DNA from: Giardia intestinalis
Lineage: Eukaryota
NCBI GenBank assembly: GCA_000002435.2
Contig: CM018792.1
Strand: one strand, 5' to 3'
DNA length: 64,000 nt
The notes beneath the pieces are model-generated. The model ran no database searches. It worked only from the letters and a program-made list of their open reading frames with translations, and was not told where the DNA came from. The translations under genes were made by a program, and so were the position numbers. This document shows positions 1-64,000 of the stretch, one piece after another; position 1 is the first letter of the stretch, and each line of letters opens with the position of its first letter.

Positions 1-2008
1 GCCGCTAACAGATGTCCTTACGCGGTATCGCTCTCTCAATAGCGGCGCATTCCCGGCTATACCATACTACTATTTGAAACTTCTTGTGAGGAGATTGCTA
101 CGGGCTATCCATCATTGCCATCAAAGCGGAGTCGCTCATCTGGATATAAAACCGGACAATATCCACATAGAGAGCCCCACGCGTTTGACACTGGTAGATT
201 ACGGGCAGTCATATACTATCCACGAGGGCGTATCAGACGACCCTTGGCTGGATTCACGCATTGGAGCCATGGCGTTCCTTCCCCCAGAAGTCCTAACATC
301 GTCTACACTTTACACAACTAGTTATTTGAACCTAAAGAATCTAGTATCATCGTTTTCCTTAGACCCATCTCTTACTCCCAATTGTCAATCTGCTCAATCA
401 CAGCAAGCCTTGAGAACTCCCCGCAGAACGCCAACACTAACCGATGTAAAAGAGCAAAATCTGCCACAGCACAAGTCACCCCACGTTAAGAGCAAAGGCA
501 GTAAACAAGTAAGCCAGTCAAGGGACTCATCGTCATCAGACAGCAAGAAATCTACGTCTGCACCTACCAGATCTGCGTCAGTATCGGTTTCATATACCCC
601 AATGCATCACATCAGTACTCTATTTCTGAAGGACTGCACCCTTTATCATGACAAAGGCCGCGTTCAAGCTACGGGAGCTCGCTTTCGCCTGTGGATGGAT
701 GCGATTCTTAGAATGCGGATGTTCACAAAGTTTGACCGGCCACAAACGCCGCCTTTTTGTGTTTCCTTTGAAAATGGATCTGTGAAGCTCAACGCAATTG
801 ATATCCGAGACATCATTGAGATATCTGAAGCGTTGAATGACAGCGTAGCTAAGTACAACATTGTTGATCCGAAGGCTGCCGTCACAGACTCTTCGGCTAA
901 CACTTTTCCGTTGGCGAGTGACTTACTGGAGATAGGAATAAAGTTAGGCATTCCAGATCTTAAAGGAACGACATTGCATGTTTTCAATTCAAAATTAGCC
1001 ATTGATAGTTGGGCCGCCGGCCTAGTTCTTCTTATCTGTATAATTGGTGATTATCCTTTTCGAGATGTGAGCACCTTTGAGATTGTCCCATCTGTGCAAC
1101 TAATGGCAGAGGCTATCAGACAACAGCTGGACAGTACACTAGAGGTGATCTCGCAGGGGAACTTTGAGAAGTACAGGCTATACTTGAGGACCTTAAACGA
1201 TAAGGCTAGCTGTGATCTGTGCGGAAAGTGTGCATTGTGCCTCATGGAGAAGAGCTTCTGCAATCAGCAGCTGCGAAGGAACATAACTAAATTTTGCCGT
1301 AAGCCAGTACCGCTGCCAGACTCCTTCACTGTATCCCCTAATGGACCCCTCTCATCAGACCTTCACCTGGATCTCTTCCTGCTTATCGCTGGACTTCTGC
1401 ACCCAAATCCGAAGGCACGAATGTCTATTTCCGAGGCTATGGAGTGCCCGTGGCTGGCAAACATTAATGAGTTCACCCTACAGCAACATGAGTACTATAG
1501 TAATGCAACCAATACAGCAATCTTCTCTTCTAATATCCGTTTCCAGGAACTAGCAATCAAGAGTAACAACCAGATGGACCAACTCGGCTCTATGGTGGAC
1601 AAATTTGTCAAGAGTGTCAAGGAATTCCATAAAAGCAGTACCTCTGCCACAGACCCAGAGTATTCGAGGCCCCCGGCTGTGCTCTGCACAAACTCTCTTA
1701 GTAGCAGCTCCCGGCGGGACAGTCTGAGCAAGGCTAAAAACGTTCGTGACGGTCTTCGTTCTGGGGCAATTTCTAGGAAGCACAGCGTAGCTTCTGGGAT
1801 ACCAGAGGTCAATATCAGGACGGCTGGGGCAAGCATCTCTGCAGGTTCTGTCATGTCTTCCATAGTTATAGATGACGCTGATGCGACAGAGAAGCCTTTC
1901 GACTTCGAAGCCTATCAGCAAGGACGGTTAAACTTTGATGTTGATGCTCACAAAATGATATTTGATGAGCCGTGTGGGACAAGTAGCACCGATAGTAGCT
2001 CACTTTGA
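1..2008 (+). CDS. Protein kinase, 5'-partial. The reading frame is open to the window edge and the catalytic C-lobe starts at subdomain VIb. A long Ser-rich C-terminal extension follows.
   Basis: Frame 2 has no stop from nt 2 onward and the track ORF starts at a TTG. Motifs seen: 'VAHLDIKPDNI' (an HRD-like catalytic loop with R->L), 'LVDYGQS' (DFG-like) and 'LPPEV' (APE-like). The N-lobe must lie upstream of the window. Confidence 0.6.
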   Translation, partial: PLTDVLTRYRSLNSGAFPAIPYYYLKLLVRRLLRAIHHCHQSGVAHLDIKPDNIHIESPTRLTLVDYGQSYTIHEGVSDDPWLDSRIGAMAFLPPEVLTSSTLYTTSYLNLKNLVSSFSLDPSLTPNCQSAQSQQALRTPRRTPTLTDVKEQNLPQHKSPHVKSKGSKQVSQSRDSSSSDSKKSTSAPTRSASVSVSYTPMHHISTLFLKDCTLYHDKGRVQATGARFRLWMDAILRMRMFTKFDRPQTPPFCVSFENGSVKLNAIDIRDIIEISEALNDSVAKYNIVDPKAAVTDSSANTFPLASDLLEIGIKLGIPDLKGTTLHVFNSKLAIDSWAAGLVLLICIIGDYPFRDVSTFEIVPSVQLMAEAIRQQLDSTLEVISQGNFEKYRLYLRTLNDKASCDLCGKCALCLMEKSFCNQQLRRNITKFCRKPVPLPDSFTVSPNGPLSSDLHLDLFLLIAGLLHPNPKARMSISEAMECPWLANINEFTLQQHEYYSNATNTAIFSSNIRFQELAIKSNNQMDQLGSMVDKFVKSVKEFHKSSTSATDPEYSRPPAVLCTNSLSSSSRRDSLSKAKNVRDGLRSGAISRKHSVASGIPEVNIRTAGASISAGSVMSSIVIDDADATEKPFDFEAYQQGRLNFDVDAHKMIFDEPCGTSSTDSSSL

Positions 2009-2184
2009 AGTCTAGCCAGGGTTGCGTAAGTTGTTATCTGGTTAGCGCTACCACTTCCTTTATTTGACGTGGGATATCTCAGGCAATTTCTTTTAGAAAA
2101 AGAAAGAAGGCTAAGACACTAGAGCATGTGAAGCAGAGTAGAGATACGTTGTGTAGAGCCGCGCATATCTACGTATAGAATTTC

Positions 2185-3786
2185 ATGCATTCAAATTGTA
2201 TTTCTCTGATCAAAAGGTCCAATCATAAGCAGGATAGACCACGAGCAGGAGTAAAATTTGATCGAAATTTTAAGTCTCTACTTGAGTCCATGGACGACAG
2301 CTGCACCCCCATACAGTTAGTAGACGTTGTTTCACCCACACTACAGGGAGAGGAAAGAACAGATAAGGACAGAATTATGGATGTTCCTTCAGAGACGGAA
2401 TCGAAGCAGTCTTATGTGGCCGCTAAGATATCGACCAGATCTCCGAGCTGCGAATCTTCTAAGATGCGGAGACAGAAGGACAGTCATATGCCATCTGTCT
2501 ATGCACAACGGCACCGGTCAACGCCGTCCAGAAGAAAAAGAATGGAACTCTGTGAGCCTGTTGCTTCTCCGCTGCGGATGGTGCTGACCCAGAGTATCTC
2601 GTCACCCGAAGACGCGGTCAATGTGACCACATCTATACTGAAAAAGAATGTGCCAGAAACATCAGACTACGCGTCGATCAACATGAAGAAAGAATCGCTT
2701 AGAAAGCTATTAGAGGAGTTATCTACATCCCCACGCTCAACTGCCAGTGGAGTGCTTTCACCAGGATATCTTCCCGCAGAATCCCTCAGAGTGTCGCCCA
2801 TGAAAAACGATGCCACAGAAACCTCCATTACTGCACAGCAAACCATGAAAACGTCAATTGCATTATCACCTCTATACCCCCACCCAGAGGACAGCAAAGA
2901 ACAAAAGTCCAAATTAGAAGAGTATGTTGCCAGGATTGCAGAGCTGGAAGAAATGCTCCAGCAGCGTGAACTAGAGATGAAGGAACTTATGATGGTTGTT
3001 CTGTCCAATGACCTTTTGAAGACATCATCTGACAGCGACAAAGTGGCAGCTTTAACCGAACAACTGAGGTGTAAAGAGAATGAATTGCGCCAGATGATAG
3101 AGTTTCTAGCCGATGAACAAAAGCGAAAAGAGGACACTAGGGCCATAGCAGTGCAAACAGATCAACATGCTGACCACTTGTCAGCAGAGAAAGACCAGTT
3201 ACATATGGGAGCCTCTAAATGGAACACTGAGAATTTGTGTCCACGTTGTCGTGTCCGCGAACGGGTACTGGAAAATGGCGACAACAATGGTAAATCAGGA
3301 CCTGCTGCCAAAGCAGATAAGAGTTCTTCTAGGGGACCTTCAAAGAAACAAGCAAGAGGAAGCCTCAAGGATGTGCTCCCTCAGGCAAAATCAGTCCCTG
3401 TCCGTAGAACAAAGAGTGTAGCTTCTACTCCCTCACAGATTGCAAAGAGATCCGACCAGTCAAGCAAGAATATACACATATTCAAGCAGTTATTACAATC
3501 TCCGAAGACCGATACGCACGAATTATCTAGTGTCCAAGCATTACCGCTTGCACAGTTTGCCTTGTCTCCACCAACGTCACTAACAAATTCTTCTATTGCA
3601 CACTCACCAGCCGACTCCTATCCACTTGGGGAACAGCTGGCTCCCAGCCAATACTTCCTAAACACGTCTGTGAGTGTTGTTTCAGACACCACCTATACAC
3701 CAGATTTAGGCTCAAAGGCTGACCCATCTACAGCAGACCCCCTATTCGATGCAGTGTTTTCTATTCTCACTGGTATAGCGAAGTAA
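2185..3786 (+). CDS. Hypothetical Ser/Thr-rich protein with a central coiled-coil segment
   Basis: 533-aa ORF with a verified ATG start. A heptad-like E/L/K-rich stretch ('EEYVARIAELEEMLQQRELEMKELMM') is present. No recognisable catalytic motif. Confidence 0.5.
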   Translation: MHSNCISLIKRSNHKQDRPRAGVKFDRNFKSLLESMDDSCTPIQLVDVVSPTLQGEERTDKDRIMDVPSETESKQSYVAAKISTRSPSCESSKMRRQKDSHMPSVYAQRHRSTPSRRKRMELCEPVASPLRMVLTQSISSPEDAVNVTTSILKKNVPETSDYASINMKKESLRKLLEELSTSPRSTASGVLSPGYLPAESLRVSPMKNDATETSITAQQTMKTSIALSPLYPHPEDSKEQKSKLEEYVARIAELEEMLQQRELEMKELMMVVLSNDLLKTSSDSDKVAALTEQLRCKENELRQMIEFLADEQKRKEDTRAIAVQTDQHADHLSAEKDQLHMGASKWNTENLCPRCRVRERVLENGDNNGKSGPAAKADKSSSRGPSKKQARGSLKDVLPQAKSVPVRRTKSVASTPSQIAKRSDQSSKNIHIFKQLLQSPKTDTHELSSVQALPLAQFALSPPTSLTNSSIAHSPADSYPLGEQLAPSQYFLNTSVSVVSDTTYTPDLGSKADPSTADPLFDAVFSILTGIAK

Positions 3787-3787
3787 T

Positions 3788-6700
3788 CTATGCAATTGCT
3801 TTTCCACTCTGGACCTGCTGTTTCAGTAGTACACACTCCCCTCGAACCTGAACCAGCTCACAGGTAAGCGTTGCTATTGTGCTGTGCAATCCCGAAATTT
3901 CATTTTCTATGTCGCTAGTTTCCCGATAATTGCATGGTATGTCGGTATTAACTGCTGCATCTGCTGTTATGGATTGGGGAGGAGGGTTTTGGATGATATC
4001 TGCAACCTGCACTGCCCTTTCTAGTGTCACAACAGCGTTCGGTTTGCTTTCATCAGCAGTGGTGTGATTAGTGTATGGACCAATCGCCGCTGCAGCATCT
4101 GTCAATCGCTCTAGTAGCGCCTCTTCTCGTGCATTGGCTTGCTGAAGAGCCGCCTGCACTTGAGAGAGTTCAGTTGTTGTGCGTTTAAGCTCCTCATTGA
4201 CAACTGTGTACTCATGGCTCAAGGCCTCTACACTCAATGTGCCATCATCCGAGGCTCGTACTGCTCTCAACACTCCTAGTTCTGCCGTGAGCTCTGCAAG
4301 CTTCTTTTTGTAGTCCTCTTCACGGACATTCTGTTCGTTCAATATGGCTGTTGTTTCGTTCATGTTTTCTAGAAGACTCCTATATGCTATTTTGAGAGAG
4401 CCAAGTGCCTCCCTGAGACTTTTTATTTTCGCCTTCGAAGCGGCCAGCTCATCCTGTAATGCATGAATCTTTCCCTCAGGTATATGATTCTCGTGGTTAG
4501 TGCTACTACCGCCATTGCCTGGAATGGTGGATTTCTTCAGCTGAGCGTGCAAAGTCTCTATTAATTTCTGTGCGTCTTGCAGGCGGACCACTAGCTCTTG
4601 TTTCTCCTTCTCTGTCTCGTCCAAGACATCTTGGAGACGTCTCCAAGACGTTTGCATATGCTCTACTTTCTCAGTGAACGAGTCCGATATATCTATGATG
4701 TGCGAACCGCTCTGGGAGACATTGACGGGAGCCTCTTGGCGCAGTTTGGTTTCTGTGGTGTTTGTCCAAACAGTGCTTGGCTTGTCTCTTTCCTCTAGTG
4801 CCAAGGATAGCCGGTTGATCTCCAGCTTGTATCGCTCACTGTCCTGTTGTAGCTCAGTGTTGAGGGACTCTAGGTCATAGATCTTTGTCTTGAGGTCGTT
4901 CGTAGTCGTCAGAAGCTCTTTAACCTCTGCAATCCGGGCAGCTGAAGAACTGCCGTCCAAAAGCTTGTCGTGCAATGTCGATATTTCTCCACGCAGTTGC
5001 TGAATAGTTTCTGATTTGCAACTTAATTCTTCCTCCCTCGTTATAGACTCTGCCGTCAGCTTTGCAATATCGCTATTCTTCACTGTGAGATCCAATGTAA
5101 GCTTTTCGAGTTGCATCTTCTTCTCAGAAAGCAGCTCTTCCACGTGAGCTAGCTTCTCAGATTCCATCTCCAGCTTCTTGAGCGCGTCGCAGAGATCCGT
5201 TTCCTTCTGAGATAGTTCTGCTGAGAGTCTCTTGATATCTCCGTAGCTTGTATTCCTTTCCAGTCTAAGTTGCTCAACTTCCAACTTAAGACTGTTGGTG
5301 GAATTTAGCAAAGCAACTATTTGCGCAGAAAACTTGGTGTTTTCCTCCATTAGAAGCGTGAGATCATTAGATTTTCTATCCAACTGCAAAGTTTTCTGGG
5401 CAAGCATATTTTCTAGCTCTGTGGTCCGACTGCTGGCTCGCTCCATACCATCCTTGGCCTCTTCCAAATCGTGACGCATCTTTGTGTCCATTAATTTAAG
5501 ATTATGTAACAAGTCAGTCTTTTCTGCTAATTCCTTGTGCAGTCGCTCAATCCTGTTTTCGTTTCTTCGTATTTCTGCATCCTTTATCTCTAGCTCGTTC
5601 TGCAATTCGGTTATTTTGGATGTTGAGAACTCAATGCTGTCCGACTTCTGTGTAAGGAGCTCTTTGAGACGCGCGATCTCTGCAGCAGCCTTTTTGAGTA
5701 GCGTCAGCTTAATTCCCAGCTCTTTGGAAACGAGCCCTAGTTCGGCAGTCTTTTCATCTGCACGAAGAGCGTTATCTCCCGCTTCTTTGCGCTTAACTAC
5801 TAACTCAGCAGACTGCTCTACTAAATTCCTTTCGAGACTCTTTGCGTGCTCACTAAGAGTTGCAAACTCTTGCTCAAGAAGTGCCAGCCGTTCATCCTTC
5901 TTATCTAAGCTAGCTGAAAGCATCTTCACCTCGTCAGCAAGCTCTAAAATCTTGCGAGAATCTGCCTCTTTCTGCGTAGTTAGAACAGAGGTCTCCCCCT
6001 TCGATTTGATAAGGTCACATTGAAGATTCAAAAGGTTTGAGGAGATGGCTTCAGCACCAACTGCAGTATAACCATCATCGGATAAAAGCTGGGCTAAAAG
6101 GTCATCCACTTCGTCCTCATCATTATTGGTAGGTGCATGTGAATTCCCAGGCTGTAGATTGGTCTCGCAGCTGAATGATTGAATGGATTGCTCTGCAACG
6201 TTGGCATATGTGCTCTCCTTGCCCTTTGCAAGTAAGATCGTGGATACCTCACTAGTCTTGTGTGTCCTGGACATATTGGTGTGAAGACATACCTTTGGTG
6301 GAAAGTGGTCAGTGTGCTGATTTATGTTTGTAGTGGAGATGGTGCCAACGCCCTGCGAATCTGTCTCTATCGAAAGGTCTTTACCGTAAGAGCCAATGCA
6401 CTGCTGTTTCCGAGTAAGTAAAGAGAAGAGCGATTGCAGCACGGCGGTGGACATAATGTAGGGCTGCAGGTTGCCGCTGGAGTTGATGATTAGTGTTGGA
6501 CATGCCATGCAAAATCCTCTCTCTCGGACCAGTGCATCAACCTCCTGAATATCCTTAGTGTAGCGGACGGCTATGCGCTCTCGAACCAGGCACTCGTCGT
6601 AGGATCGATGAGAAGCAAGTGTTTCTTTAAGCTTCTTACACTCATCTCCCAGCTTCTCCCTATGTTTGCTGAGATCAGAAGAGAGCAAAGCAGTGTACTC

Positions 6701-7018
6701 TGTTAATTGATCTAGGCTAAGATCCTCGGCTGTGTTTAAAAGTTGACGTATTGCTGTGCTTGTGGATGAGGCGTCTGCACCCTTCTTGCAGATAAGTTCG
6801 GGACTGAAATAGATAACCCGATAGCTGTACTTAGTGATATATTGACAAAAAAGGCCGAGAAGGGTGAGATCTTGCACGTATAGCTCGACAAGCATCGCCA
6901 TCTCTAAGATCGGGTCATTGGTGAATAAAGGCCCCGACGGACCGTCCACATTCAGTGGAGTATTCGGCTGAACATCACTTCCATGTGCTTGCTCTGTCCC
7001 TCCCCGAAGCTCGGACAT
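3788..7018 (-). CDS. Large coiled-coil protein with a roughly 300-aa N-terminal globular region, otherwise hypothetical
   Basis: 1076-aa ORF with a verified ATG. More than 600 aa form a continuous heptad-type E/K/L/Q-rich sequence. No enzymatic motifs were found. Confidence 0.55.
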   Translation of the reverse strand: MSELRGGTEQAHGSDVQPNTPLNVDGPSGPLFTNDPILEMAMLVELYVQDLTLLGLFCQYITKYSYRVIYFSPELICKKGADASSTSTAIRQLLNTAEDLSLDQLTEYTALLSSDLSKHREKLGDECKKLKETLASHRSYDECLVRERIAVRYTKDIQEVDALVRERGFCMACPTLIINSSGNLQPYIMSTAVLQSLFSLLTRKQQCIGSYGKDLSIETDSQGVGTISTTNINQHTDHFPPKVCLHTNMSRTHKTSEVSTILLAKGKESTYANVAEQSIQSFSCETNLQPGNSHAPTNNDEDEVDDLLAQLLSDDGYTAVGAEAISSNLLNLQCDLIKSKGETSVLTTQKEADSRKILELADEVKMLSASLDKKDERLALLEQEFATLSEHAKSLERNLVEQSAELVVKRKEAGDNALRADEKTAELGLVSKELGIKLTLLKKAAAEIARLKELLTQKSDSIEFSTSKITELQNELEIKDAEIRRNENRIERLHKELAEKTDLLHNLKLMDTKMRHDLEEAKDGMERASSRTTELENMLAQKTLQLDRKSNDLTLLMEENTKFSAQIVALLNSTNSLKLEVEQLRLERNTSYGDIKRLSAELSQKETDLCDALKKLEMESEKLAHVEELLSEKKMQLEKLTLDLTVKNSDIAKLTAESITREEELSCKSETIQQLRGEISTLHDKLLDGSSSAARIAEVKELLTTTNDLKTKIYDLESLNTELQQDSERYKLEINRLSLALEERDKPSTVWTNTTETKLRQEAPVNVSQSGSHIIDISDSFTEKVEHMQTSWRRLQDVLDETEKEKQELVVRLQDAQKLIETLHAQLKKSTIPGNGGSSTNHENHIPEGKIHALQDELAASKAKIKSLREALGSLKIAYRSLLENMNETTAILNEQNVREEDYKKKLAELTAELGVLRAVRASDDGTLSVEALSHEYTVVNEELKRTTTELSQVQAALQQANAREEALLERLTDAAAAIGPYTNHTTADESKPNAVVTLERAVQVADIIQNPPPQSITADAAVNTDIPCNYRETSDIENEISGLHSTIATLTCELVQVRGECVLLKQQVQSGKAIA

Positions 7019-7131
7019 GGAGGGAGCGGATTTTGAAATTTACAGGAAATATGTTCAGCTATATTAATATTTCTAAGCACAGCTCATTGCCGGCAAGGCT
7101 GAGAAGGCAGGGTTAGTACATTCGCAGAAGG

Positions 7132-7947
7132 CTATATAAGTCGCAGAAAAATATATGTTAGTAGCAGACCATAATCGACTCCTATGATGATATAAGTTAA
7201 TTTCTTGCACCATCGCATCTTCCATTGCCGCTTTCGGGCGTGCTTAAGTATATCTCTTCCTTCCTCAGCGTATCCAACTGCGGTATACACATTTGCATCT
7301 ATTCTATCTAGCACCGTTCCTTGCTCATAGATGAGCTCAGACATCTGGGTGATAATATTTGCTATCTCTGCGATCCCTGTGGTTATGTACGTTATTTCTT
7401 GCTGACGCATTTTGATCTCCTCTGAACTCAACTCCGCCCGTTGATCTGCAAGTGCAGAAATGTTCCTGGCTTGAGATGTTAGGTGAGCACCTTCGTAGGT
7501 CTCGGGAAGAGCCAAGGCTGCCGCATACCGTTGGTGTATGTCACGAAGATTCTGGGTTTCCCTCCGTAGACTCGCAAAGAGGGACCCCACAACTCCTCGC
7601 CGGAGCTCCTCCTCCGCAGGGTTATTCAAAGACTGCGCATTCAGTCCAACAATTCCTGCTTGAAGTGTTTCAATTTGGTCTGTTGCACTCTTGCCCAGTG
7701 TCTTGATCTCGCCTGCGAGAATATCGTTAAAGATGGACCTCTGTCTCTGCCTCTCTTTGTCTTCTATCTTAGTCAGGGTCTGCTGAAGCGTTAGGATATC
7801 AGCACGCAGTTTATTGGCCATCTGCATCCAGACGGGGTCCGCAGGTTCTACAAAAACGTTGTCGTCCTCTAGAGACCCCAAGCGCTCTTTGTGTACCTGC
7901 GACCGTGCGGTCTGAAACTCCGCAGTTAGATCTATGGTCACTGTCAT
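7132..7947 (-). CDS. Syntaxin-like Qa-SNARE with a C-terminal membrane anchor
   Basis: A C-terminal SNARE motif 'IYEQGTVLDRIDANV' (compare the syntaxin motif 'VESQGEMIDRIEYNV', with Q at the zero layer) is followed by the basic stretch 'KHARKRQWKMR' and a hydrophobic anchor 'LTYIIIGVDYGLLLTYIFL'. The ATG start was verified. Confidence 0.7.
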   Translation of the reverse strand: MTVTIDLTAEFQTARSQVHKERLGSLEDDNVFVEPADPVWMQMANKLRADILTLQQTLTKIEDKERQRQRSIFNDILAGEIKTLGKSATDQIETLQAGIVGLNAQSLNNPAEEELRRGVVGSLFASLRRETQNLRDIHQRYAAALALPETYEGAHLTSQARNISALADQRAELSSEEIKMRQQEITYITTGIAEIANIITQMSELIYEQGTVLDRIDANVYTAVGYAEEGRDILKHARKRQWKMRWCKKLTYIIIGVDYGLLLTYIFLRLI

Positions 7948-7979
7948 CTAATTTTTAATAATTCTCAGAGGACTACGTG

Positions 7980-10610
7980 ATGTTTCCGACGCTTACTGCA
8001 GCAGAACTGCGGGTGAACCATGCCTTCGACAAGTTTGAGCGGACAAGGAGCCCAGCAAATGAGCATTACATAAAATCAACAGCGCCGGCTTCGGTACGGC
8101 GGCCCAATAACCCTCATTGGGACATGATTCAAGTGTTTATCCTCGACATGGATCTACTGGACAAGCTTGGGGACGCGCTCTCCATATTTGGAAGGAAAGA
8201 AATACTTCATATTAACATCATGGAGATAAATCTTCAAGAGCCAGGAGTCGTCTATAACCGGGCGCGACGAGTACTTGATCATTTTTACACCCTCTCGACA
8301 GCGGAGTACTCCGCTGCTCTTGAAGTTATGCTAAGCAAGATAGACGATCACTTCAATCAGAGACAAAGTATCCTTCAGAAATTCTGTAAGTGGCTTAATT
8401 CACACACAGAGGGGGCTGGAAAGCTCACATCAATTAATATTAGCAAGCTCTTGCTGGTGTACTCTGTTGACTTGACGCAGCTGAACAGTTACATGCGATC
8501 CAAGGGCCTTCCACCAATAAGCTTCCAGCGGATGTTTGTTGGGTCTAACGTTTTGGCACCATATATTATTTCTAGCGCCATTGTTACATCCTTTGAGCTA
8601 CTCAATGAGCGCTATAGACGACATATGGCAAGCTCCAGTGGAGACTTTCTACTCTCTCCTGAAGACTTTTTGTACGCTTCAAAGGTTGTGGGCAAGGCTA
8701 ACGCAGCCACTTCTGGCTCATCCAGTTCTCCTGGCCATGATTCTGAAAGTGGCTACGTGAATTCTGTCTTGCTTAGTCGCATTTCCGAGCATATAAAGGC
8801 ACGCGAAGGCAGTCTTCTGAATGCTGGCGAAGAGGTGGTTAATTCTATATCTCTCCCGTTGACACTGGCAGACGCTGACACTCAAACAGACGATATTCTT
8901 GGCAGGCTACAAGAGGAGTTGAATACACTTTCGGCCCAGAACGCCACACTATCCCATACGATCGATGAACTAATGAAAAAAGGCGCTAAGGAACAAGCAG
9001 ATGAAACCCTCCATCTTAATAATGCACTTCTAGCAGCAAACGTGGAAATTACAGCATTGAAAAAGCAGCTAATGGATGTGTACACTGAGAAGGGGGAGCA
9101 GACAGCAGAGCTAGAGACATTGCAGATGAATGAGCAACTCTATCGCTCTGATGCGCAGCGTCTGCGAGAGAACTTGACGTCTATGACTAAGCGACTTGAA
9201 GAGGTATCGTATGAAATGAGCTCATTAAAGGAAGATAGCATCTCCACCAATGCTCGCTTAGCGAAAGAGCAACACAACTCTCGCTCACAACAAGATCTTA
9301 TTGAACGGTTGCGGACCGAAATTTTATCTCTAGCGAAAGCAGTTCTTCCTTCTAAAGAATCTCTACCCAATGAGGAGCAAAGTGCGTTTGGAGAAACACT
9401 GGTTACCGTTCTGAAGAACATTACTAAGGAGCACCAGTTACTCAAACAGCATAGTACAGCAATTGAAATGGTCTGTGAAGAGCAGAGAAAGAAGCTGCAA
9501 TATGAAGCTGACCGGAAGAGTGCGCTGATAGACAAGCACGTGGGAGACGACCACGAAGTTTTGCTAGAAATGCAGACAGAATCAAAGCAGCAGTTGGAGA
9601 TAGACAGGCTAAATAAGCTCCTTGTGGATAAAAGCGAAGAGGTGAGTTACTTCAAGCAGATCGTTGAAAACTACAACAGCCAGATCCAGATGGCTGATGC
9701 AGCTAGTAATGCAGAAAACTATCTCCAAGAAATGAAGCTACTCCGGAGCAAGCTCGAAAACGAATACGAAGACGTGCTCAATAGCACTAAAGCTAGCATG
9801 TTGAGCTCAGTCACTGAGTTCACATCACACAAATCTGAGGAAATCTCCAAGCTGAACGAGACTCTGGCTGCAAAGTCCCAAATGCTAGAAGCAACAAAGG
9901 CAAAGCTGAAAGAGGACGAGGAAGAGTTAACGGCACTTCGAGAGGCCCTTGCGGCGGCCCAAGGAGAGGTTTCGCAGCGAGATGAGCTGATAAAGGATCT
10001 TCTAATAAAAACAAGCGAGATAGAGACAGAACAAAGAGATGATGCTCTTAACCAATCGTTTTCCCAACAACGTGCTATATTTGACAGCGAAATAGCCAAC
10101 AGAGATGCCATAATTGCAGAACTGTCTAAGATGCAGAGCATTCCCCCGGCATGGCTGCAAGTGGAAGTTGACATCATCAAGAAGGACACTGCGTCTCTTC
10201 TAACCTATATAGATACGTGTGATTTTAGCAAAGTAACAGAAGATAAAAGCAACATCTCCAGACATTTGTCAAGCGTTATATCAAGCATTGCAATCCTTCA
10301 ACAAAGACTCGAAGCGTCCAGCCGCACGGCAACTGCAATCAGCGACACTGGTCTTCAAATGGCGGACAACCCAGAAAGCTTTGAGGCTTCCGAGCAAGAT
10401 AACCAGGAGTCGTTTGGAGTGGTGAGGTTCCAGTTAGCCACCAATACACAGCTGGCCAAAACTGCGGTCCATATTAACGACGACAATGTAAGAGCTCCCA
10501 GCAGCTTGGCCAGCACTGCAAAGAGCTTTGACGATTACGTTGAGATCTCTGAGGAAGACGAAGCAGCTAGAGGCCTCTCTGGGTCCTCAGCAGCAGCTAG
10601 TGCAGAATAG
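7980..10610 (+). CDS. Coiled-coil protein, hypothetical
   Basis: The track ORF starts at a GTG at 7977 and the first ATG is at 7980. An N-terminal domain of about 300 aa is followed by long heptad-repeat segments. Confidence 0.5.
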   Translation: MFPTLTAAELRVNHAFDKFERTRSPANEHYIKSTAPASVRRPNNPHWDMIQVFILDMDLLDKLGDALSIFGRKEILHINIMEINLQEPGVVYNRARRVLDHFYTLSTAEYSAALEVMLSKIDDHFNQRQSILQKFCKWLNSHTEGAGKLTSINISKLLLVYSVDLTQLNSYMRSKGLPPISFQRMFVGSNVLAPYIISSAIVTSFELLNERYRRHMASSSGDFLLSPEDFLYASKVVGKANAATSGSSSSPGHDSESGYVNSVLLSRISEHIKAREGSLLNAGEEVVNSISLPLTLADADTQTDDILGRLQEELNTLSAQNATLSHTIDELMKKGAKEQADETLHLNNALLAANVEITALKKQLMDVYTEKGEQTAELETLQMNEQLYRSDAQRLRENLTSMTKRLEEVSYEMSSLKEDSISTNARLAKEQHNSRSQQDLIERLRTEILSLAKAVLPSKESLPNEEQSAFGETLVTVLKNITKEHQLLKQHSTAIEMVCEEQRKKLQYEADRKSALIDKHVGDDHEVLLEMQTESKQQLEIDRLNKLLVDKSEEVSYFKQIVENYNSQIQMADAASNAENYLQEMKLLRSKLENEYEDVLNSTKASMLSSVTEFTSHKSEEISKLNETLAAKSQMLEATKAKLKEDEEELTALREALAAAQGEVSQRDELIKDLLIKTSEIETEQRDDALNQSFSQQRAIFDSEIANRDAIIAELSKMQSIPPAWLQVEVDIIKKDTASLLTYIDTCDFSKVTEDKSNISRHLSSVISSIAILQQRLEASSRTATAISDTGLQMADNPESFEASEQDNQESFGVVRFQLATNTQLAKTAVHINDDNVRAPSSLASTAKSFDDYVEISEEDEAARGLSGSSAAASAE

Positions 10611-10628
10611 AGGAAAATTAGAAATGCA

Positions 10629-12893
10629 TCACTCATAGAAATCCTTACCAAAATCAATGTTATTTTTATTGCTTGCGATAAGTTGTAATTGACCTCTATC
10701 CTCGTCCTGTTCTCTGGTGCTTTTATCAATAGTTTTCTTTGCAGCCCCGTAGCTGCGAGCCATAACCTTTCGTATTGTGGCCTTCTTGATTGGCTCCAGA
10801 GCTCTTTCCCGAGCGCGGGCTATCTTATCTGCATGAATCACTGCCAATTCCTCTTGACGCTTGCGGTGTCTCTCCTTGCGCCTTTCTTTCTCACGTGCTT
10901 TTTCAAATAAAATGTGGTACTTCTCTGGCAGCTTTCTAACGAGTGCGGAGGAATGCTGCAAAAGCCTTTCTATCTTACTCAGCATGTTCAGTGGTGTGAC
11001 AGAGAGCGCGTCGCTGTCTGACGTCTTTGTACAGTGGATGTATGCCTGTCTGATGGCGTCCTCAAGAAGGGACACCAGATGTGTATTGTGGTCAAGGGTC
11101 GCTTCTACATACGAAGCTTCACCCTCCACCTCCTCTGCATCTGTCCGCTGGGCCAGCGTTTGAAGGTTTCCAGTTTGCATTAATAATTGGCGCATCTCTT
11201 CCTCCCTTTCTCTATATTCATTAATACACCTATCTATGAAAGCCTCCTGGCTCGTCTCTACTGTCTGCAAATGCTCCAGCAAGAAGAAGTTGGTATTCTC
11301 AATCGATCTGAGCGACTCGACAAACTCGTTGGTGTCCAGAAAAGGTATCTTATTCTCCTCATTCACGAAAAGACCTACGTTTGTACTGTAGTAATCACTG
11401 AGGCCTGGCTCTGACACCGGGATGTGGGAGTACTCCTCTATGCTGATCTGCGTGGCGCGAACAAGATGACGCATCGTGAGACCAAGCTGCTTGAGGTTAT
11501 TTTTCATAAGCACTGATCCGTCTGTGGACACAGCACCAGCGCCTATCTGCGACTCTTGAATAACTGGCCCTGACTCCGCAAACACATTGGGTGCCATACG
11601 CATGATGTACTGCTTGTCCTCCTGTGAAGATATGGTCATGTAGTTGCAGTAGTTTGTGCAGGGCTCTGGGCACCGGCCACTGGGTATTGTATAAAATTCC
11701 AGAATTTCGCTCAGCTTCTTCAGTACAATGGTTCCAGGCATCTCCTCTAGGTTCTTACTCGGATCTATTCTGTCGTTTGTATTAATTGTACTGGCGAGCA
11801 CCTCCGTACTCTCTGTAAGGATCTTGTCATAGTAGGTCCTGCCACTCTGAGCTCCAGCATCATTCATAGTAATTAGATTGTACGGTGTTATGGCGCCAGT
11901 CTGCACAATTGTTGAGTTCAGCGGAAAGCAGAAGCACGTGAGGCAGAGTCCGTGACAGTGTCCATACTTCTCCAAACAGAAGGCTATGGCCATACGTTGA
12001 ACAGTATGTCGCTCTCGTCGCCCTACGAGTAGCTCTCTATCTTTAATGGAAATGAGTTGGTCCAAGAAAAGCCTATACCTATGTAGCTGACGAATGGACA
12101 GCTCGTGCTTGGTTATCTCTGACTTCAAAGCGAGTATTTGGCTACTGGTGTTACGAATCATTTCTTGTCTCTGTGTTCGGGCCTTAACAGCCTTCTCAGA
12201 CTCCGATATTGTCTTCACAGTCCCCAGATCGCTGTGGCGAATGAACTTATCGAACTTCGAGACCTCCACATCGAGCTTTTTCACTTCTGCCTTGAGATTG
12301 TCTTCCTTTGCACGAATTTGGTTATTGATGTTATCTATTTCGCTCTTTTTGGTTTGCAAAGACAGCTCCGCAAGGAAGATGTCTCTTTGCTTGCTCATGT
12401 ACTCGTCCAGCTTTGGCCGAGGGCCCGGGTCCCGGACCAAGTTCTCAAGAAATTCACGGTCCTTTTTCGTCAGATGTGCGTATTTCTCTGAATAGAGAGG
12501 GGAGTAAGCGTCCAAACGATTGAGGACTTCCTTCGGAATCTGGAGCTCTTCCTCTCGTGCCACACGCTGGTTACGGGTCTTTGCAATGGGTGGAAGAGAC
12601 GTTGTGCCCTTGCCTGTCTGTGCTTTTGATCCTCTACCGCTGATGTTGCTGGTTGCTGTGGATGAATGTCCTGAAGAGGAGGCTGATCCCTTGCTTCTAG
12701 ACTCTGTCAGGCCAAGATTCCTGTTCCTGGAGGCGTATTCGCTAGTTCGCATATGGATGGGAATTTTCTTCAGTAACGCGGCCTGCTCGGCTTTCTCACG
12801 TTGATCGTCCGCTCTTACTTTATAGATGTCAAAGTCGCTATTCAGTCGAAACGGATTGGTCTCCATTTTATCGTAGTACTCATCTTCGAGCAT
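10629..12893 (-). CDS. Coiled-coil protein, hypothetical, possibly associated with flagella or the cytoskeleton
   Basis: 754-aa ORF with a verified ATG. Alternating coiled-coil and globular segments. No catalytic motifs. Confidence 0.45.
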   Translation of the reverse strand: MLEDEYYDKMETNPFRLNSDFDIYKVRADDQREKAEQAALLKKIPIHMRTSEYASRNRNLGLTESRSKGSASSSGHSSTATSNISGRGSKAQTGKGTTSLPPIAKTRNQRVAREEELQIPKEVLNRLDAYSPLYSEKYAHLTKKDREFLENLVRDPGPRPKLDEYMSKQRDIFLAELSLQTKKSEIDNINNQIRAKEDNLKAEVKKLDVEVSKFDKFIRHSDLGTVKTISESEKAVKARTQRQEMIRNTSSQILALKSEITKHELSIRQLHRYRLFLDQLISIKDRELLVGRRERHTVQRMAIAFCLEKYGHCHGLCLTCFCFPLNSTIVQTGAITPYNLITMNDAGAQSGRTYYDKILTESTEVLASTINTNDRIDPSKNLEEMPGTIVLKKLSEILEFYTIPSGRCPEPCTNYCNYMTISSQEDKQYIMRMAPNVFAESGPVIQESQIGAGAVSTDGSVLMKNNLKQLGLTMRHLVRATQISIEEYSHIPVSEPGLSDYYSTNVGLFVNEENKIPFLDTNEFVESLRSIENTNFFLLEHLQTVETSQEAFIDRCINEYREREEEMRQLLMQTGNLQTLAQRTDAEEVEGEASYVEATLDHNTHLVSLLEDAIRQAYIHCTKTSDSDALSVTPLNMLSKIERLLQHSSALVRKLPEKYHILFEKAREKERRKERHRKRQEELAVIHADKIARARERALEPIKKATIRKVMARSYGAAKKTIDKSTREQDEDRGQLQLIASNKNNIDFGKDFYE

Positions 12894-13072
12894 GAGTCCA
12901 AATCTGATTTTTTGTCAACTAACTTGTTGTCATGAAAAGGTGAGTAGTTTATCTTTCTAGCGAGATAAATGCATCATTACGTCATCAACGGCTACAGAAC
13001 GCTGTTGCCCTGATTGACAAGGAAAATTTCTGGTAAATTCACTTTCTGCCGGGAAAAAATCGGCTGAATTTG

Positions 13073-15415
13073 ATGCTAGCGCGCACAAAACCGCGCCCGG
13101 GGACCAAAGCACGCTCTGCAAGTTGCACTGGACGGGATGAAAATCACCACAGTGGCCATAGGCGTCCAGCAAAGCAGCATCTAAGTCGATCAGCATCGAG
13201 TGATCGCGAGCCACGAAGAGTTAGAAAATCCGGAACGCCCCGGTCTCTCCATCCGTCTCCAGAACTTCTCACATCGGATAGTGCTAGCTACCAGGAGGTC
13301 AATTTGACTAAACGCTCTAGGCCGGCTAGATACAGCACCCCTCAGACGCTTAAATTTACCACCGATGCTACCTGGTCAACGCCAGTTGCTAGGCCTCAGC
13401 GACCAGTTCATATGTCAAAGAATAGCACCATGAGTTCCCTGATTTCTAATGCGATCACCGTCGTCTCTTCTCGTCGCCAACCAAAAGAAGCAAGAGACAA
13501 AAACCTAGATGATCCTCCTCTTGTGCTTTCAGAGTTAAACAACACAGCGTCCAGCACCCTCTCAGCTGAGGCAACGCAGTTTATCGTCGATCAATTAGTG
13601 AAGACAGATGCGAGTATCGCAGACCTCACCAGAAAGATAGATGGTTTGGCCCAGGCACAAGCTTACAATGGCCCAGATGTTTCGTCTTCCGATCTACGAA
13701 GAGCTCTGTCGGACAATGATGCTCTACGTGCCCAGATGAGCTCCATGACACAAGCATTTGTCCGCGATACAGCAGAAACTAGAAGAAAGATTGCCGCAAC
13801 GTGCAGTCTTAGCTCCACACTGCGATCAGCTCTAGAAAAAAGTGCCATCCATAGCATGGAACTAGAGACCAAACTAGCTGCCAAAGAAACACAACTACAG
13901 AGGCTCCAATGGATCAACAAGAACCTGGCAGCTAAGCTTGCTGCTGCTAATCCTCGTATTGGCACCACAAGACCAAGTAGTGCATATTCCTCAAAGAAGT
14001 TGAAAAGCACGCCCACTTATGAGACCCCCGAGAAGCGTAGACGTTGCTCGAGTGCACGACAAGAGTCGGGACGTGTGTATCAAGCTGCAGCACCAGCCAT
14101 CGTAATATCACAGAGCCTACTGGAGTCACTGGATGATGCGCCAGAGCAGAAAAGTCACTTGTTGGAGCATAGCGCGCATATGGATAGAAGATCTTCTGCG
14201 CACAATTATAATAGACCTTTAACCATCTCCTATGGTCTTCCAGAAGTACTTAGTGTAGAGTCTGTCAGACATTTCTCCCCACCCAGTACTCCTCAATTAC
14301 ATGCCAAGTCTCGGCCCATGCCAGAACTCGATGCCGTAGTATCTCATAATAAGACAGCATACACAGCAAGCTCTTTCCGGAAGTCCACGGCAGCATCTTC
14401 TTCGTCTAAGAGGACCTCAGCCCACAAGCCAAGGTCTCCTCAAAGTGCAAGGCAGAGCGCCCTAGAAACATATGCTCAGACAGCATTAGTTAACGAAGTA
14501 TCTCTATGGAAGGAGCGATGCACAGAAAAGGACTTGCTGGTCGAGTCCTTAGAACGCCAGACAAATGAATTAAAGGAGCGCTTGAAGGAGAAGGAGACTC
14601 AGTTGGTATCAGTGCAGCAGCAAACCATGAATGTCTTGGCAGAAAAGAAGCTTTTAGTTGACGAGCTAAGCCGAGCAAAGACAGAAGCGGGCACCCGTGA
14701 GGCTGTAGCAGTCTCAGTCGAAGGATTGCCCTCACGGCCACAGTACAGTGAGGAACGGCTAGAAGACAAAGTAGCATCTCTTGAAGCAGATCTCTCTTCA
14801 AAGGATATACTAATTGCAGACCTAATGGCTCAACTACAGAGCCTCAAGTCTAATAATGAGCAAGCGTCCTCCAGCGAGGCCATTGTGAGTCCTAGCCACG
14901 TGAGCATTCCCACTTCTAATGCTGAGATTCGGACTGGCAAATCCTCTCCTTCTCCACTAACCTCAACCAGCGTGATGCAATCTATCGATAACCATTCTCC
15001 TGCAGACAGTGCTGCTGAGCTAGAGACGCAGCTGTATAAGGTTTGCGCAAATTCACCTGTGATCACCCCCTCCCAGCCATCGAAGGCTCCCCAAACAAAG
15101 GCAGACAAAAAGGAGATCAAGCGCCTCTTGAAGCAGGAAAAGAAGCAGGAGAAGCTTATGAGGCGCGCTGCAAGTAACTCTAGCACCAGTGCTGGGTCTA
15201 AGAAAGGATCCCGCGCCAGCTCGCGCAGTAGAAGTGCATTTTCGCACTGTGGAGGCGGGAGTACCCTAAAGACCGAAATTCAAGAAGAGGTAGATTACAT
15301 TACTGATTCCTCTAGGAACGCAGGCATCATCGCAACTGCAGTGAGCTCGACGTCTGCTCCCATCAACGAGATTACAGAAGGAACATATACGAAGGTATCA
15401 CTTTTTGATGAATAA
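13073..15415 (+). CDS. Ser/Thr/Pro-rich low-complexity protein with coiled-coil segments, hypothetical
   Basis: The track start is a TTG at 13070 and the first ATG is at 13073. A long compositionally biased ORF with a C-terminal coiled coil. Confidence 0.45.
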   Translation: MLARTKPRPGTKARSASCTGRDENHHSGHRRPAKQHLSRSASSDREPRRVRKSGTPRSLHPSPELLTSDSASYQEVNLTKRSRPARYSTPQTLKFTTDATWSTPVARPQRPVHMSKNSTMSSLISNAITVVSSRRQPKEARDKNLDDPPLVLSELNNTASSTLSAEATQFIVDQLVKTDASIADLTRKIDGLAQAQAYNGPDVSSSDLRRALSDNDALRAQMSSMTQAFVRDTAETRRKIAATCSLSSTLRSALEKSAIHSMELETKLAAKETQLQRLQWINKNLAAKLAAANPRIGTTRPSSAYSSKKLKSTPTYETPEKRRRCSSARQESGRVYQAAAPAIVISQSLLESLDDAPEQKSHLLEHSAHMDRRSSAHNYNRPLTISYGLPEVLSVESVRHFSPPSTPQLHAKSRPMPELDAVVSHNKTAYTASSFRKSTAASSSSKRTSAHKPRSPQSARQSALETYAQTALVNEVSLWKERCTEKDLLVESLERQTNELKERLKEKETQLVSVQQQTMNVLAEKKLLVDELSRAKTEAGTREAVAVSVEGLPSRPQYSEERLEDKVASLEADLSSKDILIADLMAQLQSLKSNNEQASSSEAIVSPSHVSIPTSNAEIRTGKSSPSPLTSTSVMQSIDNHSPADSAAELETQLYKVCANSPVITPSQPSKAPQTKADKKEIKRLLKQEKKQEKLMRRAASNSSTSAGSKKGSRASSRSRSAFSHCGGGSTLKTEIQEEVDYITDSSRNAGIIATAVSSTSAPINEITEGTYTKVSLFDE

Positions 15416-15527
15416 GGCACGACCATTGGTATTTTCCTAGACAAAAGCCTTTTCAATGTGCCCCAGGGCTACAGTGCAGACAATTACACATTCATTTGTT
15501 TCAAATTTCAAAAAAGCGTGTTAACCA

Positions 15528-17345
15528 ATGAATTCAGACAACTTTGTATACGGGCTTTTATCCCCAAATACGTCTCAGAAGTATGCAAATATCGAAAATT
15601 ACGAAGGATTTAATCAGAACAGACAGACAGCTGCGCAGCGTGGAGCTGGAGGATTGGCAAACTATCCCTCTGGAAGCATTGGGGGGCAGAGGCCTGGTGT
15701 GCGGCAACACACACCCCGGAACACTGATGGCACGCCACGGGAGAAACCAACACGCATAAGCAAGCTCATAGACCTATTTTTTGCAGACTACTTCGTCGAC
15801 AGTTACGAGGACTCTGACATTGACGAGACACCTAAGTTGAAGAAGCAAGTAGAGGAGTATAAAGCCCGCGAAGCCAAATACATTCAAGAAATAGACACAC
15901 TAACGATTCACAATAATGATCTAGCAACACAGTTAGAGGAGTTTAACGATAACAACCATAGCACAGTTGTAACACTAGAGCAACGAATAGACAGTCTCAC
16001 TAGTGAAAACGTCAAGATACGGGAGGAGATGGACCTGTTGAAGGAGGAGTTGGTGGTACTCAAGAAGTCCTCTAAGTCCACCCGTTATGCCATAGAAGAC
16101 TATGAGCAGCAGCTAAAGCAGCAGCGGACGAAGAACAACTCTCTCATAGAGGACTTGGCGTCCGCGCAGGCAGAGGCGTCGATGCTGAATGGAAAAATAG
16201 CTGACCTGTCCGCTTCTCTCGCATATTCAGAGCAGCAGTGCGCTAATATGGCAAAAAAGTTGGCTCAGGAACGAGAAAATGCAGCGTCAGAACTGTGCGC
16301 AGCAAGAACAGACAACGCCAAGCTCCGCATAGAGTATGAGCGGGTCCTTACAGAATTGCAAGAGACGCATGCTGCACATCGAGAGCGCATCAGGCTTTTG
16401 GAGGACGACCGAGGGAGATTGCAAAATGAGCTGCGAGAATCTAAAATTGATCTCCAGTCATCCATCAAGGAAGCAAATGACTTCAAACGGAAGAGCATTG
16501 CGCTCTCTATGCCCATTCCGACTAGAGAGATGACGATGGCTCTCACAAACAAGGACGAGGAGATACACAGGCTTAACCTGACGATCAGCTCCTTGGAAGA
16601 ACGCCATCGCACTACGATAAAGGAAGTTGAAGCTGCGCATGAGCTCCTGTCGGCTGATATGGTGGCAAAGGATAAGGCCTTGTTGAAAAGCAAGGCAGAG
16701 ATTGCAGGTCTATCGGAGCAGCTGGATGCCATGATAAAGCACAAGTTGGAATTGCAATCTAGAATCGGTTTTCTGGAGCGTGTTGTAAAGGACAAGGATG
16801 AAGCCATTGAATCTATCCAGGATAGAGCCGGTGCGGCACAGACCGCCGTGGCCCTCTCCAACGGCCAGCACAGCATAGATGTATCCGCGCTTCGTGCACA
16901 GATAAAGGAAAAGAATTGTGAGATTACTCGTCTTCAGGACGAAATGCGGAACGTGCTTCAGTCAAAGAATGCTGAGATCAATGCCCTCAAGCTAAATGTA
17001 ACCACGCTTACGGAGAGGGTGCGGGAGTACAGAGACCGATTGATGGAGTCTGGCAGCCCCAGTAGCTCAAAGGTTAACGACCTCAAGCTCCTTCAGGTAC
17101 TCGGAAAGGAGTCCTCCTCCACACACGATAGTACGGAGTCGGAGATTGGCGCGCTGGAGAAGGAGCTCTCCATCAAGAACATATTAATAAAGAAGAAGGA
17201 CGAGGACATAGATTTCTTCCGTTCACAGCTCGTGCTGAGAGAAGCAGAAATAGAGCGGCTACTCTCGTCGCAGACGAGCACTTGTAGCAAACAGCCTAGG
17301 ACCCCCTTGAAGGCCGTGCTGAAGAAAAGCAAGAGCAAGAGCTAA
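15528..17345 (+). CDS. Coiled-coil protein, hypothetical
   Basis: 605-aa ORF with a verified ATG. Nearly the whole length is heptad-type E/L/K/R-rich sequence. Confidence 0.5.
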   Translation: MNSDNFVYGLLSPNTSQKYANIENYEGFNQNRQTAAQRGAGGLANYPSGSIGGQRPGVRQHTPRNTDGTPREKPTRISKLIDLFFADYFVDSYEDSDIDETPKLKKQVEEYKAREAKYIQEIDTLTIHNNDLATQLEEFNDNNHSTVVTLEQRIDSLTSENVKIREEMDLLKEELVVLKKSSKSTRYAIEDYEQQLKQQRTKNNSLIEDLASAQAEASMLNGKIADLSASLAYSEQQCANMAKKLAQERENAASELCAARTDNAKLRIEYERVLTELQETHAAHRERIRLLEDDRGRLQNELRESKIDLQSSIKEANDFKRKSIALSMPIPTREMTMALTNKDEEIHRLNLTISSLEERHRTTIKEVEAAHELLSADMVAKDKALLKSKAEIAGLSEQLDAMIKHKLELQSRIGFLERVVKDKDEAIESIQDRAGAAQTAVALSNGQHSIDVSALRAQIKEKNCEITRLQDEMRNVLQSKNAEINALKLNVTTLTERVREYRDRLMESGSPSSSKVNDLKLLQVLGKESSSTHDSTESEIGALEKELSIKNILIKKKDEDIDFFRSQLVLREAEIERLLSSQTSTCSKQPRTPLKAVLKKSKSKS

Positions 17346-17363
17346 GTCATGCCGGCTCTGCGT

Positions 17364-20300
17364 CTACCTTTCGCAGTACAGGTTCAATGAAAGACCTATT
17401 GTGGTGACACACACAACAAGGCCAGTGATAGCGAGCGCAGAGTATGTTGGGCTAATCACAAAAGGAACGGGAACAAGAATGCCCGACGTTAGAATGAGCA
17501 GTATAGTGGAGTACAGGATCGTGACAATAAATACAGCAATCATGAACTTGCGTACGGTCTCGGCAAAATGAAACATTTGAAGCATGTCAGATAGATGGTT
17601 TGACATGAGTACTATATCGGCGCTATTCTTGAGAATTTGCTCCCCAGAACCAACAGCCACAGATACCCCACAAGCAGGTAAGCAACTGATATCATTGATC
17701 CCATCACAGACAAAGAGCACTTTCTGCTGCTTCTGTTCCCACCCGTCTGCTTTCCAGCCGTGAGACAACATAGTTACTTCCTTTTGTGTGGGCCATCGGT
17801 CGTGAAGAGCCAAAAAACGGATTGCATCCGGCTTCACATTAACTGGAAGATCATGTATGACACACTCTCTTGGAATTTCAACCTTGTCAGAGACTTTGAA
17901 GGCCGAGTGCTGGGTGTCTGCGGTGATCATGTACACGTTGTAGCCCCTCTTCTTCAGCCGTGAAATCGTAGCTTGAGAGTCTGGTCTAACGGTGTCTGAC
18001 ACAGTTATGGTAGAGATAAGTTCCCCCCTTATGTACAGTGCCGCATAGTCGTGGTTATCGAACATGCCCTCTAACTGTTCTGGACTTGTGGAGTTGATAA
18101 ATTCGTACTTAAATGTCTGAGGGTTAATTCGAACGTATTGCTGGCTCTGCTGATTCTCTGTTGGGATACTGCTGTTCTCGTTGTTGCAATTGGAAAGTGG
18201 TCCATCGGTATCTTTCTTTTCATGGTAGAAATTACCACAGTAAATTTCTTCTCCGCCCATAATTGCGCTGAATCCACCACGGTCTTGGTGCATCTCGAAG
18301 TCTTTTGCGTCCGGGAGAGAGAACTCCGAGAGGTTTGAAATGTTTCGAACTATGTGGTCCATTGGCCTTCCTTTGGCAAATAGAATTATGCACGTTAGCA
18401 AGCTATAAATAATTGAGTTTCCAGAGTGGTGAGCAAAGCTGGCGTAATACTTGAGGCATTTGATGGCGACGGAATAGATGAACTTGTCACGCATCTTCCC
18501 CAGAACAACATCTGTATTCATCGCAGCGCACAAATCATCCTTTGTATAAACTTTGGCCATGTAGTCTGCAATGTTTGGAAGAGTAGACATGGACATGCTG
18601 ACATGCAAAGGCATCGAGGTGGTTCGAGGAAAGGCCTGGCTCGGAATTTCGAAGCTCTTTAGGTTTGTGCTAGATATGCTCGGTGTCAGTCCTAATGGCG
18701 AGGACAAACGGTGAATGCTGTCTGACAGTGACGCCGATCCTTCAGAGTGGCATAGAGTGTCGACTGCATTGCTCTTGGAGATAACTTGGATGGACACCGG
18801 CTTACAAAGGCTGCTAAGGTTCTCATTACTCTCCACACTATCCTCCTCTCTCGGCATTACCAAATCAATAGAACCGAGATCGCCGACTGCCACGACAGCA
18901 TTCAAAGCATCAATCGTTTTCGCTGACATTCTGCGCTCTTGACCAGGTTGTGCAAACATAGAAAGAAGAGGCCCAGACGTATCTGTGCCACCAGGAAAAT
19001 TGGTCTCCGACTCCTCCGTTGTTAGAGGCATAGCCATCATTGCACACGTATTACCAGCAGCCTCTGCAGAAGCAATCACAAAGGAAGGAGAAGGGGAGCC
19101 GGCATTTCCATTACCATAAGACTCCTCCGAAATAGTAGCAAGGGTTTCCGGTTCCTTCAACTTTACTGGGCGTTTCACCATGTACCCACCGCACGTGTGC
19201 ACCAGTTGGCCTGTTGCTTCAAAGAAGGCAAACATGGCATCGATGTTGAAGGGTATAAGGATGCTTTCTACGATAGGCTGCGCTAGCGTTAAAGTTCCGG
19301 ATTTAGAGAACACTACATGCTCAACGGATGCCAACTGCTCGCTGAGCAAGCAACTATTGCGCATCAGGAGCCCCATCTTTTGTGCTCTGGTTGACCCAGA
19401 CAACGACAGAATTGGAATTGCAATGGCCAGAGCCGAAGAACAACCGGCAATGAAGAATGCTAGCATAATGTTGAATGAAAAGATAGTTTTTACCAGATTG
19501 TCAGAGGATCTGCTCTTATTATCTTTTACAAAGAGTTCAAGAATATATTTGTGCACCCTATTACTGCTGAAGGCGGCAGCTAGCCATATCACGAGAAGAA
19601 GTACGCCGAGACCAAGAACCAGTGGCCCCATAATGTCCAAAATTCTATTTGAGATTCTATGTAGCTTCGGGAGGTGATCACTCGCCTTCTGAGAGCGCTG
19701 CAGAAGACTGAATATCCTCCCGATGATTGTGTCCTGGTTAATCATGACACAACAAACGTAGAGGTCACTATAGAGGACACGAGTACCGGCATAGATGACA
19801 TCTCCCATATTCTTGACGGCCGACATCATCCGCCGACCACTGATGTATCTTTCATCAACCTCCGTGGAACCGTAAACAACAACCCCATCACAAGGACAGC
19901 GATAACCTGCCTGGACCCTAACGATCATTCCCTTGGTGAGGCTGCGTGTCTGCGCATTAGCAAATTTGTACTGTGCGAAGGACTCATTATAATTGCCAGT
20001 CAAGTGCTCGACAATTTTATTAATCTGGTATTTTTTGATTAGCAGATTGTAAAGAGGGTTGCGTTTGTAGGAGATATTTGGAGAAATAATACTTGTGTCA
20101 GCGCTATGTGCTTGTCCCGTAAAAACACTGATGCTATCATCTACTCCAGACTTCCGTAGAGTAGGAGTACCCTTAGATTTCGCAGAGGCGGGGAGGTGTC
20201 CCCGTGGAGAAAGCGAACTTCTCGTCGTCGCCTTCAGAGAGGTGTCCTTATCAGATGAGTCCATTGCGACCTGGATGCTGTCGCTACTAGGCAAGGACAC

Positions 20301-22625
20301 TACCTCTATGGATGCTGGTTTGGAAACAGCGTCTATGTCAGATAGAAGAAAGTGGGAATTGGCATCTGCGTCTCTAGAAGGCGATTCTTGCACCGTCTGA
20401 AGAACACTATGCTGCTCTGTCATAGTCTCGGTGGCATCTGTAGTGGCATCCGTGTCTGTGTCTTCTTGAAGGTGTGGCTCTAGCAGGTTGTTGGCGTCCT
20501 TAAAGAAGTGATTGACCACCTCTGGGATGAGAAGTTCTGTAACGATCACTGTTTCCGTTGGAATGGACTGTGCCAGATTAATGTATGGCCTTGCAGAAAG
20601 TTGCTTTGCCTTCAGCTCGATAATCTTACAAAAGGAGACCATTGTAATTAGGATGACGAGTGAATCGAACATGAGCGGGGTGCGAGACTCTTGCTTGAGC
20701 CCCAATGACCATCCATAAGCGTTGATCGACACGACAAGACCAGTAAGCAGGATGAACGCCAACATTGATTCATTGGAAAACGTCTTGTTACACAGAGCAA
20801 TCATTCCATATTTAATTATCAAATAGCCTGAGTTGGTCAAGACGCAGAGCGTGGCGAAAATTGCAGCAAGAGTGTCTGAGACAGTGACAAAAGAAGTGTT
20901 CAACTTGGAGTTAACCTGAGCGTTTGTGGGGAAAATGGCATGCCCAAAGGAAAAAAGAAGTGTCAGCAATAGAAACAGTGAGTTAATAACGGCCTGTATT
21001 ATCCATTTCCGCAGATGGTTGTTGTTTATTAATAGAGATCTTGCTTCGTCAGCTACATCGGTCCCTGCAATCAGCTTGCAAGTAAATCCCATAGCCTTTA
21101 TCTTGTTGACTATAACTGGTACCGCAGCCGGAACGGCAAGGAAGAGGACGGTCCCTAACATAACATCAATCTTAATGTCACGGCAGTTTTTGTCCAGCAG
21201 CAAGTTCTCAATAATTCTAACGCACGAGTTGTCCGTTATTCCACCAACGCTGAGGCATATCTCCTTGAAGCGGTCGGTGAAGTCAACGGTGCAGGAAAGA
21301 AACGTCTGCTGCGCTGAAGACGTGAGTATTCTTCCCGACTTAATTAGATACTTGTGTGAATCCTTCGCTAGATCGGAGTGATAATCATTTAGTCGCTTGA
21401 GGAAGAGAACTATGTAGACGCGGCCCTTAGACTCCAGGCGTATGCGCTGCGTATAGGATAGTGGGTTCATGGTGGAGGTATTCTGTTGGCGGCCAACCAC
21501 AGAGTTGAGGTTTCTGTGGGAGAGATCTGACGTTAGGATAGGAGTGCCATCTTTCTGACTCCTTGAATTACGGCGCACCGTTGGATTTTGATTGGATGAT
21601 ATACTGCGGCCCCTACCAACTGCTTCATGGTACTTATAGGAGCTCCGGTCCCTGAATTCGGATATGGGGTGACTATCAACCTCCGCAAATCCTCCTGCGC
21701 AGAGTGGCCACTGGCTCAGGGCACCATAGAACCTCTCCAGTGGCTCGTTAATCGTTGCATTTCTTATGTATAAAAGGGTAACGGGGTGAGAGTTGAAGTA
21801 TACTATGCGAGAAGGGTCACCATCTGCCAACTGAAACGCTGCATAAGCCAACAACTCCAATGGTATCTCGTAGAGGTTTTCGTAGACTCGCAATTGCTTC
21901 TCATCGGGTGAGTAAGGTGACGGATCACTGCCTCCATGTACAGACTTCCCTTGCAGGTTGGTGGTGGCCGATGATGTAATAATTTGCTCTGCCTGTGCTA
22001 CTAGAGGGGTGCGGGCGCTACTCTCTTCTAAGCTTTTCTGCGCCAAGTAGTTGTAGAACCTTCCACAGTGAACCAGTGTAAGAATGTCGTTGTTACCCTG
22101 AGACGCCACATCAAACTCAGTAAAGCGAGGGTCTGTGACTGTACCTGTCAATGCACAAATGCTTGGATTGGCCTCAGACAGCGTGATTCCCGTATACTTA
22201 CTGAGGACCGCAGCAGCCAGGTCGACGACGCGCTGCTGTGGTAGGTTATAGTTCCTCGGAACCTGAGCGACGATGAACCCCCAGAGCTTCTCATAACTGA
22301 CGCATGCACACACTATTATGAAGTTGCCATATATAGTCTTGAGCCGGAGATCAGAGTTCAGGATGGAGACGACCTTGGAATAATCGTCTTCAGTAACGAG
22401 GGCTGAAAGTGTGACTAGGATTGCTACTGCAGGCACGGACTCAAATGCGAGCAGTTCTGCGGGGAGAGAGAGTTTATAGAATACCTTTCTGGCGACCTTT
22501 TCACGTATACTCGAAGATGGAAAGGTGAAATCTGCGGTCGTATCTCTGAATTTAGAATCAATCGGCAGGCGAACCTTCTTCCCATTCGTTAAATGTAACG
22601 CGGGATTGGGGTTGAAGTCATCCAT
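17364..22625 (-). CDS. Protein homologous to P1B-type (heavy-metal) P-type ATPases, but with every catalytic signature degenerate, so it is a probable pseudo-ATPase. It is fused to a large N-terminal region that contains a second block of transmembrane helices.
   Basis: Residues align to P1B landmarks in the correct order. The actuator region reads 'PCDGVVVYGSTEVDERYISGRRMMSAVKNMGDVIYAGT', where TGES has become SGRR. TM6 reads 'IAGCSSALAIAIPI', where CPC has become CSS. The phosphorylation site is 'VVFSKSGTLT', where DKTGT has become SKSGT. 'VYMITAD' matches MxTGD. The hinge reads 'CDGINDISCLPACGVSVAVGSGEQILKNSADIVLM', compared with GDGINDAPALA...ADIVLM. C-terminal TM helices are present. The track start is a GTG at 22628 and the first ATG is at 22623-22625. 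Confidence 0.6.
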   Translation of the reverse strand: MDDFNPNPALHLTNGKKVRLPIDSKFRDTTADFTFPSSSIREKVARKVFYKLSLPAELLAFESVPAVAILVTLSALVTEDDYSKVVSILNSDLRLKTIYGNFIIVCACVSYEKLWGFIVAQVPRNYNLPQQRVVDLAAAVLSKYTGITLSEANPSICALTGTVTDPRFTEFDVASQGNNDILTLVHCGRFYNYLAQKSLEESSARTPLVAQAEQIITSSATTNLQGKSVHGGSDPSPYSPDEKQLRVYENLYEIPLELLAYAAFQLADGDPSRIVYFNSHPVTLLYIRNATINEPLERFYGALSQWPLCAGGFAEVDSHPISEFRDRSSYKYHEAVGRGRSISSNQNPTVRRNSRSQKDGTPILTSDLSHRNLNSVVGRQQNTSTMNPLSYTQRIRLESKGRVYIVLFLKRLNDYHSDLAKDSHKYLIKSGRILTSSAQQTFLSCTVDFTDRFKEICLSVGGITDNSCVRIIENLLLDKNCRDIKIDVMLGTVLFLAVPAAVPVIVNKIKAMGFTCKLIAGTDVADEARSLLINNNHLRKWIIQAVINSLFLLLTLLFSFGHAIFPTNAQVNSKLNTSFVTVSDTLAAIFATLCVLTNSGYLIIKYGMIALCNKTFSNESMLAFILLTGLVVSINAYGWSLGLKQESRTPLMFDSLVILITMVSFCKIIELKAKQLSARPYINLAQSIPTETVIVTELLIPEVVNHFFKDANNLLEPHLQEDTDTDATTDATETMTEQHSVLQTVQESPSRDADANSHFLLSDIDAVSKPASIEVVSLPSSDSIQVAMDSSDKDTSLKATTRSSLSPRGHLPASAKSKGTPTLRKSGVDDSISVFTGQAHSADTSIISPNISYKRNPLYNLLIKKYQINKIVEHLTGNYNESFAQYKFANAQTRSLTKGMIVRVQAGYRCPCDGVVVYGSTEVDERYISGRRMMSAVKNMGDVIYAGTRVLYSDLYVCCVMINQDTIIGRIFSLLQRSQKASDHLPKLHRISNRILDIMGPLVLGLGVLLLVIWLAAAFSSNRVHKYILELFVKDNKSRSSDNLVKTIFSFNIMLAFFIAGCSSALAIAIPILSLSGSTRAQKMGLLMRNSCLLSEQLASVEHVVFSKSGTLTLAQPIVESILIPFNIDAMFAFFEATGQLVHTCGGYMVKRPVKLKEPETLATISEESYGNGNAGSPSPSFVIASAEAAGNTCAMMAMPLTTEESETNFPGGTDTSGPLLSMFAQPGQERRMSAKTIDALNAVVAVGDLGSIDLVMPREEDSVESNENLSSLCKPVSIQVISKSNAVDTLCHSEGSASLSDSIHRLSSPLGLTPSISSTNLKSFEIPSQAFPRTTSMPLHVSMSMSTLPNIADYMAKVYTKDDLCAAMNTDVVLGKMRDKFIYSVAIKCLKYYASFAHHSGNSIIYSLLTCIILFAKGRPMDHIVRNISNLSEFSLPDAKDFEMHQDRGGFSAIMGGEEIYCGNFYHEKKDTDGPLSNCNNENSSIPTENQQSQQYVRINPQTFKYEFINSTSPEQLEGMFDNHDYAALYIRGELISTITVSDTVRPDSQATISRLKKRGYNVYMITADTQHSAFKVSDKVEIPRECVIHDLPVNVKPDAIRFLALHDRWPTQKEVTMLSHGWKADGWEQKQQKVLFVCDGINDISCLPACGVSVAVGSGEQILKNSADIVLMSNHLSDMLQMFHFAETVRKFMIAVFIVTILYSTILLILTSGILVPVPFVISPTYSALAITGLVVCVTTIGLSLNLYCER

Positions 22626-22694
22626 CACGTACGCCAGTTGCGGCCAGCTGGTTAATTTTTTGGGGTGGTCTGTTTCTTTACCGCTACAACTGAA

Positions 22695-23138
22695 ATGGAT
22701 TTGGATCTACCGATAAACACCGTGCTCAGGGCTTGTGATATCGACCTTGAAAGCATAAAACTTTCAAAGGACCTGCGGCTGGGGCTCACCCAGATATGTA
22801 CAACAGCGATTTCATTCGTAACCTTCCTCGCCGAGAAACAGGGAAAGTCAGGTAAGAAGATCATTTCTACTGCAGATGTAGTCCGTGCTGCCTCGCGTCT
22901 TGAAATACCTGGTCTGGACCGCGAGTTGAGAGAGTTTTTGCAATCTGAGAACCACGCAAAAACAACCGAACGATTCAATACGAAGAACCCAGCCAACGTG
23001 CTGTTACTCAAAAAGGTCCAGGAGGCAGCTATCGATCGCTTTAGTAGTCTTGACATCCCCGACAGCCTAGGCTTCAACTTCGATTTTCTCACAGAGACAA
23101 AGGCACTAGACAAAGATGCTCTTGATCCTACTGAGTAG
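22695..23138 (+). CDS. Histone-fold protein of the CBF/NF-Y family, resembling NF-YC, NC2-alpha or Dpb3
   Basis: The track start is a GTG at 22665 and the first ATG is at 22695. The histone-fold pattern is 'LPINTVLRAC...LSKDLRLGLTQICTTAISFVTFLAEKQGKSGKKIISTADVVRAASRLE...LREFL' (alpha1, loop, long alpha2, loop, alpha3 and an FL-type tail). Confidence 0.5.
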   Translation: MDLDLPINTVLRACDIDLESIKLSKDLRLGLTQICTTAISFVTFLAEKQGKSGKKIISTADVVRAASRLEIPGLDRELREFLQSENHAKTTERFNTKNPANVLLLKKVQEAAIDRFSSLDIPDSLGFNFDFLTETKALDKDALDPTE

Positions 23139-23209
23139 CTGTCCCTCTGAGCCAGTAAATCATAGCAGACCTGGTTGCAAGGATGCAATGAATACAAAAA
23201 TTGCTAACA

Positions 23210-25627
23210 ATGGCTCACATAATCCCCACGGCCTACACACGGCCCCAGAAGGAGTTCAGGCAGCCGTGTCAGTTCCAAAATGTGGACTCTCAAGACCATT
23301 ATGTCGAGCTGCATGCATACACTGATCTTAGCTATAACGTAGAGTCTAAGCTCAACTCGCTAAGTGTGCAGGCAGTTCCGTCCACTCATCAACGGCCCAT
23401 CCAAACGGGGATTTTCTCAACTGAAAACGCTGGTACGCAATATGAGCCAGCTCTTTTTGACGAGGACGGCCTTAATGAGGCCGTCTCATCCAAAGACTAT
23501 GGTCTGTTTCTACAAGCGGTGGAACCGTATCTGAGCTCGAGTCTCGATATGAATTTATACGCAGACTCTGAAAATGCTCTTAAGCAAGATGAAGAGGACT
23601 ACGATGCAAAGAGCCAGTCCACCCTCCCGGAGATCCAGGCCCTGTCGCATGCAAAATACACCAGGGGGAAGGCAATATCTGCGATGGCGTACGCAAACGT
23701 CGGGAAGCTAACCTTAGTTTACATGGCCGTAGCACCACCGAACTGGCGCAACACGGGCCTTAACGAAGACCTGGAGGCATTTGGAGACAATGGGCCTGCT
23801 ATGACCTTTGCAGCTCTCTGTGACTACCACATTTTAGTCTGGAACCTGGCAGATAACATGGCACCCTTAGCCGTACTCGTCTCTCCTCACCCAGTGACCT
23901 CCATAGATGTGCACCCTCACAGAAACGGAACGGTCATCCTTGCTGGCACATACGCTGGCTCACTAATCGTCTACGACCTTGACAATGCCTACTCGTCCAT
24001 CTTCAGCGACATCTTTGTGAACAACGCCGTCATTGATGCCACCTTTAGCAACCAAGAGGCTCTTTACAACGGGCGAAATACCATGACCTTTTCCCAGAGC
24101 CTATCGGCTGGAGCAATTCCTCAGCTTTTTTATCCCTCTGTTACATCGTCAGTCAGCTCACACCACGCGCTTCCAGTAACTCAGGTTAAGTGGTTACCTC
24201 AGTCCTCACAAATTGTTCGTAATGGCGAGCTTGAGACGTCTGCCAGCCCCCTCGGCGGACTGCAGTTCACTTCTTTGGCTCCAGATGGATATATAAAGGT
24301 CTGGTCTCTTCAGTGTGTGGACCGAGACACCACCCGGTCTGATCTGACTGTTCTTTATCCATTCATTAACATCTTATCGTCATCTACATATCCGCACTTG
24401 GGGATCCTTAGACCGACCACCATCATCTTCCCGCCATCGGACGAGCCCTCCACGTTTTTCATTGTCGGTGACGCATTTGGTAACCTTGCATGCACAACGT
24501 GGCCCGTGGCCGTGGCAGCAACTCAGGCCATGGACGATGATAGACGGAAGAACGAACGAGAGATTGCAAAGGAGATTGGGACAACGGATTTAGATGCGAT
24601 AGGAGCCTACTTACTCGACCACCCCACCAAGGGGAGCTTCGTCACTTCGTTCCAGTTCTTTCTATCCACTATTTTCCATTTGGAGTACAGCACAACCGTC
24701 GACAACATGCTCCTGGCAGCCTCTGGGGACGGATGCAAGATTTGGATGATTGACAAGCAATGCCACGTCCAAACATTCGACATGGCAACAAAGGGGATAA
24801 AGGACGAGCAGCTCATCTTGAGATGTAACTATGAGGCTTCAAACACATCGGGCTTCATCGTTACAAAAGACATTCCAAATGTGATCTCCAACTATTCTGT
24901 CGGTAGCAGCACATCAATCGAAAATTTAATATCTATTTCCCAGGTCATTACCAACTTAAACCTCACCAACGCGAGCATGTCGAATCTCTCCGGCTTGACG
25001 ATAGAATATAACGCACAGGACCTTATGTCCACTAAGCGCATTCCGAATATGATTGTCCCGGTGACCAAGAGCCTTGAGACGGACTTTCCTTTGTTTGATT
25101 TCTATGAGCCTGTTTTTGGATACGGGGTTATTGACAGCACAATAACGGCCGCATGTCTCTCCCAGGCGCGGCCAAGCGTCTTGTACATAGGAAATGATAG
25201 GGGATTGGTATCTGTCTTCGATATCTCAGATCGGATGCATGAGCCCCTATTGACCCTGCAGATCTGTGTGGGGCCGGTCACGCGTATTCAGTATATCAGA
25301 CAAGCGATCGTTGGTGGAGTGAGCATAAACATGTTTGCTCAGGCAACGCTAAGCGAAATGGGTGGGGGCGGATTCAACTTTATGGAGGGGAAAACTCGTG
25401 TCAAAACACGCGACGTCCTACTGGTAGGAGACATCCATGGCACTTTGCACGTCTTGGAGATCCCTAAGACCCTCCGTAGCCGTGTACCCAACGAAAGAGC
25501 GATGCTGAAATACAAGTTTAGACGGTCTCTTGAAGGAGCTCATTACATAAGTTGGAGAAGATCTATTAGAATGCGTGCAGGCGACGAAGGAAGAGCTGCT
25601 TTGAATACAGGGGACGAAAATCCATGA
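23210..25627 (+). CDS. WD40-repeat protein. An axonemal or dynein-intermediate-chain-like role is possible but unproven.
   Basis: The track start is a TTG at 23201 and the first ATG is at 23210. WD-like blades are present ('ILVWNLADN', 'GTVILAGTYAGSLIVYDLDN', 'YIKVWSL', 'LVSVFDISD'). Confidence 0.45.
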   Translation: MAHIIPTAYTRPQKEFRQPCQFQNVDSQDHYVELHAYTDLSYNVESKLNSLSVQAVPSTHQRPIQTGIFSTENAGTQYEPALFDEDGLNEAVSSKDYGLFLQAVEPYLSSSLDMNLYADSENALKQDEEDYDAKSQSTLPEIQALSHAKYTRGKAISAMAYANVGKLTLVYMAVAPPNWRNTGLNEDLEAFGDNGPAMTFAALCDYHILVWNLADNMAPLAVLVSPHPVTSIDVHPHRNGTVILAGTYAGSLIVYDLDNAYSSIFSDIFVNNAVIDATFSNQEALYNGRNTMTFSQSLSAGAIPQLFYPSVTSSVSSHHALPVTQVKWLPQSSQIVRNGELETSASPLGGLQFTSLAPDGYIKVWSLQCVDRDTTRSDLTVLYPFINILSSSTYPHLGILRPTTIIFPPSDEPSTFFIVGDAFGNLACTTWPVAVAATQAMDDDRRKNEREIAKEIGTTDLDAIGAYLLDHPTKGSFVTSFQFFLSTIFHLEYSTTVDNMLLAASGDGCKIWMIDKQCHVQTFDMATKGIKDEQLILRCNYEASNTSGFIVTKDIPNVISNYSVGSSTSIENLISISQVITNLNLTNASMSNLSGLTIEYNAQDLMSTKRIPNMIVPVTKSLETDFPLFDFYEPVFGYGVIDSTITAACLSQARPSVLYIGNDRGLVSVFDISDRMHEPLLTLQICVGPVTRIQYIRQAIVGGVSINMFAQATLSEMGGGGFNFMEGKTRVKTRDVLLVGDIHGTLHVLEIPKTLRSRVPNERAMLKYKFRRSLEGAHYISWRRSIRMRAGDEGRAALNTGDENP

Positions 25628-25685
25628 CAGTAGCACAGACAACACGGTGAGCCCTGCCAAAAGAGTTAAACAGTGCAAGACGCAC

Positions 25686-28600
25686 TTAGTCCTTGTCACC
25701 AATATAGTATGATACCTTAAGCATCGCTTCCAGAACAGAGTTTTTCTTGACGGGTCTTCTAAACCTCCTTTCAGGTGGCTCAAAAGGCTCTGCGTCCACG
25801 GCCTGCTCTGACTCGCTGAGAAGCTCAGTAAACGACCGTGTTCCAGTAGATATCTGTTCCAATTTATCCAGCGTGCTGTTCACAATGTCGCAAACATGCC
25901 GCTCGTGAAGAACCTCTGGGTTTCGCTCCTCAAATTCCTCTGCAGTCTCATAGCGAGGGTCCGTCTCAACGGTGTGGAAGTAACGCAAGCGTAGCAGAGT
26001 CTGGATAAAGGCCTTTGTCAAGAGCTCAAGAAGGCACTGGTCTTCCTTTTGAAACTTCGAGAAGAAGCACAGCACGGCTCCGATAAGAGAGATCTTGAGA
26101 TGGGGATGCGAAGCAGGGATTTCTAAGAGTGTAGAGTCTACCAATCTGAACGCATTTAAAACCTTGTAGTGGCTGGCATCAGCATCCTTGGCGGATGCGC
26201 AGAGCAAATCGCCAAGAATCACGGCGGTCCTATGCTTGTCCAAATTGGTTAGAAGCGTGTCACCTATGCTGAGAATATACGGCTCAATAAGGTATAAAAA
26301 GGGCTTTAGAGACGCTTCTGCAGATCCAGAAGAAGGCTGCTCTTGCACATGAGAAAGAAGGATGTTGCAAACGGTGAGGCTTCTGGACCGCAAGTCCGGT
26401 GCTGCAGACAAAAGAACTGATCGATAGGTATCTTCAGCGAAAAAGCCTTGTAGCTGAACGAATAACGCGTTATACTTTGCCTCGAAGTCTGGTGCCAGAG
26501 ATAGCAACTGAATAACCGAGGCAAACAGTCGAAAGCTGGCAGCAACAAAATCAATATTATCTCGTGTTTTACGCATCTTTCCAAAAACCGCATCTTGCAG
26601 GTCAACAACAACCTCAAGTAACGTGGTCAGTGCGGAGATGCAAGCATCGGCAACGTGCTCCTGGACATCTTCGGCATCAGCTACCGACAGAATAGTTTCA
26701 CTAAGGCATGATAGCAGTATAAGGACACTGGTCTGCTGGGGCAGCACCTTCTCATTCGCCAAGATGGAGCGAATGAAATAGAGGGGGCAGCGCTGATAGC
26801 CAGTATCCTCGCAGCGCTTGATAAAGACGGCAAGAGTTTGCATAGCCTCAGAAACCACCTGATCAGAGCCCTCCGCCAGTTGCGAGCAGTTAGAAATTGT
26901 GACAACAAAGGACACAACAGAAATATCAACGCACCCGCTGAGAGTCTCTGCGTCGAGTCCTCGATACACCTCATGGAGGCAGGCCAGAACGACACGACGG
27001 CCAGCATTCGTTTCAAACTCTGCTGCCACCTTTAACAAGTTACGAATATATACTATCCGCTTCTTATGGGTCATCTCATAGGTGACAATGAAGTGGCTCA
27101 GGGCTTTTACTAAGCTAGCTGTCTGCTCGTGTCCCTCAACCATTGCTGCGACTTTACAGAAGTATGTCATTGTCTCATAAATTTCTGGCACATCTATATT
27201 CTTTTCAACGATAAGCTGTATCATGTGAAAGGCTAGCAGTGACTTGAGACTTTTATTCAACATCAGCGAAGACACCTTCACAATCAAGGAATAATCTTCA
27301 GTGGAGAAGAGATCGTAGTCGTTTGTCAAAATCACGTTAATCAGACGGAAACAGGCCTCTAGCTCCTGCCTGTCCGATGTTCGATAAAGGGCCTTGCAAC
27401 ACTCGGAGGCAATAAGCTTGGTGCGTACTGTTGGATAATTGGGCATCATAGCGGCAAGGGAATGGAATCCACTAGCGCGGCAGAAGGCCGCTCGAGAGCT
27501 GAGCATGAGAAGCACATAGTCGGCAATCTCAGGATATCTTTCAGCGGAAATAGTGGGCGCACGAAGAGCCGGTGGAGGAAGGGTAGCAATGGGGTCCTGA
27601 GCAGCATGCGGAAGGGCATGAACTGACTCCTCTGTTCCACTAGCAATAGCAGCGAAGTAAGGCATGTATTCATGAACATATGGGTCGCCATAGTGCTTCT
27701 CAATTCCATGACGTAGAAGCGCGCCCACTAGCTTGTGGGGCACCGTTGTATCGTAACTTGAGCCAACTCCGCTGAAGCCTCCAGAAATGGAACCGATCCC
27801 CTGGTAGAGCCTCTTAGGAGACGGCTCAAGAAGCAAGTGCTCGTTTCTGATATCTGTTATTGCCCGCGCTCTCCGTAAGTCATCCTCTTCGACTCTAGCG
27901 TTGATGATCTTCTCCTGCTTGGTAAGCTTGTTGCACGCGTCAACAATCTGAGGTATCAAAGCGTGATAGAAACATTTGGGGGACATCATATAGTGGACAA
28001 ACTCCAGAAGAGCGTCTTCTGTAACGGTAGAGTTAACGAACCAGCCAGCCAGTAAGGAGTGTACAATTGCATCCTGCTGGGTTGACGAAAAAGAGTAGGC
28101 ACAGCCCCTGAACAGAGGCTCAATGAAGAAGACGGTTTGGGTGATGTTAGAGAAGGACAGAGATGCTGCAGTCAGTCGAATTATATCTGCAGAGCGAGAC
28201 TCACCCACCTCAATGTGCTTGATGCTTAGTAGCGAGCGGGCCTTCTGTTCTTGAGCCTGCGCACTAAACATGTCTCGTACAAGAACTGCAATGACTTGCC
28301 GCAAACTGATTGGGGTTATAGCATCTGGTAGAGGAGAGACGTTGCAACTAGATGTATCCACATATGGGAGCTTGAGAATAATGGAGGGATTCTGGATGAC
28401 GGCAAGAAGCGTCCTATGAGGAACCATGATCACGTGCTCGAGGATTTCGTAGTACACGTATGCAGCTAGGTGCACACCAATAAACTCCTTTGCGCAATGC
28501 GTTCTTATTGAGAGTAAAATTGTGCCCAAGTTTCTTGGCCCCAGCAACATTGATATGTGCGACAAACATCGTCTGCATGCTGCACGAGCATCCTGGTCTG

Positions 28601-31600
28601 TTGAGGCAAGATCCTTCAGAATAACTATGACCAGATGGTTAAGCCGCCGCTGCCGCTGCTCCCATGGAAGTTTTGCGATAAGCTTACTAAGCGTTGTTGC
28701 TAACAGGTACCGATTCTGCGTTGTTCCCAGCCGCCTATTGATATATCTTTGCACTTGTGGTATGAAAATGCGGGAAACATGCGATAGAACCTGCGCAGGC
28801 GCGTAATCAGTGATGGAATTGAAGAGTAGCTGGAGAGGATCTGGGCTGCTCTCTACTGCTTCTGACTGATCCTTCTGAGTCTTTTCTATAGCTGTGGCAA
28901 TGACGAGGTCGTTCTTCCTAATATAACTAGCTGTTCGCATCCCACTAAGTGCTTTTTCAAACTCCTGGTTTTCCTGCTCTGCGTCAGGACCATTTTCTTT
29001 GGATGAAGTGTCAAAGCCGACGGTGAGTGATGTGTTAGGTGCACTGAGAAGGTTAAGTGAAGGGTGATTTCCTGACCCATCTCTAGCATCATCTGCAATG
29101 CTCGTATCACCGCTATCACTGGAGACCTCCAGCTCAGACTCGTTCGACGATTCAGTATCATCGCTGTCAAAGCTTTCATTTTGAGTAGCTGAAGAATTCT
29201 TTGAAGCTGTGATAAATCGGAAGTTGTCGAGAAGCGAGTTCAGAGCCTGTATGAGCCTGCCCTCGTTGGGTGAACTGTTGACCTGGCCGAGAAGGTAGAG
29301 AAGAACTGTCCTATAGCGTGCCCAGTCTAGATAAAGGCCACAAGCAGCCAGAAAATTCAAAAACATGGTATCCAACTTGTCGTCATTAGCAATAAGACAC
29401 TCTTGCAGAGATATGGGGATGAGGATGTTTGTAATAATGTTCTGATTTAATCGACAGCCAAATGCGTTGCTCATAATGAGTCTGCCTAATAACGTATTGC
29501 ACAGAAATGAAAATACATTGCCGAATGCGCTTATGCGAGCGGACGCAGAAGCATCTGCCAACCTGACAAAATCAGTCAGCTGATAAACGCAGAGATAATC
29601 AGGGCGTGCTGCATTGGCCAAACACCTTAATGATGGCATAGACCACTGGGCAGCCGAGTCCAATTCACGATCGAAGTTGAACTCTTCATCCAAAAGAACG
29701 GCCAAGTCTTCGGCACTAAGCATCTCACGCACATCACAGAGAAGCCTTCTGTCAGCACCATATCCTGCATAAACCTGCATAAACGACAGGAGCTCTGAAC
29801 GCCCTCTCCTCCGCTTGCTATCAAGCTGCGTGCTATGTGCGACGGTCTGACTTATATAAGCATGTACGTAATTCAAGAGCAGCACCTGTGCGGCCCTCCA
29901 CGAGTCTCTATGCTCAGAGTCTTCTGCTGGAGGTTTTAAGGTGAACGTACGAAGCAGTGTCGATGCCGCACTGCGCTCTGCATCAGACCCCTCGGTAAGG
30001 AAATGAAGAGCCATCCCTAAGGCCATTTTTGAGTGGCACAGGTAGGCGGAGAGGTGTTGGATGCTCTCCAGTCGCGATTCGTTATGGGGTATCCCGAGCT
30101 TGTAAAGCAAGGTGTATATCTCTGCATGGTCTCGAAGGGAGAGGGTGCTGGCTTTTGAGTATACTTCTGAAGGGATATTTAGGGATTCTATGGCCTCCAC
30201 GGTTCCGTAACACCGAAAGAGCTTGGCAAGGACTGGTCTGGCATCCACAAGCTTATTCTTCATAACAAGAGGAAGGAGAAGATTGTGCGTGCACAGAGGA
30301 GAAGCAAATTCATAAAATCTAAGGATTGCACCTGAAACTTCTGTGCTGTCGGCGTTAAGGGCGTAATGGAAAATTTCGCAAAGCTCCTCGATGATAGGAG
30401 TGATGACATTGAACCGCTTGCTCTCTGCATCGCACAAAAGCAATGTATGAACAGTGGCCAAAGATTCACGGCAGAGAGACGACACCAGGTTCTCAGGCAT
30501 GGTATATCCTATTGTGAATTCTCTAAAGTACTTTGTAGAAAGCCTTTTTCGTAAACAAAGGAGCAACCGTTCTGTAAATTCCTTCTTAATACTTGGAAGC
30601 TTCTCCAAAAGAAGGGTATACTCAGGCGTATCGAGAGTCTGCGTGCAGCTGTCCAACAATGCGGTGGCCAACGTAGTGAAAACTCGCAGGATCGTTAAGC
30701 TCTGCTTAGGATGAGGGCGCAAGTGGACTAGAAGGTCGTCTATAAACAAGTAATTCCATTGCATGTAACGCTCGACTCTAAGAGGATATCTAGATAGGAC
30801 AGTATACATCCTAACCAGGCTATTGGAGCACGGCTCTGACTCATTCTTAATGTGGAACTTACTGATCAGCGTATAAACTACCTTGAAAAAGGTCAGAGTG
30901 CTCTGTCGAGCACCGGTGTTGAATATCTCCTGGAGGCGTGCCTCTGAGTCTGTAATTTCAAGACAGCAAGTGATAAAGGTTCTGATCGTACGGAGAATGG
31001 TGCTTCTGATAAGATCAATCTCGATGCCGTCGATGTCCACCCCTTGGTGGGGGATTTTCTTGGCCTCATTCCGTGCGACGGCATCTGCACGATAGGTATC
31101 CAAAGAGCTATTGTACCAATCTGTCAAGTGTGTATGCGCATCCAGGTCAAAGAACCAGAAAGTAGCGAGAATGAGCACCACGTGCAAATACGCAGTTGTA
31201 ATGTAGGCGCTTGAGATGTACGGGAGCATCATTGTGCATGTGTTACAGAAGCCTCGGATCATGTTTCCGTGAACGTTGGGGACTCTAGCAGCTAGCCCAC
31301 ATATGTCCTCTAGATCGACCCTATGGAGAAGAAACTCAACTATCTCTGCCTCTGTGCCGCCAATGATAACGTCGTGGAAGAGCTTACTGAAAATAGGAGC
31401 GATGAGAATCCCGTACATGCGGTTGCGCTCTCGTGGGTCCATGTTTTGCTCCGCAAATGCGAAAATGGTGCGGCGCCTACTGTCATCAGAGCCGACAGAC
31501 CGTCCTCCGACGGCAGCATTTGCGACGCCTGAAATATAGTTGAAGCTCCTGCCTGTGCGGACAACCTTTCCCGCCATGAGATAGAGTGCAATGTCCATGA

Positions 31601-34600
31601 AATCTGCCCGGTAGGCTTCGTGTATGAGGGAAATTCCGCCATAGTCACGCTCATACATCTGCTTTCTGGACAACTTCTTGGTACAGAGCTCATATAGCTC
31701 ATCGAAGCCGGCTCTAGTAAGCTTGTACGGTGGCTCTGCGACCTCGCTGCCGCTAAAGCGGAGACTTAAGAGCTGATCAGTAAAAGTCTGCAAATTGGCC
31801 ATGCGTCCCAATACGTGAATGAAGGGGGCCTTAGTCAAGAAGTAGTAGAGAATTACGCAGTTAGGAACCATGTACTCTAGCGAGGCAGTAGAGAAGACGA
31901 GCTTAATCGCTCCCATTAATTTAGCGCGCGAATCATCTACAATGCGGTCTGCCAAGAGACAAAAAAGCTTGCTCATTAGGTCCATTGAACGGGAATGAAT
32001 CTCAGAGCCTTCATAGCCTTCACTAGTGTTTCCAAGGTTAATACGCTTAACATAGGCGGCGATCAGCCCGCACACACAAGCATCGGAAAAGATATTAGTG
32101 AAGTGTGTCATCCAAATCGCCTTTTCAGCAAGAAGTGTCACAATCTTCAAACTCTCCGAGGGAAGAATCGTGTTAACGCCTATGTACTTAATCGTATTTA
32201 TTCCCAGTAGAAGCTGTGCAACCACCTTACTAGTCAATAGATGGGTTGATCGAACTGTAGCCTTGTCAACGAGCAAATTGAGGCGGACAGCAATCTGCTC
32301 CCGCTCAGCCGTCATGATTCTGGCACGGAACTTATTGTCAGAGCGATATACCCGCTCCTCTGCTCCCTGATCATCTTGGCCATCTAACGTATAGGGATAA
32401 GGGTACTCTGCCTCCATAGAGAAGTTATGAATCAGTTCAAACACAGGGTTCTTGACCTCATAAGCAGTAAGCTCGAATACGAATTTCCAGAGATAGCGCT
32501 CGAACACGTAGGAGACTTCTGCCGGACGCATCTCGGCAAATAAACGCAGCAAGTCAATAGCGCCGTCGGCTACAGGTGCAAAGCGCATGTAGAGAAGTCC
32601 ACATGTCGCCGCTGCAACGATGGATATTACCCTGGCAGAGTCGTCGTTGGCCTTAGCAGATGAGACCTCCAGGAAGCCTAACAGCTGCTTCTGCAACTGT
32701 GTCATTATATGCTGGACTTCAAAAACATTCGTAAGGGGAAAGAGGCTGGCATACTGACCAATAATAGCAAACCCGCGTGAGGCACCCCCGAGTAAACTCA
32801 CTATCTTCAACATCGATCGTCTCATGACACCATTGGGAGATGTCAGCATGATTAAAGGTAGTTCGCTGTTTAAAAGGGTTGCATATAGCTCGTCCAGCGA
32901 AGCACCAGCCAGCCGTGTTGCCAGAACGTCGAAAAGAGAGTCGTACTGGATGGAGACGATAGACTCGAGTAATGTAAAGAAGTACTCTGGTGAACCAGGG
33001 GTGACCTGAATTAATAGAGAAAGCAGGGTGGTGATAAGAGCACCTTGCGTTGTAAGCACCGCGGGCTTCTTAGCTATTCTGCCTACAGAAAGCATATTCA
33101 AATACGATGCATCAATGCTTTGCAAGAGAGACTGCAGCGCTTGCGTATGCTTTCTACTGAGCAACGAGCGCGAATATAGACAGGCTAGGACAGTGCACAA
33201 CATAGATCCTGTTTCGTTCTCCAGCTCATGGACAAAGTCCCTTTCGATTGCTTCTACAATTGCGTCGAGTTCTGAACCGGAGGGCGAATCACAGACTCCT
33301 TCGCAGAAAAGGTAAAGACGAATGTACGGGGAGTGATCCTCTGAAAGAGAAGAGCTGTACACACTTTTGAATGTGTCTATAAAGATGTCCCGTTTGTGGT
33401 GCCTTGAAAAGTCCTGAACCATGACATAGAGAGAGTAGAACACGTTATAATTGCATAGGTCAGCATGAAACTGTTTGAAAAAGGTTGCTACTAAGTCATC
33501 CTTGCATTCTGCGTGGAGAGAGGTAGAGATAGCCAACAAGCACAAAGTCAGTAAGTAAAGGCTCCTATTCAAAGCTTCTTTGTTCGCCACAATCAAGTGA
33601 TAAAGGTCATTAATACCGGAAAACGTCATCTTATTGGGGTAGAACATTGCAAGAGAGAGTAGTGCGTTTTGAGTCTCATGCTGCTGAGAAGGGTCTGACA
33701 GCAGTTTCAGTGCGTGTCCAGTAATAGATAGAATAACCTGTGATAGTGCAGATGAATCCATTTCTGCCTCTGCGAAGAGCGTGGTTAGATCAACAAGCCA
33801 GTTCTCGGTATCTGACTTCGGGATAGAGAAATAGGAGCCAATAATGATATCAAAACGACTATGCAGGGTTCCGTCAGGGTGGCGGCACGCTAGAAGAAGT
33901 ACTAGATTAGCCATTGTTGACTCAAGGGGCCCGGCGATCGACGTGAAGATCTCAGACATACAGTCGTCGTGGCGGGAGTGAACTCTGACAAGATACGCTG
34001 GTATCTCCGCCAAGCCTGGCCATAGCATACGCTCCATCTGTTCCACATAGGAGAGAATTGCACCCCAAATACCCTCGGGTATGGCCCCGCCTAGATACTT
34101 CAGAGAAAGAAGTAGGCTTTGAATTGCCCCCACAAATAACTCTGGATGCTTGCACACGCCATTGAGACGTAAAAGTGTGAGGCTTGTGAGAATAAAGTGC
34201 TTATTACTAGGCCCCAGGTCACGGAAAAGGTCAGGCAGCGCGCGAATGATGCTCAAATAAACGGTCTTGCTTGCTATGAAATCCGAGCTATTAGGATCCT
34301 CGAGTGTTAGCGCATTTAAGGCATTCTCAATAATGGAAAAGAGACCATCTGGATCATACAAAACCTGCACCAACAGTCTATAGTTGAGCATCACGTCGTC
34401 ACAGAGAGACAGAAACACTCCGTGATCGTTGCCAGCCTGAAGCTCTTCCAGCTTAGCAGAAAACAAGGATATCCGCTGGTCTTCTGGGAGATCCGTGTCA
34501 TAGTGCTTACTCCGCGTGGAGTCAATGTTGAAGTGGGCCATGAGAGAGAAGTAATCATGGTATTTGGTGGTCTTGGTCCGAGTGTCGTAGATCGGTGTGA

Positions 34601-34631
34601 GCTGGTCCCTCTGCTGATCTCTGCGGGGCAT
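25686..34631 (-). CDS. Giant 2981-aa hypothetical protein, probably an alpha-helical (HEAT/ARM-like) scaffold
   Basis: A single uninterrupted ORF with a verified ATG. It is Leu-rich and helical throughout. No P-loop, kinase, RING or WD signatures were seen. Confidence 0.5.
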   Translation of the reverse strand: MPRRDQQRDQLTPIYDTRTKTTKYHDYFSLMAHFNIDSTRSKHYDTDLPEDQRISLFSAKLEELQAGNDHGVFLSLCDDVMLNYRLLVQVLYDPDGLFSIIENALNALTLEDPNSSDFIASKTVYLSIIRALPDLFRDLGPSNKHFILTSLTLLRLNGVCKHPELFVGAIQSLLLSLKYLGGAIPEGIWGAILSYVEQMERMLWPGLAEIPAYLVRVHSRHDDCMSEIFTSIAGPLESTMANLVLLLACRHPDGTLHSRFDIIIGSYFSIPKSDTENWLVDLTTLFAEAEMDSSALSQVILSITGHALKLLSDPSQQHETQNALLSLAMFYPNKMTFSGINDLYHLIVANKEALNRSLYLLTLCLLAISTSLHAECKDDLVATFFKQFHADLCNYNVFYSLYVMVQDFSRHHKRDIFIDTFKSVYSSSLSEDHSPYIRLYLFCEGVCDSPSGSELDAIVEAIERDFVHELENETGSMLCTVLACLYSRSLLSRKHTQALQSLLQSIDASYLNMLSVGRIAKKPAVLTTQGALITTLLSLLIQVTPGSPEYFFTLLESIVSIQYDSLFDVLATRLAGASLDELYATLLNSELPLIMLTSPNGVMRRSMLKIVSLLGGASRGFAIIGQYASLFPLTNVFEVQHIMTQLQKQLLGFLEVSSAKANDDSARVISIVAAATCGLLYMRFAPVADGAIDLLRLFAEMRPAEVSYVFERYLWKFVFELTAYEVKNPVFELIHNFSMEAEYPYPYTLDGQDDQGAEERVYRSDNKFRARIMTAEREQIAVRLNLLVDKATVRSTHLLTSKVVAQLLLGINTIKYIGVNTILPSESLKIVTLLAEKAIWMTHFTNIFSDACVCGLIAAYVKRINLGNTSEGYEGSEIHSRSMDLMSKLFCLLADRIVDDSRAKLMGAIKLVFSTASLEYMVPNCVILYYFLTKAPFIHVLGRMANLQTFTDQLLSLRFSGSEVAEPPYKLTRAGFDELYELCTKKLSRKQMYERDYGGISLIHEAYRADFMDIALYLMAGKVVRTGRSFNYISGVANAAVGGRSVGSDDSRRRTIFAFAEQNMDPRERNRMYGILIAPIFSKLFHDVIIGGTEAEIVEFLLHRVDLEDICGLAARVPNVHGNMIRGFCNTCTMMLPYISSAYITTAYLHVVLILATFWFFDLDAHTHLTDWYNSSLDTYRADAVARNEAKKIPHQGVDIDGIEIDLIRSTILRTIRTFITCCLEITDSEARLQEIFNTGARQSTLTFFKVVYTLISKFHIKNESEPCSNSLVRMYTVLSRYPLRVERYMQWNYLFIDDLLVHLRPHPKQSLTILRVFTTLATALLDSCTQTLDTPEYTLLLEKLPSIKKEFTERLLLCLRKRLSTKYFREFTIGYTMPENLVSSLCRESLATVHTLLLCDAESKRFNVITPIIEELCEIFHYALNADSTEVSGAILRFYEFASPLCTHNLLLPLVMKNKLVDARPVLAKLFRCYGTVEAIESLNIPSEVYSKASTLSLRDHAEIYTLLYKLGIPHNESRLESIQHLSAYLCHSKMALGMALHFLTEGSDAERSAASTLLRTFTLKPPAEDSEHRDSWRAAQVLLLNYVHAYISQTVAHSTQLDSKRRRGRSELLSFMQVYAGYGADRRLLCDVREMLSAEDLAVLLDEEFNFDRELDSAAQWSMPSLRCLANAARPDYLCVYQLTDFVRLADASASARISAFGNVFSFLCNTLLGRLIMSNAFGCRLNQNIITNILIPISLQECLIANDDKLDTMFLNFLAACGLYLDWARYRTVLLYLLGQVNSSPNEGRLIQALNSLLDNFRFITASKNSSATQNESFDSDDTESSNESELEVSSDSGDTSIADDARDGSGNHPSLNLLSAPNTSLTVGFDTSSKENGPDAEQENQEFEKALSGMRTASYIRKNDLVIATAIEKTQKDQSEAVESSPDPLQLLFNSITDYAPAQVLSHVSRIFIPQVQRYINRRLGTTQNRYLLATTLSKLIAKLPWEQRQRRLNHLVIVILKDLASTDQDARAACRRCLSHISMLLGPRNLGTILLSIRTHCAKEFIGVHLAAYVYYEILEHVIMVPHRTLLAVIQNPSIILKLPYVDTSSCNVSPLPDAITPISLRQVIAVLVRDMFSAQAQEQKARSLLSIKHIEVGESRSADIIRLTAASLSFSNITQTVFFIEPLFRGCAYSFSSTQQDAIVHSLLAGWFVNSTVTEDALLEFVHYMMSPKCFYHALIPQIVDACNKLTKQEKIINARVEEDDLRRARAITDIRNEHLLLEPSPKRLYQGIGSISGGFSGVGSSYDTTVPHKLVGALLRHGIEKHYGDPYVHEYMPYFAAIASGTEESVHALPHAAQDPIATLPPPALRAPTISAERYPEIADYVLLMLSSRAAFCRASGFHSLAAMMPNYPTVRTKLIASECCKALYRTSDRQELEACFRLINVILTNDYDLFSTEDYSLIVKVSSLMLNKSLKSLLAFHMIQLIVEKNIDVPEIYETMTYFCKVAAMVEGHEQTASLVKALSHFIVTYEMTHKKRIVYIRNLLKVAAEFETNAGRRVVLACLHEVYRGLDAETLSGCVDISVVSFVVTISNCSQLAEGSDQVVSEAMQTLAVFIKRCEDTGYQRCPLYFIRSILANEKVLPQQTSVLILLSCLSETILSVADAEDVQEHVADACISALTTLLEVVVDLQDAVFGKMRKTRDNIDFVAASFRLFASVIQLLSLAPDFEAKYNALFVQLQGFFAEDTYRSVLLSAAPDLRSRSLTVCNILLSHVQEQPSSGSAEASLKPFLYLIEPYILSIGDTLLTNLDKHRTAVILGDLLCASAKDADASHYKVLNAFRLVDSTLLEIPASHPHLKISLIGAVLCFFSKFQKEDQCLLELLTKAFIQTLLRLRYFHTVETDPRYETAEEFEERNPEVLHERHVCDIVNSTLDKLEQISTGTRSFTELLSESEQAVDAEPFEPPERRFRRPVKKNSVLEAMLKVSYYIGDKD

Positions 34632-34709
34632 TAATTAAATCACAATGTTCATATTTTACTGCAATATAACATACTAAATTACAATTAATATACAAGCAAG
34701 CCCGCCAAC

Positions 34710-35672
34710 TTATCGGCACAGATGGGCTTCTAGAAAGCTGATATACGCTTCTAGTGTAGTGACGTTGTTGGGCACTATTAGGTTACCAACACCATCTTTT
34801 AGAGAAAGCTTATAGTATGCATGAAATAATCTTGTATTAAGCAGGTTATTCTCAACCAACTTTTTAGATCCGCTAGATAGCTTACTCAGCTTAGTATAAC
34901 AATCCGTAATCCTGTCAGCCTTTGCTGGAAACATGCGAGCTATAACACTGGTAATTGTCCTTGACAAAAGTCTGTTATCTATATGCTCCGTATTATCTGC
35001 GACGAACTTAGTTGCTCTAGCAGAAGGCCTATAATGGACACCTACTAGAGCCGAGTGACCTTGTAATTGATTCTGCCCATCAGTGCTAGGATAGGGAATA
35101 TGAGACGATTGAAGCTTTTCGGTTGTTTGGTGAGGCTCACCGTTGGGTCCCTTCAAAGGCTGGCCTCTCCGACCATCTCTACCATAGGCTGTTGACTGCG
35201 CACGCTTTCTACGCCGCAGAGTCACCTCAAGAGAGCCCCCGGTCTTTTTGGAAGGAGGAACAGAAATGGAAAGATTGATGCCACCGCTCTCCGAGTGAGA
35301 TCCAGCAGTGGGCTTTTCTGGAGAGGTAGTGGTTAACGGAAGCGCTCTAGTGATAGAAAATTGTGAGACAGCACGCTTATTCCTGGAGAAAATCAAAGGT
35401 GAAGATGATGCCGTAGCATTAGAGCTACAAGTCAAGGGAGACGACAAATTGGGAGCTTGAGTGAAGAAAAGAGAAGGGTTGCATGTCGGGACAACAGGAG
35501 CTAAGGGCTGCGAAGAAAATGCTATCCTTGTTGCTGTCGCTGAACCCGAGACAGGGTTCGCTCCAGAGAAAACGGTCGGTGATTCAGAGAAGGCAAGCTG
35601 GCCACTCGGCTCATCCCGCAGCGCTTGGTTGTGCAAGCACGTTCCATTAATGGCTGAAGAAGTTGCGGCCAT
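34710..35672 (-). CDS. Hypothetical protein with a Ser/Thr-rich N-terminal half
   Basis: 320-aa ORF with a verified ATG. No motifs were recognised. Confidence 0.4.
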   Translation of the reverse strand: MAATSSAINGTCLHNQALRDEPSGQLAFSESPTVFSGANPVSGSATATRIAFSSQPLAPVVPTCNPSLFFTQAPNLSSPLTCSSNATASSSPLIFSRNKRAVSQFSITRALPLTTTSPEKPTAGSHSESGGINLSISVPPSKKTGGSLEVTLRRRKRAQSTAYGRDGRRGQPLKGPNGEPHQTTEKLQSSHIPYPSTDGQNQLQGHSALVGVHYRPSARATKFVADNTEHIDNRLLSRTITSVIARMFPAKADRITDCYTKLSKLSSGSKKLVENNLLNTRLFHAYYKLSLKDGVGNLIVPNNVTTLEAYISFLEAHLCR

Positions 35673-35699
35673 GCGTTCAATTTTATTTCAGTTTAGTAT

Positions 35700-36776
35700 T
35701 CACAGCTCAAACTTTTCAGACGCAGACTCCTCACGCTGACAAGTAGTCGCACTATCTATCTCTGTCGGGACGCAATCAGCCATTAAACGCTTGCTCGGCC
35801 CAAAGATAGCATCGGGTCTATTGAGCAACAGGTCATTGAAGGTGGGATAAATGATTGGCGTGACAACTGTATTACTCCACTGCAGTGACTCCATGGGCAC
35901 TTCGGTGGCTCCCGACCAGCGAGTTGTTATGCTTATAGGCATTGGCAGTGCTTGCAGAGACTCGTCTGCGGGTGCTTTGGGCTCCTTGAAGTACACCGCT
36001 AGGCGGTCCTTGGAGACGGGCGTTCGGGGATTGCTTTGAATAATTCTTCCTGAGGAGATAAGCGACTGCATTCTGAAGCTGTCCCCGGTCCCTTTCACCG
36101 TGCTGTTGTCAGGATTGTGCTTGGCCTTCTGGATATCGAAAGCGGGAGAAAAGTCTAGGAGCCTTATCAAAAAGATGAAGGAGGGCCAGAGCCTGGAGTC
36201 TAGTGCTACACCCAAAAACTGATCGATATCTCTGTTCTTCTTTTCGTACTCATTGAAGGCTACAATCAAATAGAACGCAAAGGCATACAACTCAGATATG
36301 CGACTAATATAGTACGCCTGGCGAGGCATAAGCTTTGTGCCAAGAACACAGGAGACAGCACATTTAGATGTCATCTCACCGACTGTAAAATGTACCTCAA
36401 GAGGGCCTGTAAACCGCACTAAGGCAGCACCTATAGGGATAGACACATCAGTTGCCACAGCTTCAAAAGGCACGGTCATAAAGAGCCGCTTTAGGTTGTA
36501 GCAATCCCAGAATGATAGGATGTAATGAACAAGGGGAAGCGTAATGAGAACACGAAGGCTATAAGTAGTCCTAACACAGGTGGAGAGAATTGTATGAGTT
36601 TTCAAATATGCAAACGCGGCTTCTGGGTCAGTGAGAATCACCACGGGCTCTACATTTGAATAGACAAGACGGCTGCCGGCCGGGGGCTCTCTAAAGACAG
36701 GATTAATCAGGAAGGTTACACCTGCAGCCTGAAATATGTAGTATGGAACGGCTCCATCTGTGCACCGCGTATACAT
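35700..36776 (-). CDS. Hypothetical multi-pass membrane protein
   Basis: 358-aa ORF with a verified ATG. Several hydrophobic helices are present ('VTFLINPV', 'LITLPLVHYILSFW', 'LYAFAFYLIVAF', 'LWPSFIFLIRLL'). Confidence 0.4.
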   Translation of the reverse strand: MYTRCTDGAVPYYIFQAAGVTFLINPVFREPPAGSRLVYSNVEPVVILTDPEAAFAYLKTHTILSTCVRTTYSLRVLITLPLVHYILSFWDCYNLKRLFMTVPFEAVATDVSIPIGAALVRFTGPLEVHFTVGEMTSKCAVSCVLGTKLMPRQAYYISRISELYAFAFYLIVAFNEYEKKNRDIDQFLGVALDSRLWPSFIFLIRLLDFSPAFDIQKAKHNPDNSTVKGTGDSFRMQSLISSGRIIQSNPRTPVSKDRLAVYFKEPKAPADESLQALPMPISITTRWSGATEVPMESLQWSNTVVTPIIYPTFNDLLLNRPDAIFGPSKRLMADCVPTEIDSATTCQREESASEKFEL

Positions 36777-36822
36777 AACAACCAGATAGTCGGTATTTTC
36801 ATTTCAAAAAGTGGAAAGAACT

Positions 36823-38283
36823 ATGTCCAGCAATATCTACACAGCGCTTATGGAAGCCGCTCGAAAGGGCGACATGATCGCCTTGCGTCAAAATTTAAGA
36901 CAGCAGGCCAGGTTGAAGGACAACTTGGGCGTTACTGCGCTGATGTATGCAGCACAGGCGGGACGCTATGAAGCCGTTTCGCTCTTAGCTGAGTATGAGG
37001 CTGGGATGCAAGATTGGCGTGGGAAGACTGCTCTTATAACTGCTATTCAGAACGGGCACGCAGAGGTTGCCCGCATTCTGGTTCCCTACGAAACCGGACT
37101 GCGCGATACGGATGGCGCAACTGCTCTCATGAGCGCCGCCAGTATGGGGTTCAGTAGTCTCATTCAGGAGCTCCTGGAGAAAGAGGTAAAATGCGTAGAC
37201 GACAACGGAAAGACGGCCCTCATGTATGCCGCTGAATCAAACCAGGTTGATGCCGTCAGGATCCTTCTCAAGCACGAAGCAGGGATTCGGGACTCTAGTG
37301 GTCAGACCGCAATGATGTACGCTACCGTCAGCGGCAATATATCAGTCATTGAGCTTCTTTTGGGCTATGAAGCAGGGGTCTGCAAGGACAACGGCTGGTC
37401 CTGCCTTATGACCGCGGCTAAGTTGGGCAATTTTGAAGCTGCCGAGCTTCTGGCTCCAAAGGAGGCTTGCTTAGCAAAGCAGAACGGCATGACAGCACTT
37501 ATGGTTGCCGCACAATTCGACCACGAAGACATAGTGCGTCTCTTAATGGCTGCAGAGGGAAATATGGTTCGGAAAGACGGCCTGTCAGCAAGAAACATTG
37601 CTTCTCAGTTTGGAAACCACGACGTTGCAGATCTTCTCGCCAACTCCACCCACCTTTTTCTCCCGCCAAATCCCTCTGTTTCAGCAAAGTCTTCCAGAAA
37701 CGCTAACGGGCCCAGACCAGAAAATGATCCAAGCAAGGCCTTTACCTCCTCGACCCTCATGCCTCCTCAGCGGCATCAGTATCCCCATGCTCCGACAACA
37801 CCAACTACCAGGGGCGTGACTAAGCGGGAAGGCCATCAAGGACCCGGTGGATATAGCACGCCTGCATTAATAGAAAGCAACCATAATAACAGCAGTCATC
37901 CCGATGGCAACAATTCAAAGCTTGTAGAAAGCTACATTCTCTCTGAGGCCTCGCAGTTTGATAACATTACTTTGAACGCAACGCTAATGGATTCGGTTCA
38001 CTCGGGCCACTCTGCTTCCAATAATTCTAAAATACTAAAACTTATAACAGAAATAGATTGTAAAGATTGCGAGATCGACGCATTAAAAAAGCAGGTAACG
38101 CAGCTCCAAAACCAATTGTCCCACAAAGCAGACGGACTAGTGGATATAAAAGCTGACTATGTTTCTCAGGCTAGGCAGCTTCAGAAGATGGCCGAGTACA
38201 TGCTCGAATTTGCCAACGAAATTGAGCCTGGCATTAATTATATGAACTCGGCTACTACGCAGAAGTCTGATGCACTGAAATAG
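36823..38283 (+). CDS. Ankyrin-repeat plus coiled-coil protein, of the Giardia 'protein 21.1' type
   Basis: The track start is a GTG at 36811 and the first ATG is at 36823. There are at least six ankyrin repeats ('TALMYAAQAGRYEAVSLL', 'GKTALITAIQNGHAEVARIL' and others). A C-terminal coiled coil is present. The AGTGAAT polyadenylation motif sits 16 nt after the stop. Confidence 0.7.
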   Translation: MSSNIYTALMEAARKGDMIALRQNLRQQARLKDNLGVTALMYAAQAGRYEAVSLLAEYEAGMQDWRGKTALITAIQNGHAEVARILVPYETGLRDTDGATALMSAASMGFSSLIQELLEKEVKCVDDNGKTALMYAAESNQVDAVRILLKHEAGIRDSSGQTAMMYATVSGNISVIELLLGYEAGVCKDNGWSCLMTAAKLGNFEAAELLAPKEACLAKQNGMTALMVAAQFDHEDIVRLLMAAEGNMVRKDGLSARNIASQFGNHDVADLLANSTHLFLPPNPSVSAKSSRNANGPRPENDPSKAFTSSTLMPPQRHQYPHAPTTPTTRGVTKREGHQGPGGYSTPALIESNHNNSSHPDGNNSKLVESYILSEASQFDNITLNATLMDSVHSGHSASNNSKILKLITEIDCKDCEIDALKKQVTQLQNQLSHKADGLVDIKADYVSQARQLQKMAEYMLEFANEIEPGINYMNSATTQKSDALK

Positions 38284-38298
38284 TCGATAAGCTGTACT

Positions 38299-38305
38299 AG
38301 TGAAT
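38299..38305 (+). promoter_or_regulatory. Putative Giardia polyadenylation signal (AGTGAAT, which matches AGTRAAY) 16 nt after the stop of the ankyrin gene
   Basis: A direct sequence match in the position expected for Giardia 3' ends. Confidence 0.35.
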
Positions 38306-38766
38306 CTAGCATTTACTCCGTTTCAGAAAGTGACCTCATCAGCTGCAGCCCAAAGGCTGTCATCTGGGCCTCCCGAGTAACTGCTGGTCTTACATAGACT
38401 CACTTAGGTATTGCTCAAAGCACACTTCTTACACTCTGAACAGGAAGATATAGGCTGTCCCCAGATCTGCTCTCAAGGTAAAAGACTCACCTGGCTGTTG
38501 TCGGCCAGCTGAACCGTGTTCTTAGGGAATCGAGCAAGATAATCGCTTGCCGAAAAATAATCTGAAGGCTCGTTGATAAGTGAGACCTTCGGATACTCCA
38601 TAGTATCTGTTACTGACCAGAAGGGCGTGTTACATTCATATGTGTCTAGCTGGTGTCGGACGAGATAGTATTGGCAGATAGTCGGTGTCTGTGATTGCCA
38701 TTTATCCACAAGGCGACACTGCTCTTCTAGTCAGTCTATCATCTGCTCCTTGGCCTCCTTCACCGT

Positions 38767-39792
38767 GTGCCTCTGCTCAGACACTCTGAGCTTCCCGACT
38801 TCAGAAATATCATTGGGTATGGAGAGGATAGGACATCGTACATCATCTGCGGCACCCCCGGGATCGTCTCTGCTCTCCTTACGGCAGTCAAGCCGGCCTC
38901 GGGCACAGGTATCGCCTCCCGTGGAGCAACCTCGTTCCTGAAGCTGCGGCACGTGGTGATAGACGAGGCAGACCACATCCTCCTCAACGACAACACGTCC
39001 TTCCTGGCGCTCATCAGGGAGTTCTTCGCTCAACGGAACTCCACGGCCGTCTTCCGCGTGCCTCTCTTCTTCGCCCAGCGACACCGCCTTGGGCTTCCGA
39101 CGGACAGGTTTGTCTTCCTCTCTGCGACCATGAAGTACCGGGCGAGCCTGCTCGAGAACATGGGCCTCCACGGCGGGTGCATGGTGGACTTCGACGAGGG
39201 CCACGCGCGCCTTGCCCTCTCGCCCAACGTCGAACACTTCGTCGTCCAGCTCAAGCGGGTCTACTCCGAGATAGACATCACATACCTGGTCTTCAGGTTC
39301 CTCTGCAGCCCCGCCGGGTCCATCACCAACTCGAGGACGACCCTCCTGCCCTGCATCGTCTTCGTCAACTCCAGGCACACCGCGCAGCGCATCGCTCACC
39401 TGCTGTTCCTGATGATGATCAAGGTTTACAAAGAGCTCTGGTACAGGATAACGCTGGTGGCCCAGGGGCACGTCTTCCGGAGGCCGAACTTCGAGTCTGT
39501 CCCGGCCATCTCCAACGAGTCCCTCGAGGAACACCCTGCAACGATCGTCTTGGCAACTGATAACTTCGCCCGTGGGCTCGACCTTCCTGCGGTTCGCTCG
39601 GTGGTCAACTTCGATCCGAGCCGGGTCGTCTCCATAGACGAGAAGAGCCTCTGCGACTACCGGAGCACAGAGGGACCGCGGCTGTCCGACTTCTCCGTCG
39701 GGGACAGCGACGTGCTGGAGATCTCACGGAGGTTCAGCGAGAACACGGACATCTACCTGACCACCCTCTACGACGGGGAGTTCGGGCGCTAG
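38767..39792 (+). pseudogene. DEAD-box RNA-helicase-like ORF that lacks the N-terminal Q, Walker A and Ia region, so it is a probable gene fragment or pseudogene
   Basis: Motifs appear in canonical order: 'IICGTPGIV' (Ib), 'VIDEADHIL' (II), 'FLSATM' (III), 'IVFVNSRHTAQRIAHLL' (IV), 'LATDNFARGLDLP' (V) and a degenerate VI 'YRSTEGPR'. The frame is closed by TAG at 38728-38730, only 13 codons upstream. The track 'start' is a GTG and there is no AxTGSGKT motif. Confidence 0.45.
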
Positions 39793-39795
39793 GCG

Positions 39796-41706
39796 CTACA
39801 CGCCCTTGTGCGGAAGGTTCAGGTTGAGCGGGCTGTGGAAGATGTACTCCGGCGCGCAGAAGTAGTACTGCATGCAGTACCGGCCGAGGAAGAAGATGAC
39901 GATGGCCAGGGCCCCCACCAGGACGTAGTTCCACGCGCTGACCTCGAGGGCCTCGCACATCGTGCCCCCGTGCGCGTCGACCGTGTCCAGCCCGTTCACG
40001 CACCGCTTGACCTTGTTGTTGAACGGGGAGGCGCGGACGGCGTCTGCGATGGCGACCTTCTGGGCCTCGTCGGGCGCGGAGAGGAAGAGCGGGTGGACGC
40101 CGTCGCGGTCGGGCCCGTAGAAGCGGGGCATCGTGTACTCGACGGTCAGCTCGTGGCAGAGCGAGTTGGAGCCGCGGCCGATGTAGTAGTAGCCCGAGAC
40201 GCCCCAGCCGGTCCCCCACGAGTTGCGCAGGATCCAGACGGGCCGGCCCTTGTACGCCCCGTAGCCGACGAGCATGACCTGGTGGTTCGTGGTCGCGCGC
40301 ACGCACTTGACGTCGGGGAAGACGCCGCCCTTGTAGAGGTTGAACGTCAGCGCAGAGGCGACGACGGACTCGTAGTCCTTGTCGATCGACGTGTCGACGC
40401 CGGACTCTGTGTGCATGGCCGCCGCGACCCCGACCCCGCGGGCCAGGACGTTCATGACGTTCCGCTCCCACTCGGCGAACTTCCCCTTGTCCATCTCCTC
40501 GATGATGAGCCCCGAGGCCGGCACGCCCTCGTTCCGCAGGATCTGGTAGACGCCGAACTTATTTGGTGTCCCTGAGCCACCATTGACATCATACTCGTAT
40601 TCATCGCTACCTGCAGCCCCAGAATTAGAAGAGCTGCCCTTCTTCTTCATCGGCATGGAGACGAAGGCAGGGTTGAAGTCTCCTATATTGGCGTCCTGAC
40701 ACTTAGCACCATTGTCTGGGGCGGCCTTTTCGGGCGTCGCGTACTCCCTGTAGATGCACTCGGACTCCTTCGCGAGCTTGCTCAGCTTGTTGACGAAGTC
40801 TGCGATGGCGCGGAAGTAGTTTCCCCCGTTGCAGTAGTTCCCGCCGATGAGGTTGTCGAGGAGGAACTGGACGGAGAGGCGCAGGGTGGACGCGCTGTAG
40901 GACTTCCAGTTCTCGGGGATGTCGGTATACTCTTTCTCAGTACGATTTTGAACAGTTATCATTGCAGCGCAGTCATTACTCTTCTGACTGTCATCCTGGC
41001 TCGCAGGGGCCGAGCAGTTGCAGAAGTAGTTCGACGGAAAGGGCTGGGGATCGAGGTACTTCCCCCTCGTGTAGAGGTCTGCGTCGACGAGCATCAGGTT
41101 CTCGAGGACCTCGATGGTCGTGAACTCGTAGCAGGAGCCGCACAGGCCCTGGTCCTTCGCGCGGGTCACGAGGCCCACCTCGCGGAGGTCGACGGAGTGG
41201 GGGAGCGTCCGCTGCCTGTCTTTGACGTTCATGTCCCGCACGTCGACGAGGAAGAAGCTGTCCTGCTTCTTGCTCTTGTCGTCAGCGTTAGCACTCTGTG
41301 AATTAGCTTGAGTGTCTCCCTTCAGGTCCGGCCCCAGCTCGTAGGCATCGACGTTGCAGTTGGTGTACTTATTGGTTTTATTAGTCCAGTTGCACGCATC
41401 TGCAGCTGCGCTCCACTCGCCGCCCCCCAGCGACCGGGGCGGGAGGATGCCGGCGCGCGGGTGGCGGTCCATCCGGGACGTGATCCCGAAGGTGACGTGC
41501 TCGTGGCCCTCCCGGCGGAGCCTGCGGAGGTGCTCGAGGTGCATGCAGAAGTTCCGCTCCGCCTCCAGCCGGTCCCCGGGCGTGTCGTAGGCCTTCCCGT
41601 AGAGGCCGACGAAGCGCTCGAAGGCATGCTCGCACGCCATGTGGATGCTGAACGGGTCCCGCTCGGCCGATGCCGCGCAGAGGAAAGACAAAGTAAGCAG
41701 CAACAT
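39796..41706 (-). CDS. Cathepsin L-like papain-family cysteine protease carrying an I29 propeptide, large insertions and a C-terminal transmembrane helix
   Basis: A signal peptide 'MLLLTLSFLCAASA' is followed by an ERFNIN-like propeptide ('ERNFCMHLEHLRRL...VTFGITSRMD'). The catalytic residues are present: 'KDQGLCGSCYEF' (Gln and Cys), 'NHQVMLVGYG' (His) and 'NSWGTGWGVSGYYYI' (Asn). An insertion of roughly 150-190 aa sits between the Cys and His segments. The C-terminal hydrophobic stretch is 'YVLVGALAIVIFFLG'. The ATG start was verified. Confidence 0.7.
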   Translation of the reverse strand: MLLLTLSFLCAASAERDPFSIHMACEHAFERFVGLYGKAYDTPGDRLEAERNFCMHLEHLRRLRREGHEHVTFGITSRMDRHPRAGILPPRSLGGGEWSAAADACNWTNKTNKYTNCNVDAYELGPDLKGDTQANSQSANADDKSKKQDSFFLVDVRDMNVKDRQRTLPHSVDLREVGLVTRAKDQGLCGSCYEFTTIEVLENLMLVDADLYTRGKYLDPQPFPSNYFCNCSAPASQDDSQKSNDCAAMITVQNRTEKEYTDIPENWKSYSASTLRLSVQFLLDNLIGGNYCNGGNYFRAIADFVNKLSKLAKESECIYREYATPEKAAPDNGAKCQDANIGDFNPAFVSMPMKKKGSSSNSGAAGSDEYEYDVNGGSGTPNKFGVYQILRNEGVPASGLIIEEMDKGKFAEWERNVMNVLARGVGVAAAMHTESGVDTSIDKDYESVVASALTFNLYKGGVFPDVKCVRATTNHQVMLVGYGAYKGRPVWILRNSWGTGWGVSGYYYIGRGSNSLCHELTVEYTMPRFYGPDRDGVHPLFLSAPDEAQKVAIADAVRASPFNNKVKRCVNGLDTVDAHGGTMCEALEVSAWNYVLVGALAIVIFFLGRYCMQYYFCAPEYIFHSPLNLNLPHKGV

Positions 41707-41759
41707 CCGGTCCTTTTTTGGGCCGCGGGTAGGTTAGCCGTGTGCGGGACTTGCACACC

Positions 41760-42524
41760 CTACCGGGTCGCAGACAGGAAGAGGAGCCCGAAGAAGACGG
41801 CCGTGCTCGCCGTCACCCCCGCCACGGCCCCGATGTTCCTCACACGGCAGTCACATAGATCCCTGTGGTAGCCCTCGGCACAGACACAGGCATCCTTGTA
41901 GCACTCCCCGTGTCCTGTGCACACACTCCCAGCCAGACGAGTGTTCAGGTACTTCTTGCTGGCGCACAGCTGGCCATGGGGGACCGCGTCCTCGTCGCAC
42001 TGGCACGCAAGGGCGGCTGTGGCGTTCTGCACACACGTCCTGCCCCTTGCCTTGGGCGTCCAGTTGCAGGCAGCCCCGTTCTTCACGCACTGGGCGTGCA
42101 CGCACGTGCTGTTCAGCATCACAAAGCCGTCCTCACACTTGCACAGGTACTCTCCATCACTGTATAGGCATTCTCCGTGCGGGCACACAAAACCCGTGTC
42201 CGAAACACACCCCGCCGGGGCGCACCCGTGGTCCGGAATGTGCTTGAATGGTGGCACGCACAGACACTGGTGTCTCGCCGTGGAGTGGTCCAGTCGGCAG
42301 AGCAGAGAGCTCGTCAGGTTTGCCACGAAGCCGTCGGTGAGGATCGTGCTATTGTTGTTTCTGATGCTCTTATCAAGCATGTGGGGGTATCCGCAGAGCC
42401 GCTCTCCGACGACGCACTCGGCCGGGTAGCACAGCCCCTCGGGGGGAGTAGTCCTGGCAGGCGCCTGCGGGCTGTCTTGGTTGTCGGCTTCGGCTGCTGC
42501 CCTCGAGAGAACCCTGGGCTGCAA
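41760..42524 (-). CDS. EGF-like high-cysteine membrane protein with a C-terminal transmembrane helix. Its 5' end is uncertain.
   Basis: EGF-like modules are present ('CTGHGECYKDACVCAEGYHRDLCDC', 'CVHAQCVKNGAACNW'). The C-terminal TM is 'AVAGVTASTAVFFGLLFL'. The track start is a TTG and there is no N-terminal signal peptide. An in-frame TAG at 42549-42551 separates it from an upstream same-frame ORF. Confidence 0.45.
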   Translation of the reverse strand: MQPRVLSRAAAEADNQDSPQAPARTTPPEGLCYPAECVVGERLCGYPHMLDKSIRNNNSTILTDGFVANLTSSLLCRLDHSTARHQCLCVPPFKHIPDHGCAPAGCVSDTGFVCPHGECLYSDGEYLCKCEDGFVMLNSTCVHAQCVKNGAACNWTPKARGRTCVQNATAALACQCDEDAVPHGQLCASKKYLNTRLAGSVCTGHGECYKDACVCAEGYHRDLCDCRVRNIGAVAGVTASTAVFFGLLFLSATR

Positions 42525-42996
42525 CGCACTGCCACTTCCCGAGGATTCCTATGCAGTGCCTACTTCCTCGTGGGTAGAGCGGGCATAGAGGCACGGTCTT
42601 GCCGCAGGATCCAGTGGATGCTTGGAGACAGGTGACCCAACGATTTCGTAAAATAGCGCCGCAGAGGCCATGGAGCGAGCAGATGCAATAGGCAATGCGT
42701 TTACTACCGAGACGCCCTGCCCCTGCAGGTGGGCCCAGTGATACAGTGACAGCAATGTACAGGAGTGCACCCCGACCAATCACTCCACAAGAGAGGTGCG
42801 ATCTGAGTCCGGCCCTCACTGGTCCTGTTCCTATGGAAGTCAGAGAGAACTGCGCTATCAGCTGGCCTCCGGTTGGTGTGCTCCTATCTCGTCCTTCTCC
42901 AGTCCAACTGATCAAGAGAGCAAGAGCGGCTGTCTCTCACTGCTCGCGGTCAATGCACAAGTCTGGTGAAAGAGCAGTGGCATACGAACCCGGCTA

Positions 42997-45900
42997 ATGT
43001 TGATAGGATTTCTCCTAGTTTGTGCAACCGTGCTGGCAAAGAACAGCGGGAAGACCGCATGCGTGGCGGCCTCTAACACAGCATGCGCAGCAGCCCTGGA
43101 CACGGCGGGCTGCAAGACCTGCGGCCCCGACGCCCAGACGTGCCTGGACTGCAAGACTCCTGGCGAGAACGTGCAGCTCGATAAAAGAAGCTGCAAGGCC
43201 AACTGCCCGCAGAACTCCTCCCCCAACCAGAACGTCTGCGAGTGCGACCCGGGATTCAGCCTGAACAATGGAAAAGACGCGTGCGAGGCGGTTGCCAACG
43301 TCAACTGCGCAGCAGCCCTGGACACGGCGGGCTGCAAGACCTGCGGCCCCGACGCCCAGACGTGCCTGGACTGCAAGACTCCTGGCGAGAACGTGCAGCT
43401 CGATAAAAGAAGCTGCAAGGCCAACTGCCCGCAGAACTCCTCCCCCAACCAGAACGTCTGCGAGTGCGACCCGGGATTCAGCCTGAACAATGGAAAAGAC
43501 GCGTGCGAGGCGGTTGCCAACGTCAACTGCGCAGCAGCCCTGGACACGGCGGGCTGCAAGACCTGCGGCCCCGACGCCCAGACGTGCCTGGACTGCAAGA
43601 CTCCTGGCGAGAACGTGCAGCTCGATAAAAGAAGCTGCAAGGCCAACTGCCCGCAGAACTCCTCCCCCAACCAGAACGTCTGCGAGTGCGACCCGGGATT
43701 CAGCCTGAACAATGGAAAAGACGCGTGCGAGGCGGTTGCCAACGTCAACTGCGCAGCAGCCCTGGACACGGCGGGCTGCAAGACCTGCGGCCCCGACGCC
43801 CAGACGTGCCTGGACTGCAAGACTCCTGGCGAGAACGTGCAGCTCGATAAAAGAAGCTGCAAGGCCAACTGCCCGCAGAACTCCTCCCCCAACCAGAACG
43901 TCTGCGAGTGCGACCCGGGATTCAGCCTGAACAATGGAAAAGACGCGTGCGAGGCGGTTGCCAACGTCAACTGCGCAGCAGCCCTGGACACGGCGGGCTG
44001 CAAGACCTGCGGCCCCGACGCCCAGACGTGCCTGGACTGCAAGACTCCTGGCGAGAACGTGCAGCTCGATAAAAGAAGCTGCAAGGCCAACTGCCCGCAG
44101 AACTCCTCCCCCAACCAGAACGTCTGCGAGTGCGACCCGGGATTCAGCCTGAACAATGGAAAAGACGCGTGCGAGGCGGTTGCCAACGTCAACTGCGCAG
44201 CAGCCCTGGACACGGCGGGCTGCAAGACCTGCGGCCCCGACGCCCAGACGTGCCTGGACTGCAAGACTCCTGGCGAGAACGTGCAGCTCGATAAAAGAAG
44301 CTGCAAGGCCAACTGCCCGCAGAACTCCTCCCCCAACCAGAACGTCTGCGAGTGCGACCCGGGATTCAGCCTGAACAATGGAAAAGACGCGTGCGAGGCG
44401 GTTGCCAACGTCAACTGCGCAGCAGCCCTGGACACGGCGGGCTGCAAGACCTGCGGCCCCGACGCCCAGACGTGCCTGGACTGCAAGACTCCTGGCGAGA
44501 ACGTGCAGCTCGATAAAAGAAGCTGCAAGGCCAACTGCCCGCAGAACTCCTCCCCCAACCAGAACGTCTGCGAGTGCGACCCGGGATTCAGCCTGAACAA
44601 TGGAAAAGACGCGTGCGAGGCGGTTGCCAACGTCAACTGCGCAGCAGCCCTGGACACGGCGGGCTGCAAGACCTGCGGCCCCGACGCCCAGACGTGCCTG
44701 GACTGCAAGACTCCTGGCGAGAACGTGCAGCTCGATAAAAGAAGCTGCAAGGCCAACTGCCCGCAGAACTCCTCCCCCAACCAGAACGTCTGCGAGTGCG
44801 ACCCGGGATTCAGCCTGAACAATGGAAAAGACGCGTGCGAGGCGGTTGCCAACGTCAACTGCGCAGCAGCCCTGGACACGGCGGGCTGCAAGACCTGCGG
44901 CCCCGACGCCCAGACGTGCCTGGACTGCAAGACTCCTGGCGAGAACGTGCAGCTCGATAAAAGAAGCTGCAAGGCCAACTGCCCGCAGAACTCCTCCCCC
45001 AACCAGAACGTCTGCGAGTGCGACCCGGGATTCAGCCTGAACAATGGAAAAGACGCGTGCGAGGCGGTTGCCAACGTCAACTGCGCAGCAGCCCTGGACA
45101 CGGCGGGCTGCAAGACCTGCGGCCCCGACGCCCAGACGTGCCTGGACTGCAAGACTCCTGGCGAGAACGTGCAGCTCGATAAAAGAAGCTGCAAGGCCAA
45201 CTGCCCGCAGAACTCCTCCCCCAACCAGAACGTCTGCGAGTGCGACCCGGGATTCAGCCTGAACAATGGAAAAGACGCGTGCGAGGCGGTTGCCAACGTC
45301 AACTGCGCAGCAGCCCTGGACACGGCGGGCTGCAAGACCTGCGGCCCCGACGCCCAGACGTGCCTGGACTGCAAGACTCCTGGCGAGAACGTGCAGCTCG
45401 ATAAAAGAAGCTGCAAGGCCAACTGCCCGCAGAACTCCTCCCCCAACCAGAACGTCTGCGAGTGCGACCCGGGATTCAGCCTGAACAATGGAAAAGACGC
45501 GTGCGAGGCGGTTGCCAACGTCAACTGCGCAGCAGCCCTGGACACGGCGGGCTGCAAGACCTGCGGCCCCGACGCCCAGACGTGCCTGGACTGCAAGACT
45601 CCTGGCGAGAACGTGCAGCTCGATAAAAGAAGCTGCAAGGCCAACTGCCCGCAGAACTCCTCCCCCAACCAGAACGTCTGCGAGTGCGACCCGGGATTCA
45701 GCCTGAACAATGGAAAAGACGCGTGCGAGGCGGTTGCCAACGTCAACTGCGCAGCAGCCCTGGACACGGCGGGCTGCAAGACCTGCGGCCCCGACGCCCA
45801 GACGTGCCTGGACTGCAAGACTCCTGGCGAGAACGTGCAGCTCGATAAAAGAAGCTGCAAGGCCAACTGCCCGCAGAACTCCTCCCCCAACCAGAACGTC

Positions 45901-47805
45901 TGCGAGTGCGACCCGGGATTCAGCCTGAACAATGGAAAAGACGCGTGCGAGGCGGTTGCCAACGTCAACTGCGCAGCAGCCCTGGACACGGCGGGCTGCA
46001 AGACCTGCGGCCCCGACGCCCAGACGTGCCTGGACTGCAAGACTCCTGGCGAGAACGTGCAGCTCGATAAAAGAAGCTGCAAGGCCAACTGCCCGCAGAA
46101 CTCCTCCCCCAACCAGAACGTCTGCGAGTGCGACCCGGGATTCAGCCTGAACAATGGAAAAGACGCGTGCGAGGCGGTTGCCAACGTCAACTGCGCAGCA
46201 GCCCTGGACACGGCGGGCTGCAAGACCTGCGGCCCCGACGCCCAGACGTGCCTGGACTGCAAGACTCCTGGCGAGAACGTGCAGCTCGATAAAAGAAGCT
46301 GCAAGGCCAACTGCCCGCAGAACTCCTCCCCCAACCAGAACGTCTGCGAGTGCGACCCGGGATTCAGCCTGAACAATGGAAAAGACGCGTGCGAGGCGGT
46401 TGCCAACGTCAACTGCGCAGCAGCCCTGGACACGGCGGGCTGCAAGACCTGCGGCCCCGACGCCCAGACGTGCCTGGACTGCAAGACTCCTGGCGAGAAC
46501 GTGCAGCTCGATAAAAGAAGCTGCAAGGCCAACTGCCCGCAGAACTCCTCCCCCAACCAGAACGTCTGCGAGTGCGACCCGGGATTCAGCCTGAACAATG
46601 GAAAAGACGCGTGCGAGGCGGTTGCCAACGTCAACTGCGCAGCAGCCCTGGACACGGCGGGCTGCAAGACCTGCGGCCCCGACGCCCAGACGTGCACGGC
46701 CTGTACAGAGGCTTCCAACAATGTACAGATTGACAAGAAGAGCTGCAAGGCCGACTGCCCGTCGAACTCTGCAGCCAACGGCCAGCACGTCTGCGAGTGC
46801 GCCGTTGGGTACCAGCCGACTCCCGGGCAGAACCAGTGCGAGAAGGCCCCTAACACGCAGTGCAATACTCCCAACTGCAAGACCTGTGACAACCCCAAAA
46901 CAGACAACGAAATCTGCACTGAATGTAATGATGGCAACTACCTCACCCCGACAAAGCAGTGCACGCAGAGCTGCGGAGCAATAGGAAGCTACTACAACGG
47001 AGACAAAGTGTGCGAGCCTTGTGATCCTAGCTGTGCTGGGTGCACCACAAAGGGGCCAGCGAAGTGCACAGCTTGTCCTCCCGGGAAAATGCTAAAATAC
47101 ACCAATGATGATCCTAATCAAGGTGGATCCTGCGTAGATGAGTGCAAAGCAGAGATGGACGGGTGTGCAGAGTGTGGAGCGGTAATCGGCGGTACGAAGT
47201 ACTGTTCAAAATGCAAGGAAGATAAGTGGGCACCTCAGAATGGCGTGTGCGCTAATTCAGTAACAAGGAATTCATTCTGCACGAACGCAGCAGGTGGCGT
47301 ATGCACTCAGTGTGCTGCAGATCATTTTCTTCAAGATGGAGGCTGCTATAAACTCGGTAGACAGCCTGGTGTCCAGATATGTGCAGCGGCGGGTCCCAAT
47401 AGCCTGTGTACTACGTGCGTAAATGGACAGAGACCAGATACCAATACTGGAGCCTGTCCTGTGTGTCCAACAGGTTGTGACACATGTACAGGGACATCCT
47501 CGCGGGCGCCCGAATGCCAATCTTGCCTTCTGGGATACTATTTCGATTCTGATAAAAAGCTGTGTGTGAAATGTACCGAGAATAGTAGTGCTATTCAAGG
47601 TGTTAGCAGCTGTGTGAGCTGTAGTCCTCCATCTAATAATCAAGGATCTGTCGTCTGCTACCTCATAAATGATAGCGGTAGCACAAACAAGAGTAGCAGG
47701 CTCTCCACTGGGGCCATCGCTGGCATCTCCGTTGCTGTGGTCGTTGTTGTAGGAGGGCTTGTTGGCTTCTTGTGTTGGTGGTTCCTCTGCCGCGGGAAGG
47801 CGTAG
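42997..47805 (+). CDS. Variant-specific surface protein (VSP) of 1602 aa, carrying about 16 tandem 74-aa repeats
   Basis: The ATG start was verified and is followed by a signal peptide 'MLIGFLLVCATVLA'. CXXC motifs are frequent. A GGCY motif ('FLQDGGCYKL') is present. The C-terminal TM helix is followed by the invariant tail 'CRGKA'. An AGTAAAC polyadenylation motif sits 21 nt after the stop. Confidence 0.85.
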   Translation: MLIGFLLVCATVLAKNSGKTACVAASNTACAAALDTAGCKTCGPDAQTCLDCKTPGENVQLDKRSCKANCPQNSSPNQNVCECDPGFSLNNGKDACEAVANVNCAAALDTAGCKTCGPDAQTCLDCKTPGENVQLDKRSCKANCPQNSSPNQNVCECDPGFSLNNGKDACEAVANVNCAAALDTAGCKTCGPDAQTCLDCKTPGENVQLDKRSCKANCPQNSSPNQNVCECDPGFSLNNGKDACEAVANVNCAAALDTAGCKTCGPDAQTCLDCKTPGENVQLDKRSCKANCPQNSSPNQNVCECDPGFSLNNGKDACEAVANVNCAAALDTAGCKTCGPDAQTCLDCKTPGENVQLDKRSCKANCPQNSSPNQNVCECDPGFSLNNGKDACEAVANVNCAAALDTAGCKTCGPDAQTCLDCKTPGENVQLDKRSCKANCPQNSSPNQNVCECDPGFSLNNGKDACEAVANVNCAAALDTAGCKTCGPDAQTCLDCKTPGENVQLDKRSCKANCPQNSSPNQNVCECDPGFSLNNGKDACEAVANVNCAAALDTAGCKTCGPDAQTCLDCKTPGENVQLDKRSCKANCPQNSSPNQNVCECDPGFSLNNGKDACEAVANVNCAAALDTAGCKTCGPDAQTCLDCKTPGENVQLDKRSCKANCPQNSSPNQNVCECDPGFSLNNGKDACEAVANVNCAAALDTAGCKTCGPDAQTCLDCKTPGENVQLDKRSCKANCPQNSSPNQNVCECDPGFSLNNGKDACEAVANVNCAAALDTAGCKTCGPDAQTCLDCKTPGENVQLDKRSCKANCPQNSSPNQNVCECDPGFSLNNGKDACEAVANVNCAAALDTAGCKTCGPDAQTCLDCKTPGENVQLDKRSCKANCPQNSSPNQNVCECDPGFSLNNGKDACEAVANVNCAAALDTAGCKTCGPDAQTCLDCKTPGENVQLDKRSCKANCPQNSSPNQNVCECDPGFSLNNGKDACEAVANVNCAAALDTAGCKTCGPDAQTCLDCKTPGENVQLDKRSCKANCPQNSSPNQNVCECDPGFSLNNGKDACEAVANVNCAAALDTAGCKTCGPDAQTCLDCKTPGENVQLDKRSCKANCPQNSSPNQNVCECDPGFSLNNGKDACEAVANVNCAAALDTAGCKTCGPDAQTCLDCKTPGENVQLDKRSCKANCPQNSSPNQNVCECDPGFSLNNGKDACEAVANVNCAAALDTAGCKTCGPDAQTCTACTEASNNVQIDKKSCKADCPSNSAANGQHVCECAVGYQPTPGQNQCEKAPNTQCNTPNCKTCDNPKTDNEICTECNDGNYLTPTKQCTQSCGAIGSYYNGDKVCEPCDPSCAGCTTKGPAKCTACPPGKMLKYTNDDPNQGGSCVDECKAEMDGCAECGAVIGGTKYCSKCKEDKWAPQNGVCANSVTRNSFCTNAAGGVCTQCAADHFLQDGGCYKLGRQPGVQICAAAGPNSLCTTCVNGQRPDTNTGACPVCPTGCDTCTGTSSRAPECQSCLLGYYFDSDKKLCVKCTENSSAIQGVSSCVSCSPPSNNQGSVVCYLINDSGSTNKSSRLSTGAIAGISVAVVVVVGGLVGFLCWWFLCRGKA
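43070..46692 (+). repeat. Tandem array of a 222-bp coding repeat (74 aa) inside the VSP gene, with about 16.3 units
   Basis: All three overlapping reading frames repeat perfectly every 222 nt; for example the alternate-frame 72-aa ORFs at 43268, 43490 ... 46598 are identical. The first unit is slightly divergent ('VAASNTACAAALD...'). The array ends where the protein sequence changes to 'CTACTEASNNVQIDKK'. Confidence 0.85.
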
Positions 47806-47825
47806 ATTTAACTGTACACTTAGGT

Positions 47826-47832
47826 AGTAAAC
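47826..47832 (+). promoter_or_regulatory. Giardia polyadenylation signal AGTAAAC (AGTRAAY) downstream of the VSP gene
   Basis: An exact motif match 21 nt after the TAG at 47803-47805. Confidence 0.45.
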
Positions 47833-48320
47833 GTATTATATCGACGGATCCCGTTAGGGGCTGCCTGAGTGCCATTCCTGACTGCACAGTCTGTGCTCTG
47901 AGACAGCGCCTAAATGAGTCTAGATAAAGCCAGCAGTTACTTCGGTACTCTGGGAGGCCAGTAGGCAATGCGATCAATCACAGCTAACGGGGTCACCTTC
48001 TAGAACAGAACGAGTGGAAGAAGTCAAACTGACGGGTTTTAGTGAGGCACTTTTAAAAATCTTTAGGCTTGGATTTGGTGATAGAACATCCAGGCACAGT
48101 AGAGGAAACAACAGAATATGTAGTCACCTGTTCACTCTAGTTAAGATGGCTTGACTGCGAAGTTTAGTAAGGTGGATGTATTGTACGCATAGAAGGTGCT
48201 ATTAGTGTGTCTAAGAACCAGTCGATAGTAAGGGCGGCGCATTTTTCTCATGTACACGAACACGTGTTAAATCTGCTCCTGAGAACGGCATTTAAAAAGT
48301 ACTTATATTGTCGTCGGTGA

Positions 48321-48926
48321 ATGTCAACCCTGACCTCGCACACGGTGATGTGCTCCGAAGTCGCAGAGATGACCGAGACACAAGCAAGTGGCGGTTCAAC
48401 TAAGCAAGCGTCATCTCCGATTCCAATCGGAGCACCCATCAGCGCCGAGGAGGCTGCTAAGCTCTGGGATGAGTCCTTGTGTCCCGAACTTCCTCCCATT
48501 GCTCCGGGCGCGGGGAAGGTGTCTATATGCGATCTTCGCATCCTAAGCCCGGATCTAATGGAGCCTCTCGTCTACTCTACAAGTTCCATTACTCCGGAAC
48601 ATACCCAGAAGCCTCTCTATACCATCAAGCAGGGCTGTCTCTTTTCCATGGGCTTCTCCTGGCGGGTCTCTGAAGCGCCCATAGTTGGGTTCAGATCCCT
48701 TGTTCGGATTTACCGCCTAGGCATCCCTGTCTACAAGGGGAGGGTATTCCTCGGAACGTTTCTTCCTCGAAGTGAGCCATATATATATTTCATGTCCGAA
48801 GAGTGTGCACCCAAGGGCATTCTGGCAAAGGGGTACTTCAGGGCAAAATTAGAATTCGTGGATGAACACAACACCAGCTTTGGGAGTCTGGAGTACCTGT
48901 TTAACTTTTCAGATAATTGGGGTTAA
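48321..48926 (+). CDS. Rho GDP-dissociation inhibitor (RhoGDI)
   Basis: The C-terminal Ig-like domain shows clear similarity in pattern to RhoGDI. The window has 'MSEECAPKGILAKGYFRAKLEFVDEHNTSFGSLEYLFNFSDNW', compared with the RhoGDI stretch 'EEAPKGMLARGSY.IKSRFTDDD...LSWEWNLTIKK.W'. The ATG start was verified. Confidence 0.65.
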   Translation: MSTLTSHTVMCSEVAEMTETQASGGSTKQASSPIPIGAPISAEEAAKLWDESLCPELPPIAPGAGKVSICDLRILSPDLMEPLVYSTSSITPEHTQKPLYTIKQGCLFSMGFSWRVSEAPIVGFRSLVRIYRLGIPVYKGRVFLGTFLPRSEPYIYFMSEECAPKGILAKGYFRAKLEFVDEHNTSFGSLEYLFNFSDNWG

Positions 48927-48959
48927 CCGCTGGTTTATCGAAGTATGCAAGAGCCACGC

Positions 48960-49463
48960 CTATTCTAGAAGGTCTGATGTGGAGTTTATTGTGGTCCCGT
49001 AGACAAAGAGTGGGATGTTAGGCAGTCTACTCAACAGCCTGCCCCTGTGTGTCTCCGGGGTGGACCACGAGTAAACTGGTGGGCTGCAGATGCCCCTGCG
49101 GTAGTCCCTTTGCTGTTTGTACTCCCGTAGCTTGGTGCGCGCGTGGTGGCTAATTTGCTCATCTAGCTCTTGCATTGTCCTTTGCCTCTCACGCGTCTCA
49201 AGGTGCAGCGCTTGGCACATGGCGTCTCTATTCAACGCGGTGACACGGTGGAAGAAGCAGCTCTCCTGAGGGCGTGTATGTACACTGATCTGTTCCATGA
49301 GATCGCGCGCAGTTTGCATTCGCAGGAGATTTTGCTTCTCCCGCTCTAGCAGGAGCTCAGTATCGTAGACTGCAGGATGCAGTGCTTCTGGCCCCACTGG
49401 GTGATGAATGGTGCACTTCAGAAGGCCGGCCTCAGCCAGAGGGTCGTCGCACTGAGGCGCCAT
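48960..49463 (-). CDS. Hypothetical protein
   Basis: 167-aa ORF with a verified ATG. No motifs were recognised. Confidence 0.35.
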   Translation of the reverse strand: MAPQCDDPLAEAGLLKCTIHHPVGPEALHPAVYDTELLLEREKQNLLRMQTARDLMEQISVHTRPQESCFFHRVTALNRDAMCQALHLETRERQRTMQELDEQISHHARTKLREYKQQRDYRRGICSPPVYSWSTPETHRGRLLSRLPNIPLFVYGTTINSTSDLLE

Positions 49464-49551
49464 CTTCGCTAATCTACAGTTTACTTTTTATAGGTTCTAT
49501 AGATCCTTGATATAACATGGCAAAGAGTATGAACATGGGAATTCTACAGGG

Positions 49552-50934
49552 CTACTTTTCTAGAGCTGGCCTTATGGCAATCGTATAAAGCGCAGACGAA
49601 AAACCACTAACAGAATAAAACACCCCGAGGATGATCAGGATGAGACTTAACGCTAGACGGTACTTTGGCCCTCCTTGGCGCTTAGAAATGGTGTATCCAA
49701 AGAAGCCAGGGATAATGTAGACCATCGGGGACCCGCAAAGAGAAGCAGTAAAGGAAAGGATGTGGTCGATGTCAGACACAAAGGTAGCGATAATGGCGGG
49801 CACAAAGACATTTATAAGGGCAAACATAAGGGACCACTTGAAAGGAACCTTCTGCCCGGGCTTCCATATGAGGGATTGGAAGGCCTTGTTGACCCCGAAG
49901 CTGACTAGAGGATAGGAAAACAGCATGACGAGTATCATCGCTGTGTTTGCAATCTGGAAGTAAACAGACGCCCCTGAGAGCTGAGAGACGTTTCTGAGGA
50001 TGTCCGACGCCACAGTATCTGTAAACGCAAAGTAGCCAAAGAGAGCCATTGCGGAGTTGAAAAGAATCGTAACAGCCATGGTTATCAATATTGTGATGTT
50101 CATGCGGCGAATAGAACGATCCTTAAGCTCGCGGTATATATTCATGCTGTTGTAATGGCCGCAGAACGCGGTCGTGAATAGCGGAAAGGCTGTGAAAGCG
50201 TCTATGGAAAAGTTTAGGGCTTGGGGAGGACCGCTGGACAGTATTTTACCGGGAACATACGTGACAAGCAAATAGAAGCCTGCCACGACGCAGATCACAT
50301 AAAAGATACTGGCAAGGGCAACCAGAGATGTAAAGTTGAGAAAGTCTATCCGGGGCAGGAGGCAAAGGGGCAGAATGATAAAGGTCATGATCCCCCACAG
50401 GAGGCTCTTCTTTTTATAGTCGTTTTCGGAGGTAGGCTCAGACCACCAGAACATGTTATCTCTCAGCACTATGCAATAGGATGCTATTGACCCGAACGTG
50501 TAAATTATTACGATGATGCCTATGAAGAGAGAGAACTTCTGGCCATAAAGTTTGAGCGCTATGTCCCGATACTGGAAGAAGCCAGTGTACTCACTGGCCA
50601 CGGTCAGCAAATTAAACGCATAGCCAGACGAGAGCCCGACCAATAAAAGACAGAACATGCCCAGAACCCAGCCGCAGTTGTAGAGGTTGAACGGCAGCGT
50701 CATTATCCCACACCCAATGATGGTGTTGGAAAGATTGAACGAGCTAGAGAGGACGGTCGCAGACCCGTCGTGGACAACAGGCTTGGACTCCTGGTCATCC
50801 TGCACCGCTGATGCCACCAGTGGTATGGATTCATTGCTAGACTCTGGCTGGCTGGGCCCTCCGGGTAACATCTCCTTTTCGTTTTTTGGCACAACAGGAA
50901 TTATTTGACCAACCGCAAACAAGTGCACCGGCAT
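49552..50934 (-). CDS. Amino-acid transporter of the AAAP / Aa_trans family (SLC36/SLC38-like), with about 11 TM helices
   Basis: An N-terminal signature 'SSFNLSNTIIGCGIMTLPFNLYNCGWVLG' is followed by many hydrophobic helices. The track start is a TTG at 50955 and the first ATG is at 50932-50934. Confidence 0.6.
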   Translation of the reverse strand: MPVHLFAVGQIIPVVPKNEKEMLPGGPSQPESSNESIPLVASAVQDDQESKPVVHDGSATVLSSSFNLSNTIIGCGIMTLPFNLYNCGWVLGMFCLLLVGLSSGYAFNLLTVASEYTGFFQYRDIALKLYGQKFSLFIGIIVIIYTFGSIASYCIVLRDNMFWWSEPTSENDYKKKSLLWGIMTFIILPLCLLPRIDFLNFTSLVALASIFYVICVVAGFYLLVTYVPGKILSSGPPQALNFSIDAFTAFPLFTTAFCGHYNSMNIYRELKDRSIRRMNITILITMAVTILFNSAMALFGYFAFTDTVASDILRNVSQLSGASVYFQIANTAMILVMLFSYPLVSFGVNKAFQSLIWKPGQKVPFKWSLMFALINVFVPAIIATFVSDIDHILSFTASLCGSPMVYIIPGFFGYTISKRQGGPKYRLALSLILIILGVFYSVSGFSSALYTIAIRPALEK

Positions 50935-51193
50935 ATAGACAATGTAGTCGAGCAATAATGCCGGCTTGCTAAATAGTTGTGTTCTAGATGTGACTATTTG
51001 CGTCGTTGGATCCTTCTCTGACCTTGATCAAAGGTGAGTGGGGCCGCCTTTCTTAGTGAAAGTAAAATGTTGTGCCACATATCTTTCGCAGATCTGTACC
51101 TCCATCACTAATGCACCCAATCATGATGCAACCCTAGTATACTAACAAAATATCCGCCTACTGGTCCATTAATTTTATAGTTCCGTGAGACCA

Positions 51194-53638
51194 ATGGCTA
51201 TTCTGTTACCAGCACCTCCAACGACGCCACTAACAGAGGCAGATGAGCACGGACGTACTACTCTCATGAGGGCAATTATAAGTAATGACAGGAACGCCAT
51301 CTTATCCCATGCCCCCTTTGAATGGGGGTGGGCAGATGTCGATGGCTACACCGCATTGATGCATGCTGTTCAGGCTGATAACATAGAAGCAGTTAAGTTG
51401 CTTACTGACTTCGAGTATCCCTTTACTCTTCCCGACACCCGTACGGCCCTCATGCTGGCAATTAAACATAGACGGTATAGACTGGTTCCTCTAATGACGG
51501 AGCGCTTGAGCAGGCTAACCAACAGGCATGGGTATAACGCCCTGATGTATGCCGTTACTTTGGGGGACCTCGAAATGATCAGAGTTCTTATAGCTAGCTG
51601 GCCAAGCTCATGCATGGAGGATTTGCTCGCTGCCAACGATGTTGTTGACCTGGGACCAGTCGATGCCAGAGACGCTATTTCCGAACTACTGAAAATATCA
51701 ATCGAGAGGCTGCCAGACGTGGCCCGGTTTAGCAGACGGGTGCTGTGCATGGGCGTTATTCCGAAGAAAGCCATACCCAACCATGCTAATGGTGTTTACC
51801 CTATAGACATTCACTTTCACGAGGAAAACGCCTCATGGCGTGAGACAGAGGCTCAGCTGTGTGAGACGATCAAGCTACTGCACACTAAGATAGAGGGGTT
51901 AGAGTCCAATCAGTTAAAAGGAATCTCTAAGTGTGTCTCTAGGCACGTCAGTGTAACGCAGGAGCACAAAAGCATATGCCTACAAACACCTTTTGATTGG
52001 GGCAGCCAATCATGGACGCTAGCCAAACTCTTATCTAAACTTGATAGCAAGCAAAGAAAAATAGCAATACTCGAGGAGGAGCTTCAAATCCTTCAAGGCA
52101 AAGATACAATGGATAACCCTGGCCACTCTTTCTTCAAGGAGGCCAGTGATCTGAGGATCAAGGAGCGAACTCTGAAGGAGAGGATTGCTATATTGGAGCG
52201 AGCCATGGATGAACATATTGGTATTATAAATGGCATACTGGGCACAAGCTGCCAATCGCTAATGGAGGTAGAGAGCAGTGTAAAGTCGATGGCTCGGACG
52301 GAAGTGCAAATGCAAGATACAGCAGTTCCTACGTGCTCCAGTCTTGAAAATGTGAATACCCGTATCTGTAGCCCGATGACTGTGATCCAGGAGGTAAACG
52401 TTGTGGCTACTGGCTGTGATAAGGGCACCGACCCAGAGACAAGCACAGTAGATGCCTATGCGCAAGCTGCAGCGGATGAGAACTCTATGTCTGACATCGC
52501 TTCTTTCCGGCAGCAACTAAATGAAAAAGAGGCCCTTCTTGACAAAATATGTTCAGTAGTAAAGATTGAGGAGGGTCATGCAGATGGACAAGTAATAGTG
52601 TCGGCTATAGACAGAATCCTAAAGCAAAACGCCTCTTTACAGAGCGATTTAAAGTCAGCCTCAGAAAAGCTGCTAGGACATTGTACAAAGTCGGCTCTAT
52701 TACACAACTTACTAAAAGACACTGGGGTAGACTCAATTGAGGCACTCGCAACTTACATTTCCACCACAAAACAGGAGTTGGCGCAGTACAGGTTCCGTGT
52801 CGGCAACGTTACTTCATCTGATTCCATGCAAACTGCCGGGAGTATTGGTCATGATGTCTGCAATAACGAGAAGTCTAATGATAAGCAAGCTTCTTGCCAG
52901 TATTTTAACAGTGGTGGTGTGGATCCAGCACAAGTGTCAGCCCTTTTACGGCAACTATCATCATATACGCAAAGACCTTGCACAACTGTTACGGATGCCA
53001 TGCACTTAATCCACGAATATTGTGTTCGAGCAGCATCAGAGAGTATTGCTCTACAGAAAACGAGAGATGATGTGGAAAGGGAGCATTCCATAGCAAGGAG
53101 TGCCCGTGCAGCTTTGGCAGACCAAGAGGCAGCATATAATGCGCTTATCAATAAGCACACTGTTCTACTTAATGATGCTCAGCATCTTGCAATGAAATAC
53201 AACGATTTGGGAAAGAAGTACAATGACTTATACGCAGCACATGAACAATTACAAAGGATTCTTGCAGCAACAAGGCAGCGAGCAATACAGCATCAATCTC
53301 CCAAAAGCGTTAGGTTTGCTGATACAGTTGGCCCTGTCGAAAAGGCTGAGCACGAGAATAATGACAGACTTAATGGTGACCAGCTTCAAATTCCAATAAC
53401 TGTAGCCGACGCAGCATGCACCCAGATCACATATGAAGTGTCTGCTGATAGGGCTGGCCATATACGGAGAGCCATGAGTGTAGACGACGCTAAAAAGTTC
53501 ATCAATCAACAAATTACTAAGCAGAAAACGCGGAGTCAAAGTACAACAAGCAATTCGCCCCTCTACCCTGCGTGGAACTGCTGCACATCAGCGGACATAT
53601 CAAAGTGGCTTCGCAGACCACTCTTCGTTCAATATTAA
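51194..53638 (+). CDS. Ankyrin-repeat plus coiled-coil protein of the 21.1 type
   Basis: The track start is a GTG at 51185 and the first ATG is at 51194. N-terminal ankyrin repeats are present ('TTLMRAIISND', 'DGYTALMHAVQADNIEAVKLL', 'TRTALMLAIKH', 'GYNALMYAVTLGDLEMIRVL'). A long coiled-coil tail follows. Confidence 0.65.
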   Translation: MAILLPAPPTTPLTEADEHGRTTLMRAIISNDRNAILSHAPFEWGWADVDGYTALMHAVQADNIEAVKLLTDFEYPFTLPDTRTALMLAIKHRRYRLVPLMTERLSRLTNRHGYNALMYAVTLGDLEMIRVLIASWPSSCMEDLLAANDVVDLGPVDARDAISELLKISIERLPDVARFSRRVLCMGVIPKKAIPNHANGVYPIDIHFHEENASWRETEAQLCETIKLLHTKIEGLESNQLKGISKCVSRHVSVTQEHKSICLQTPFDWGSQSWTLAKLLSKLDSKQRKIAILEEELQILQGKDTMDNPGHSFFKEASDLRIKERTLKERIAILERAMDEHIGIINGILGTSCQSLMEVESSVKSMARTEVQMQDTAVPTCSSLENVNTRICSPMTVIQEVNVVATGCDKGTDPETSTVDAYAQAAADENSMSDIASFRQQLNEKEALLDKICSVVKIEEGHADGQVIVSAIDRILKQNASLQSDLKSASEKLLGHCTKSALLHNLLKDTGVDSIEALATYISTTKQELAQYRFRVGNVTSSDSMQTAGSIGHDVCNNEKSNDKQASCQYFNSGGVDPAQVSALLRQLSSYTQRPCTTVTDAMHLIHEYCVRAASESIALQKTRDDVEREHSIARSARAALADQEAAYNALINKHTVLLNDAQHLAMKYNDLGKKYNDLYAAHEQLQRILAATRQRAIQHQSPKSVRFADTVGPVEKAEHENNDRLNGDQLQIPITVADAACTQITYEVSADRAGHIRRAMSVDDAKKFINQQITKQKTRSQSTTSNSPLYPAWNCCTSADISKWLRRPLFVQY

Positions 53639-53676
53639 AATTCTGAGATTTACTACCACCCTTTGTTTGTCACTCC

Positions 53677-56600
53677 ATGGAGGCCAGAACGAATGCGGAG
53701 TGGTTTAGGATGATTGAGACCGGCAACACTGATTCAATATTAGCGTCTGTGGATAAGTTCAAAGGCTTTGCAGATGCCAATGGCGAAACGGCTCTGATGA
53801 AGGCTGTGCGCAGGCGGGACACAGCTATAGTGAAAATTCTCGCTTCTCATGAACACTCCTGGGCAAATCCAGAGGGATACACGGCCCTAATGCTAGCAGC
53901 CCTTAACGATGCAGAGGACCTATGCAAGATCCTTCTATCATACGAGAGCGCATATACTTTGGCAGACGGGACTACTGCATTGATGCTTGCAGCTGTCAAT
54001 GGGTCTCTCAATGCCCTTGAGCTTCTTTTGCCTTATCTCGCTGACTGCCGCGACCACCAGCACCAAACTGCCTTGACACGCGCTGTAGAGGCACACCAGA
54101 TAAAGGCTGTGCGGCTCATTCTAAGGGGCTGGGTGCACATGGTCAGAGCTGACGTGGATGAGGCACTTGCTGCAGCTCGGCGTTACGATATGTCAGACAT
54201 GTGTCAACTCATTGAGCCCTATATTGGATCAACGCCGCCGGTGCACTCCTCTACCTATTCGGATCCGTCGCCGGGGAAGCTGGCCCGAAGGACTGCATCT
54301 ACGCCATCCTCTACAGAAAAGCTTACATCAGCTTCTTTCAATAGCACAGTTAGCGGTAGTATCACAAAACCGTTTAGGCAAAAGGATCCCGGCGTTGTAG
54401 AGCTTGAGCGCAAGGCTGCCATACTAGATGAGGTCACCGGCTTTATTAATTCGCAAACGAAGCTCTCCAGCCTCACAGCTGCAGATATAACCGATTATCT
54501 CACCACAGTTTTCTCACGGAATTACATATTGACTGCAGAGAAAACTCAACTTCAGGCCGAATTGGATAAAGCGCAACGGATTATCCAAAGTCAGGCTCTC
54601 GACTTGAAGTCTAGTAGCGCTAGGGGGTCTTCGGTTCCAGGCATCTCAATGATCGGGGATGCAAACGAGGTGTACACCCGTACGCTCTCTGACACACAGG
54701 CAGAGCTTGCCCGTTGTCTAGTTGAACTGGAGGAAAAGCGCAGTATGATGGAGATTGCGAAAACAGAAGAGGACAAACTTGTTCTTTATATTAACTCGAA
54801 ACTTGGCACTAGGGCATCTTCGCTAGATGATTTGAAGTATGTCTTGGGGAACTTCTTCGACCAATCTGATGCGCTGCGGGAAGAAAATGCATCTCTTCAC
54901 GCAGAGCTGAAAAGTCTTCGAACTAATCAGATAGGAGAGCCACGACACTCACTGGGCTCCATCTCGAGGGACACTATAGAGCTGAAGTCCAAGCTTCTAG
55001 CAAAGGAAACTGAACTAGAGATTTTGCGGAAGAGCGTATCAGATATGCGTGCAGCGCATGCCGAGCTCATCACAGACCACGATATTCTTCGAACAGAGAT
55101 GGACCACATTAAGGACAAACAGACGGCATTTTTGTCTGAGATAGAAGAAACTCTCTCAGTCCCCTGCAAGGGATATAACGACGTACTGGCGGCTATTCGT
55201 GCCACTGATACGTTTGCTAAATCTGCACTGCCATCGATGGTAAGAGATCTGGAGGCCACAAAAGACGACAATAAATTATTACGTCTGAAAGTGGAGCGAC
55301 TGACTTCTGATCAGCAACTTGCAGCTAAGTACACCGCTGAACTTTTGGCAACGCTTAGCGCCTACCAAAAGCATCCTGTGCTGCTTTCAGACGCTAACAG
55401 TGTATTAACGCAACTAATAGCCTCCACTACAGTCTCATCTGTTCCGCACCATACGGACAGGGCTCCTCTGGAGTCGTCTCCTTTGCCACCTTCTTCAGCA
55501 GCTGCTCAAGTTTCTACTAAAAGACAATCTCTTAGTACTCTGCTAGAACTGTCTGCGGTTACTGAAGAGCAGAACAAGAACGTCCTGGATAACAAGCAAG
55601 ATGAGTTGGAATCTCTAAGAAACCTACAGACATGCACGGCTCAGAGGGCAGACAGATTGGAACAAGAGCTCAGTGATGCACGCAAACAGCTGGCCGAGTT
55701 GCAAGAATCTCTTGAGTCCCGCTCCACGGACCTTTTGCTAAAGGCAAAGCTCTACGATGAAGCTGCATCTGCAGTTATAGATGTAACTGATGCAAAGGCA
55801 GGAGTGGAGAACGTTGTAATGTCCCACATCTTTGCAGTGCGTGAAGAAAATAAGAGACTCCGAGCAGATCTTGTTCTTGCACGTGAACGGGTGAGCGAAA
55901 AGCGGCTAGCTGATGTTCTCAGCACTACTGATACAACCGGACAAATAGACTACCTCTATAAAGAGATGACGGAGTACCAACGCAAGCTAAGGATTCTTAC
56001 CGATAACACCAATAGAATTTTCGATGCCATAGAAAGTGGGTTGGGACAGCGCTACCATGACGTTGATGAAGTAACTACTGGCCTTACGCGGCACTTTGCA
56101 CGCGTGCGGTGCCTCAGTGAGCAGTTGGCGCTTCTAAAGGGACAGGAGAGCCAACTGAATGCAAAAGCATCTAATTCATTAGGGACTCATGAGCCCTCCC
56201 AATATAAGGAGGTTTACATTACTGCTACTGATAACGATATACGGAAGCGCAATGAGGCAATCGTTAAGCTAACAGAGGAGAATGGCAATCTTCGTAAAGA
56301 ATTAGAAAAGCTGCGTCCATATGAGCGATTTTACACCGAAAGAAAGTGCGAGCAGTGTGTCATAAATGCAGAGACCATCCAGAAGCTTACTACACGTTTA
56401 GCTGCTGCAGACAAGAGCGTTGCACAGCTCAATCACCTTGTCTCCGAAAAAGAGCAAGAAATACAAAGGCTAAAGGGTGAAGTAGCAGAGCATATTGCTC
56501 GGCAAACGGAGCTGATCGCCAGCCAGTCTAAGATTTGCATGGCAAAGACCGCGTCGAAAAGTGATTCTGCGCGTCCCGGAAGTGCCTTCTCTGGGCGGTC

Positions 56601-57012
56601 TAAGAGGGCATCCTCTGCCACTGTCTTCGTGCCTGCACGTTCATCGGTGGCTACTACGCGGCCGATGCCCACTCCACTGGCAAACATTGCAACCATGGCC
56701 GCCAAGGCGCAAGCTGGAGGACTGCGAGCCCTCATCCAGGCCAACCCGGGAGCAGATCTATCTAAGTACGGCACCATTCCACATGAGGCTGATCAACTCC
56801 TTGCCGCCGTCGGAGAGGTTGTCAATCAATTGAAGCAGGCCAAGTCTGATGATCGCACGTTACTTAAGGACTGGGCAAAGCTATCAGAAAAGATTGCCAC
56901 GCTGCTTGCTAAGCTATTCAAGGCGACTACTGATCCACAGATAGTCCACAAAGAGCTAGAGGACTGCAAGCACTCGCGGGACGCTTTAAAGCAGAGACTG
57001 GCTAAAGCATAA
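53677..57012 (+). CDS. Ankyrin-repeat plus long coiled-coil protein of the 21.1 type
   Basis: The ATG was verified. Ankyrin repeats are present ('GETALMKAVRRRDTAIVKIL', 'GYTALMLAALNDAEDLCKIL', 'GTTALMLAAVNGSLNALELL'). About 800 aa of coiled coil follow. Confidence 0.65.
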   Translation: MEARTNAEWFRMIETGNTDSILASVDKFKGFADANGETALMKAVRRRDTAIVKILASHEHSWANPEGYTALMLAALNDAEDLCKILLSYESAYTLADGTTALMLAAVNGSLNALELLLPYLADCRDHQHQTALTRAVEAHQIKAVRLILRGWVHMVRADVDEALAAARRYDMSDMCQLIEPYIGSTPPVHSSTYSDPSPGKLARRTASTPSSTEKLTSASFNSTVSGSITKPFRQKDPGVVELERKAAILDEVTGFINSQTKLSSLTAADITDYLTTVFSRNYILTAEKTQLQAELDKAQRIIQSQALDLKSSSARGSSVPGISMIGDANEVYTRTLSDTQAELARCLVELEEKRSMMEIAKTEEDKLVLYINSKLGTRASSLDDLKYVLGNFFDQSDALREENASLHAELKSLRTNQIGEPRHSLGSISRDTIELKSKLLAKETELEILRKSVSDMRAAHAELITDHDILRTEMDHIKDKQTAFLSEIEETLSVPCKGYNDVLAAIRATDTFAKSALPSMVRDLEATKDDNKLLRLKVERLTSDQQLAAKYTAELLATLSAYQKHPVLLSDANSVLTQLIASTTVSSVPHHTDRAPLESSPLPPSSAAAQVSTKRQSLSTLLELSAVTEEQNKNVLDNKQDELESLRNLQTCTAQRADRLEQELSDARKQLAELQESLESRSTDLLLKAKLYDEAASAVIDVTDAKAGVENVVMSHIFAVREENKRLRADLVLARERVSEKRLADVLSTTDTTGQIDYLYKEMTEYQRKLRILTDNTNRIFDAIESGLGQRYHDVDEVTTGLTRHFARVRCLSEQLALLKGQESQLNAKASNSLGTHEPSQYKEVYITATDNDIRKRNEAIVKLTEENGNLRKELEKLRPYERFYTERKCEQCVINAETIQKLTTRLAAADKSVAQLNHLVSEKEQEIQRLKGEVAEHIARQTELIASQSKICMAKTASKSDSARPGSAFSGRSKRASSATVFVPARSSVATTRPMPTPLANIATMAAKAQAGGLRALIQANPGADLSKYGTIPHEADQLLAAVGEVVNQLKQAKSDDRTLLKDWAKLSEKIATLLAKLFKATTDPQIVHKELEDCKHSRDALKQRLAKA

Positions 57013-57013
57013 C

Positions 57014-57964
57014 CTATTTACTGAGCGTGTAAAGCAGACGGATAGCTTCGTCGGCCACCTTGGCGGTCTCTTTTTCTTTCACGGTCTTTCGGAGCTCGTC
57101 GCGAACAACCTTTTCAGCCCTTGCTCTGCTCTCTGCATTTTCAATGGCCGTCTTTCTGGCCATGTTCTTTGTTGCCTCGGCAGCTAGAAAGGCGTTCTTA
57201 TGATAGGTTTGGTCAGGGTCATTACTTGGGTTGTTTTCGTCTGATAGAGAGTCACTTAGTACCTGGAAGCCCGGTATTCTCGCTGTACTTTTATTCCTAT
57301 TAGCTAACAGTGGGATGTAATTGTCCTTTGTCACTTCTACAATAGCATACGGTTTATCCTCCTTCGGCTTACTATGCTGATCCTTTTCTAAGGCTATTCT
57401 TCTCTCTAGCTCTCTCGCTCGTGCAATCAGGACCGCCTGGCGCGCACGTATATCTTCTACCTGCCTTGTTTGCAGACGGGTTTTCTCTTTGCGCTCTAAT
57501 ATCTCTGTATCTATTTGCTTCTGAGCTTGCAGTAGCTGCAGAGCACTGTTCCCACGGTCCAGGGCAGACCGCCGACGTTCGTATGTATCCTTCGTTCGTA
57601 ATCTCGCCATACTATGTGCGCGTGCTCGCACCCCAGCAGCCTCTTGGTTTGCATCTGCCGTTCGGAGAAGCTCTTCAATCTCCCGAAGCTCTTGTTGAAT
57701 GCGCTTTTTCTGTTCATACAGGCTTAATTCCTGTATGAATTGGGTCTGCTGTTGTCGGTTCTGAGCCGAGGCCGCCTTAAACCTGCTAAGCATCTCCTTG
57801 GCCCGCTCTTGCTCTACTCGTCTGAGCTCGATGATCCGCCGCTTTCTTGCCTCCTCAATGTGTTTTGTGCGCTCCTGCACTTCGTCTTCAACAGACAAAG
57901 CAGTGAATACAGGCATGCGGCCCCTTGATTTTTTGGACACTTTCAAAAAGGTTGTATTACTCAT
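57014..57964 (-). CDS. Highly charged coiled-coil protein, hypothetical
   Basis: The track start is a TTG at 57985. In-frame ATGs lie at 57962-57964 and 57914-57916. The sequence is rich in R, E, K and Q and helical. Confidence 0.45.
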   Translation of the reverse strand: MSNTTFLKVSKKSRGRMPVFTALSVEDEVQERTKHIEEARKRRIIELRRVEQERAKEMLSRFKAASAQNRQQQTQFIQELSLYEQKKRIQQELREIEELLRTADANQEAAGVRARAHSMARLRTKDTYERRRSALDRGNSALQLLQAQKQIDTEILERKEKTRLQTRQVEDIRARQAVLIARARELERRIALEKDQHSKPKEDKPYAIVEVTKDNYIPLLANRNKSTARIPGFQVLSDSLSDENNPSNDPDQTYHKNAFLAAEATKNMARKTAIENAESRARAEKVVRDELRKTVKEKETAKVADEAIRLLYTLSK

Positions 57965-60404
57965 GCAAAGGCGACTAGGCGCCAAATTGACATGCTTCGT
58001 CGTGCAGAAATATGATTTAGAGAATCAAATCTTTGTTATAACGCTGCAGTCATGCGCCGTGACCAAGCTTCCACAAGACCTTGGAGGCGTAGCTGTTTCG
58101 TCTTTGGGAAATACATTTGCAGTGCATCATTGCATGCTTCTGGAGTCCGCCGGAGCACTATCACGAGATTTGTTGGCCCTTTGCTCCAGCGAAACAGCTC
58201 CTGTGCTCACCCTTTCCATCTTATCTATCTACGCTTCTGCAGAGTCAGACGTGGCAAAGCTCGTCAAATCCGCATCCAGCAAGTGTTATGCGCCTGCTTC
58301 TGGTGACGCGGAGATGCCACTACTCGATTGTTCTTCAAATTCCCCCATCTGGCCAATCGGCCCACTTCTGATCTTTCACCCGCATATTACTCTGTCACCG
58401 ACTAGCCTACCTAGCTTTTCGGCCATGGATTGCATCTTCTCTTTTTTCTCCTTTGCCAAGCCCACTACCTACCCTATGCACCTCGGTACTGTTTTGCACA
58501 ATGTCGTACAGTCAAAATTTGTTACTGAAGCAACAAGAGCCAAAACGAGTGACCAGTTAGCTATGCTCAAGGCGGCATGGATTGAACTGGAGCTAGAACC
58601 AGACGAGTTACCGGGCGTAATATCCGCTTCAAAGATTCCCGCTAGCATGAAAGTACCTTACAGCCCTGCCTCTATGAAAGACAAGATACTGTATGAACTG
58701 TTGAAGAACGAGCCTGTCATCTCACTGCAAAACAATGACTTAGAATTCATAGACGAGCGCGCGGCCATTGACACGGTATCTAAGTTAGCATGCGATGCTG
58801 CTTCAACTCGTGAAGCTTTGCAGGCCAGGCATGTTGAGTATTTTGTAGAGAAGCATATTGCCTCCACTGACTTGGGAATGCAGGGAAAGATTGACCTTTT
58901 CGGATTGCTAAAGTGCGAAGAGACAGGAGAGATTCAGAGGAAGGACATAATAGAATTAAAGACTACTAGCACAAGCGGTGCGAAAAGAGAGGCACACTTT
59001 ATGCAAGCATGCACGTACTTCTACGCCACATGCCTCGAGCAAAAAGCTGCCAGCGACACTCTGCTAGGTTGTGATGTGATTGGTATTAAGCAGGGTAGGT
59101 TTTGTCGCCCGTTTCAGTTATTTGGGACTCAGAAATTTGTTACATGTGCAGAACTAGCCAAGAAACAGCCACACAATCCTCTGTTCTACTTTCTGCAATT
59201 ATACACGGTGTTCAGGGTCACATACTTGCTCCTTCTGGAGCTCTCTGTGTACCTTGTCACTATGGTCAATGCCGAAGAGTGTTGTATAGATTCGCAACAA
59301 TTCTTTGACATACTACGCAAGCACGAACCAAAATATCTCCGCACACAAGCAGATAATGCATCATTCTTGAGATTCCTCTTCACGCCAGGAGGTCTAAAGT
59401 CTACCACCATGACATCTATACGGAAGGAGCTTGTGTCTGCCCTTCTGGGAACATATCACCACATTACTGGCGATTCTCTAACTCCCCTAGCTGTTCTTAG
59501 CCATTTCCACACGGTCAGAGTAGGGAACTGCTACTACTCTTTCGTTCATCTGAAATCAGGCTCTCTAACTGTGACCGATATGTATCGTTTGCGTTTCCTT
59601 GTTACTACACACGTATCCTCCAGCCCGTCACTCGATCAAGCACATTGTGTGGTTTCTAATATACTTATGCGAGTGCTAGCATGCGGCTCTTCCTCACAAA
59701 TGTACAGTCAAATTGCTCTTTTGGAATCCTCCTATGATCTTTCGTCAGTGTACAGCCCACCCGTTTCTGAGGTTGTTGGAGTTTGGGCTGCCTATCCCCT
59801 ACTTCCCAATGGCACTGTGGCCGGCCGCTCTCTATCCATTCTCATGTCGAGTCCTATGCTCCGTCAACTTTCGTTTGAGGAGATTATAGATGCGATCGAT
59901 CAGAAGCTATTGACGCTGGAGCGTTCCGTGCAGCACTGCCCTCTTAAGTTCTTGGAGGATGCTGTTAAAGGCCCATTCTACAATGACTCCATCTTGCTCC
60001 TAGTCAATAAAGAAGACGCACATAAATTGCCAACAGATCTGCTAGCTGTATTCGCTAGACGAGGAATTTGCACTGTCCCTGGTTCAGATTGGCCGGCGAA
60101 GTTTTCTGATGCAGAGCTTGTTAGCGTGATAACCCGACAGATCAGTCCTGCAGATTTATTCAGCAGCGTAACCTCAAAATGCACGGCATTCTCCAACTCA
60201 CTAACAAAGATGGCTGCTGTTGCCCCAATGGATTTACTGGATCTACCTATTCTGCGTCAAAGCTACGGAACGATATATGTATTCATAGACTTTTCTAATT
60301 CACAAGGCACAGATATGCTGAATTACGCCGCAGTGTACAACGATTTCTATGCCGTCCTTGCTACGCTTCCTGAATATAAAAGAGTATTCTTCATATGTTC
60401 TTGA
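57963..60404 (+). CDS. Hypothetical protein containing a PD-(D/E)XK nuclease domain of the RecB/Cas4/Exo5 type. Its start is uncertain.
   Basis: The nuclease motifs lie at about nt 58800-59110: 'GKIDLFGLL' (motif II Asp), 'DIIELKTT' (motif III E-x-K) and 'HFMQACTYFYA' (QxxxY), followed by a Cys cluster. The track start at 57798 lies inside the upstream gene. Candidate ATGs are at 57963 and 58134. Confidence 0.4.
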   Translation: MQRRLGAKLTCFVVQKYDLENQIFVITLQSCAVTKLPQDLGGVAVSSLGNTFAVHHCMLLESAGALSRDLLALCSSETAPVLTLSILSIYASAESDVAKLVKSASSKCYAPASGDAEMPLLDCSSNSPIWPIGPLLIFHPHITLSPTSLPSFSAMDCIFSFFSFAKPTTYPMHLGTVLHNVVQSKFVTEATRAKTSDQLAMLKAAWIELELEPDELPGVISASKIPASMKVPYSPASMKDKILYELLKNEPVISLQNNDLEFIDERAAIDTVSKLACDAASTREALQARHVEYFVEKHIASTDLGMQGKIDLFGLLKCEETGEIQRKDIIELKTTSTSGAKREAHFMQACTYFYATCLEQKAASDTLLGCDVIGIKQGRFCRPFQLFGTQKFVTCAELAKKQPHNPLFYFLQLYTVFRVTYLLLLELSVYLVTMVNAEECCIDSQQFFDILRKHEPKYLRTQADNASFLRFLFTPGGLKSTTMTSIRKELVSALLGTYHHITGDSLTPLAVLSHFHTVRVGNCYYSFVHLKSGSLTVTDMYRLRFLVTTHVSSSPSLDQAHCVVSNILMRVLACGSSSQMYSQIALLESSYDLSSVYSPPVSEVVGVWAAYPLLPNGTVAGRSLSILMSSPMLRQLSFEEIIDAIDQKLLTLERSVQHCPLKFLEDAVKGPFYNDSILLLVNKEDAHKLPTDLLAVFARRGICTVPGSDWPAKFSDAELVSVITRQISPADLFSSVTSKCTAFSNSLTKMAAVAPMDLLDLPILRQSYGTIYVFIDFSNSQGTDMLNYAAVYNDFYAVLATLPEYKRVFFICS

Positions 60405-60423
60405 TTCCTAATTAATCTCTTGC

Positions 60424-62958
60424 TTATCCCACGCCCTTATATGCCCTTATCACCTCTGCAGAGCGGACTTTGTTGTGCTTTACGGCATACTCGAGCATGG
60501 TCAGACCATCGTGGGTACGCAGTGATCCCTCTTTGTCCATGAGGAGTTTAATGCACTCTTCCTGCTCGTTCATAATGGCTAGCATAAGCGCTGTCTCGTT
60601 CTTCCAATTCCGCATCTTAGCCTCGGCAAGCAACAAGCGCACGCACGCTGAGTGGCCGTTACCAGCTGCGCTCATGAGTGCGGTATACTTTGCCTTGTTG
60701 GCCATCTTTATCTCTTCTTTAAGGAGAGGAATGCACTCTGACTTTCCATAAAATGCCGCCTTCATGAGTGCAGTCCATCCTTTACTATCTGTCTGCTTCT
60801 TTTCATATATATGTTGTTTAACACCACAAACTGAGCCTATTCTTGCTGCTTCCATCAAATTTGTCGTTCCCTCATTGTTCTTGTTCTGTCCCAAGCCTCT
60901 GATATATTCCAACGGTGGATCATAGACAGTCAGTCTCATGTGTGTCTCCTCGGTAGGTGAGCCTCTGCTGTTCTCTTCCCTAGTAGATGCATTTTCATTA
61001 TTCAATGTTGTGCTAGAGTATTCCCTAACAAGCTCTAGTAAATCTGTATTTTCGAGATTCTCCGCTATTATAAGGGGAGACGTTCCGTCGGAAAGGGTTA
61101 TCATCGCCTCACGCTTTGCCAAGGCCCTCACCCCATCAATATTATTTCTTTGCAATGCAAGCATCAAGGCACTATATCCATTAACATCAGTCATTCCTGA
61201 CTCAGCATCCAGTAGGACGTTGATTAGCTCACTCATTCCCCGTTCACAGGCATACATAAGCGCCGTTCTCCCATCACTATCCTGTATCTTCGATTCAAAG
61301 TCAGCAAGTACTCTAGCTACGTCTACATGTCCATTCAAAATGGCAAGCATTAGCGCAGTCTTCCCATCGTGTCGCTGGAGTCTGTACTCGCCCAACAAGT
61401 AGCTCAACGCCTCACTATTCCCTGTCTCGGCAGCTATCATCAGAGCAGTGGTGTTATCTGCTTTTCTCTGTTTCAACTGCGAGATATTACTGAGAAGAGC
61501 AGGCATGTTTCTGTTTCGTACGGCGATCATGAGGGCGGTGTCATCGCTAACTGCAGTGCTTTCTAGTTCTGACTCCAGCGCTGGTGAGGCTGCCAAGTGG
61601 GATGAGGACTGGAGCTTCTCCTCGGGCTGCTGAGAGTAAGCCTTGTGTACAGAAAGATAGATCATCATTGCCATCTGATTACAGATTTGATGTATCTGCT
61701 TGAAAACGTCAGAGCTTGCAGGGCTACAGATTCCTACATCGTCCATGCTTCCAGGCTTAGGAATCTGCAACGGGAACTGCACTGGTATTTGCATTGGCAT
61801 TGACATCTGCACAGGCATCTGCACAGGCATTGGCATAGGGATTGATGTGGAAATCGGGAGAGATTGTACATTACGGGGAGAGTTGAAGGTTGGGACGAGG
61901 TTTTGGTCCTGGTCATGAGCGATGTGCATATTGAGTCCTGGAGGCTGCAAATCTTGCATCTGAGAAAACAGCGGTGGGGCTGAAGAATAGATCATCGGCA
62001 GGCTTTGCTGTGATTTTGGCGTAAAGGTTGACTGTTTTGGACTGAGGAGAAAAGACCCTGGATTCCTTTGGGGGCCATGCAACTCGTTTGCGAGTGTGTC
62101 TTTTATTCTCGGATGAGAACGTAACTGTGAGATAGTGCTTCGCATGTTGACAGATATGTATAGACAGTTCTTAATTAATTCAAGGAGCTCATTGCTATAA
62201 TGTTCTAGGCCGTGCAGTGTAGAGAGATCTAGGGGTTCATTGGAGGCCCTTGGGTCAATGACAGATAGAGGTTCAAGCAGAGTGCACATGGTAAGGAGAA
62301 TACATCCAAGTGACCACGCATCTGCAGCCGGACCATAGGCTGCCCCGGCTAGCAGTTCTGGTGCAATGTATATCCGAAGGCTTTCAGAGCTGTAGTCGCC
62401 AAGCAAGCGCGTAGCGCTAAAATTGTCTATCTTAATTATGTCGTCTTCTGTGAGCAAAATGTTTGAAGGTCTAAGGCACCGGTAGCTCTTTATAGAACAG
62501 TATTGTGGAGTAAGGTGAGTGTGCAAATATTCTAGTACAAATACTATGACAGCCGCAACGCGCCATATAAAGTCTTCACGTATAATTCGTCTACTGGCTT
62601 TATGATTAATAACCATGTCTTGTACTGAGCCCAGAGAGCAGTATTCAGACTCCAAATAGACCTTATCTCCCATGCTTCCCTTGTGAATAGCTTTGTAACG
62701 CACGATATTTGGGCAAGTAAGCTCTTTGATAGCGGTAACATAGCCCTCCAAAAGGTCTATTTGGTCCGAAGAAAGATTTGAGAGATCAACCTCCTTCAAA
62801 ATAACGGGGCATCCTTGGTCCACTTTAATTGCAAGATATGTTTTCCCTGCCGTGCTAGACCCAACACATTGAATACTAGCAAAGCGGTCGCCCAGCGGAT
62901 GGAAATCTATCGACATATTCTCCTTCATTTTTTTTCGATACGAGGATTTAGAAGTCAT
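60424..62958 (-). CDS. NEK-type kinase-like domain fused to ankyrin repeats, and a predicted pseudokinase
   Basis: The ATG was verified. The kinase fold is recognisable ('YLAIKV', 'YIAPELL', 'AWSLGCIL'). However HRD has become 'YRCLRPSN' and DFG has become 'IDNFS'. A Pro/Met/Gln-rich linker follows, and then at least eight ankyrin repeats ('TALMIAAETGNSEALSYLL' and others). Confidence 0.65.
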   Translation of the reverse strand: MTSKSSYRKKMKENMSIDFHPLGDRFASIQCVGSSTAGKTYLAIKVDQGCPVILKEVDLSNLSSDQIDLLEGYVTAIKELTCPNIVRYKAIHKGSMGDKVYLESEYCSLGSVQDMVINHKASRRIIREDFIWRVAAVIVFVLEYLHTHLTPQYCSIKSYRCLRPSNILLTEDDIIKIDNFSATRLLGDYSSESLRIYIAPELLAGAAYGPAADAWSLGCILLTMCTLLEPLSVIDPRASNEPLDLSTLHGLEHYSNELLELIKNCLYISVNMRSTISQLRSHPRIKDTLANELHGPQRNPGSFLLSPKQSTFTPKSQQSLPMIYSSAPPLFSQMQDLQPPGLNMHIAHDQDQNLVPTFNSPRNVQSLPISTSIPMPMPVQMPVQMSMPMQIPVQFPLQIPKPGSMDDVGICSPASSDVFKQIHQICNQMAMMIYLSVHKAYSQQPEEKLQSSSHLAASPALESELESTAVSDDTALMIAVRNRNMPALLSNISQLKQRKADNTTALMIAAETGNSEALSYLLGEYRLQRHDGKTALMLAILNGHVDVARVLADFESKIQDSDGRTALMYACERGMSELINVLLDAESGMTDVNGYSALMLALQRNNIDGVRALAKREAMITLSDGTSPLIIAENLENTDLLELVREYSSTTLNNENASTREENSRGSPTEETHMRLTVYDPPLEYIRGLGQNKNNEGTTNLMEAARIGSVCGVKQHIYEKKQTDSKGWTALMKAAFYGKSECIPLLKEEIKMANKAKYTALMSAAGNGHSACVRLLLAEAKMRNWKNETALMLAIMNEQEECIKLLMDKEGSLRTHDGLTMLEYAVKHNKVRSAEVIRAYKGVG
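61735..61900 (-). repeat. Imperfect short tandem repeat (10-12 nt units such as 'ggcattg' and 'ctgcacaggcat') that encodes a (P/M/V/Q)-rich linker
   Basis: It encodes 'PMPMPVQMPVQMSMPMQIPVQFPLQIP' in the kinase gene. The + strand antisense ORF reads 'GICTGICTGIGIGID'. Confidence 0.4.
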
Positions 62959-63015
62959 TCGTTAGGTTGTCTCTTCTGTCTCAGGCTACCTTCTTTTCCT
63001 CTACCTCAGCAATCC

Positions 63016-63498
63016 ATGGAGCAGTGGTATGAAAAAGCAGTCGCAAATCTGACAAGACAACCATACTACAGTAAGGCAGTCAGCCTGGTCCACTCGGCTA
63101 ACTATGCCGATACCCTGTTCATAAATCAGTGTGCCTCCGCTGTTGACGGGCTGCGCACCAGGGGGAATAGTTATAGTAGAGACCGTGTCTCTGGAGCACC
63201 TTCTTTCGTTGTCGTCGTTGGGACGGGAAGGGTTGCCCAGCTAGTACTGAAAGACGTCCTGCTGCCCAAGCAAGTACCAATTAGAGTGTTGTCACTAGGG
63301 CGTGATACAGTTCACTCTGAGCGGATTGCAGAGCTTGGGATTCTCGTCACCACCGATCTCAATGTCCTACTGACAGCAGAGCTGATTCTACTGTGTCTTC
63401 CTGCCGTTGATGCCGCAACCATCGAAGCCCACATAGCCAATTTTGGCCTGGAAGACAAGGTTGTTCGCTTCACTTGCTCCGACAGGGCCACTTTATGA
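63016..63498 (+). CDS. Small protein with a Rossmann-like NAD(P)-binding motif, speculatively the N-terminal domain of a P5C-reductase or F420-oxidoreductase
   Basis: The first ATG in the track ORF that clears the divergent kinase gene was used. The motif is 'SFVVVVGTGRVAQLV...ELILLCLPAVDAATI'. This is weak evidence and the ORF may be spurious. Confidence 0.25.
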   Translation: MEQWYEKAVANLTRQPYYSKAVSLVHSANYADTLFINQCASAVDGLRTRGNSYSRDRVSGAPSFVVVVGTGRVAQLVLKDVLLPKQVPIRVLSLGRDTVHSERIAELGILVTTDLNVLLTAELILLCLPAVDAATIEAHIANFGLEDKVVRFTCSDRATL

Positions 63499-63501
63499 AC
63501 G

Positions 63502-64000
63502 ATGCCGTCCTTCCAGAAAGGAATTATCAGAAACGAAAAATTCACTCTTGACAACTTCCGTTCGCTCATGCCCAAGCCCATACGGTACTATACGACCTTT
63601 AGAAACACTATTTGGACCGTCCTTCAAGAGAGGGGATGGGAGCAAGTGTCCAATGACACAGACGATTGGAACTTTATCTGGGCCTCTGTGGAATGGATTA
63701 GCGAGCGCTTTGATTACAGCCATGTTCCTGACACTAAATTCGTTAATCACTTTCGCAATTTCTACATCCTAACCAGGAAGGATCTCATGGCCAAAAATTT
63801 GAAGGCCGCTCGAAGGAACCTTTTAAAGTACAACTTGCATGAACTTGGTGATCTTTTTGACTTTGTTCCGGCCAATTTTATTCTCCCTATGGAGTTCGGC
63901 ATGATCACCGAGTTCAATCGTAAGCAAACTACCAAGCCCTTATACATTGTCAAGCCGTCCTGCAGGGCTCAGGGCAAAGGAATATTTATATGCGGCTACT
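63502..64000 (+). CDS. Tubulin-tyrosine-ligase-like (TTLL) protein, 3'-partial because it runs off the window
   Basis: This is absent from the ORF track because there is no stop inside the window. Frame 1 from the ATG at 63502 reads 'MPSFQKGIIRNEKF...DDWNFIWASVEW...VNHFRNFYILTRKDLMAKNL...FDFVPANFILP...KPLYIVKPSCRAQGKGIFI', which are the canonical TTL-domain motifs. Confidence 0.65.
   Translation, partial: MPSFQKGIIRNEKFTLDNFRSLMPKPIRYYTTFRNTIWTVLQERGWEQVSNDTDDWNFIWASVEWISERFDYSHVPDTKFVNHFRNFYILTRKDLMAKNLKAARRNLLKYNLHELGDLFDFVPANFILPMEFGMITEFNRKQTTKPLYIVKPSCRAQGKGIFICGY

Follow-up and report, generated by a model that had tools for sequence, protein, structure and literature searches.

Few enzymes are conserved as rigidly as the P-type ATPases, and well-supported cases in which the whole P-type chassis outlives its chemistry are, to our knowledge, rare. 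Those identified in this work are the flippase modules of P4GC proteins and the disputed protein TMEM94. In P4GC proteins, which are alveolate fusions of a P4-ATPase with a guanylate cyclase (for example Cryptosporidium and Plasmodium GC-beta), the flippase module keeps its fold and the Asp of DKTGT and the Glu of DGET are altered in some lineages; the module is presumed to persist in a supporting or regulatory capacity (PMC13466520). TMEM94 (ERMA) is P-type-ATPase-like, without TGES, and one cryo-EM study saw neither ATPase activity nor a phosphorylation cycle (PMC12134183), but its status is disputed: a later paper argues that it is an Mg2+ ATPase of the ER (PMC13322241).

The 64,000-nucleotide stretch of DNA analysed here (the window) comes from Giardia intestinalis, assemblage A. 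On its minus strand (-), to which all feature coordinates below refer, lies a complete coding sequence of 1753 codons and a TAG stop (17364-22625; ATG at 22625-22623, stop at 17364-17366); the GTG at 22628, listed as the start of the open reading frame, is one codon upstream of this ATG. The gene product is XP_001709772.2, known in databases as 'Copper-transporting P-type ATPase'. It probably descends from a Cu(I)-type (P1B-1) P-type ATPase but has lost both catalysis and transport, and would be a pseudoenzyme that Giardia and a few related uncultured eukaryotes have retained as a functional membrane protein.

The ancestry of the protein is evident from several kinds of comparison. Pfam matches are to E1-E2_ATPase (PF00122, 1.6e-19, residues 891-1084) and Hydrolase (PF00702), and the same scan detected no cyclase and no other catalytic domain. 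The general P-type model TIGR01494 is passed (95 bits against a cutoff of 62.3 bits), whereas the top NCBIfam model, TIGR01525 for heavy-metal P1B pumps, scores 224 bits, below its 346-bit cutoff, and TIGR01511, another P1B model, scores 194 bits against a cutoff of 397. Among relatives of solved structure, ATP7B is the best match (1.4e-31). An AF2 core model (pLDDT 70.8, pTM 0.67) gave ATP7B (E 1e-23, TM-score on target up to 0.73) and CopA as its best Foldseek matches. The A, P and N cytosolic domains and the TM core fold of P-type ATPases are thus recovered by Pfam, TIGR01494, AF2/Foldseek and hhalign together, and both NCBIfam and phmmer place the nearest relatives in P1B, not P4.

All parts of the P1B body plan are still present: a degenerate HMA domain, the eight TM helices (MA, MB and M1 to M6, found by hydropathy and as AF2 helices) and the three cytosolic domains A, P and N. 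The N-terminal cytosolic region (residues 1-330; 21636-22625) is family-specific and consists of two confidently predicted alpha/beta modules (residues 1-200 and 245-325) joined by a variable linker. It is under the strongest constraint in the whole protein and is the sole part without a recognisable family; neither a known sequence family nor an HMA sequence signal was detected in it. A word-index search with residues 1-450 returned no match, a result that is uninformative because the Giardia orthologues were missed as well. The degenerate HMA domain (residues 452-528; 21042-21272), recognised by profile search, hhalign and the family alignment, matches the HMA domains of ATP7B at 1.9e-10 in a PDB profile search and canonical HMA domains with 96.8% probability (E 2.7e-10) by hhalign. 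Helices MA, MB, M1 and M2 follow (residues 540-677; 20595-21008), as located by hydropathy, AF2 helices and alignment to residues 559-807 of ATP7B. The first-pass annotation had treated the N-terminal part and a separate upstream TM block as additions to a pump, which is wrong for residues 452-700: the supposed block is the canonical MA/MB/M1/M2 set in its usual place after the HMA domain. Its proposal of a fused N-terminal extension of about 800 residues does not hold either, because the approximately 890 residues before the A-domain have the same spacing as in human ATP7B (residue 897 of the query corresponds to residue 825 of ATP7B), and therefore nothing has been added by fusion.

Beyond M2, a disordered, fast-evolving insertion of variable length across the family (residues 711-855; 20061-20495; pLDDT below 50, dN/dS 0.08-0.18) precedes the segment of the actuator (A) domain (residues 856-985; 19671-20060), which is supported by Pfam, the motif table and its dN/dS of 0.012, begins with family-specific helices (residues 857-876), and contains an invariant RCPCDG at residues 909-914. 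Helices M3 and M4 (residues 987-1083; 19377-19667) were located by alignment, hydropathy and AF2. The P-domain was placed by alignments as a first half (residues 1096-1125; 19251-19340) and a second half (residues 1521-1685; 17571-18065), followed by helices M5 and M6 (residues 1686-1753; 17367-17570), assigned by alignment and hydropathy. Between the halves of the P-domain lies a divergent N-domain (residues 1126-1520; 18066-19250), which was recovered by profile-profile comparison only (hhalign against canonical N-domains, 98.9% probability, E 1.7e-16) and not by sequence searches; a PDB sequence search with residues 1346-1690 aligned the P-domain part alone and missed the N-domain. In the AF2 model the N-domain is broken up by disordered, low-confidence loops (residues 1156-1233, 1244-1353 and 1470-1486), and it contains a conserved RRMS at residues 1231-1234. 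An N-domain insertion of roughly 580 residues had been proposed; the true excess is about 250 residues, located mainly in these three loops, as the distance from SKSGT to MITAD is 452 residues compared with 120-309 (mostly fewer than 230) in canonical pumps.

The functional motifs were compared with those of 98 canonical P1B relatives, taken from the top 150 phmmer matches, in an alignment of 105 sequences; nearly all of the 98 carry the CPC/YN/MxxSS signature. Both this alignment and residue-by-residue comparison bear out the four substitutions first reported: TGE to SGR, CPC to CSS, DKTGT to SKSGT and GDGxND to CDGIND. In the dephosphorylation loop of the A-domain, SGRR (residues 929-932; 19830-19841) replaces TGE by a change of Glu to Arg and a one-residue insertion, at a position where all 98 canonical sequences have Glu. 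SKSGT (residues 1107-1111; 19293-19307) replaces DKTGT, so that the position of the phosphorylated Asp is Ser1107 in 7/7 family members (Asp in 97/98 canonical relatives). CDGIND (residues 1640-1645; 17691-17708), the start of a CDGINDIS at residues 1640-1647 that aligns on GDGxNDxP, has Cys where 96/98 canonical relatives have Gly. Five further sites have been lost: TGD has become TAD, the YN of M5 has become YS, the MxxSS of M6 has become IxxLV, the His of SEHPL has become Asn, and the CxxC of the HMA domain has become DxxC. The first of these removes a motif previously counted as surviving scaffold, since MITAD (residues 1566-1570; 17916-17930, placed by alignment) is TGD with Ala in place of a Gly found in 98/98 canonical relatives; throughout the family the two P-domain motifs read TAD or TSD and CDG[IMV][NGT]D, with both Gly positions gone. 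By hhalign, the ATP signature of the N-domain has changed from Glu to A1398 (before SEHPL), from His to N1403 (within SEHPL) and from Gly to R1449 (the first of GxG). The residue register behind these changes is moderately reliable, since it depends on one profile-profile alignment in which the family profile is thin (Neff 2.3).

The metal-binding sites have fared no better. In M4, CSS (residues 1062-1064; 19434-19442, by alignment) replaces CPC; where 98/98 canonical relatives have the helix-breaking Pro, 7/7 family members have Ser or Ala, and the second Cys is present in 96/98 canonical relatives. In one family member, P0009, the triplet is CSP, so that a Pro follows at the next position. 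YN of M5 is YS at residues 1705-1706, and MxxSS of M6 is represented by I1733, L1736 and V1737, so that of the TM ligands of Cu(I) the only ones left are the first Cys in CPC and the Tyr in YN. In the HMA domain GMTCxxC is GITDNSC, its first Cys being an invariant Asp (D465) and its second varying between Cys and Ala across the family. Intact motifs are not hidden elsewhere: DKTG, TGE and GDG are absent from the rest of the protein, and DKTG and TGES from all six reading frames of positions 17001-23000 of the window. The same substitutions recur in independent assemblies of several Giardia assemblages and are therefore not sequencing errors.

That the protein is a working but divergent copper-transporting P-type ATPase, as source annotations have it, is very improbable. 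The overall P1B fold, the eight TM helices and the TIGR01494 score are what such a pump would have, but its scores fall far under both P1B-specific cutoffs, and every class of residue needed for the Post-Albers cycle or Cu(I) binding has been replaced: the phosphorylated Asp, the TGE Glu, the Pro and second Cys of M4, the Asn of M5, the Met and Ser residues of M6, the Glu and His of the N-domain and the CxxC of the HMA domain. Across the 98 closest canonical pumps, conservation at the lost functional positions is 92-100%. We infer that formation of an aspartyl-phosphate would be impossible, as would occlusion or transport of Cu(I).

Loss on this scale could also be expected of a decaying relic, either a pseudogene or a gene drifting neutrally since copper use was lost, and the long, disordered, fast-evolving inserts might be taken the same way, but patterns of selection and distribution make this extremely improbable. 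Between WB-like and P15 sequences (dS 0.76), dN/dS is 0.042 overall, with lower values for residues 1-200 (0.003), the A-domain (0.012) and the P-domain (0.007); its range in the folded cytosolic domains is 0.003-0.015, with synonymous sites near saturation. Every Giardia assemblage has an intact 5.3-kb open reading frame, as do G. muris (45% identity) and two distant uncultured relatives (approximately 30% identity); the dead motifs are shared by all of them, and the replacement residues are themselves invariant. An exhaustive phmmer search of 1.84 billion representative sequences matched nothing in the family beyond G. muris (E 2.5e-251) and a pair of environmental proteins (3e-131 and 5e-114), and the next matches were ordinary P1B pumps at about 1e-37. 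This search is the reliable survey of the family: a word-index search with the family alignment, which has a weak prefilter, yielded no new members and also missed G. muris, P0009 and P0010, and a metagenome scan with family patterns yielded no relatives. The gene neighbourhood is syntenic among Giardia assemblages, and no synteny with the Giardia window was found at the two environmental loci. The papers searched contained nothing on XP_001709772.2, including biochemical or expression data.

The cytosolic N-terminal domain and the A and P domains are under the strongest purifying selection, and the TM segments (dN/dS 0.015-0.057) are less constrained. This difference, along with the lack of any precedent found for a channel derived from a P1B pump, makes it unlikely that the eight-helix membrane domain now acts passively, as a channel or carrier that would let an ion or small molecule through without ATP, with the cytosolic domains as its gate. 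Although the TM segments are under purifying selection and C1062, A1069 and P1071 of M4 are kept, the known ligand residues of the P1B membrane site, other than the two named above, have all been replaced by apolar or small residues.

Clear homology, loss of catalytic residues and purifying selection, the properties by which pseudoenzymes are operationally recognised, are all found here. Because the residues for copper and ATP have been lost and yet conservation is strong, the protein is probably a relative of the pumps with a new, non-pumping role. The suggestion that it cannot pump and has been repurposed is strengthened by the five extra lost sites, by the strong purifying selection, and by the dead motifs of G. 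muris and the two relatives at approximately 30% identity.

The family-specific invariant residues cluster in the P-domain pocket. All family members have S1107, C1640, C1648, C1652, S1655 and E1662, residues seldom seen at these positions in real pumps; the three cysteines are new, in place of Gly, Ala and Ala, and Ser1107 is invariant even though its codon is TCT, TCC, TCG or AGC in different lineages. The A-domain cysteines C910, C912 and C958 are invariant too, and the Mg/phosphate ligands K1108, D1570, K1598, D1641 and D1645 are kept. Judging from the alignments, remodelling of the former phosphorylation pocket has followed a conserved pattern and is not random decay, and some ligand binding or non-canonical chemistry may still be possible because several of the P-domain residues that bind Mg and phosphate survive. 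It is conceivable, if rather doubtful, that the protein is a non-canonical enzyme or phospho-switch, in which the pocket would bind Mg2+ and phosphate or a nucleotide, and phosphorylation of Ser1107, by a kinase or by the protein itself, would shift the conformation of the A, P, N and TM domains without transport. Invariance of Ser1107 through a change of codon class and retention of K1108, G1110, T1113, D1570, K1598, D1641, G1642 and D1645 across a family of approximately 30% identity are consistent with such a switch, but structural reasons could explain the retained residues, the adenine-binding residues of the N-domain are replaced, the TGE Glu required for hydrolysis is gone, and we know of no HAD-fold enzyme with a Ser nucleophile. 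A similarly tentative proposal, drawn from residue patterns, is that S1107 and C1640/C1648/C1652, next to D1641, D1645 and K1598 and perhaps together with C910, C912 and C958, might form a new thiol-based metal or redox sensor site, and that the pump chassis might have become a membrane receptor. Conformational coupling among the A, P, N and TM domains would then transmit the state of a ligand instead of driving transport.

For the conserved pseudoenzyme that the evidence favours, the most likely role would be that of a membrane-anchored scaffold, sensor or regulator, whose conserved cytosolic surfaces (the N-terminal domain of residues 1-330 and the A/P interface) may bind partners or a ligand. 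The long disordered loops, which contain basophilic kinase motifs conserved in Giardia (RRNS at residues 351-354 and the RRMS at residues 1231-1234), are perhaps regulatory. As a public name, 'copper-transporting P-type ATPase' is probably a misnomer and should not be used in support of inferring copper export by Giardia or of proposing the protein as an ATPase target for drugs; it also prompts the question whether any P1B copper pump exists in Giardia. A pseudo-pump conserved to relatives of approximately 30% identity at a dN/dS of about 0.04 would be a clean natural experiment on the use of a P-type scaffold for something other than pumping.

Compared with the Cu(I) P1B-1 ATPases (ATP7A/ATP7B, Ccc2, RAN1/HMA7 and CopA), the Giardia protein has the same order of domains, HMA, MA-MB-M1-M2, A, M3-M4, P/N and M5-M6, and ATP7B is its best match in both sequence and structure, with similar spacing before the A-domain. 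Unlike these pumps, it is substituted at the catalytic and metal-binding residues of all five functional centres, and it has extra disordered inserts (residues 711-855 and those of the N-domain) and the family-specific residues 1-330. TMEM94 is not a P1B relative and, unlike the Giardia protein, still has Asp where phosphorylation is proposed to occur, as well as an M4 broken by proline. The P4GC module is a P4 lipid flippase always fused to a cyclase with a known output, whereas the Giardia protein is of P1B type and has no cyclase, and its degeneration spans every centre and is fixed across the whole family. In contrast to such fused modules, the Giardia protein would be a pseudo-pump of P1B origin that stands alone, with no fused output domain.

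The dead-pump gene is a single uninterrupted minus-strand ORF of 1753 aa at window positions 17364-22625, whose true start is an ATG (22625) directly after the GTG codon given by the ORF finder, and which ends at a TAG stop (17364-17366). XP_001709772.2 and KAE8303837.1 ("Copper-transporting P-type ATPase") belong to its 99%-identity cluster; the older RefSeq model, XP_001709772.1, has 1368 aa and the current XP_001709772.2 has 1753 aa. The adjoining ORF at 15528-17345 is identical to G. intestinalis XP_001709771.1, which assigns the window to this species, with an assemblage A-like sequence. Immediately upstream of the gene is a small, divergently oriented plus-strand ORF (22665-23138; 157 aa by the ORF finder, 147 aa as called in other assemblages), which has no Pfam match and keeps its position in the B-like and E (P15) assemblages. 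Elsewhere in the window, a 2981-aa minus-strand ORF (25686-34631) with a UTP20 domain (PF20416, 1.5e-18) appears to encode a very large small-subunit processome component, and a GC-rich island at 38000-48000 (55-63% GC versus approximately 47% elsewhere) contains a papain-family cysteine protease ORF (39796-41706, minus strand) and a 1602-aa VSP or high-cysteine membrane protein gene (42997-47805, plus strand; PF03302, 8e-80), overlapped on the opposite strand by very long ORFs at 42912-46937 and 43015-46788.

The dead-pump protein matches the Pfam families E1-E2_ATPase (residues 891-1084, 1.6e-19) and HAD hydrolase (1512-1650). Heavy-metal P1B models rank top in NCBIfam at scores well under their curated cutoffs (TIGR01525, 224 versus 346 bits; TIGR01511 for Cu, 194 versus 397 bits), and the generic P-type model TIGR01494 is passed (95 versus 62.3 bits). 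ATP7B is the top PDB match (phmmer, 1.4e-31). When residues 554-1753 were modelled with AlphaFold2 (mean pLDDT 70.8, pTM 0.67), Foldseek matched the model best to ATP7B structures (E 1e-23, target TM-score up to 0.73) and next to further P1B pumps. Helix boundaries from hydropathy, alignment with ATP7B and this model define the canonical eight TM helices: MA (540-566), MB (577-603), M1 (616-641), M2 (649-672), M3 (993-1020), M4 (1044-1075), M5 (1690-1712) and M6 (1722-1750). The separate upstream TM block described in the first-pass annotation is therefore the ordinary MA-M2 block, and the HMA-like domain ahead of it is also ordinary. Nor is the N-terminal extension an added fusion: the approximately 890 residues ahead of the A-domain match the spacing in ATP7B. 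The supposed N-domain insertion of about 580 aa shrinks to an excess of approximately 250 aa between SKSGT and MITAD. Low-confidence, fast-evolving inserts are located between M2 and the A-domain (711-855) and within the N-domain (1156-1233, 1244-1353 and 1470-1486).

Motif columns were tabulated from an alignment of residues 554-1753 with six other family members and 98 canonical P1B representatives taken from among the closest. All seven family members differ from the canonical residue at the TGE glutamate (E in 98/98; R or L in the family), the CPC proline (P, 98/98; S or A) and second cysteine (C, 96/98; S, T or P), the DKTGT aspartate (D, 97/98; S) and first threonine (T, 98/98; S, I or A), the TGD glycine (G, 98/98; A or S), the first glycine of GDG (G, 96/98; C) and the M5 YN asparagine (N, 97/98; S, T or I). 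The M6 methionine (M, 93/98) is I, S, M or T in the family, and the M6 serine pair (S, 96/98 and 92/98) is L, I, M or V followed by V, T, N or S. The phmmer alignment to ATP7B places ERYISGRRM over ESLITGEPM, GCSSALAIAIP over ACPCALGLATP, VVFSKSGTLT over VMFDKTGTIT, and FVCDGINDISCL over MVGDGVNDSPAL. DKTG, TGE and GDG do not occur anywhere in the protein, nor do DKTG and TGES appear when window 17001-23000 is translated in all six frames; the protein's sole literal CPC is in RCPCDG (909-914), on a soluble A-domain strand. Because intact motifs are absent and both alignments place the replacements on the motifs, the TGE, CPC, DKTGT and GDG substitutions noticed at first pass are real, although that list was incomplete, further sites also being lost.

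The N-terminal 535-residue profile matches ATP7B HMA domains (1.9e-10), and residues 452-528 match 110 canonical HMA domains with 96.8% probability (hhalign), but the metal motif GMTCxxC has become GITDNSC, its first cysteine an invariant aspartate and its second Cys or Ala family-wide. Plain sequence search did not detect the N-domain, which a profile-profile alignment did recover (98.9%, E 1.7e-16); in the register of that one alignment, the glutamate before SEHPL is A1398, the SEHPL histidine is an invariant asparagine (N1403) and the first glycine of GxG is R1449. Altogether, five functional centres are predicted to be disabled: the HMA domain, the metal site within the membrane, and each of the A, P and N domains. 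The protein fails every residue-level test of a functional pump, and should be unable to form an aspartyl-phosphate intermediate. Since it also lacks the hydrolysing glutamate, the adenine-binding histidine and glutamate, and all but two Cu(I) ligands, established P-type ATPase enzymology would exclude a Post-Albers transport cycle. A working copper pump, as the database name and P1B affinity would have it, is a very remote prospect. Giardia is not known to have cytochrome c oxidase or Cu/Zn-SOD, so loss of a copper-loading pump would be plausible.

Orthologues at 94%, 85% and 81% identity, obtained together with their DNA, keep the flanking genes. Between the window sequence and assemblage E isolate P15 (Nei-Gojobori, dS 0.76), dN/dS is 0.042 for the whole protein, 0.003 for residues 1-200, 0.012 for the A-domain, approximately 0 and 0.007 for the first and second halves of the P-domain, 0.015-0.057 for the TM blocks and 0.08-0.18 for the inserts; the approximately 385 N-terminal residues missing from XP_001709772.1 are the most strongly conserved part. 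Exhaustive phmmer (1.84 billion representatives) found only four outstanding relatives, one of them a fragment, before ordinary P1B pumps at about 1e-37. G. muris TNJ30675.1 is 45% identical (E 2.5e-251), and two environmental relatives, one on a JGI metagenome contig and the other in an SRA assembly, are 35% and 33% identical over matched stretches (E 3e-131 and 5e-114). Only this search recovered these three; a word-indexed protein search missed them, and with an N-terminal query missed even 99%-identical orthologues, so its null results are unreliable for a long protein with long variable disordered inserts. The environmental loci (L004, 10001-15634; L005, 2275-8358) each encode a full-length family member on gene-dense, apparently intron-free contigs of uncultured eukaryotes (SRR31929897 and JGI 3300010163; GC 68% and 59%) that have no synteny with Giardia. 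The N-terminal domain and the dead motifs recur in each of the three distant members: SKIGT, SKSGT and SKAGV at the phosphorylation site; AGRR, SGRR and TGGL in the TGE loop; CST, CSP and CAS in M4; TAD, TSD and TSD for TGD; and CDG for GDG throughout. Across lineages, the codon for the serine that replaces the phosphorylated aspartate is TCT, TCC, TCG or AGC; selection has therefore kept this residue despite synonymous turnover and a switch of codon class. This rules out both sequencing error and neutral decay; that the gene is a decaying relic, for all its lost motifs, is scarcely credible.

The former phosphorylation pocket has not drifted freely. Positions invariant in the family and present in under 10% of real pumps cluster there (S1107, P1599, C1640, C1648, C1652, S1655 and E1662), and the Mg/phosphate ligands K1108, G1110, T1113, D1570, K1598, D1641 and D1645 are retained. 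A P-domain that binds a ligand or acts as a phospho-switch could make use of such a pocket, and is an unlikely reading. A-domain cysteines C910, C912 and C958 are invariant, and RCPCDG (window 19884-19901), which takes the place of the canonical [KR][IV]P[VA]DG, is kept in 7/7 members; together with C1640, C1648 and C1652, these show that the family gained conserved cysteines while losing the canonical ones. Constraint is strongest on the cytosolic parts, and a passive conduit through the eight helices is quite improbable. The best reading of the sequence is a pseudo-pump anchored in the membrane that would act through its cytosolic domains as a scaffold, sensor or regulator. Its disordered loops may be regulatory because the basophilic kinase-type motifs RRNS (351-354; window 21564-21575) and RRMS (1231-1234; 18924-18935), in otherwise variable loops, are kept in all Giardia assemblages and G. 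muris; they are missing from the two environmental relatives.

A literature search found no paper on this Giardia protein or on any dead P1B family. The known systems that the protein works like, and derives from, are the Cu(I) P1B-1 ATPases, and its nearest conceptual precedents are two: the alveolate P4-ATPase-guanylate cyclase flippase modules, with changes to the DKTGT aspartate and DGET glutamate in Cryptosporidium, GC-beta, gregarines and Tetrahymena (PMC13466520), and TMEM94, a P-type-like protein without TGES whose ATPase status is disputed (PMC12134183; PMC13322241). Unlike the dead-pump protein, both precedents lie outside the P1B group, and the P4-ATPase-guanylate cyclase module is invariably fused to a catalytic output domain.

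Follow-up and report, generated by a model that had tools for sequence, protein, structure and literature searches.

A duplicated helicase relic at the edge of a GC-rich, concertedly evolving repeat in Giardia intestinalis

Genes and gene fragments at the locus

The window, by which we mean the whole 64,000-nucleotide stretch of contig CM018792.1 that was analysed, derives from Giardia intestinalis strain WB C6. The unique left flank of the locus described here (locus II) is an ankyrin-repeat gene on the plus strand (36811–38283; Pfam Ank_2, E = 1e-88; GC3 0.53) that is collinear with contig L008 of strain P15. It is followed by a non-coding spacer (38284–38787; GC 0.48) that is unrelated to the helicase, contains stops in all frames and has no Rfam match. 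The helicase remnant itself occupies 38788–39792 on the plus strand and corresponds to codons 185–561 of a 561-residue parent, minus 43 codons. The mechanically defined open reading frame (ORF) runs from 38767 to 39792, and its 341 codons are open throughout, with neither a premature stop nor a frameshift in the WB copy; the in-frame stop that opens the reading frame has its last base at position 38731, and the first ATG is encountered only at 39130, codon 122 of the ORF. The remnant is unannotated in WB and a look-up of its product in the WB protein set returned no entry; a Logan assembly (P0039) encodes the same 341-residue product with one substitution. The N-terminal RecA domain was not found in frame upstream: the 480 bp preceding the ORF carry stops in all three plus-strand frames, and a tblastn search with the parent N-terminus gave no match anywhere in the window.

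The identity of the remnant as a helicase is unambiguous from its homology with intact proteins of 561 and 525 residues (E = 1e-185) and weak from Pfam alone; the Helicase_C match (PF00271) is borderline at 23.6 bits against a cut-off of 23.5, and the DEAD match (PF00270) falls below its cut-off (19.9 against 26), while the intact WB paralogue passes both models (DEAD 52.5, Helicase_C 42.5). The parent protein carries the Q-like, Walker A, DEAD, SAT and HRxGRxxR motifs. Of these, motif II (VVIDEADHIL) and motif III (FLSAT) are present in the remnant and align with the intact homologues, and the protein alignment shows the Q motif, motif I (Walker A, AxxGxGKT) and motif Ia to be missing, in agreement with a sequence-only reading that had recognized a 5'-truncated helicase in the first GC-rich ORF. 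Motif VI, which that reading described as degenerate, was in fact lost cleanly through a 129-bp (43-codon) in-frame deletion between 13-bp direct repeats. The scar lies at 39592–39614 on the plus strand, where one direct-repeat copy, TGGTCAACTTCGA, is left; in the alignment, DH_I, P15_II and the metagenome scaffold L004 all retain the 129 bp, and the motif is present as HRVGRCARG in L004, P15 and the intact DH and WB copies. The family is very divergent: the best PDB match is DDX42 at E = 0.008 over only 31 residues, and the homologues found were from Giardia only.

Only 3 nt separate the end of the helicase stop (39792) from the start of the neighbouring gene's convergent stop (39796), confirming the gap noted from the sequence. 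The intact loci possess the same convergent helicase and protease stops, separated by 3–4 nt; this proximity is thus not a product of rearrangement. The neighbour is a papain-family cysteine-protease gene on the minus strand (39796–41706; Pfam Peptidase_C1, E = 6e-31) that forms the core of a dispersed repeat. Its product matches KAE8303844 exactly, and three more WB paralogues fall into one 90% cluster. Next, on the same strand, comes a fragment encoding the C-terminal part of a large membrane protein of EGF-like type (41760–42524). It aligns to residues 1055–1367 of a 1374-residue P15 protein; its annotated product is the 206-residue HCMP KAE8303845 (41760–42380, by exact look-up), with weak Pfam EGF matches. 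A VSP gene, KAE8303846, follows on the plus strand (42997–47805) and contains a perfect tandem array of 16.3 units of 222 bp at 43084–46695.

The junction, the split locus and its converting copies

Helicase homology begins at a rearrangement junction, 38787|38788, placed at parent codon 185 by an alignment of six copies; blastn alignments to the intact loci start at 38788 or 38790. The suspicion raised from the sequence alone, that a rearrangement truncated the helicase at the edge of a GC-rich block with protease, EGF-like and VSP genes, was therefore well founded. The junction is the same in WB, L004, P15_II and P15_III, and because sequences assembled independently (P15 contigs L008 and L002; scaffold L004) also contain it, it is no sequencing artefact. 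Collinearity of the window with P15 L008 extends from 28682 to 42439, and about 310–500 bp of the non-helicase DNA left of the junction is also present in the positional orthologue of assemblage E (P15) and in L004. This spacer is common only to truncated, locus-II-type copies, with alignments that start at window position 38263 for L004 and 38476 for P15 L002; WB–P15 identity within it is 72%, as compared to a random level of ~47% against the intact loci. Because assemblage E and the metagenome scaffold carry the identical junction, the junction is ancient. Comparison of contigs places the WB-specific end of synteny with P15 at 42439|42440, to the right of which P15 possesses a full EGF-like gene, AspRS and an aminotransferase gene, and WB a spacer and the VSP gene.

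Gene order across these genomes shows that the ancestral locus carried, in sequence, a gene for a 268/306-residue protein, the helicase, (the protease), the EGF-like gene, AspRS and the aminotransferase; G. muris still has this order, without the protease. Before assemblages A and E diverged, in their shared ancestor, this locus was split into two overlapping loci. At locus I, the left flank and the complete helicase are retained along with the protease, and only a 3' stub remains of the EGF-like gene; locus II, the one in the window, retains helicase codons 185–561, the protease and the EGF-like gene, in P15 also the right flank, and is joined on its left to the 3' flank of the ankyrin gene. 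The left neighbour found in G. muris is kept at locus I (blastp E = 7e-49), and the right neighbours found in G. muris are kept, with order and orientation unchanged, at P15 locus II (EGF-like 38%, AspRS 71%, aminotransferase 61% identity). The syntenic G. muris genes are orthologues of the helicase and EGF-like parts, with full-length identities of 41% and 38%, respectively. Locus II was the source of further copies. Later, the WB copy lost motif VI through the deletion described above. In WB, the EGF-like gene was broken as well, at ~42440, and the VSP now follows there.

The two loci overlap by 3.3 kb, and this overlap is therefore the dispersed repeat (38788–42122, delimited by blastn to L009, identity tables and site patterns). 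It comprises the helicase remnant, the protease gene and the EGF-like fragment, and is present in at least 3–4 copies per genome, on three chromosomes in WB and at loci L001, L002 and L008 with different flanks in P15. An intact 561-residue helicase, KAE8302841, resides beside a paralogous protease on another WB chromosome, so that the idea of a lost gene is not supported; intact homologues are likewise present in P15 (GLP15_5040), DH (ESU35927) and G. muris.

For the helicase part, WB_II and DH_I are 96.7% identical and P15_II and P15_I 96.4%, as against 88.8% for WB_II and P15_II. Of the four-taxon informative sites in the DNA, 118 grouped the copies by genome, only 2 grouped them by locus, and 2 showed another pattern; P15 and DH are short-read assemblies in which paralogues may be partly collapsed, which for WB is mitigated by a protein comparison using WB_I from the same long-read assembly (mismatches 9/304 against 40/289; 28 sites by genome, 1 by locus). 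Clustering follows genome rather than locus, and the copies have hence repeatedly overwritten one another since the A/E divergence. The outermost part of the repeat (38788–38877, plus strand) is homologous to the intact gene and is not homogenised: paralogue mismatches number 10/90 and 19/62 in these first 90 bp as compared to 0–4/90 further in, site patterns are 2:2:3, and paralogue divergence equals orthologue divergence. Homogenisation thus fades out some 90 bp before the homology itself ends. Taken together, the 3.3-kb segment is a dispersed segmental duplication under concerted evolution, in that its junction predates the split and its paralogues surpass its orthologues in likeness.

These comparisons characterize the ORF as an apparently non-functional relic of a Giardia-specific DEAD-box helicase. 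Judged by its structure, it is a duplicated (unprocessed) pseudogene whose functional parent, KAE8302841, resides elsewhere in the genome (9/304 residues differ over positions 215–561) and whose 5' coding region and start have been lost. We considered whether the remnant might instead be alive, producing a truncated protein (the RecA2-like domain only, or a product from the ATG at 39130) with a regulatory or dominant-negative role. In favor are the 341 open codons without stop or frameshift, a dN/dS of 0.23 relative to the intact paralogue, and the annotation of a sister truncated copy in WB as a 263-residue protein (KAE8305603). However, an open frame and a low dN/dS are expected if the remnant is continually overwritten by an intact donor. 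The absence of Walker A and Q motifs, the deletion of motif VI, the first ATG at codon 122, the missing WB annotation, the different disabling lesions of sister copies (in P15, a frameshift of 28 bp and a deletion of 45 bp; in L004, a deletion of 45 bp) and the dN/dS of 0.65–0.68 among P15 paralogues all speak against a live protein, and we deem it improbable.

GC enrichment of the converted zone

In 500-bp windows, GC outside the block averages 0.477 (sd 0.025, maximum 0.552, n = 110); between 39000 and 46999 it averages 0.624 (minimum 0.554), 5.8 sd higher. Change-point analysis and GC profiles delimit a block at 38849–46850 with a mean GC of 0.62. A maximum-likelihood change-point fit to raw GC puts the left edge at 38848 (support 38813–38858), and the right edge is at 46850 (46823–46899), within the VSP gene. 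An abrupt switch had been read from the sequence at about 38.73 kb; the switch is real (0.477 to 0.62), but its position was misplaced, 38731 being the end of a stop codon. The rise sits 60–140 bp inside the junction rather than on it, and the first ~90 bp of the repeat, at GC 0.53, are without enrichment. Nearly all of the increase falls on codon position 3, with GC1 and GC2 the same as in the flanks. The helicase remnant has a GC3 of 0.84, the protease one of 0.88 and the EGF-like ORF one of 0.79; for the VSP repeats the value is 0.83 (up to 46998, 0.45 thereafter). Flanking genes have 0.52–0.53, bearing out the GC-ending codons noted earlier. Allowing for codon bias does not render GC uniform: the effect lies at third positions, but is abrupt within single genes. 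The very little non-coding sequence in the block is also raised, at GC 0.64 (53 bp) and 0.57 (472 bp) relative to 0.48 outside. The spacer left of the junction, duplicated in P15 (98.8% identical), has a GC of only 0.57 there and 0.48 in WB, a point against conversion as the source of the enrichment.

Given that duplicated copies inherit composition, causality is addressed only by the intact-gene and assemblage B comparisons. In the intact P15 and DH genes, GC3 rises from 0.46–0.48 to 0.88–0.89 after codon 231–233 within an uninterrupted ORF (change-point support codons 217–236, ΔlnL 58–60), and the G. muris helicase shows no GC3 change point (ΔlnL 2); therefore, truncation did not create the GC switch, contrary to the sequence-only reading taken literally. 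The full-length P15 EGF-like gene has a GC3 of ~0.44 for 1037 codons and then 0.69 beside the protease, and its G. muris counterpart is flat; this rise starts ~150 codons outside the segment common with locus I, which counts against the fit to a conversion zone. In assemblage B, the copies begin at ~codon 30, with apparently at least 2 per genome (two contigs of one metagenome sample, possibly two strains). The same N-terminal codons have a GC3 of 0.74 in assemblage B, 0.35–0.37 in assemblages A and E, where they are single copy, and 0.49 in G. muris. GC enrichment is thus limited to the converted zone and missing from single-copy orthologous sequence. The ratio of W→S to S→W changes was 33:60 among homogenised and 18:46 among copy-specific changes (odds ratio 1.4, P = 0.39), and a direct signature of biased conversion did not emerge. 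At third positions, the equilibrium implied by the substitutions, GC3*, is 0.61, only marginally above the 0.45–0.52 of the flanks (P = 0.015–0.11) and well below the present 0.84–0.88; the estimate depends on polarising changes by parsimony against a remote outgroup (dS ≈ 0.64), which is unreliable. With GC3* well below present GC3, the enrichment may be largely a relic from before the A/B/E split that is now eroding.

The best explanation overall, which we hold with moderate confidence, is that a relic helicase, a split locus and a 3.3-kb repeat owe their GC-richness to GC-biased interlocus gene conversion; copying among the repeats, rather than breakage of a gene, is the likeliest cause. 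GC-richness would then be a by-product of conversion: because mismatch repair of heteroduplexes would favour G/C, synonymous sites of the converted zone would drift to a GC3 of ≈ 0.85–0.9, and unconverted parts of the very same genes would remain at 0.35–0.5. If so, the switch at ~38.85 kb would mark where conversion begins, slightly inward of the repeat's own boundary, and the tandem array in the VSP gene, itself a repeat that recombines intensively, may carry the GC-rich block on to 46.85 kb.

The competing proposal that a recent, isolate-level rearrangement cut a working helicase and juxtaposed AT-rich and GC-rich DNA, producing the switch, draws on the genuine junction at 38787|38788, on the unrelatedness of the DNA to its left to the helicase locus, and on the isolate- or lineage-specific break of WB at ~42440, on the other side of the repeat with the VSP next. 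We regard it as very unlikely. The comparison of assemblages upheld the junction and not its implied recency, since the junction and the DNA to its left are shared by P15 and L004 with the 10 kb upstream collinear; intact genes without the junction show the same GC3 jump, WB still has an intact paralogue, and GC rises inside the junction. A pre-existing double-strand-break hotspot at the protease gene, causing GC-richness and, independently, breakage, duplication and ectopic conversion, with copy number as a consequence, is a possibility that we consider unlikely; enrichment would arise by allelic biased conversion among the four genome copies of Giardia or by local mutational bias. In its favor, each of the three assemblages has a GC-rich block, which makes the enrichment older than their split, and current substitutions suggest near-equilibrium or erosion rather than a continuing rise. 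Several independent breakpoints cluster at the block margins (at codon 185 in A/E and codon ~30 in B, at ~42122 for locus I and at ~42440 in WB), the right-hand GC3 rise runs past the repeat, and conversion occurs preferentially in GC-rich regions (PMC12669663). A hotspot, however, leaves unexplained both why the GC3 boundary follows lineage-specific copy boundaries (~codon 231 in A/E, upstream of codon 57 in B) and why the duplicated but unconverted 90 bp are GC-poor, and the syntenic G. muris site lacks GC elevation.

Codon selection linked to expression, whereby the block genes would be highly expressed with G/C-ending optimal codons and the remnant would have inherited their usage, accords with the restriction to third positions and with the correlation in Giardia between GC3 and CAI-based 'expression' (PMC8393687). 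It is nonetheless hardly credible in view of abrupt GC3 switches within single transcripts (helicase 0.46 to 0.88, EGF-like 0.44 to 0.69), identical codons that differ by assemblage (0.74 versus 0.36), an untranslatable remnant still at GC3 0.84, and raised spacers (0.57–0.64 versus 0.48). A foreign origin of the block, through lateral transfer or introgression out of a GC-rich lineage, is extremely improbable: the atypical composition and the lack of the protease gene at the syntenic G. muris site would fit, but G. muris has orthologues of both the helicase and the EGF-like part at this same locus, GC1 and GC2 lie in the usual Giardia range (PMC8393687), and all homologues found belong to Giardia.

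Related systems and implications

For GC-biased interlocus conversion, a close intragenic parallel is the mouse gene Fxy/Mid1, which reportedly spans the pseudoautosomal boundary (Perry and Ashworth, 1999; Montoya-Burgos et al., 2003). The 3' part of Fxy lies in a highly recombining zone and has a very high GC3, the 5' part is ordinary, and the switch is sharp and intragenic. The Giardia helicase is likewise a single gene with a GC3-high 3' part in a converting zone and an ordinary 5' part. A W→S fixation bias is well documented for Fxy, whereas the Giardia counts given above were not significant. The driver differs: allelic meiotic recombination in the pseudoautosomal region for Fxy, and what would be ectopic conversion among dispersed repeats in Giardia, in which, to our knowledge, meiosis has not been demonstrated. 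Multigene families such as the mammalian histone and Hsp70 paralogues are also reported to be GC-enriched by ectopic gene conversion (Galtier, 2003; Kudla et al., 2004). They share concerted evolution and a GC3 above that of single-copy relatives; there, however, whole functional genes convert, whereas the Giardia unit is a segment cutting two genes, with most helicase copies pseudogenes. As with unprocessed pseudogenes at the edges of segmental duplications, the fragment exists because a duplication boundary fell within a gene, has no start codon or promoter-proximal exonic sequence, and gathers deletions; unlike them, its frame is unusually intact, plausibly via conversion from a functional copy.

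Twenty-two DEAD-box RNA helicases (SF2) have been catalogued in Giardia (PMC3566956). The parent carries the motifs of this family and passes the Pfam DEAD and Helicase_C models, and the window copy differs in lacking RecA1 up to motif Ia as well as motif VI. In Giardia, GC enrichment has been reported for genes that lie in inferred conversion tracts, whose median length is 3.3 kb (PMC12669663). The Giardia 'variome' denotes non-syntenic, GC-richer chromosomal regions bearing VSP and HCMP genes, with GC-enriched ~3-kb conversion tracts in assemblage A and a published list of 89 genes (bioRxiv 10.1101/2022.03.07.483299; PMC4570179; PMC12669663). The locus resembles the variome in organism, in its VSP, HCMP/EGF-like and cysteine-protease genes, in raised GC, in synteny breaks between assemblages, in a tract of ~3.3 kb and in the association of conversion with GC. 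Those reports are genome-wide statistics that treat GC-richness as a property of conversion sites, whereas here the boundaries can be placed within tens of bases; they lie inside intact ORFs, at the point where paralogue homogenisation stops.

The case is a tidy illustration of already known processes. Beyond the locus, we raise the tentative proposal that the heterogeneity of GC3 and codon usage in Giardia, along with its GC-rich variome islands, may stem mainly from GC-biased ectopic conversion among dispersed repeats and not from expression-linked selection. If this were true, the helicase would be an 'Fxy-like' natural experiment, GC3-poor where single-copy and GC3-rich where repeated, with a GC3 boundary that shifts between assemblages along with the repeat boundary, and would provide direct evidence of a recombination-repair bias in a lineage of disputed sexuality.

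The helicase remnant and its breakpoint

The open reading frame at 38767–39792 (+ strand, 341 codons) was described from the sequence alone as a 5′-truncated DEAD-box helicase lacking the Q motif and Walker A, and this description holds. Its Pfam scores are weak (Helicase_C, 23.6 bits with the cut-off at 23.5; DEAD, 19.9 with the cut-off at 26), and a PDB sequence search returned no more than a 31-residue match around motif V, which gives no subfamily placement; identification as a helicase stems from homology to intact relatives of 561 aa in the isolates P15 (assemblage E), DH and WB (both assemblage A) and of 525 aa in Giardia muris. These relatives bear a PIQ Q-like motif, ASATGSGKT, DEAD, SAT and HRVGRCARG, and pass both Pfam models. 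The member listing of the 90% cluster contains an intact WB paralogue, KAE8302841 (561 aa), and a truncated one, KAE8305603 (263 aa). Residues 1–184 of the parent are missing from the remnant. That a frameshift or sequencing error hides the N-terminal RecA domain was rejected: stops occur in all three forward frames upstream of the remnant, and a tblastn search with the parent N-terminus found no match anywhere within the window.

The second loss is internal. Motif VI, thought on first reading to be degenerate, is gone altogether with the rest of a 43-codon segment. The 129 bp were cut out cleanly between two direct repeats of 13 bp (TGGTCAACTTCGA), a deletion that is present, among the copies examined, in the window copy only. 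The first in-frame ATG is ORF codon 122, and the WB protein set does not include the ORF. Lacking ATP-binding motifs, motif VI and an early ATG, the remnant is probably non-functional. The 3-nt gap between its stop and that of the convergent protease, also remarked upon in the sequence-only reading, is real and not peculiar to the truncated copy; it is the native layout at intact loci too. Sister truncated copies are damaged in other ways, by a frameshift of 28 bp and by losses of 45 bp between FFAQR repeats. In the alignment of copies, A1, the 45-bp loss between two FFAQR-coding repeats occurs in the metagenome scaffold L004 (~columns 265–280) and in P15 copies II and III, the 28-bp frameshifting loss in P15 copies II and III, and the 129-bp loss in WB (39592–39614). 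These independent deletions between short direct repeats suggest that slippage or microhomology-mediated deletion is common among the truncated copies. dN/dS is 0.23 between the remnant and the intact paralogue, and 0.65–0.68 for the P15 pairs; an open frame and a value of 0.23 would be expected if a functional donor overwrote the copy from time to time. A term search of a helicase survey (PMC3566956) found no mention of these truncated copies.

An alignment of six copies placed the junction at 38787|38788. To its left, identity to the intact locus is ~47%, as expected at random. The left-hand DNA has homologues in L004, aligning from 38263, and at 72% identity in two P15 copies, aligning from 38476. 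Collinearity with the window extends over 28682–42439 in the P15 contig that bears GLP15_1857–1859, and a Logan assembly also contains the 341-aa remnant product. Shared in this way, the truncation is older than the split between assemblages A and E and is not an assembly error. The spacer to the left of the junction (38476–38787) has a GC content of 0.57 in P15, which has it in two copies that are 98.8% identical, versus 0.48 in WB; this single comparison would fit a copy-number effect.

In assemblage B, the helicase copies (L003, 9920–11155; L006; L007, 3903–4535; L010, 3465–4247) are truncated elsewhere: they start at about residue 30, with a divergent VSP gene immediately upstream, and are frameshifted. 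The helicase thus seems, from these sequences, to be decaying independently in assemblage B. L007 and L010 are two distinct copies, 91.7% identical, from one sample; the L010 copy turns into unrelated sequence past approximately codon 245.

Two derivatives of an ancestral locus

In G. muris, the gene order is a 268-aa gene, the helicase, a convergent EGF-like gene, AspRS and an aminotransferase. The left neighbour of the helicase is retained (E=7e-49) at locus I, the site of the intact helicase in P15 (L001) and DH (L009), which ends with the protease gene followed by a 193-aa stub of the EGF-like gene. Locus II, in the window and in P15 (L008), consists of an ankyrin gene, the truncated helicase and the protease; the P15 version continues, as in G. 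muris, with a complete EGF-like gene of 1374 aa and with the AspRS and aminotransferase genes (L008, 13142–20782). The neighbours retained at each locus show that an ancestral locus was split into two derivatives, which overlap over window positions 38788–~42122. Staggered breaks on different homologues in the tetraploid, or a replicative event, may account for this overlap. Other truncated copies (P15 GLP15_2222 and GLP15_2264; WB KAE8305603) each adjoin a protease paralogue. A further break at ~42440, found in WB only, cuts the EGF-like gene to a fragment followed by a VSP; the annotated 206-aa HCMP KAE8303845 is the C-terminal stub of the 1374-aa EGF-like gene. A reciprocal product was sought: neither the sequence lying right of the L009 stub nor that lying left of P15 copy III matched anything in the window. 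In DH, a weak RVT_1 reverse-transcriptase fragment (L009, 16785–17174), some 2.5 kb beyond the EGF-like stub on its right, hints at a retroelement near the other end of the ancestral split.

The cysteine protease KAE8303844 (39796–41706, − strand, 636 aa; exact protein look-up) has a Peptidase_C1 domain in two Pfam stretches and, by eye, CGSC…NHQ…NSWG catalytic-type motifs and a hydrophobic C-terminus; at least four protease copies in WB are >90% identical. The G. muris locus has no protease at this point, and its helicase shares 4 nt with the EGF-like gene convergent to it (L005, 11575–11578). In G. intestinalis, a 1.9-kb papain-family protease lies between the two genes, its stop 3–4 nt from that of the helicase (window 39793–39795).

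Concerted evolution and the position of the GC switch

We queried the relationships among the copies using DH (AII) DNA as a proxy for the assemblage-A locus I, with the intact WB protein (WB_I) compared as protein. Over the helicase part, copies within a genome are alike (WB_II–DH_I, 96.7%; P15_II–P15_I, 96.4%) and copies of the same locus less so (WB_II–P15_II, 88.8%; DH_I–P15_I, 90.7%). Between 38878 and 41379, 118 informative four-taxon sites group the sequences by genome, two by locus and two otherwise. Protein mismatches with WB_I, 9/304 versus 40/289, and site patterns of 28:1 agree; WB_I comes from the same long-read assembly as the window, which excludes assembly collapse. Over the first 90 bp past the junction, paralogues have diverged from each other no less than orthologues have (10/90, 19/62; patterns 2:2:3). 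The remnant is an ancient helicase pseudogene fragment, and it borders a dispersed repeat of 3.3 kb that is under concerted evolution.

Exact protein look-ups (GL50803_3465/KAE8303842, KAE8303844, KAE8303845 and KAE8303846) place the window on the 2.76-Mb chromosome of WB C6. The abrupt compositional switch reported from the sequence alone is confirmed in 500-bp windows, with a mean GC of 0.477 outside the block (sd 0.025, maximum 0.552) versus 0.624 inside it (39.0–47.0 kb). Maximum-likelihood change points fall at 38848 (support 38813–38858) and 46850 (46823–46899); position 38731, initially taken as the GC edge, belongs to the in-frame stop after which the reading frame runs open. In genes, the rise resides in third codon positions, with GC1 and GC2 unchanged: the helicase ORF has a GC3 of 0.84, the protease 0.88, the EGF-like ORF 0.79 and the VSP repeats 0.83, against 0.52–0.53 for neighbouring genes. 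Spacers have a GC of 0.57–0.64 within the block versus 0.48 outside. A foreign origin of the block is ruled out by orthology with G. muris and by the normal GC1 and GC2.

The right-hand part of the block lies in the VSP KAE8303846 (42997–47805, + strand; exact protein look-up), within which a 222 bp × 16.3 tandem array, 100% identical, occupies 43084–46695. Some 150 bp past the end of the array, GC drops from 0.63 to 0.50, and GC3 in the unique C-terminal part of the gene is only 0.45. A 1341-aa ORF antisense to the array (42912–46937, − strand) is a mechanical by-product of the stop-free repeated unit and not a gene; antisense ORFs likewise overlie the GC3-rich helicase (38731–39534, − strand) and protease (39808–40575, + strand). 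Long antisense ORFs were dismissed as genes, being expected by-products of GC3-rich or repetitive sequence; the one at 38731–39534, the only one tested, had no Pfam match. An Rfam scan of 36–48.5 kb returned no matches.

The switch is also present inside intact genes. GC3 in the intact helicase rises from 0.46 to 0.88 past codon 231 in DH (support 217–234) and from 0.48 to 0.89 past codon 233 in P15 (231–236), with ΔlnL of ~58–60; GC3 in the G. muris orthologue stays level (≈0.55, ΔlnL 2). Measured from the homology edge at codon 185, the jump comes ~140 bp further in, at the point where homogenisation starts, and GC of the unconverted edge is 0.47–0.53. The full P15 EGF-like gene has a GC3 of 0.44 over 1037 codons and 0.69 after, and its G. 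muris counterpart is flat. The GC switch marks the edge of an apparent conversion zone and occurs in the intact parent gene too. The breakpoint proposed in the sequence-only reading is thus a true junction that truncates the helicase, but it did not make the GC switch.

Causes and implications of the GC enrichment

Giardia GC3 spans 26% to 99%, a range ascribed to expression (PMC8393687). Expression-linked codon selection is ruled out here by the intragenic contrasts and by those between lineages: GC3 over the N-terminal helicase codons is 0.74 in assemblage B, 0.35–0.37 in assemblages A and E, where this part is single-copy, and 0.49 in G. muris. The pattern fits a GC-biased form of gene conversion acting between the dispersed copies, and the VSP array, as another recombining repeat, would then prolong the GC-rich block. 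Biased conversion is the best-supported cause of the GC-richness, and is unproven. In direct tests of the bias, the balance of A/T to G/C against G/C to A/T changes did not differ significantly between homogenised and copy-specific changes (OR 1.4, P=0.39). Equilibrium GC3 at third positions (GC3*) was 0.61, marginally over a flank-like process (P=0.015–0.11) and under the current 0.84–0.88; as GC3* is below current GC3, most of the enrichment may be older than the A/B/E split. Biased conversion has a live rival in a local break hotspot that underlies both the GC-richness and the rearrangement. On the right-hand side, the GC rise begins ~150 codons beyond the segment shared with locus I.

The closest analogues known outside Giardia are the mouse Fxy gene, which spans the pseudoautosomal boundary, and the histone and Hsp70 paralogues, which are GC-enriched by ectopic conversion. 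Within Giardia, one study, which lists 89 conversion genes, reports that genes in inferred assemblage-A conversion tracts (median tract 3.3 kb) are GC-enriched and include an excess of VSPs (PMC12669663); the variable Giardia ‘variome’ is home to cysteine proteases, VSPs and HCMPs (PMC4570179). Our literature search found no description of the remnant, of the split locus or of the GC3 switch within the gene. With GC-rich VSP regions, GC-enriched tracts and GC-biased conversion in gene families already known from Giardia or other organisms, the locus is a clean instance and not a new principle.

For annotation, the ORF at 38.8–39.8 kb merits a flag as a helicase pseudogene fragment. The locus offers a base-pair-resolution view of how one ancestral Giardia locus gave rise to overlapping derivatives, the overlap then turning into a family of repeats whose members evolve in concert although they lie on different chromosomes. 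If the link to GC is causal, it would furnish a compact, testable case of GC-biased conversion in Giardia, and would caution against equating GC3-rich codon usage with high expression in this organism.

Follow-up and report, generated by a model that had tools for sequence, protein, structure and literature searches.

A solitary Giardia intestinalis VSP gene with sixteen identical 222-bp repeats and its most likely one-unit counterpart in an older catalogue

Organization of the VSP gene and its neighbourhood

The DNA analysed here is a stretch of 64 kb (hereafter the window) taken from AACB03, the PacBio reference assembly of G. intestinalis WB-C6, and it contains no letter N. An open reading frame (ORF) of 4809 nt at 42997-47805 on the plus strand encodes a protein of 1602 aa and carries, in frame, a tandem array of 222-bp units. 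The features recognised in and around this ORF are as follows.

42995..43001, plus strand: Kozak-like initiator TAATGTT overlapping the ATG (sequence and pattern scan; Table S1 of the 2022 catalogue)
42997..47805, plus strand: complete VSP coding sequence, 1602 aa, about 165 kDa, identical to GL50803_0050169 / XP_037901976.1
42997..43038, plus strand: hydrophobic N-terminal leader MLIGFLLVCATVLA, putative signal peptide (translation)
43057..43083, plus strand: pre-array stretch ACVAASNTA, similar to the unit end ACEAVANVN, a putative degenerate partial unit at the 5' edge
43084..46635, plus strand: 16 nucleotide-identical 222-bp units (repeat finding and direct comparison)
46636..46857, plus strand: diverged 17th unit (direct comparison and published consensus units)
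46858..47712, plus strand: non-repeated Cys-rich ectodomain with CXXC motifs and GGCY at aa 1448, 89% identical to WB vsp23 (XP_001709308) (translation)
47713..47802, plus strand: conserved transmembrane segment followed by the cytoplasmic tail CRGKA (translation, motif scan and published table)
47818..47832, plus strand: extended VSP polyadenylation signal ACTTAGGTAGTAAAC (pattern scan; Table S6 of the 2022 catalogue)

Analysis of the deduced protein indicated that it contains 212 Cys residues, or 13.2%, where about 11-14% is the value used for VSPs, together with 48 CXXC motifs. The Pfam VSP family (PF03302) matched the ORF with 269 bits (E=8e-80), the cut-off being 31.4 bits. The start codon lies within TAATGTT, one of the two forms of the VSP initiator (T/C)AATGTT, and the VSP poly(A) consensus ACTYAGRTAGTRAAY, found shortly after the stop codon of VSP genes, is represented by ACTTAGGTAGTAAAC, which begins 12 nt past the stop codon and is the sole match to such a motif in the 64-kb window. 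The array conforms as well to the tandem-repeat subclass of VSPs, which is defined by in-frame units of 105-516 bp with the first one 66-99 bp from the ATG; this distance is 87 bp here. Every sequence-level VSP feature that was tested is thus present in the ORF.

Comparison with the protein databases revealed that the ORF product is 100% identical over all 1602 aa to KAE8303846.1 / XP_037901976.1 / UniProt A0A644F5E7, a record named "VSP" from G. intestinalis ATCC 50803 WB clone C6 and located on a contig of 2,761,001 bp. The corresponding gene, GL50803_0050169, is listed by Rodriguez-Walker et al. 2022 (10.1101/2022.03.07.483299) on NC_051859.1, chromosome 4, with 4809 nt, 1602 aa, the initiator taatgtt, 212 Cys, 48 CXXC and the tail CRGKA; in the same work its signal peptide is marked "Y" (a SignalP call) and its poly(A) motif is given in Table S6. 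The 222-bp unit of the window is, letter for letter, item 9 of the "Consensus" sheet of Table S2 (10.1101/2022.03.07.483299), so that GL50803_0050169 and the window locus are the same gene with the same 222-bp consensus and with no difference between them. Public annotation and a published catalogue thus already cover the gene as well as its class and the precise repeat consensus, and within a class that has been described in detail the gene is nothing unusual: tandem repeats occur in 36 of the 136 VSPs of WB (10.1101/2022.03.07.483299), and 30 repeat-bearing WB VSPs, with units of 105-516 bp starting 66-99 bp past the ATG, had been reported by Adam et al. 2010 (PMC2996952). A first-pass annotation made from the letters alone had called the locus a VSP gene, had placed it in a known class of repeat-bearing VSPs and had advised comparison with the catalogued VSPs. 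The Pfam match, CRGKA, TAATGTT, the poly(A) signal and the full identity with XP_037901976.1 bear out the first of these points, the two catalogue counts the second, and the comparison, now carried out, led to consensus no. 9.

No further VSP-like sequence was found within the 64 kb, and the gene is therefore solitary and outside any linear array of VSP genes. Its neighbours are ordinary genes, coding for an ankyrin-repeat protein, a papain-family protease, a Rho-GDI and an amino-acid transporter. The region 38000-48000 is GC-rich (0.55-0.63, against 0.46-0.50 in the rest of the window) and holds the VSP, the protease gene upstream of it and about 1.3 kb (41.7-43.0 kb) in which no ORF is recognised by Pfam; this agrees with a published remark that the surroundings of VSPs are gene-poor. 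The protease ORF (39796-41706, minus strand, 636 aa) matches Pfam Peptidase_C1 (papain family, E=6e-31); its product is hydrophobic at both ends, the N-terminal part being a leader, and also carries a long insert. The gene lies immediately 5' of the VSP, on the minus strand, and looks like one for a membrane-anchored cysteine protease. Next to it, an ORF of 341 aa with a GTG start (38767-39792, plus strand) gave weak matches to DEAD (E=6e-4) and Helicase_C (E=6e-5) and may stem from a helicase gene that is truncated or misphased, or be a pseudogene, and the 267-aa minus-strand ORF that overlaps it gave no match. Two very large ORFs were also observed in the window, both on the minus strand, at 25686-34631 (2981 aa) and 17364-22628 (1754 aa).

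The 222-bp array and its relatives

Tandem Repeats Finder detected one array, inside the VSP ORF, at 43084-46695, with a period of 222, 16.3 copies, 100% matches, 0% indels and a score of 7224. Direct comparison showed that each nucleotide equals the one 222 positions downstream across 3390 consecutive positions, and that the 16 units of 222 bp have zero mismatches, i.e. 0 differences in 3552 nt; the array consists of 16 exact copies followed by the initial 60 bp of a 17th. Such a periodicity cannot have arisen by chance. Each unit encodes a module of 74 aa with 10 Cys, 2 CXXC and one NSS sequon, and since 222 is 3 x 74 and the DNA periodicity is exact, all the reading frames repeat, trivially. 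The first-pass annotation had put the repeats at 43.07-46.69 kb within an ORF at 42997-47805, estimated about 16 copies of a 74-aa Cys-rich module and held the units to be identical at the DNA level; its coordinates proved accurate, the module that it quoted is the one encoded by the ORF, and both the copy estimate and the claim of identity agree with the comparison given above.

The edges of the array differ from its interior. Alignment of the 60 nt preceding the array with the final 60 nt of the unit gave 29/60 matches, mostly in the last ~27 nt, and the nine residues ahead of the array may accordingly represent a degenerate partial unit. The first 60 nt of the 17th unit are those of the array unit, and all 88 of the 222 positions that differ lie beyond nt 60; the remaining 162 nt contain 38 nonsynonymous and 6 synonymous codon changes relative to the array unit. 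Past nt 60 the 17th unit is closer to the repeat type of GL50803_50181 than to its own array, the identity with that type being 74% at the nucleotide level over the whole unit. The chimeric structure of the 17th unit suggests that an old recombination event left its junction at this 3' edge.

For the DNA-level comparison between arrays the published consensus units, rather than the loci, were used. The array unit was 89% identical to the GL50803_50165 consensus, with 24 nt differing, and 60-70% identical to the consensus units of GL50803_50066, 50289, 50181, 38901, 50290 and 112693. Comparison of the GL50803_50169 unit with that of 50165 gave 14 nonsynonymous against 2 synonymous codon differences (dN/dS about 1.2), with none of the ten Cys altered, which hints at diversifying change at positions outside the scaffold. 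GL50803_0050165 (XP_037901961.1, P0002) is, like the gene of the window, a repeat-bearing VSP of the same chromosome with the same leader and poly(A) motif and a 222-bp / 74-aa unit, but in that gene the transmembrane region comes directly after the array, without a unique Cys-rich segment in between. Other genes likewise have arrays of identical or nearly identical units: the 13 modules of P0002 are all the same at the protein level, and the 12 of P0003 fall into 3 distinct kinds. A profile HMM of the module found single copies in about 55 of 124 VSP relatives, P15 and assemblage B proteins included, so the repeat represents a module widespread among VSPs that has here been amplified. The protein search yielded no orthologue above 89% in other isolates.

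Among the classical repeat-bearing VSPs, VSPA6/CRP170 (a 195-bp unit, ~23 copies), VSPC5 (105 bp, >20 copies) and CRP136 (120 bp, 22 copies) share with the window gene a short 5' segment (66-99 bp), in-frame and near-identical Cys-rich repeats and a conserved 3' end. They differ from it in the length and the sequence of the unit, and also in that their expression, immunodominance and allelic copy-number variation were shown experimentally, whereas the window gene is known from its sequence. The number of repeats is reported to vary between alleles in vspA6 and vspC5, and the vspA6 repeat to be immunodominant (PMC2996952).

Uniform units inside the array, altered ones at its edges and divergence from the paralogous arrays fit unequal exchange or gene conversion within the array as the proposed mechanism. 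Unequal exchange between sister chromatids or alleles, slippage during replication or gene conversion would then keep making the tandem copies alike and resetting their number, and arrays at separate loci would meanwhile diverge from one another.

Copy number and the older catalogue

VSP repeat copy numbers have been described as "approximate" owing to condensation during assembly (PMC2996952), and the first-pass annotation had warned that the number of units may depend on the assembly. The gene was compared with the catalogue derived from the 11x Sanger assembly (2007/2010). None of the TR222 entries of the 2010 catalogue fits GL50803_0050169, and the entry vsp13 (TR222; 93 Cys, 18 CXXC) agrees with a version of the paralogue GL50803_50165 that has about nine units. 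The row for vsp18, on the other hand, lists chromosome 4, TAATGTT, 492 aa, 50.5 kDa, 62 Cys, 12.6% Cys, 18 CXXC and no repeats (PMC2996952), and GL50803_0050169 cut to one unit has exactly these values: 492 aa, 50.5 kDa, 62 Cys, 12.6% Cys and 18 CXXC. The nearest relatives of the gene are vsp23 (XP_001709308, 89% over the C-terminal 80%) and AS7/vsp21, and vsp18 was grouped with vsp21/AS7, vsp23 and vsp95 by Adam 2010 (PMC2996952). All the values listed for vsp18 thus equal those of a one-unit GL50803_0050169, the likeness being one of table values and not of sequence, and vsp18 differs in being listed without tandem repeats, which amounts to 1 unit against 16. No old-assembly protein equal to the one-unit version was present among the protein matches, the best of which was vsp23 (89%), as would be expected if vsp18 never had a gene model; in the 2010 table vsp18 has no gene number. 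From the table values, vsp18 is most likely GL50803_0050169 with its array collapsed to one unit by the Sanger assembly, in keeping with the warning mentioned above. This probable equation is the sole addition made here to existing knowledge. An entry that stands as non-repetitive in the widely used 2010 catalogue would then most likely be a 16-repeat gene, and the counts and sizes of repeat-bearing VSPs derived from short-read or Sanger assemblies would be underestimated.

AACB03 was produced from PacBio RS II reads (200x coverage, read N50 12.7 kb) with HGAP and Quiver and validated with an optical map, and Illumina data contributed only 50 SNP and 85 indel corrections genome-wide (PMC7000408). 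With a read N50 of 12.7 kb at 200x, single reads span the 3.6-kb array, and on these published assembly data 16 is probably the dominant copy number. Copy-number variation among the four genome copies is possible, given that VSP regions are enriched in structural variants.

Two other readings of the array were considered. The array may be in part an artefact of assembly or polishing, the true copy number not being 16 or differences between units having been erased by consensus calling. This would be in line with the dependence of VSP repeat numbers on the assembly noted by Adam 2010 (PMC2996952), with the apparent single unit of the old assembly, with the tetraploidy of Giardia and the enrichment of structural and allelic variation in VSP regions, and with the multi-mapping of 75-bp Illumina reads inside the array. 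We regard it as unlikely, because many uniquely anchored reads would span the array and an optical map supports the assembly, the Illumina fixes were so few, an independent array of the same assembly also has identical modules, and near-identical VSP repeats had already been described in earlier Sanger-based work. An equally small probability is given to a true difference in copy number, either from one WB-C6 stock to another or within the set of four genome copies, as the cause of the contrast between 1 and 16 units. Were it true, the array would expand and contract on laboratory time scales and generate size variants of one antigen, and the nonsynonymous excess relative to the neighbouring GL50803_50165 array (dN/dS about 1.2) would be the mark of selection favouring novel epitopes in the repeats. 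Collapse of the array in the old assembly remains the preferred reading.

Predicted module, proposed role and alternative explanations

A model of two consecutive units was built with AlphaFold2 from an alignment of 29 rows containing natural module pairs and single modules. The model (mean pLDDT 90.8) consists of short beta-hairpins in a repeated pattern. The best Foldseek matches in the PDB were the furin-like repeats of R-spondin, the EGF array of Pfs25 and the Cys-rich regions of ErbB and the insulin receptor; the top match had E=2.5e-3 and a probability of 0.97, with TM-scores of 0.25-0.35 and no match at E<=0.001. Pfam cEGF reached 111 bits summed, above its cut-off, but no single stretch passes, and TNFR-like families also exceed the cut-off when summed. 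The predicted disulfide-rich ladder of beta-hairpins thus resembles furin-like/EGF-like repeats (R-spondin Fu1-Fu2, ErbB, the insulin-receptor CR and Pfs25), the likeness being structural only, with matches below threshold. Each unit is plausibly a disulfide module of this furin-like/EGF-like kind, and an ectodomain built from sixteen such units would be long, rod-like and multivalent.

The deduced order of elements is that expected of a type I membrane protein, which would comprise the signal peptide, 16 modules, one diverged module, a CXXC-rich unique region, the transmembrane helix and CRGKA. By analogy with other VSPs, the gene would belong to a set of about 136 alternative coat genes, only one of which would be on show in a trophozoite at any time, and the array would lengthen the ectodomain, present one epitope 16 times and raise the protein to about 165 kDa. 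The multivalency of the epitope and the mechanism of homogenisation are both drawn from what is known of other VSPs. Taken as a whole, the account of the locus as the solitary VSP gene GL50803_0050169 of chromosome 4, with a role in the coat, a homogenised array and a history of collapse in the old assembly, is very probable.

An alternative is that the gene is a silent reservoir copy, intact in appearance but never used as the coat protein, whose repeats have no antigenic role. The peptides assigned to GL50803_0050169 in the 2022 re-analysis are all non-unique, and in the main texts of the literature searched neither its gene identifier nor its protein identifiers are mentioned, both of which would agree with silence. 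The proteomic support is confined to the "non-unique" class because reads and peptides of the array are not uniquely assignable, and for the same reason the gene would be under-counted in RNA-seq pipelines restricted to uniquely mapping reads. Against a silent copy speak the uninterrupted 4.8-kb ORF with its signal peptide, initiator, poly(A) signal and CRGKA tail all intact, the classification as a VSP and not as a pseudo-VSP both in the 2020 annotation and in the 2022 catalogue, and the fact that, relative to the paralogous array, the Cys residues and the scaffold are kept while other positions change; we therefore consider a silent copy improbable. The chance that the periodic sequence is a non-coding satellite, or that it codes on the opposite strand, is negligible. 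Two minus-strand frames of the 222-bp unit have no stop codon, and as a consequence two antisense ORFs of 1341 and 1257 aa, at 42912-46937 and 43015-46788 respectively, span the array and stay open. These end just beyond the array, as a mechanical product of a stop-free, GC3-rich unit, and only the plus frame runs from an initiator ATG and signal peptide to a transmembrane segment, CRGKA and poly(A) signal with a Pfam VSP match. A VSP gene with a role in the coat remains the reading that we prefer.

The GC content at third codon positions (GC3) differs strongly within the gene, being 0.84 in the repeat module, 0.80 in the 17th unit and 0.37-0.60 in the C-terminal unique region. GC-biased conversion during amplification was considered as the source of the high value and rejected: GC3 is just as high in the 17th unit, which is not amplified (0.80), and in units of the paralogous arrays (0.78-0.88) as in those of this array (0.84), and so goes with the module type rather than with amplification.

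Follow-up and report, generated by a model that had tools for sequence, protein, structure and literature searches.

GL50803_15192 of Giardia encodes a RecB-family nuclease that is probably a highly divergent, diplomonad-specific derivative of Dna2

Gene model, conservation and distribution

A sequence-only reading of the window (the whole stretch of 64,000 nucleotides analysed here, from Giardia contig CM018792.1) recognised motifs of RecB-family nucleases in a hypothetical protein, and found such an enzyme intriguing in a protist that has no organellar genome. The question raised by this locus is which nuclease of the family is encoded and what it could do in Giardia. The CDS concerned (GL50803_15192) extends from 57963 to 60404 on the + strand and encodes a Dna2-like nuclease of 813 aa followed by a stop codon; the product shares 100% identity over 100% of its length with the annotated hypothetical protein of Giardia duodenalis GL50803_15192. 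The start codon is the ATG at 57963 in the annotated protein and in all homologues. The length of 868 aa initially given was that of a mechanical open reading frame opening with a TTG at 57798, so that the residues numbered 330-440 in that frame correspond to 275-385 in the actual protein. The order of the neighbouring genes is the same in assemblages B and E, and a further lineage of Giardia shares it. No mention of the locus tags of the family was found in the literature.

The protein evolves fast, with an amino acid identity of 78% between assemblages A and E and of 64% between assemblages A and B. The comparison of assemblages A and E gives a dN/dS of 0.20 for the whole CDS, and purifying selection is detected in all four regions of the protein (omega 0.17-0.24). 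When 1.84 billion representatives were scanned exhaustively with HMMER, the family proved to be confined to diplomonads and to comprise proteins of the G. duodenalis lineages, of G. muris (GMRT_13691), of Spironucleus salmonicida (SS50377_28179) and of one further diplomonad lineage. The distant lineages share 21-26% identity, 21% being the lowest overall identity within the family, and word-indexed homologue searches matched proteins of the G. duodenalis clade and no others. A further search of this type, started from the Dna2 segment of the mouse, retrieved nothing but Dna2 fragments, the longest having at most 321 aa.

Catalytic motifs and nuclease domain

A RecB/Dna2-type PD-(D/E)XK nuclease domain occupies residues 131-440 (58353-59282, + strand). 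As had been read from the sequence within 58800-59110, three motifs follow one another in the expected order on the + strand between 58884 and 59024, namely (i) GKIDLF (58884-58901), which is motif II, carries the catalytic D311 (58893-58895) and is aligned with 'GLKGKIDV' of Dna2; (ii) IIELKT (58947-58964), which is motif III, comprises E331-L332-K333, is invariant in 8/8 members and is aligned with 'LELKTG' (Glu299/Leu300/Lys301) of Dna2; and (iii) QACTYFY (59004-59024), which is motif IV (QxxxY), contains Q348 and Y352 and is aligned with 'QVV..' of Dna2. Furthermore, N-terminal extension motifs are present upstream (58395-58511, + strand): SPTSL (58395-58409) and MHLGTVLHNVVQ (58476-58511), the latter including M172 and H179, are aligned with 'ISGTS' and 'QMLIGTILHEVFQ' of mouse Dna2, respectively, when the family profile is compared with PDB sequences. 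In mouse Dna2, the catalytic set consists of His164, Asp278, Glu299, Lys301 and Gln314 together with the wedge Met157; His164 and Asp278 are metal ligands, Gln314 buttresses the catalytic lysine and Met157 acts as a base wedge (PMC4716839). The same catalytic His, Asp, Glu-x-Lys and Gln, and the same wedge Met, are found in GL50803_15192.

In an alignment of eight sequences with identities as low as 21%, 40 of the 813 columns are invariant, 31 of them in the nuclease domain. The seven residues that correspond to the active site and wedge of Dna2 (M172, H179, D311, E331, K333, Q348 and Y352) all fall among these columns (naive probability ~7e-10). The other invariant positions include S145, P146, T147, L149, G175 and Q183 in the extension motifs, Q307, G308, K309 and G314 around motif II, and Y354 in motif IV. 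The ordered motifs of the RecB family (His, hhhD, ExK and QxxxY) are provided by H179, D311, E331/K333 and Q348/Y352, respectively. The profile search and the structure prediction both matched the PD-(D/E)XK superfamily, with a significant profile match and a predicted RecB-like fold having a restriction-endonuclease-like core, and the assignment of GL50803_15192 to the RecB-family PD-(D/E)XK nucleases is correct.

Similarity of the nuclease domain to Dna2

Mouse DNA2 was the sole match of the family profile among 177,635 PDB sequences (E=5.2e-7), a result of one profile against one database, and no match at E<=10 was obtained with the AddB, Cas4, Exo5 and MGME1 chains of the same library. Mouse DNA2 is represented in the PDB by entry 5EAN, and Cas4 and Cas4-like nucleases by 4IC1 and 8D3L. 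The profile is collinear with residues 116-307 of Dna2, residue 127 of the query being aligned to residue 116 of Dna2. This match required a profile including the proteins of G. muris, of Spironucleus and of the further diplomonad lineage, and searches of the PDB with a single sequence or with a five-sequence profile found nothing. In Pfam, the family matched recurrently is Dna2 (PF08696), whose model matches five out of five proteins of the G. duodenalis clade (best E=2.8e-7), and among the scores listed, those of P0001 (23.2 bits) and of the further diplomonad lineage (27 bits) lie above its cutoff of 22.4 bits. An hhalign comparison with vertebrate Dna2 fragments gave a probability of 95.9% (E=5.4e-9). 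The Dna2 scores are modest (23-32 bits) and concern the nuclease domain only; PDDEXK_1 matches the family at 19-20 bits. The top Foldseek match of the predicted structure is also Dna2, at about 17% sequence identity in the structure-based alignment. As judged by sequence similarity, the nuclease domain is nearer to Dna2 than to the other members of the RecB family, with the caveat that for two of the diplomonad proteins a phage Cas4-like profile scores higher (see below).

GL50803_15192 and Dna2 also share the N-terminal extension motif and a long helical insert between the catalytic His and Asp, this spacing being 132 aa in GL50803_15192 and 114 aa in mouse Dna2, and HMMER aligns through it. 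In both proteins the nuclease domain begins almost equally far from the N-terminus.

Absence of helicase motifs and of the iron-sulfur signature

The remark that the nuclease comes without helicase motifs is borne out: a pattern search found neither the Walker A motif [AG]xxxxGK[ST] nor GK[ST] in any of the eight family members, and no helicase family of Pfam was matched at E<=10. GL50803_15192 is unlike Dna2 in having no Walker A or Walker B motif and no other SF1B motif. It is also shorter (813 aa versus about 1060 aa), and the chain stops at the would-be start of helicase domain 2A, being about 250 aa too short to contain this domain.

The cysteine residues noticed after the QxxxY motif do exist in G. 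duodenalis (C350, C357, C370, C381, C395, C440 and C441), but they do not form the canonical Fe-S signature, because CX2CX5C is missing from all family members; moreover, G. muris, Spironucleus and the further diplomonad lineage have not conserved these residues. Conservation of C157, C440 and C441 is limited to the G. duodenalis clade. The Fe4-S4 ligands of Dna2, i.e. a single N-terminal Cys and a CX2CX5C located downstream of the nuclease core, are therefore lacking, and a functional canonical Fe-S cluster was rejected in view of the missing signature and the unconserved cysteines.

N-terminal, middle and C-terminal regions

The regions surrounding the nuclease domain were analysed on AlphaFold models. 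The model built with eight sequences has a mean pLDDT of 51 and three usable domains, with residues 415-651 below 50, and the one built with five close sequences has a mean pLDDT of 30 and is unusable. The N-terminal domain (residues 1-130; 57963-58352, + strand; dN/dS 0.18) is predicted to consist mostly of beta strands (residues 11-18, 23-30, 51-55, 83-87, 105-109 and 117-121), with a pLDDT of about 60-80 in the AF2 model. It gives weak Foldseek matches to cold-shock OB folds (E 0.6-0.9) and is possibly the counterpart of the OB domain of Dna2. The middle region (residues 441-650; 59283-59912, + strand) has a pLDDT below 50 in both models, which both show, at low pLDDT, long helices at residues 406-437 and 481-502 followed by a strand-rich stretch; it is constrained, as its dN/dS is 0.24. 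This region stands at the position of the stalk and beta-barrel of Dna2, and it may be conjectured that it is equivalent to them.

The C-terminal region (residues 651-813; 59913-60401, + strand) is modelled as a RecA-like alpha/beta domain without a P-loop. This domain is probably a degenerate remnant of helicase domain 1A, the protein stopping where domain 2A would start. When searched against the PDB, the C-terminal sub-profile yielded insignificant matches only, to nucleoside diphosphate kinase (E 0.09) and to an ABC ATPase (E 0.48), so that it is the model that suggests the RecA-like assignment. Reading the C-terminal strands as helicase motifs I, II and III (ILLLV-NKEDAHK as the P-loop and IYVFIDFSNSQ as Walker B) was topology-guided guesswork and was discarded as evidence. 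In the predicted structure, the N-terminal domain, the middle region and the RecA-like C-terminal domain occur in the order seen in Dna2, an argument that is soft because the model is only moderately confident.

Identity of the protein and alternative readings

The sequence-only reading had the superfamily right but not the specific identity of the protein, which is best read as being of the Dna2 type. GL50803_15192 is probably a highly divergent, diplomonad-specific derivative of Dna2, the nuclease-helicase of eukaryotes, in which the RecB-type active site is intact and the ATPase/helicase motifs, domain 2A and the four-Cys Fe-S cluster have been lost. The nuclease family proposed earlier is retained, whereas the idea of an undifferentiated stand-alone enzyme of Cas4/Exo5 type is not, given that Dna2 is the sole match in the PDB and that there are additional N-terminal, middle and predicted RecA-like regions.

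Orthology to Dna2 would also agree with the published phyletic distribution. In an inventory of replication and repair genes (PMC8516963, Supplementary Data 2), Dna2 is present in Carpediemonas membranifera, Kipferlia, Monocercomonoides and Trichomonas, and it is scored as absent from G. intestinalis A and B, G. muris, S. salmonicida and Trepomonas, i.e. from every diplomonad examined. The family described here is found in diplomonads, where Dna2 was scored absent, and this complementarity supports the identification.

An active nuclease of the RecB/Cas4 family with an origin other than Dna2 is unlikely but is the strongest competitor. A Cas4- or AddB-like domain could, for instance, have been acquired laterally early in the diplomonads and fused to lineage-specific domains; such an enzyme might have a different role, e.g. 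mobile-element defence or specialised repair. Indeed, the phage Cas4-like profile phrog_1706 (E=3e-9) outscores the Pfam model of Dna2 for G. muris (37.7 versus 12.7 bits) and for Spironucleus (35.7 bits, PF08696 being unmatched), PADLOC Cas4 models give weak matches, and the SF1B helicase motifs and Fe-S ligands that define Dna2 are both missing. However, the NCBIfam cas4 model (TIGR00372) gives 13.8 bits, far below its cutoff of 65, and no relatives turned up when collections of viral and prokaryotic genomes were scanned by pattern and tblastn. The matches in a viral fold library were limited to generic PD-(D/E)XK nucleases and to P-loop ATPases, and none reached E<=0.001. A non-Dna2 origin also has to contend with the PDB search, in which Dna2 alone was matched, with the long Dna2-like spacing between His and Asp, with the RecA-like domain predicted after the nuclease, as in Dna2, and with the reported absence of Dna2 from diplomonads and its presence in their sister lineages.

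Members of the Cas4 family consist of a single domain of about 200 aa, have a four-Cys cluster and occur in CRISPR or phage contexts, whereas GL50803_15192 is a multi-domain nuclear eukaryotic protein of 813 aa; this size and architecture, the low TIGR00372 score and the lack of the four-Cys signature led to the rejection of Cas4 membership. In the bacterial AddB, AdnAB and RecB proteins the nuclease is C-terminal to helicase-like domains, in contrast to its N-terminal position in GL50803_15192 and Dna2, and their nuclease domains had no sequence-level match when the family profile was compared with the PDB. MGME1 and Exo5 are small single-domain enzymes of mitochondrial DNA maintenance, and their likeness to GL50803_15192, as seen in the predicted structure, is at the fold level only. 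A mitochondrial role of the Exo5/MGME1 type was rejected, as no sequence match at E<=10 was found with the family profile in the PDB and Giardia lacks an organellar genome. Dna2 acts mainly in replication and repair in the nucleus, and Exo5 and MGME1 are mitochondrial. The puzzle of such a nuclease in a protist without organellar genome therefore falls away if the protein is a Dna2 derivative.

A Dna2-derived pseudo-enzyme, devoid of nuclease activity and maintained as a scaffold or for DNA binding, would fit the clearly degenerate helicase half and the quick evolution of the protein, but is very improbable: all metal-binding and catalytic residues are invariant among proteins sharing 21-26% identity, most of the invariant columns lie in the nuclease domain, and such invariance is the pattern produced by selection on catalysis. 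Chance occurrence of the motifs in an unrelated protein, each motif being short and common when taken alone, has a negligible probability and is already refuted by the significant profile, profile-profile and fold matches and by the invariance of all the catalytic positions.

Proposed mechanism

If GL50803_15192 works as a Dna2-type nuclease, a free single-stranded DNA end would, by analogy with mouse Dna2, thread into the nuclease domain, where the catalytic metal would be held by H179, D311, E331 and the carbonyl of L332. The attacking water would be activated by K333, buttressed by Q348, and M172 would be wedged between bases. Again by analogy, the enzyme could cut the long 5' flaps of Okazaki fragments and resect 5' strands at breaks and stalled forks. 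The RecA-like C-terminal domain has probably been kept not as a motor but as a wall of the DNA tunnel, with a structural or an ssDNA-binding role. In canonical Dna2 and in AddB, the tunnel is stapled by the Fe-S cluster. It is tentatively proposed, as a possibility falling just short of an even call, that diplomonads have cut Dna2 down to a nuclease-only enzyme without ATP motor or Fe-S cluster, in which the dead RecA-like domain is kept only for the tunnel. In yeast Dna2, the nuclease is essential and the helicase is not strictly so. Any motor activity could be supplied by separate helicases, of which Giardia has Pif1 and others; the inventory cited above lists Pif1, Fen1, Exo1 and RPA1 as retained (PMC8516963, Supplementary Data 2).

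Significance for diplomonads

Dna2 has been reported to be indispensable for the proliferation of cells across species (PMC8069077), and loss of Pif1 has been reported to rescue loss of Dna2 (PMC6240037). The reported absence of Dna2 adds to the view that the replication and repair machinery of Giardia is pared down. Should GL50803_15192 be the missing Dna2, this enzyme would no longer count among the replication and repair genes regarded as lost from Giardia and related organisms, and the gap would stem from the limited power to detect homologues of a fast-evolving protein rather than from gene loss. A natural nuclease-only, Fe-S-free Dna2 would then amount to a natural experiment on which parts of Dna2 are dispensable, and one nuclear client fewer would be left for the reduced pathway of Fe-S assembly in these parasites, which bear mitosomes. 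Furthermore, GL50803_15192 is highly divergent from the host enzyme and may be essential if it is the sole Dna2, which would make it a conceivable parasite-specific target.

Gene model and evolutionary constraint

The three motifs from which the sequence-only reading had called a RecB/Cas4/Exo5-type PD-(D/E)XK nuclease are indeed encoded where it had placed them, namely GKIDLF (58884-58901, +), IIELKT (58947-58964, +) and QACTYFY (59004-59024, +). They lie in an open reading frame at 57798-60404 (+), which yields the reported 868 aa when counted from a TTG, but the database protein and every homologue begin at the ATG at 57963 (+), giving a product of 813 aa. This product is identical (100% identity, full length) to the Giardia duodenalis database entry GL50803_15192, a hypothetical protein. 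The TTG-started frame overlaps the head of an opposite-strand ORF at 57014-57985 (overlap region 57798-57985). If both genes start at the ATGs that homologues support, 57963 on the plus strand and 57916 on the minus strand (the latter for the product of 300 aa called in assemblages B and E), only about 46 bp (57917-57962) lie between these divergent genes, which implies a very compact common upstream region.

The neighbours are usual for Giardia: an ankyrin/coiled-coil protein, a coiled-coil protein of 300 aa encoded on the opposite strand, and an ankyrin-repeat kinase. Assemblages E and B keep the gene order, as does one more Giardia lineage. Comparison of assemblage A with E, in which synonymous sites are unsaturated (dS 0.61), gives a dN/dS of 0.20 over the whole protein; by region it is 0.18 (residues 1-130), 0.17 (131-440), 0.24 (441-650) and 0.21 (651-813). 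GL50803_15192 is a genuine, constrained gene. It also evolves fast, with amino acid identities of 78% (A vs E) and 64% (A vs B), which we take to be well under the genome-wide averages of published genome comparisons; this below-average conservation would explain why homology to Dna2 went undetected.

Elsewhere in the window, a GC-rich block (38000-48000; GC 0.55-0.63 vs about 0.47 elsewhere) holds a papain-family protease ORF (39796-41706, -) and a 1602-aa ORF (42997-47805, +) with matches to the Giardia variant-specific surface protein family (PF03302, E=8e-80) and to cysteine-rich EGF-like repeats. The long antisense ORFs overlapping this surface-protein gene are probably a by-product of its composition.

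Family members and distribution

A word-indexed search matched proteins of the G. duodenalis clade only. When 1.84 billion representative proteins were scanned exhaustively by HMMER with the Giardia profile, three more distant relatives were added and no others: (i) GMRT_13691 of Giardia muris (753 aa), (ii) SS50377_28179 of Spironucleus salmonicida (589 aa), named in UniRef merely as a PD-(D/E)XK endonuclease-like domain-containing protein, and (iii) P0008, an 894-aa protein encoded at 8001-10685 on a contig (L003) from the public read set SRR31929897, whose source is a gene-dense eukaryote and presumably a diplomonad. A TOP3-like type IA topoisomerase gene (3003-5951) lies two genes upstream of the P0008 gene on this contig, a proximity that may be coincidental. 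Two further Giardia-like lineages, represented by locus L002 (ERR3333379) and by the contigs encoding the family protein P0004, share 59-62% identity with the assemblage A protein, gene order being the same in L002 at least; they are known from read-set assemblies only and may be species or assemblages of Giardia whose genomes have yet to be annotated. As judged from these sequences, the family is, on present data, restricted to diplomonads. In the eight-sequence alignment, identity to the Giardia protein drops to 21-26%, and 31 of the 40 invariant columns fall within residues 131-440.

Similarity of the nuclease domain to Dna2

In the Pfam scan, GL50803_15192 scores 23 bits with PF08696 (DNA replication factor Dna2; cutoff 22.4) and 20 bits with PDDEXK_1. 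PF08696 is matched by every one of the five G. duodenalis-clade members (best E=2.8e-7), P0008 scores 27 bits and the G. muris member 12.7 bits; the Spironucleus member matches generic PD-(D/E)XK models only. When the eight-sequence profile was searched at E<=10 against all 177,635 distinct PDB sequences, the sole matches were the three mouse DNA2 entries 5EAN, 5EAW and 5EAX (E=5e-7), in a collinear alignment covering Dna2 residues 116 to 307, and a nuclease-only sub-profile likewise retrieved DNA2 alone. Alignment with hhalign to vertebrate Dna2 fragments gave a probability of 95.9% (E=5.4e-9).

A RecB/Cas4-family nuclease with an origin independent of Dna2 would agree with the Cas4-like matches, phrog_1706 scoring family members at 26-38 bits and PADLOC Cas4 models at 14-23 bits. 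These phage and defence libraries contain no Dna2 model, so the nearest family available to them is the one reported. Membership of Cas4 itself was rejected, the curated NCBIfam model giving 13.8 bits, far short of its cutoff of 65. AddB, Cas4, Exo5, MGME1 and RecB chains are all present among the PDB sequences and were unmatched by the family profile at E<=10, and we regard this independent origin as rather unlikely. The sequence-only reading was right about the superfamily and not about the specific identity, Dna2 being the only PDB match.

The active site of mouse Dna2 comprises His164, Asp278, Glu299, the Leu300 carbonyl, Lys301 and Gln314, with Met157 as a base wedge (PMC4716839). The HMMER-alignment equivalents in GL50803_15192 are H179, D311, E331, L332, K333 and Q348, and M172 for the wedge, all of which are invariant across the family. 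Nuclease chemistry is supported by these residues, a catalytically dead scaffold is very improbable, and occurrence of the motifs by chance is excluded.

Predicted fold and absent features

An AlphaFold model from five close sequences was unusable (mean pLDDT 30); with eight sequences the mean pLDDT was 51, and residues 10-130, 170-410 and 650-813 reached usable confidence (about 60-83), whereas 415-651 did not. When the latter model was compared with the PDB in Foldseek, the best matches were the three Dna2 structures (E 3.9e-4 to 1e-2, with 915-984 columns aligned). RecA-type ATPase and helicase domains came next (E 0.015-0.5), and cold-shock OB folds were matched weakly. Superfamily profile matches and a related fold were thus both found, and the nuclease call survives.

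The reported lack of accompanying helicase motifs was borne out, since a Walker A motif is absent from all eight proteins, as is GK[ST] anywhere in their sequences, and no helicase family was matched in Pfam scans at E<=10. In the model, the last 160 residues nevertheless look like a RecA-type domain, and the chain ends about where helicase domain 2A of mouse Dna2 would start. In the mouse enzyme, the beta-barrel and domain 1A prolong the DNA tunnel above the nuclease, and 2A hangs outside it (PMC4716839); loss of 2A with retention of a dead 1A-like domain would fit this arrangement.

The cysteines following the motifs, which had been taken as part of the family signature, did not hold up as an Fe-S feature. 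CX2CX5C, the iron-sulfur cluster signature of Dna2, AddB and Cas4, is found in none of the eight proteins, and conservation of these residues is confined to the G. duodenalis clade. C157 (58431-58433, +) and the pair C440-C441 (59280-59285, +) are kept in 5/5 sequences of this clade, roughly at the positions of the Fe-S ligands that Dna2 carries in the extensions on either end of its nuclease domain, and might form a disulfide, a reduced metal site or neither; they are missing from G. muris, Spironucleus and P0008, so a canonical cluster is not a family-wide feature.

Proposed function and significance

A published metamonad inventory of replication and repair proteins has Dna2 entries for Carpediemonas membranifera, Kipferlia bialata, Monocercomonoides exilis and Trichomonas vaginalis, whereas G. 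intestinalis A and B, G. muris, S. salmonicida and Trepomonas have blank Dna2 cells (Salas-Leiva et al., PMC8516963, Supplementary Data 2); Pif1, Exo1, Fen1 and RPA1 are entered for Giardia (PMC8516963). The phyletic spread of the family is exactly that of this gap. No mention of the family locus tags was found in the searchable literature.

From modest profile scores and a mid-confidence model, GL50803_15192 is probably a divergent, nuclease-only derivative of Dna2. By analogy, it most likely functions as a Dna2-type ssDNA-end-dependent endonuclease, which could cut long 5' flaps in lagging-strand synthesis and act on 5' strands at breaks and stalled forks, separate helicases providing the unwinding; these substrates and partners are suggested by Dna2 biology. 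Such a protein would be a Dna2-type nuclease devoid of helicase motifs and of the Fe-S signature, from a lineage believed to have lost Dna2; it would correct the published absence and could offer a natural minimal Dna2.
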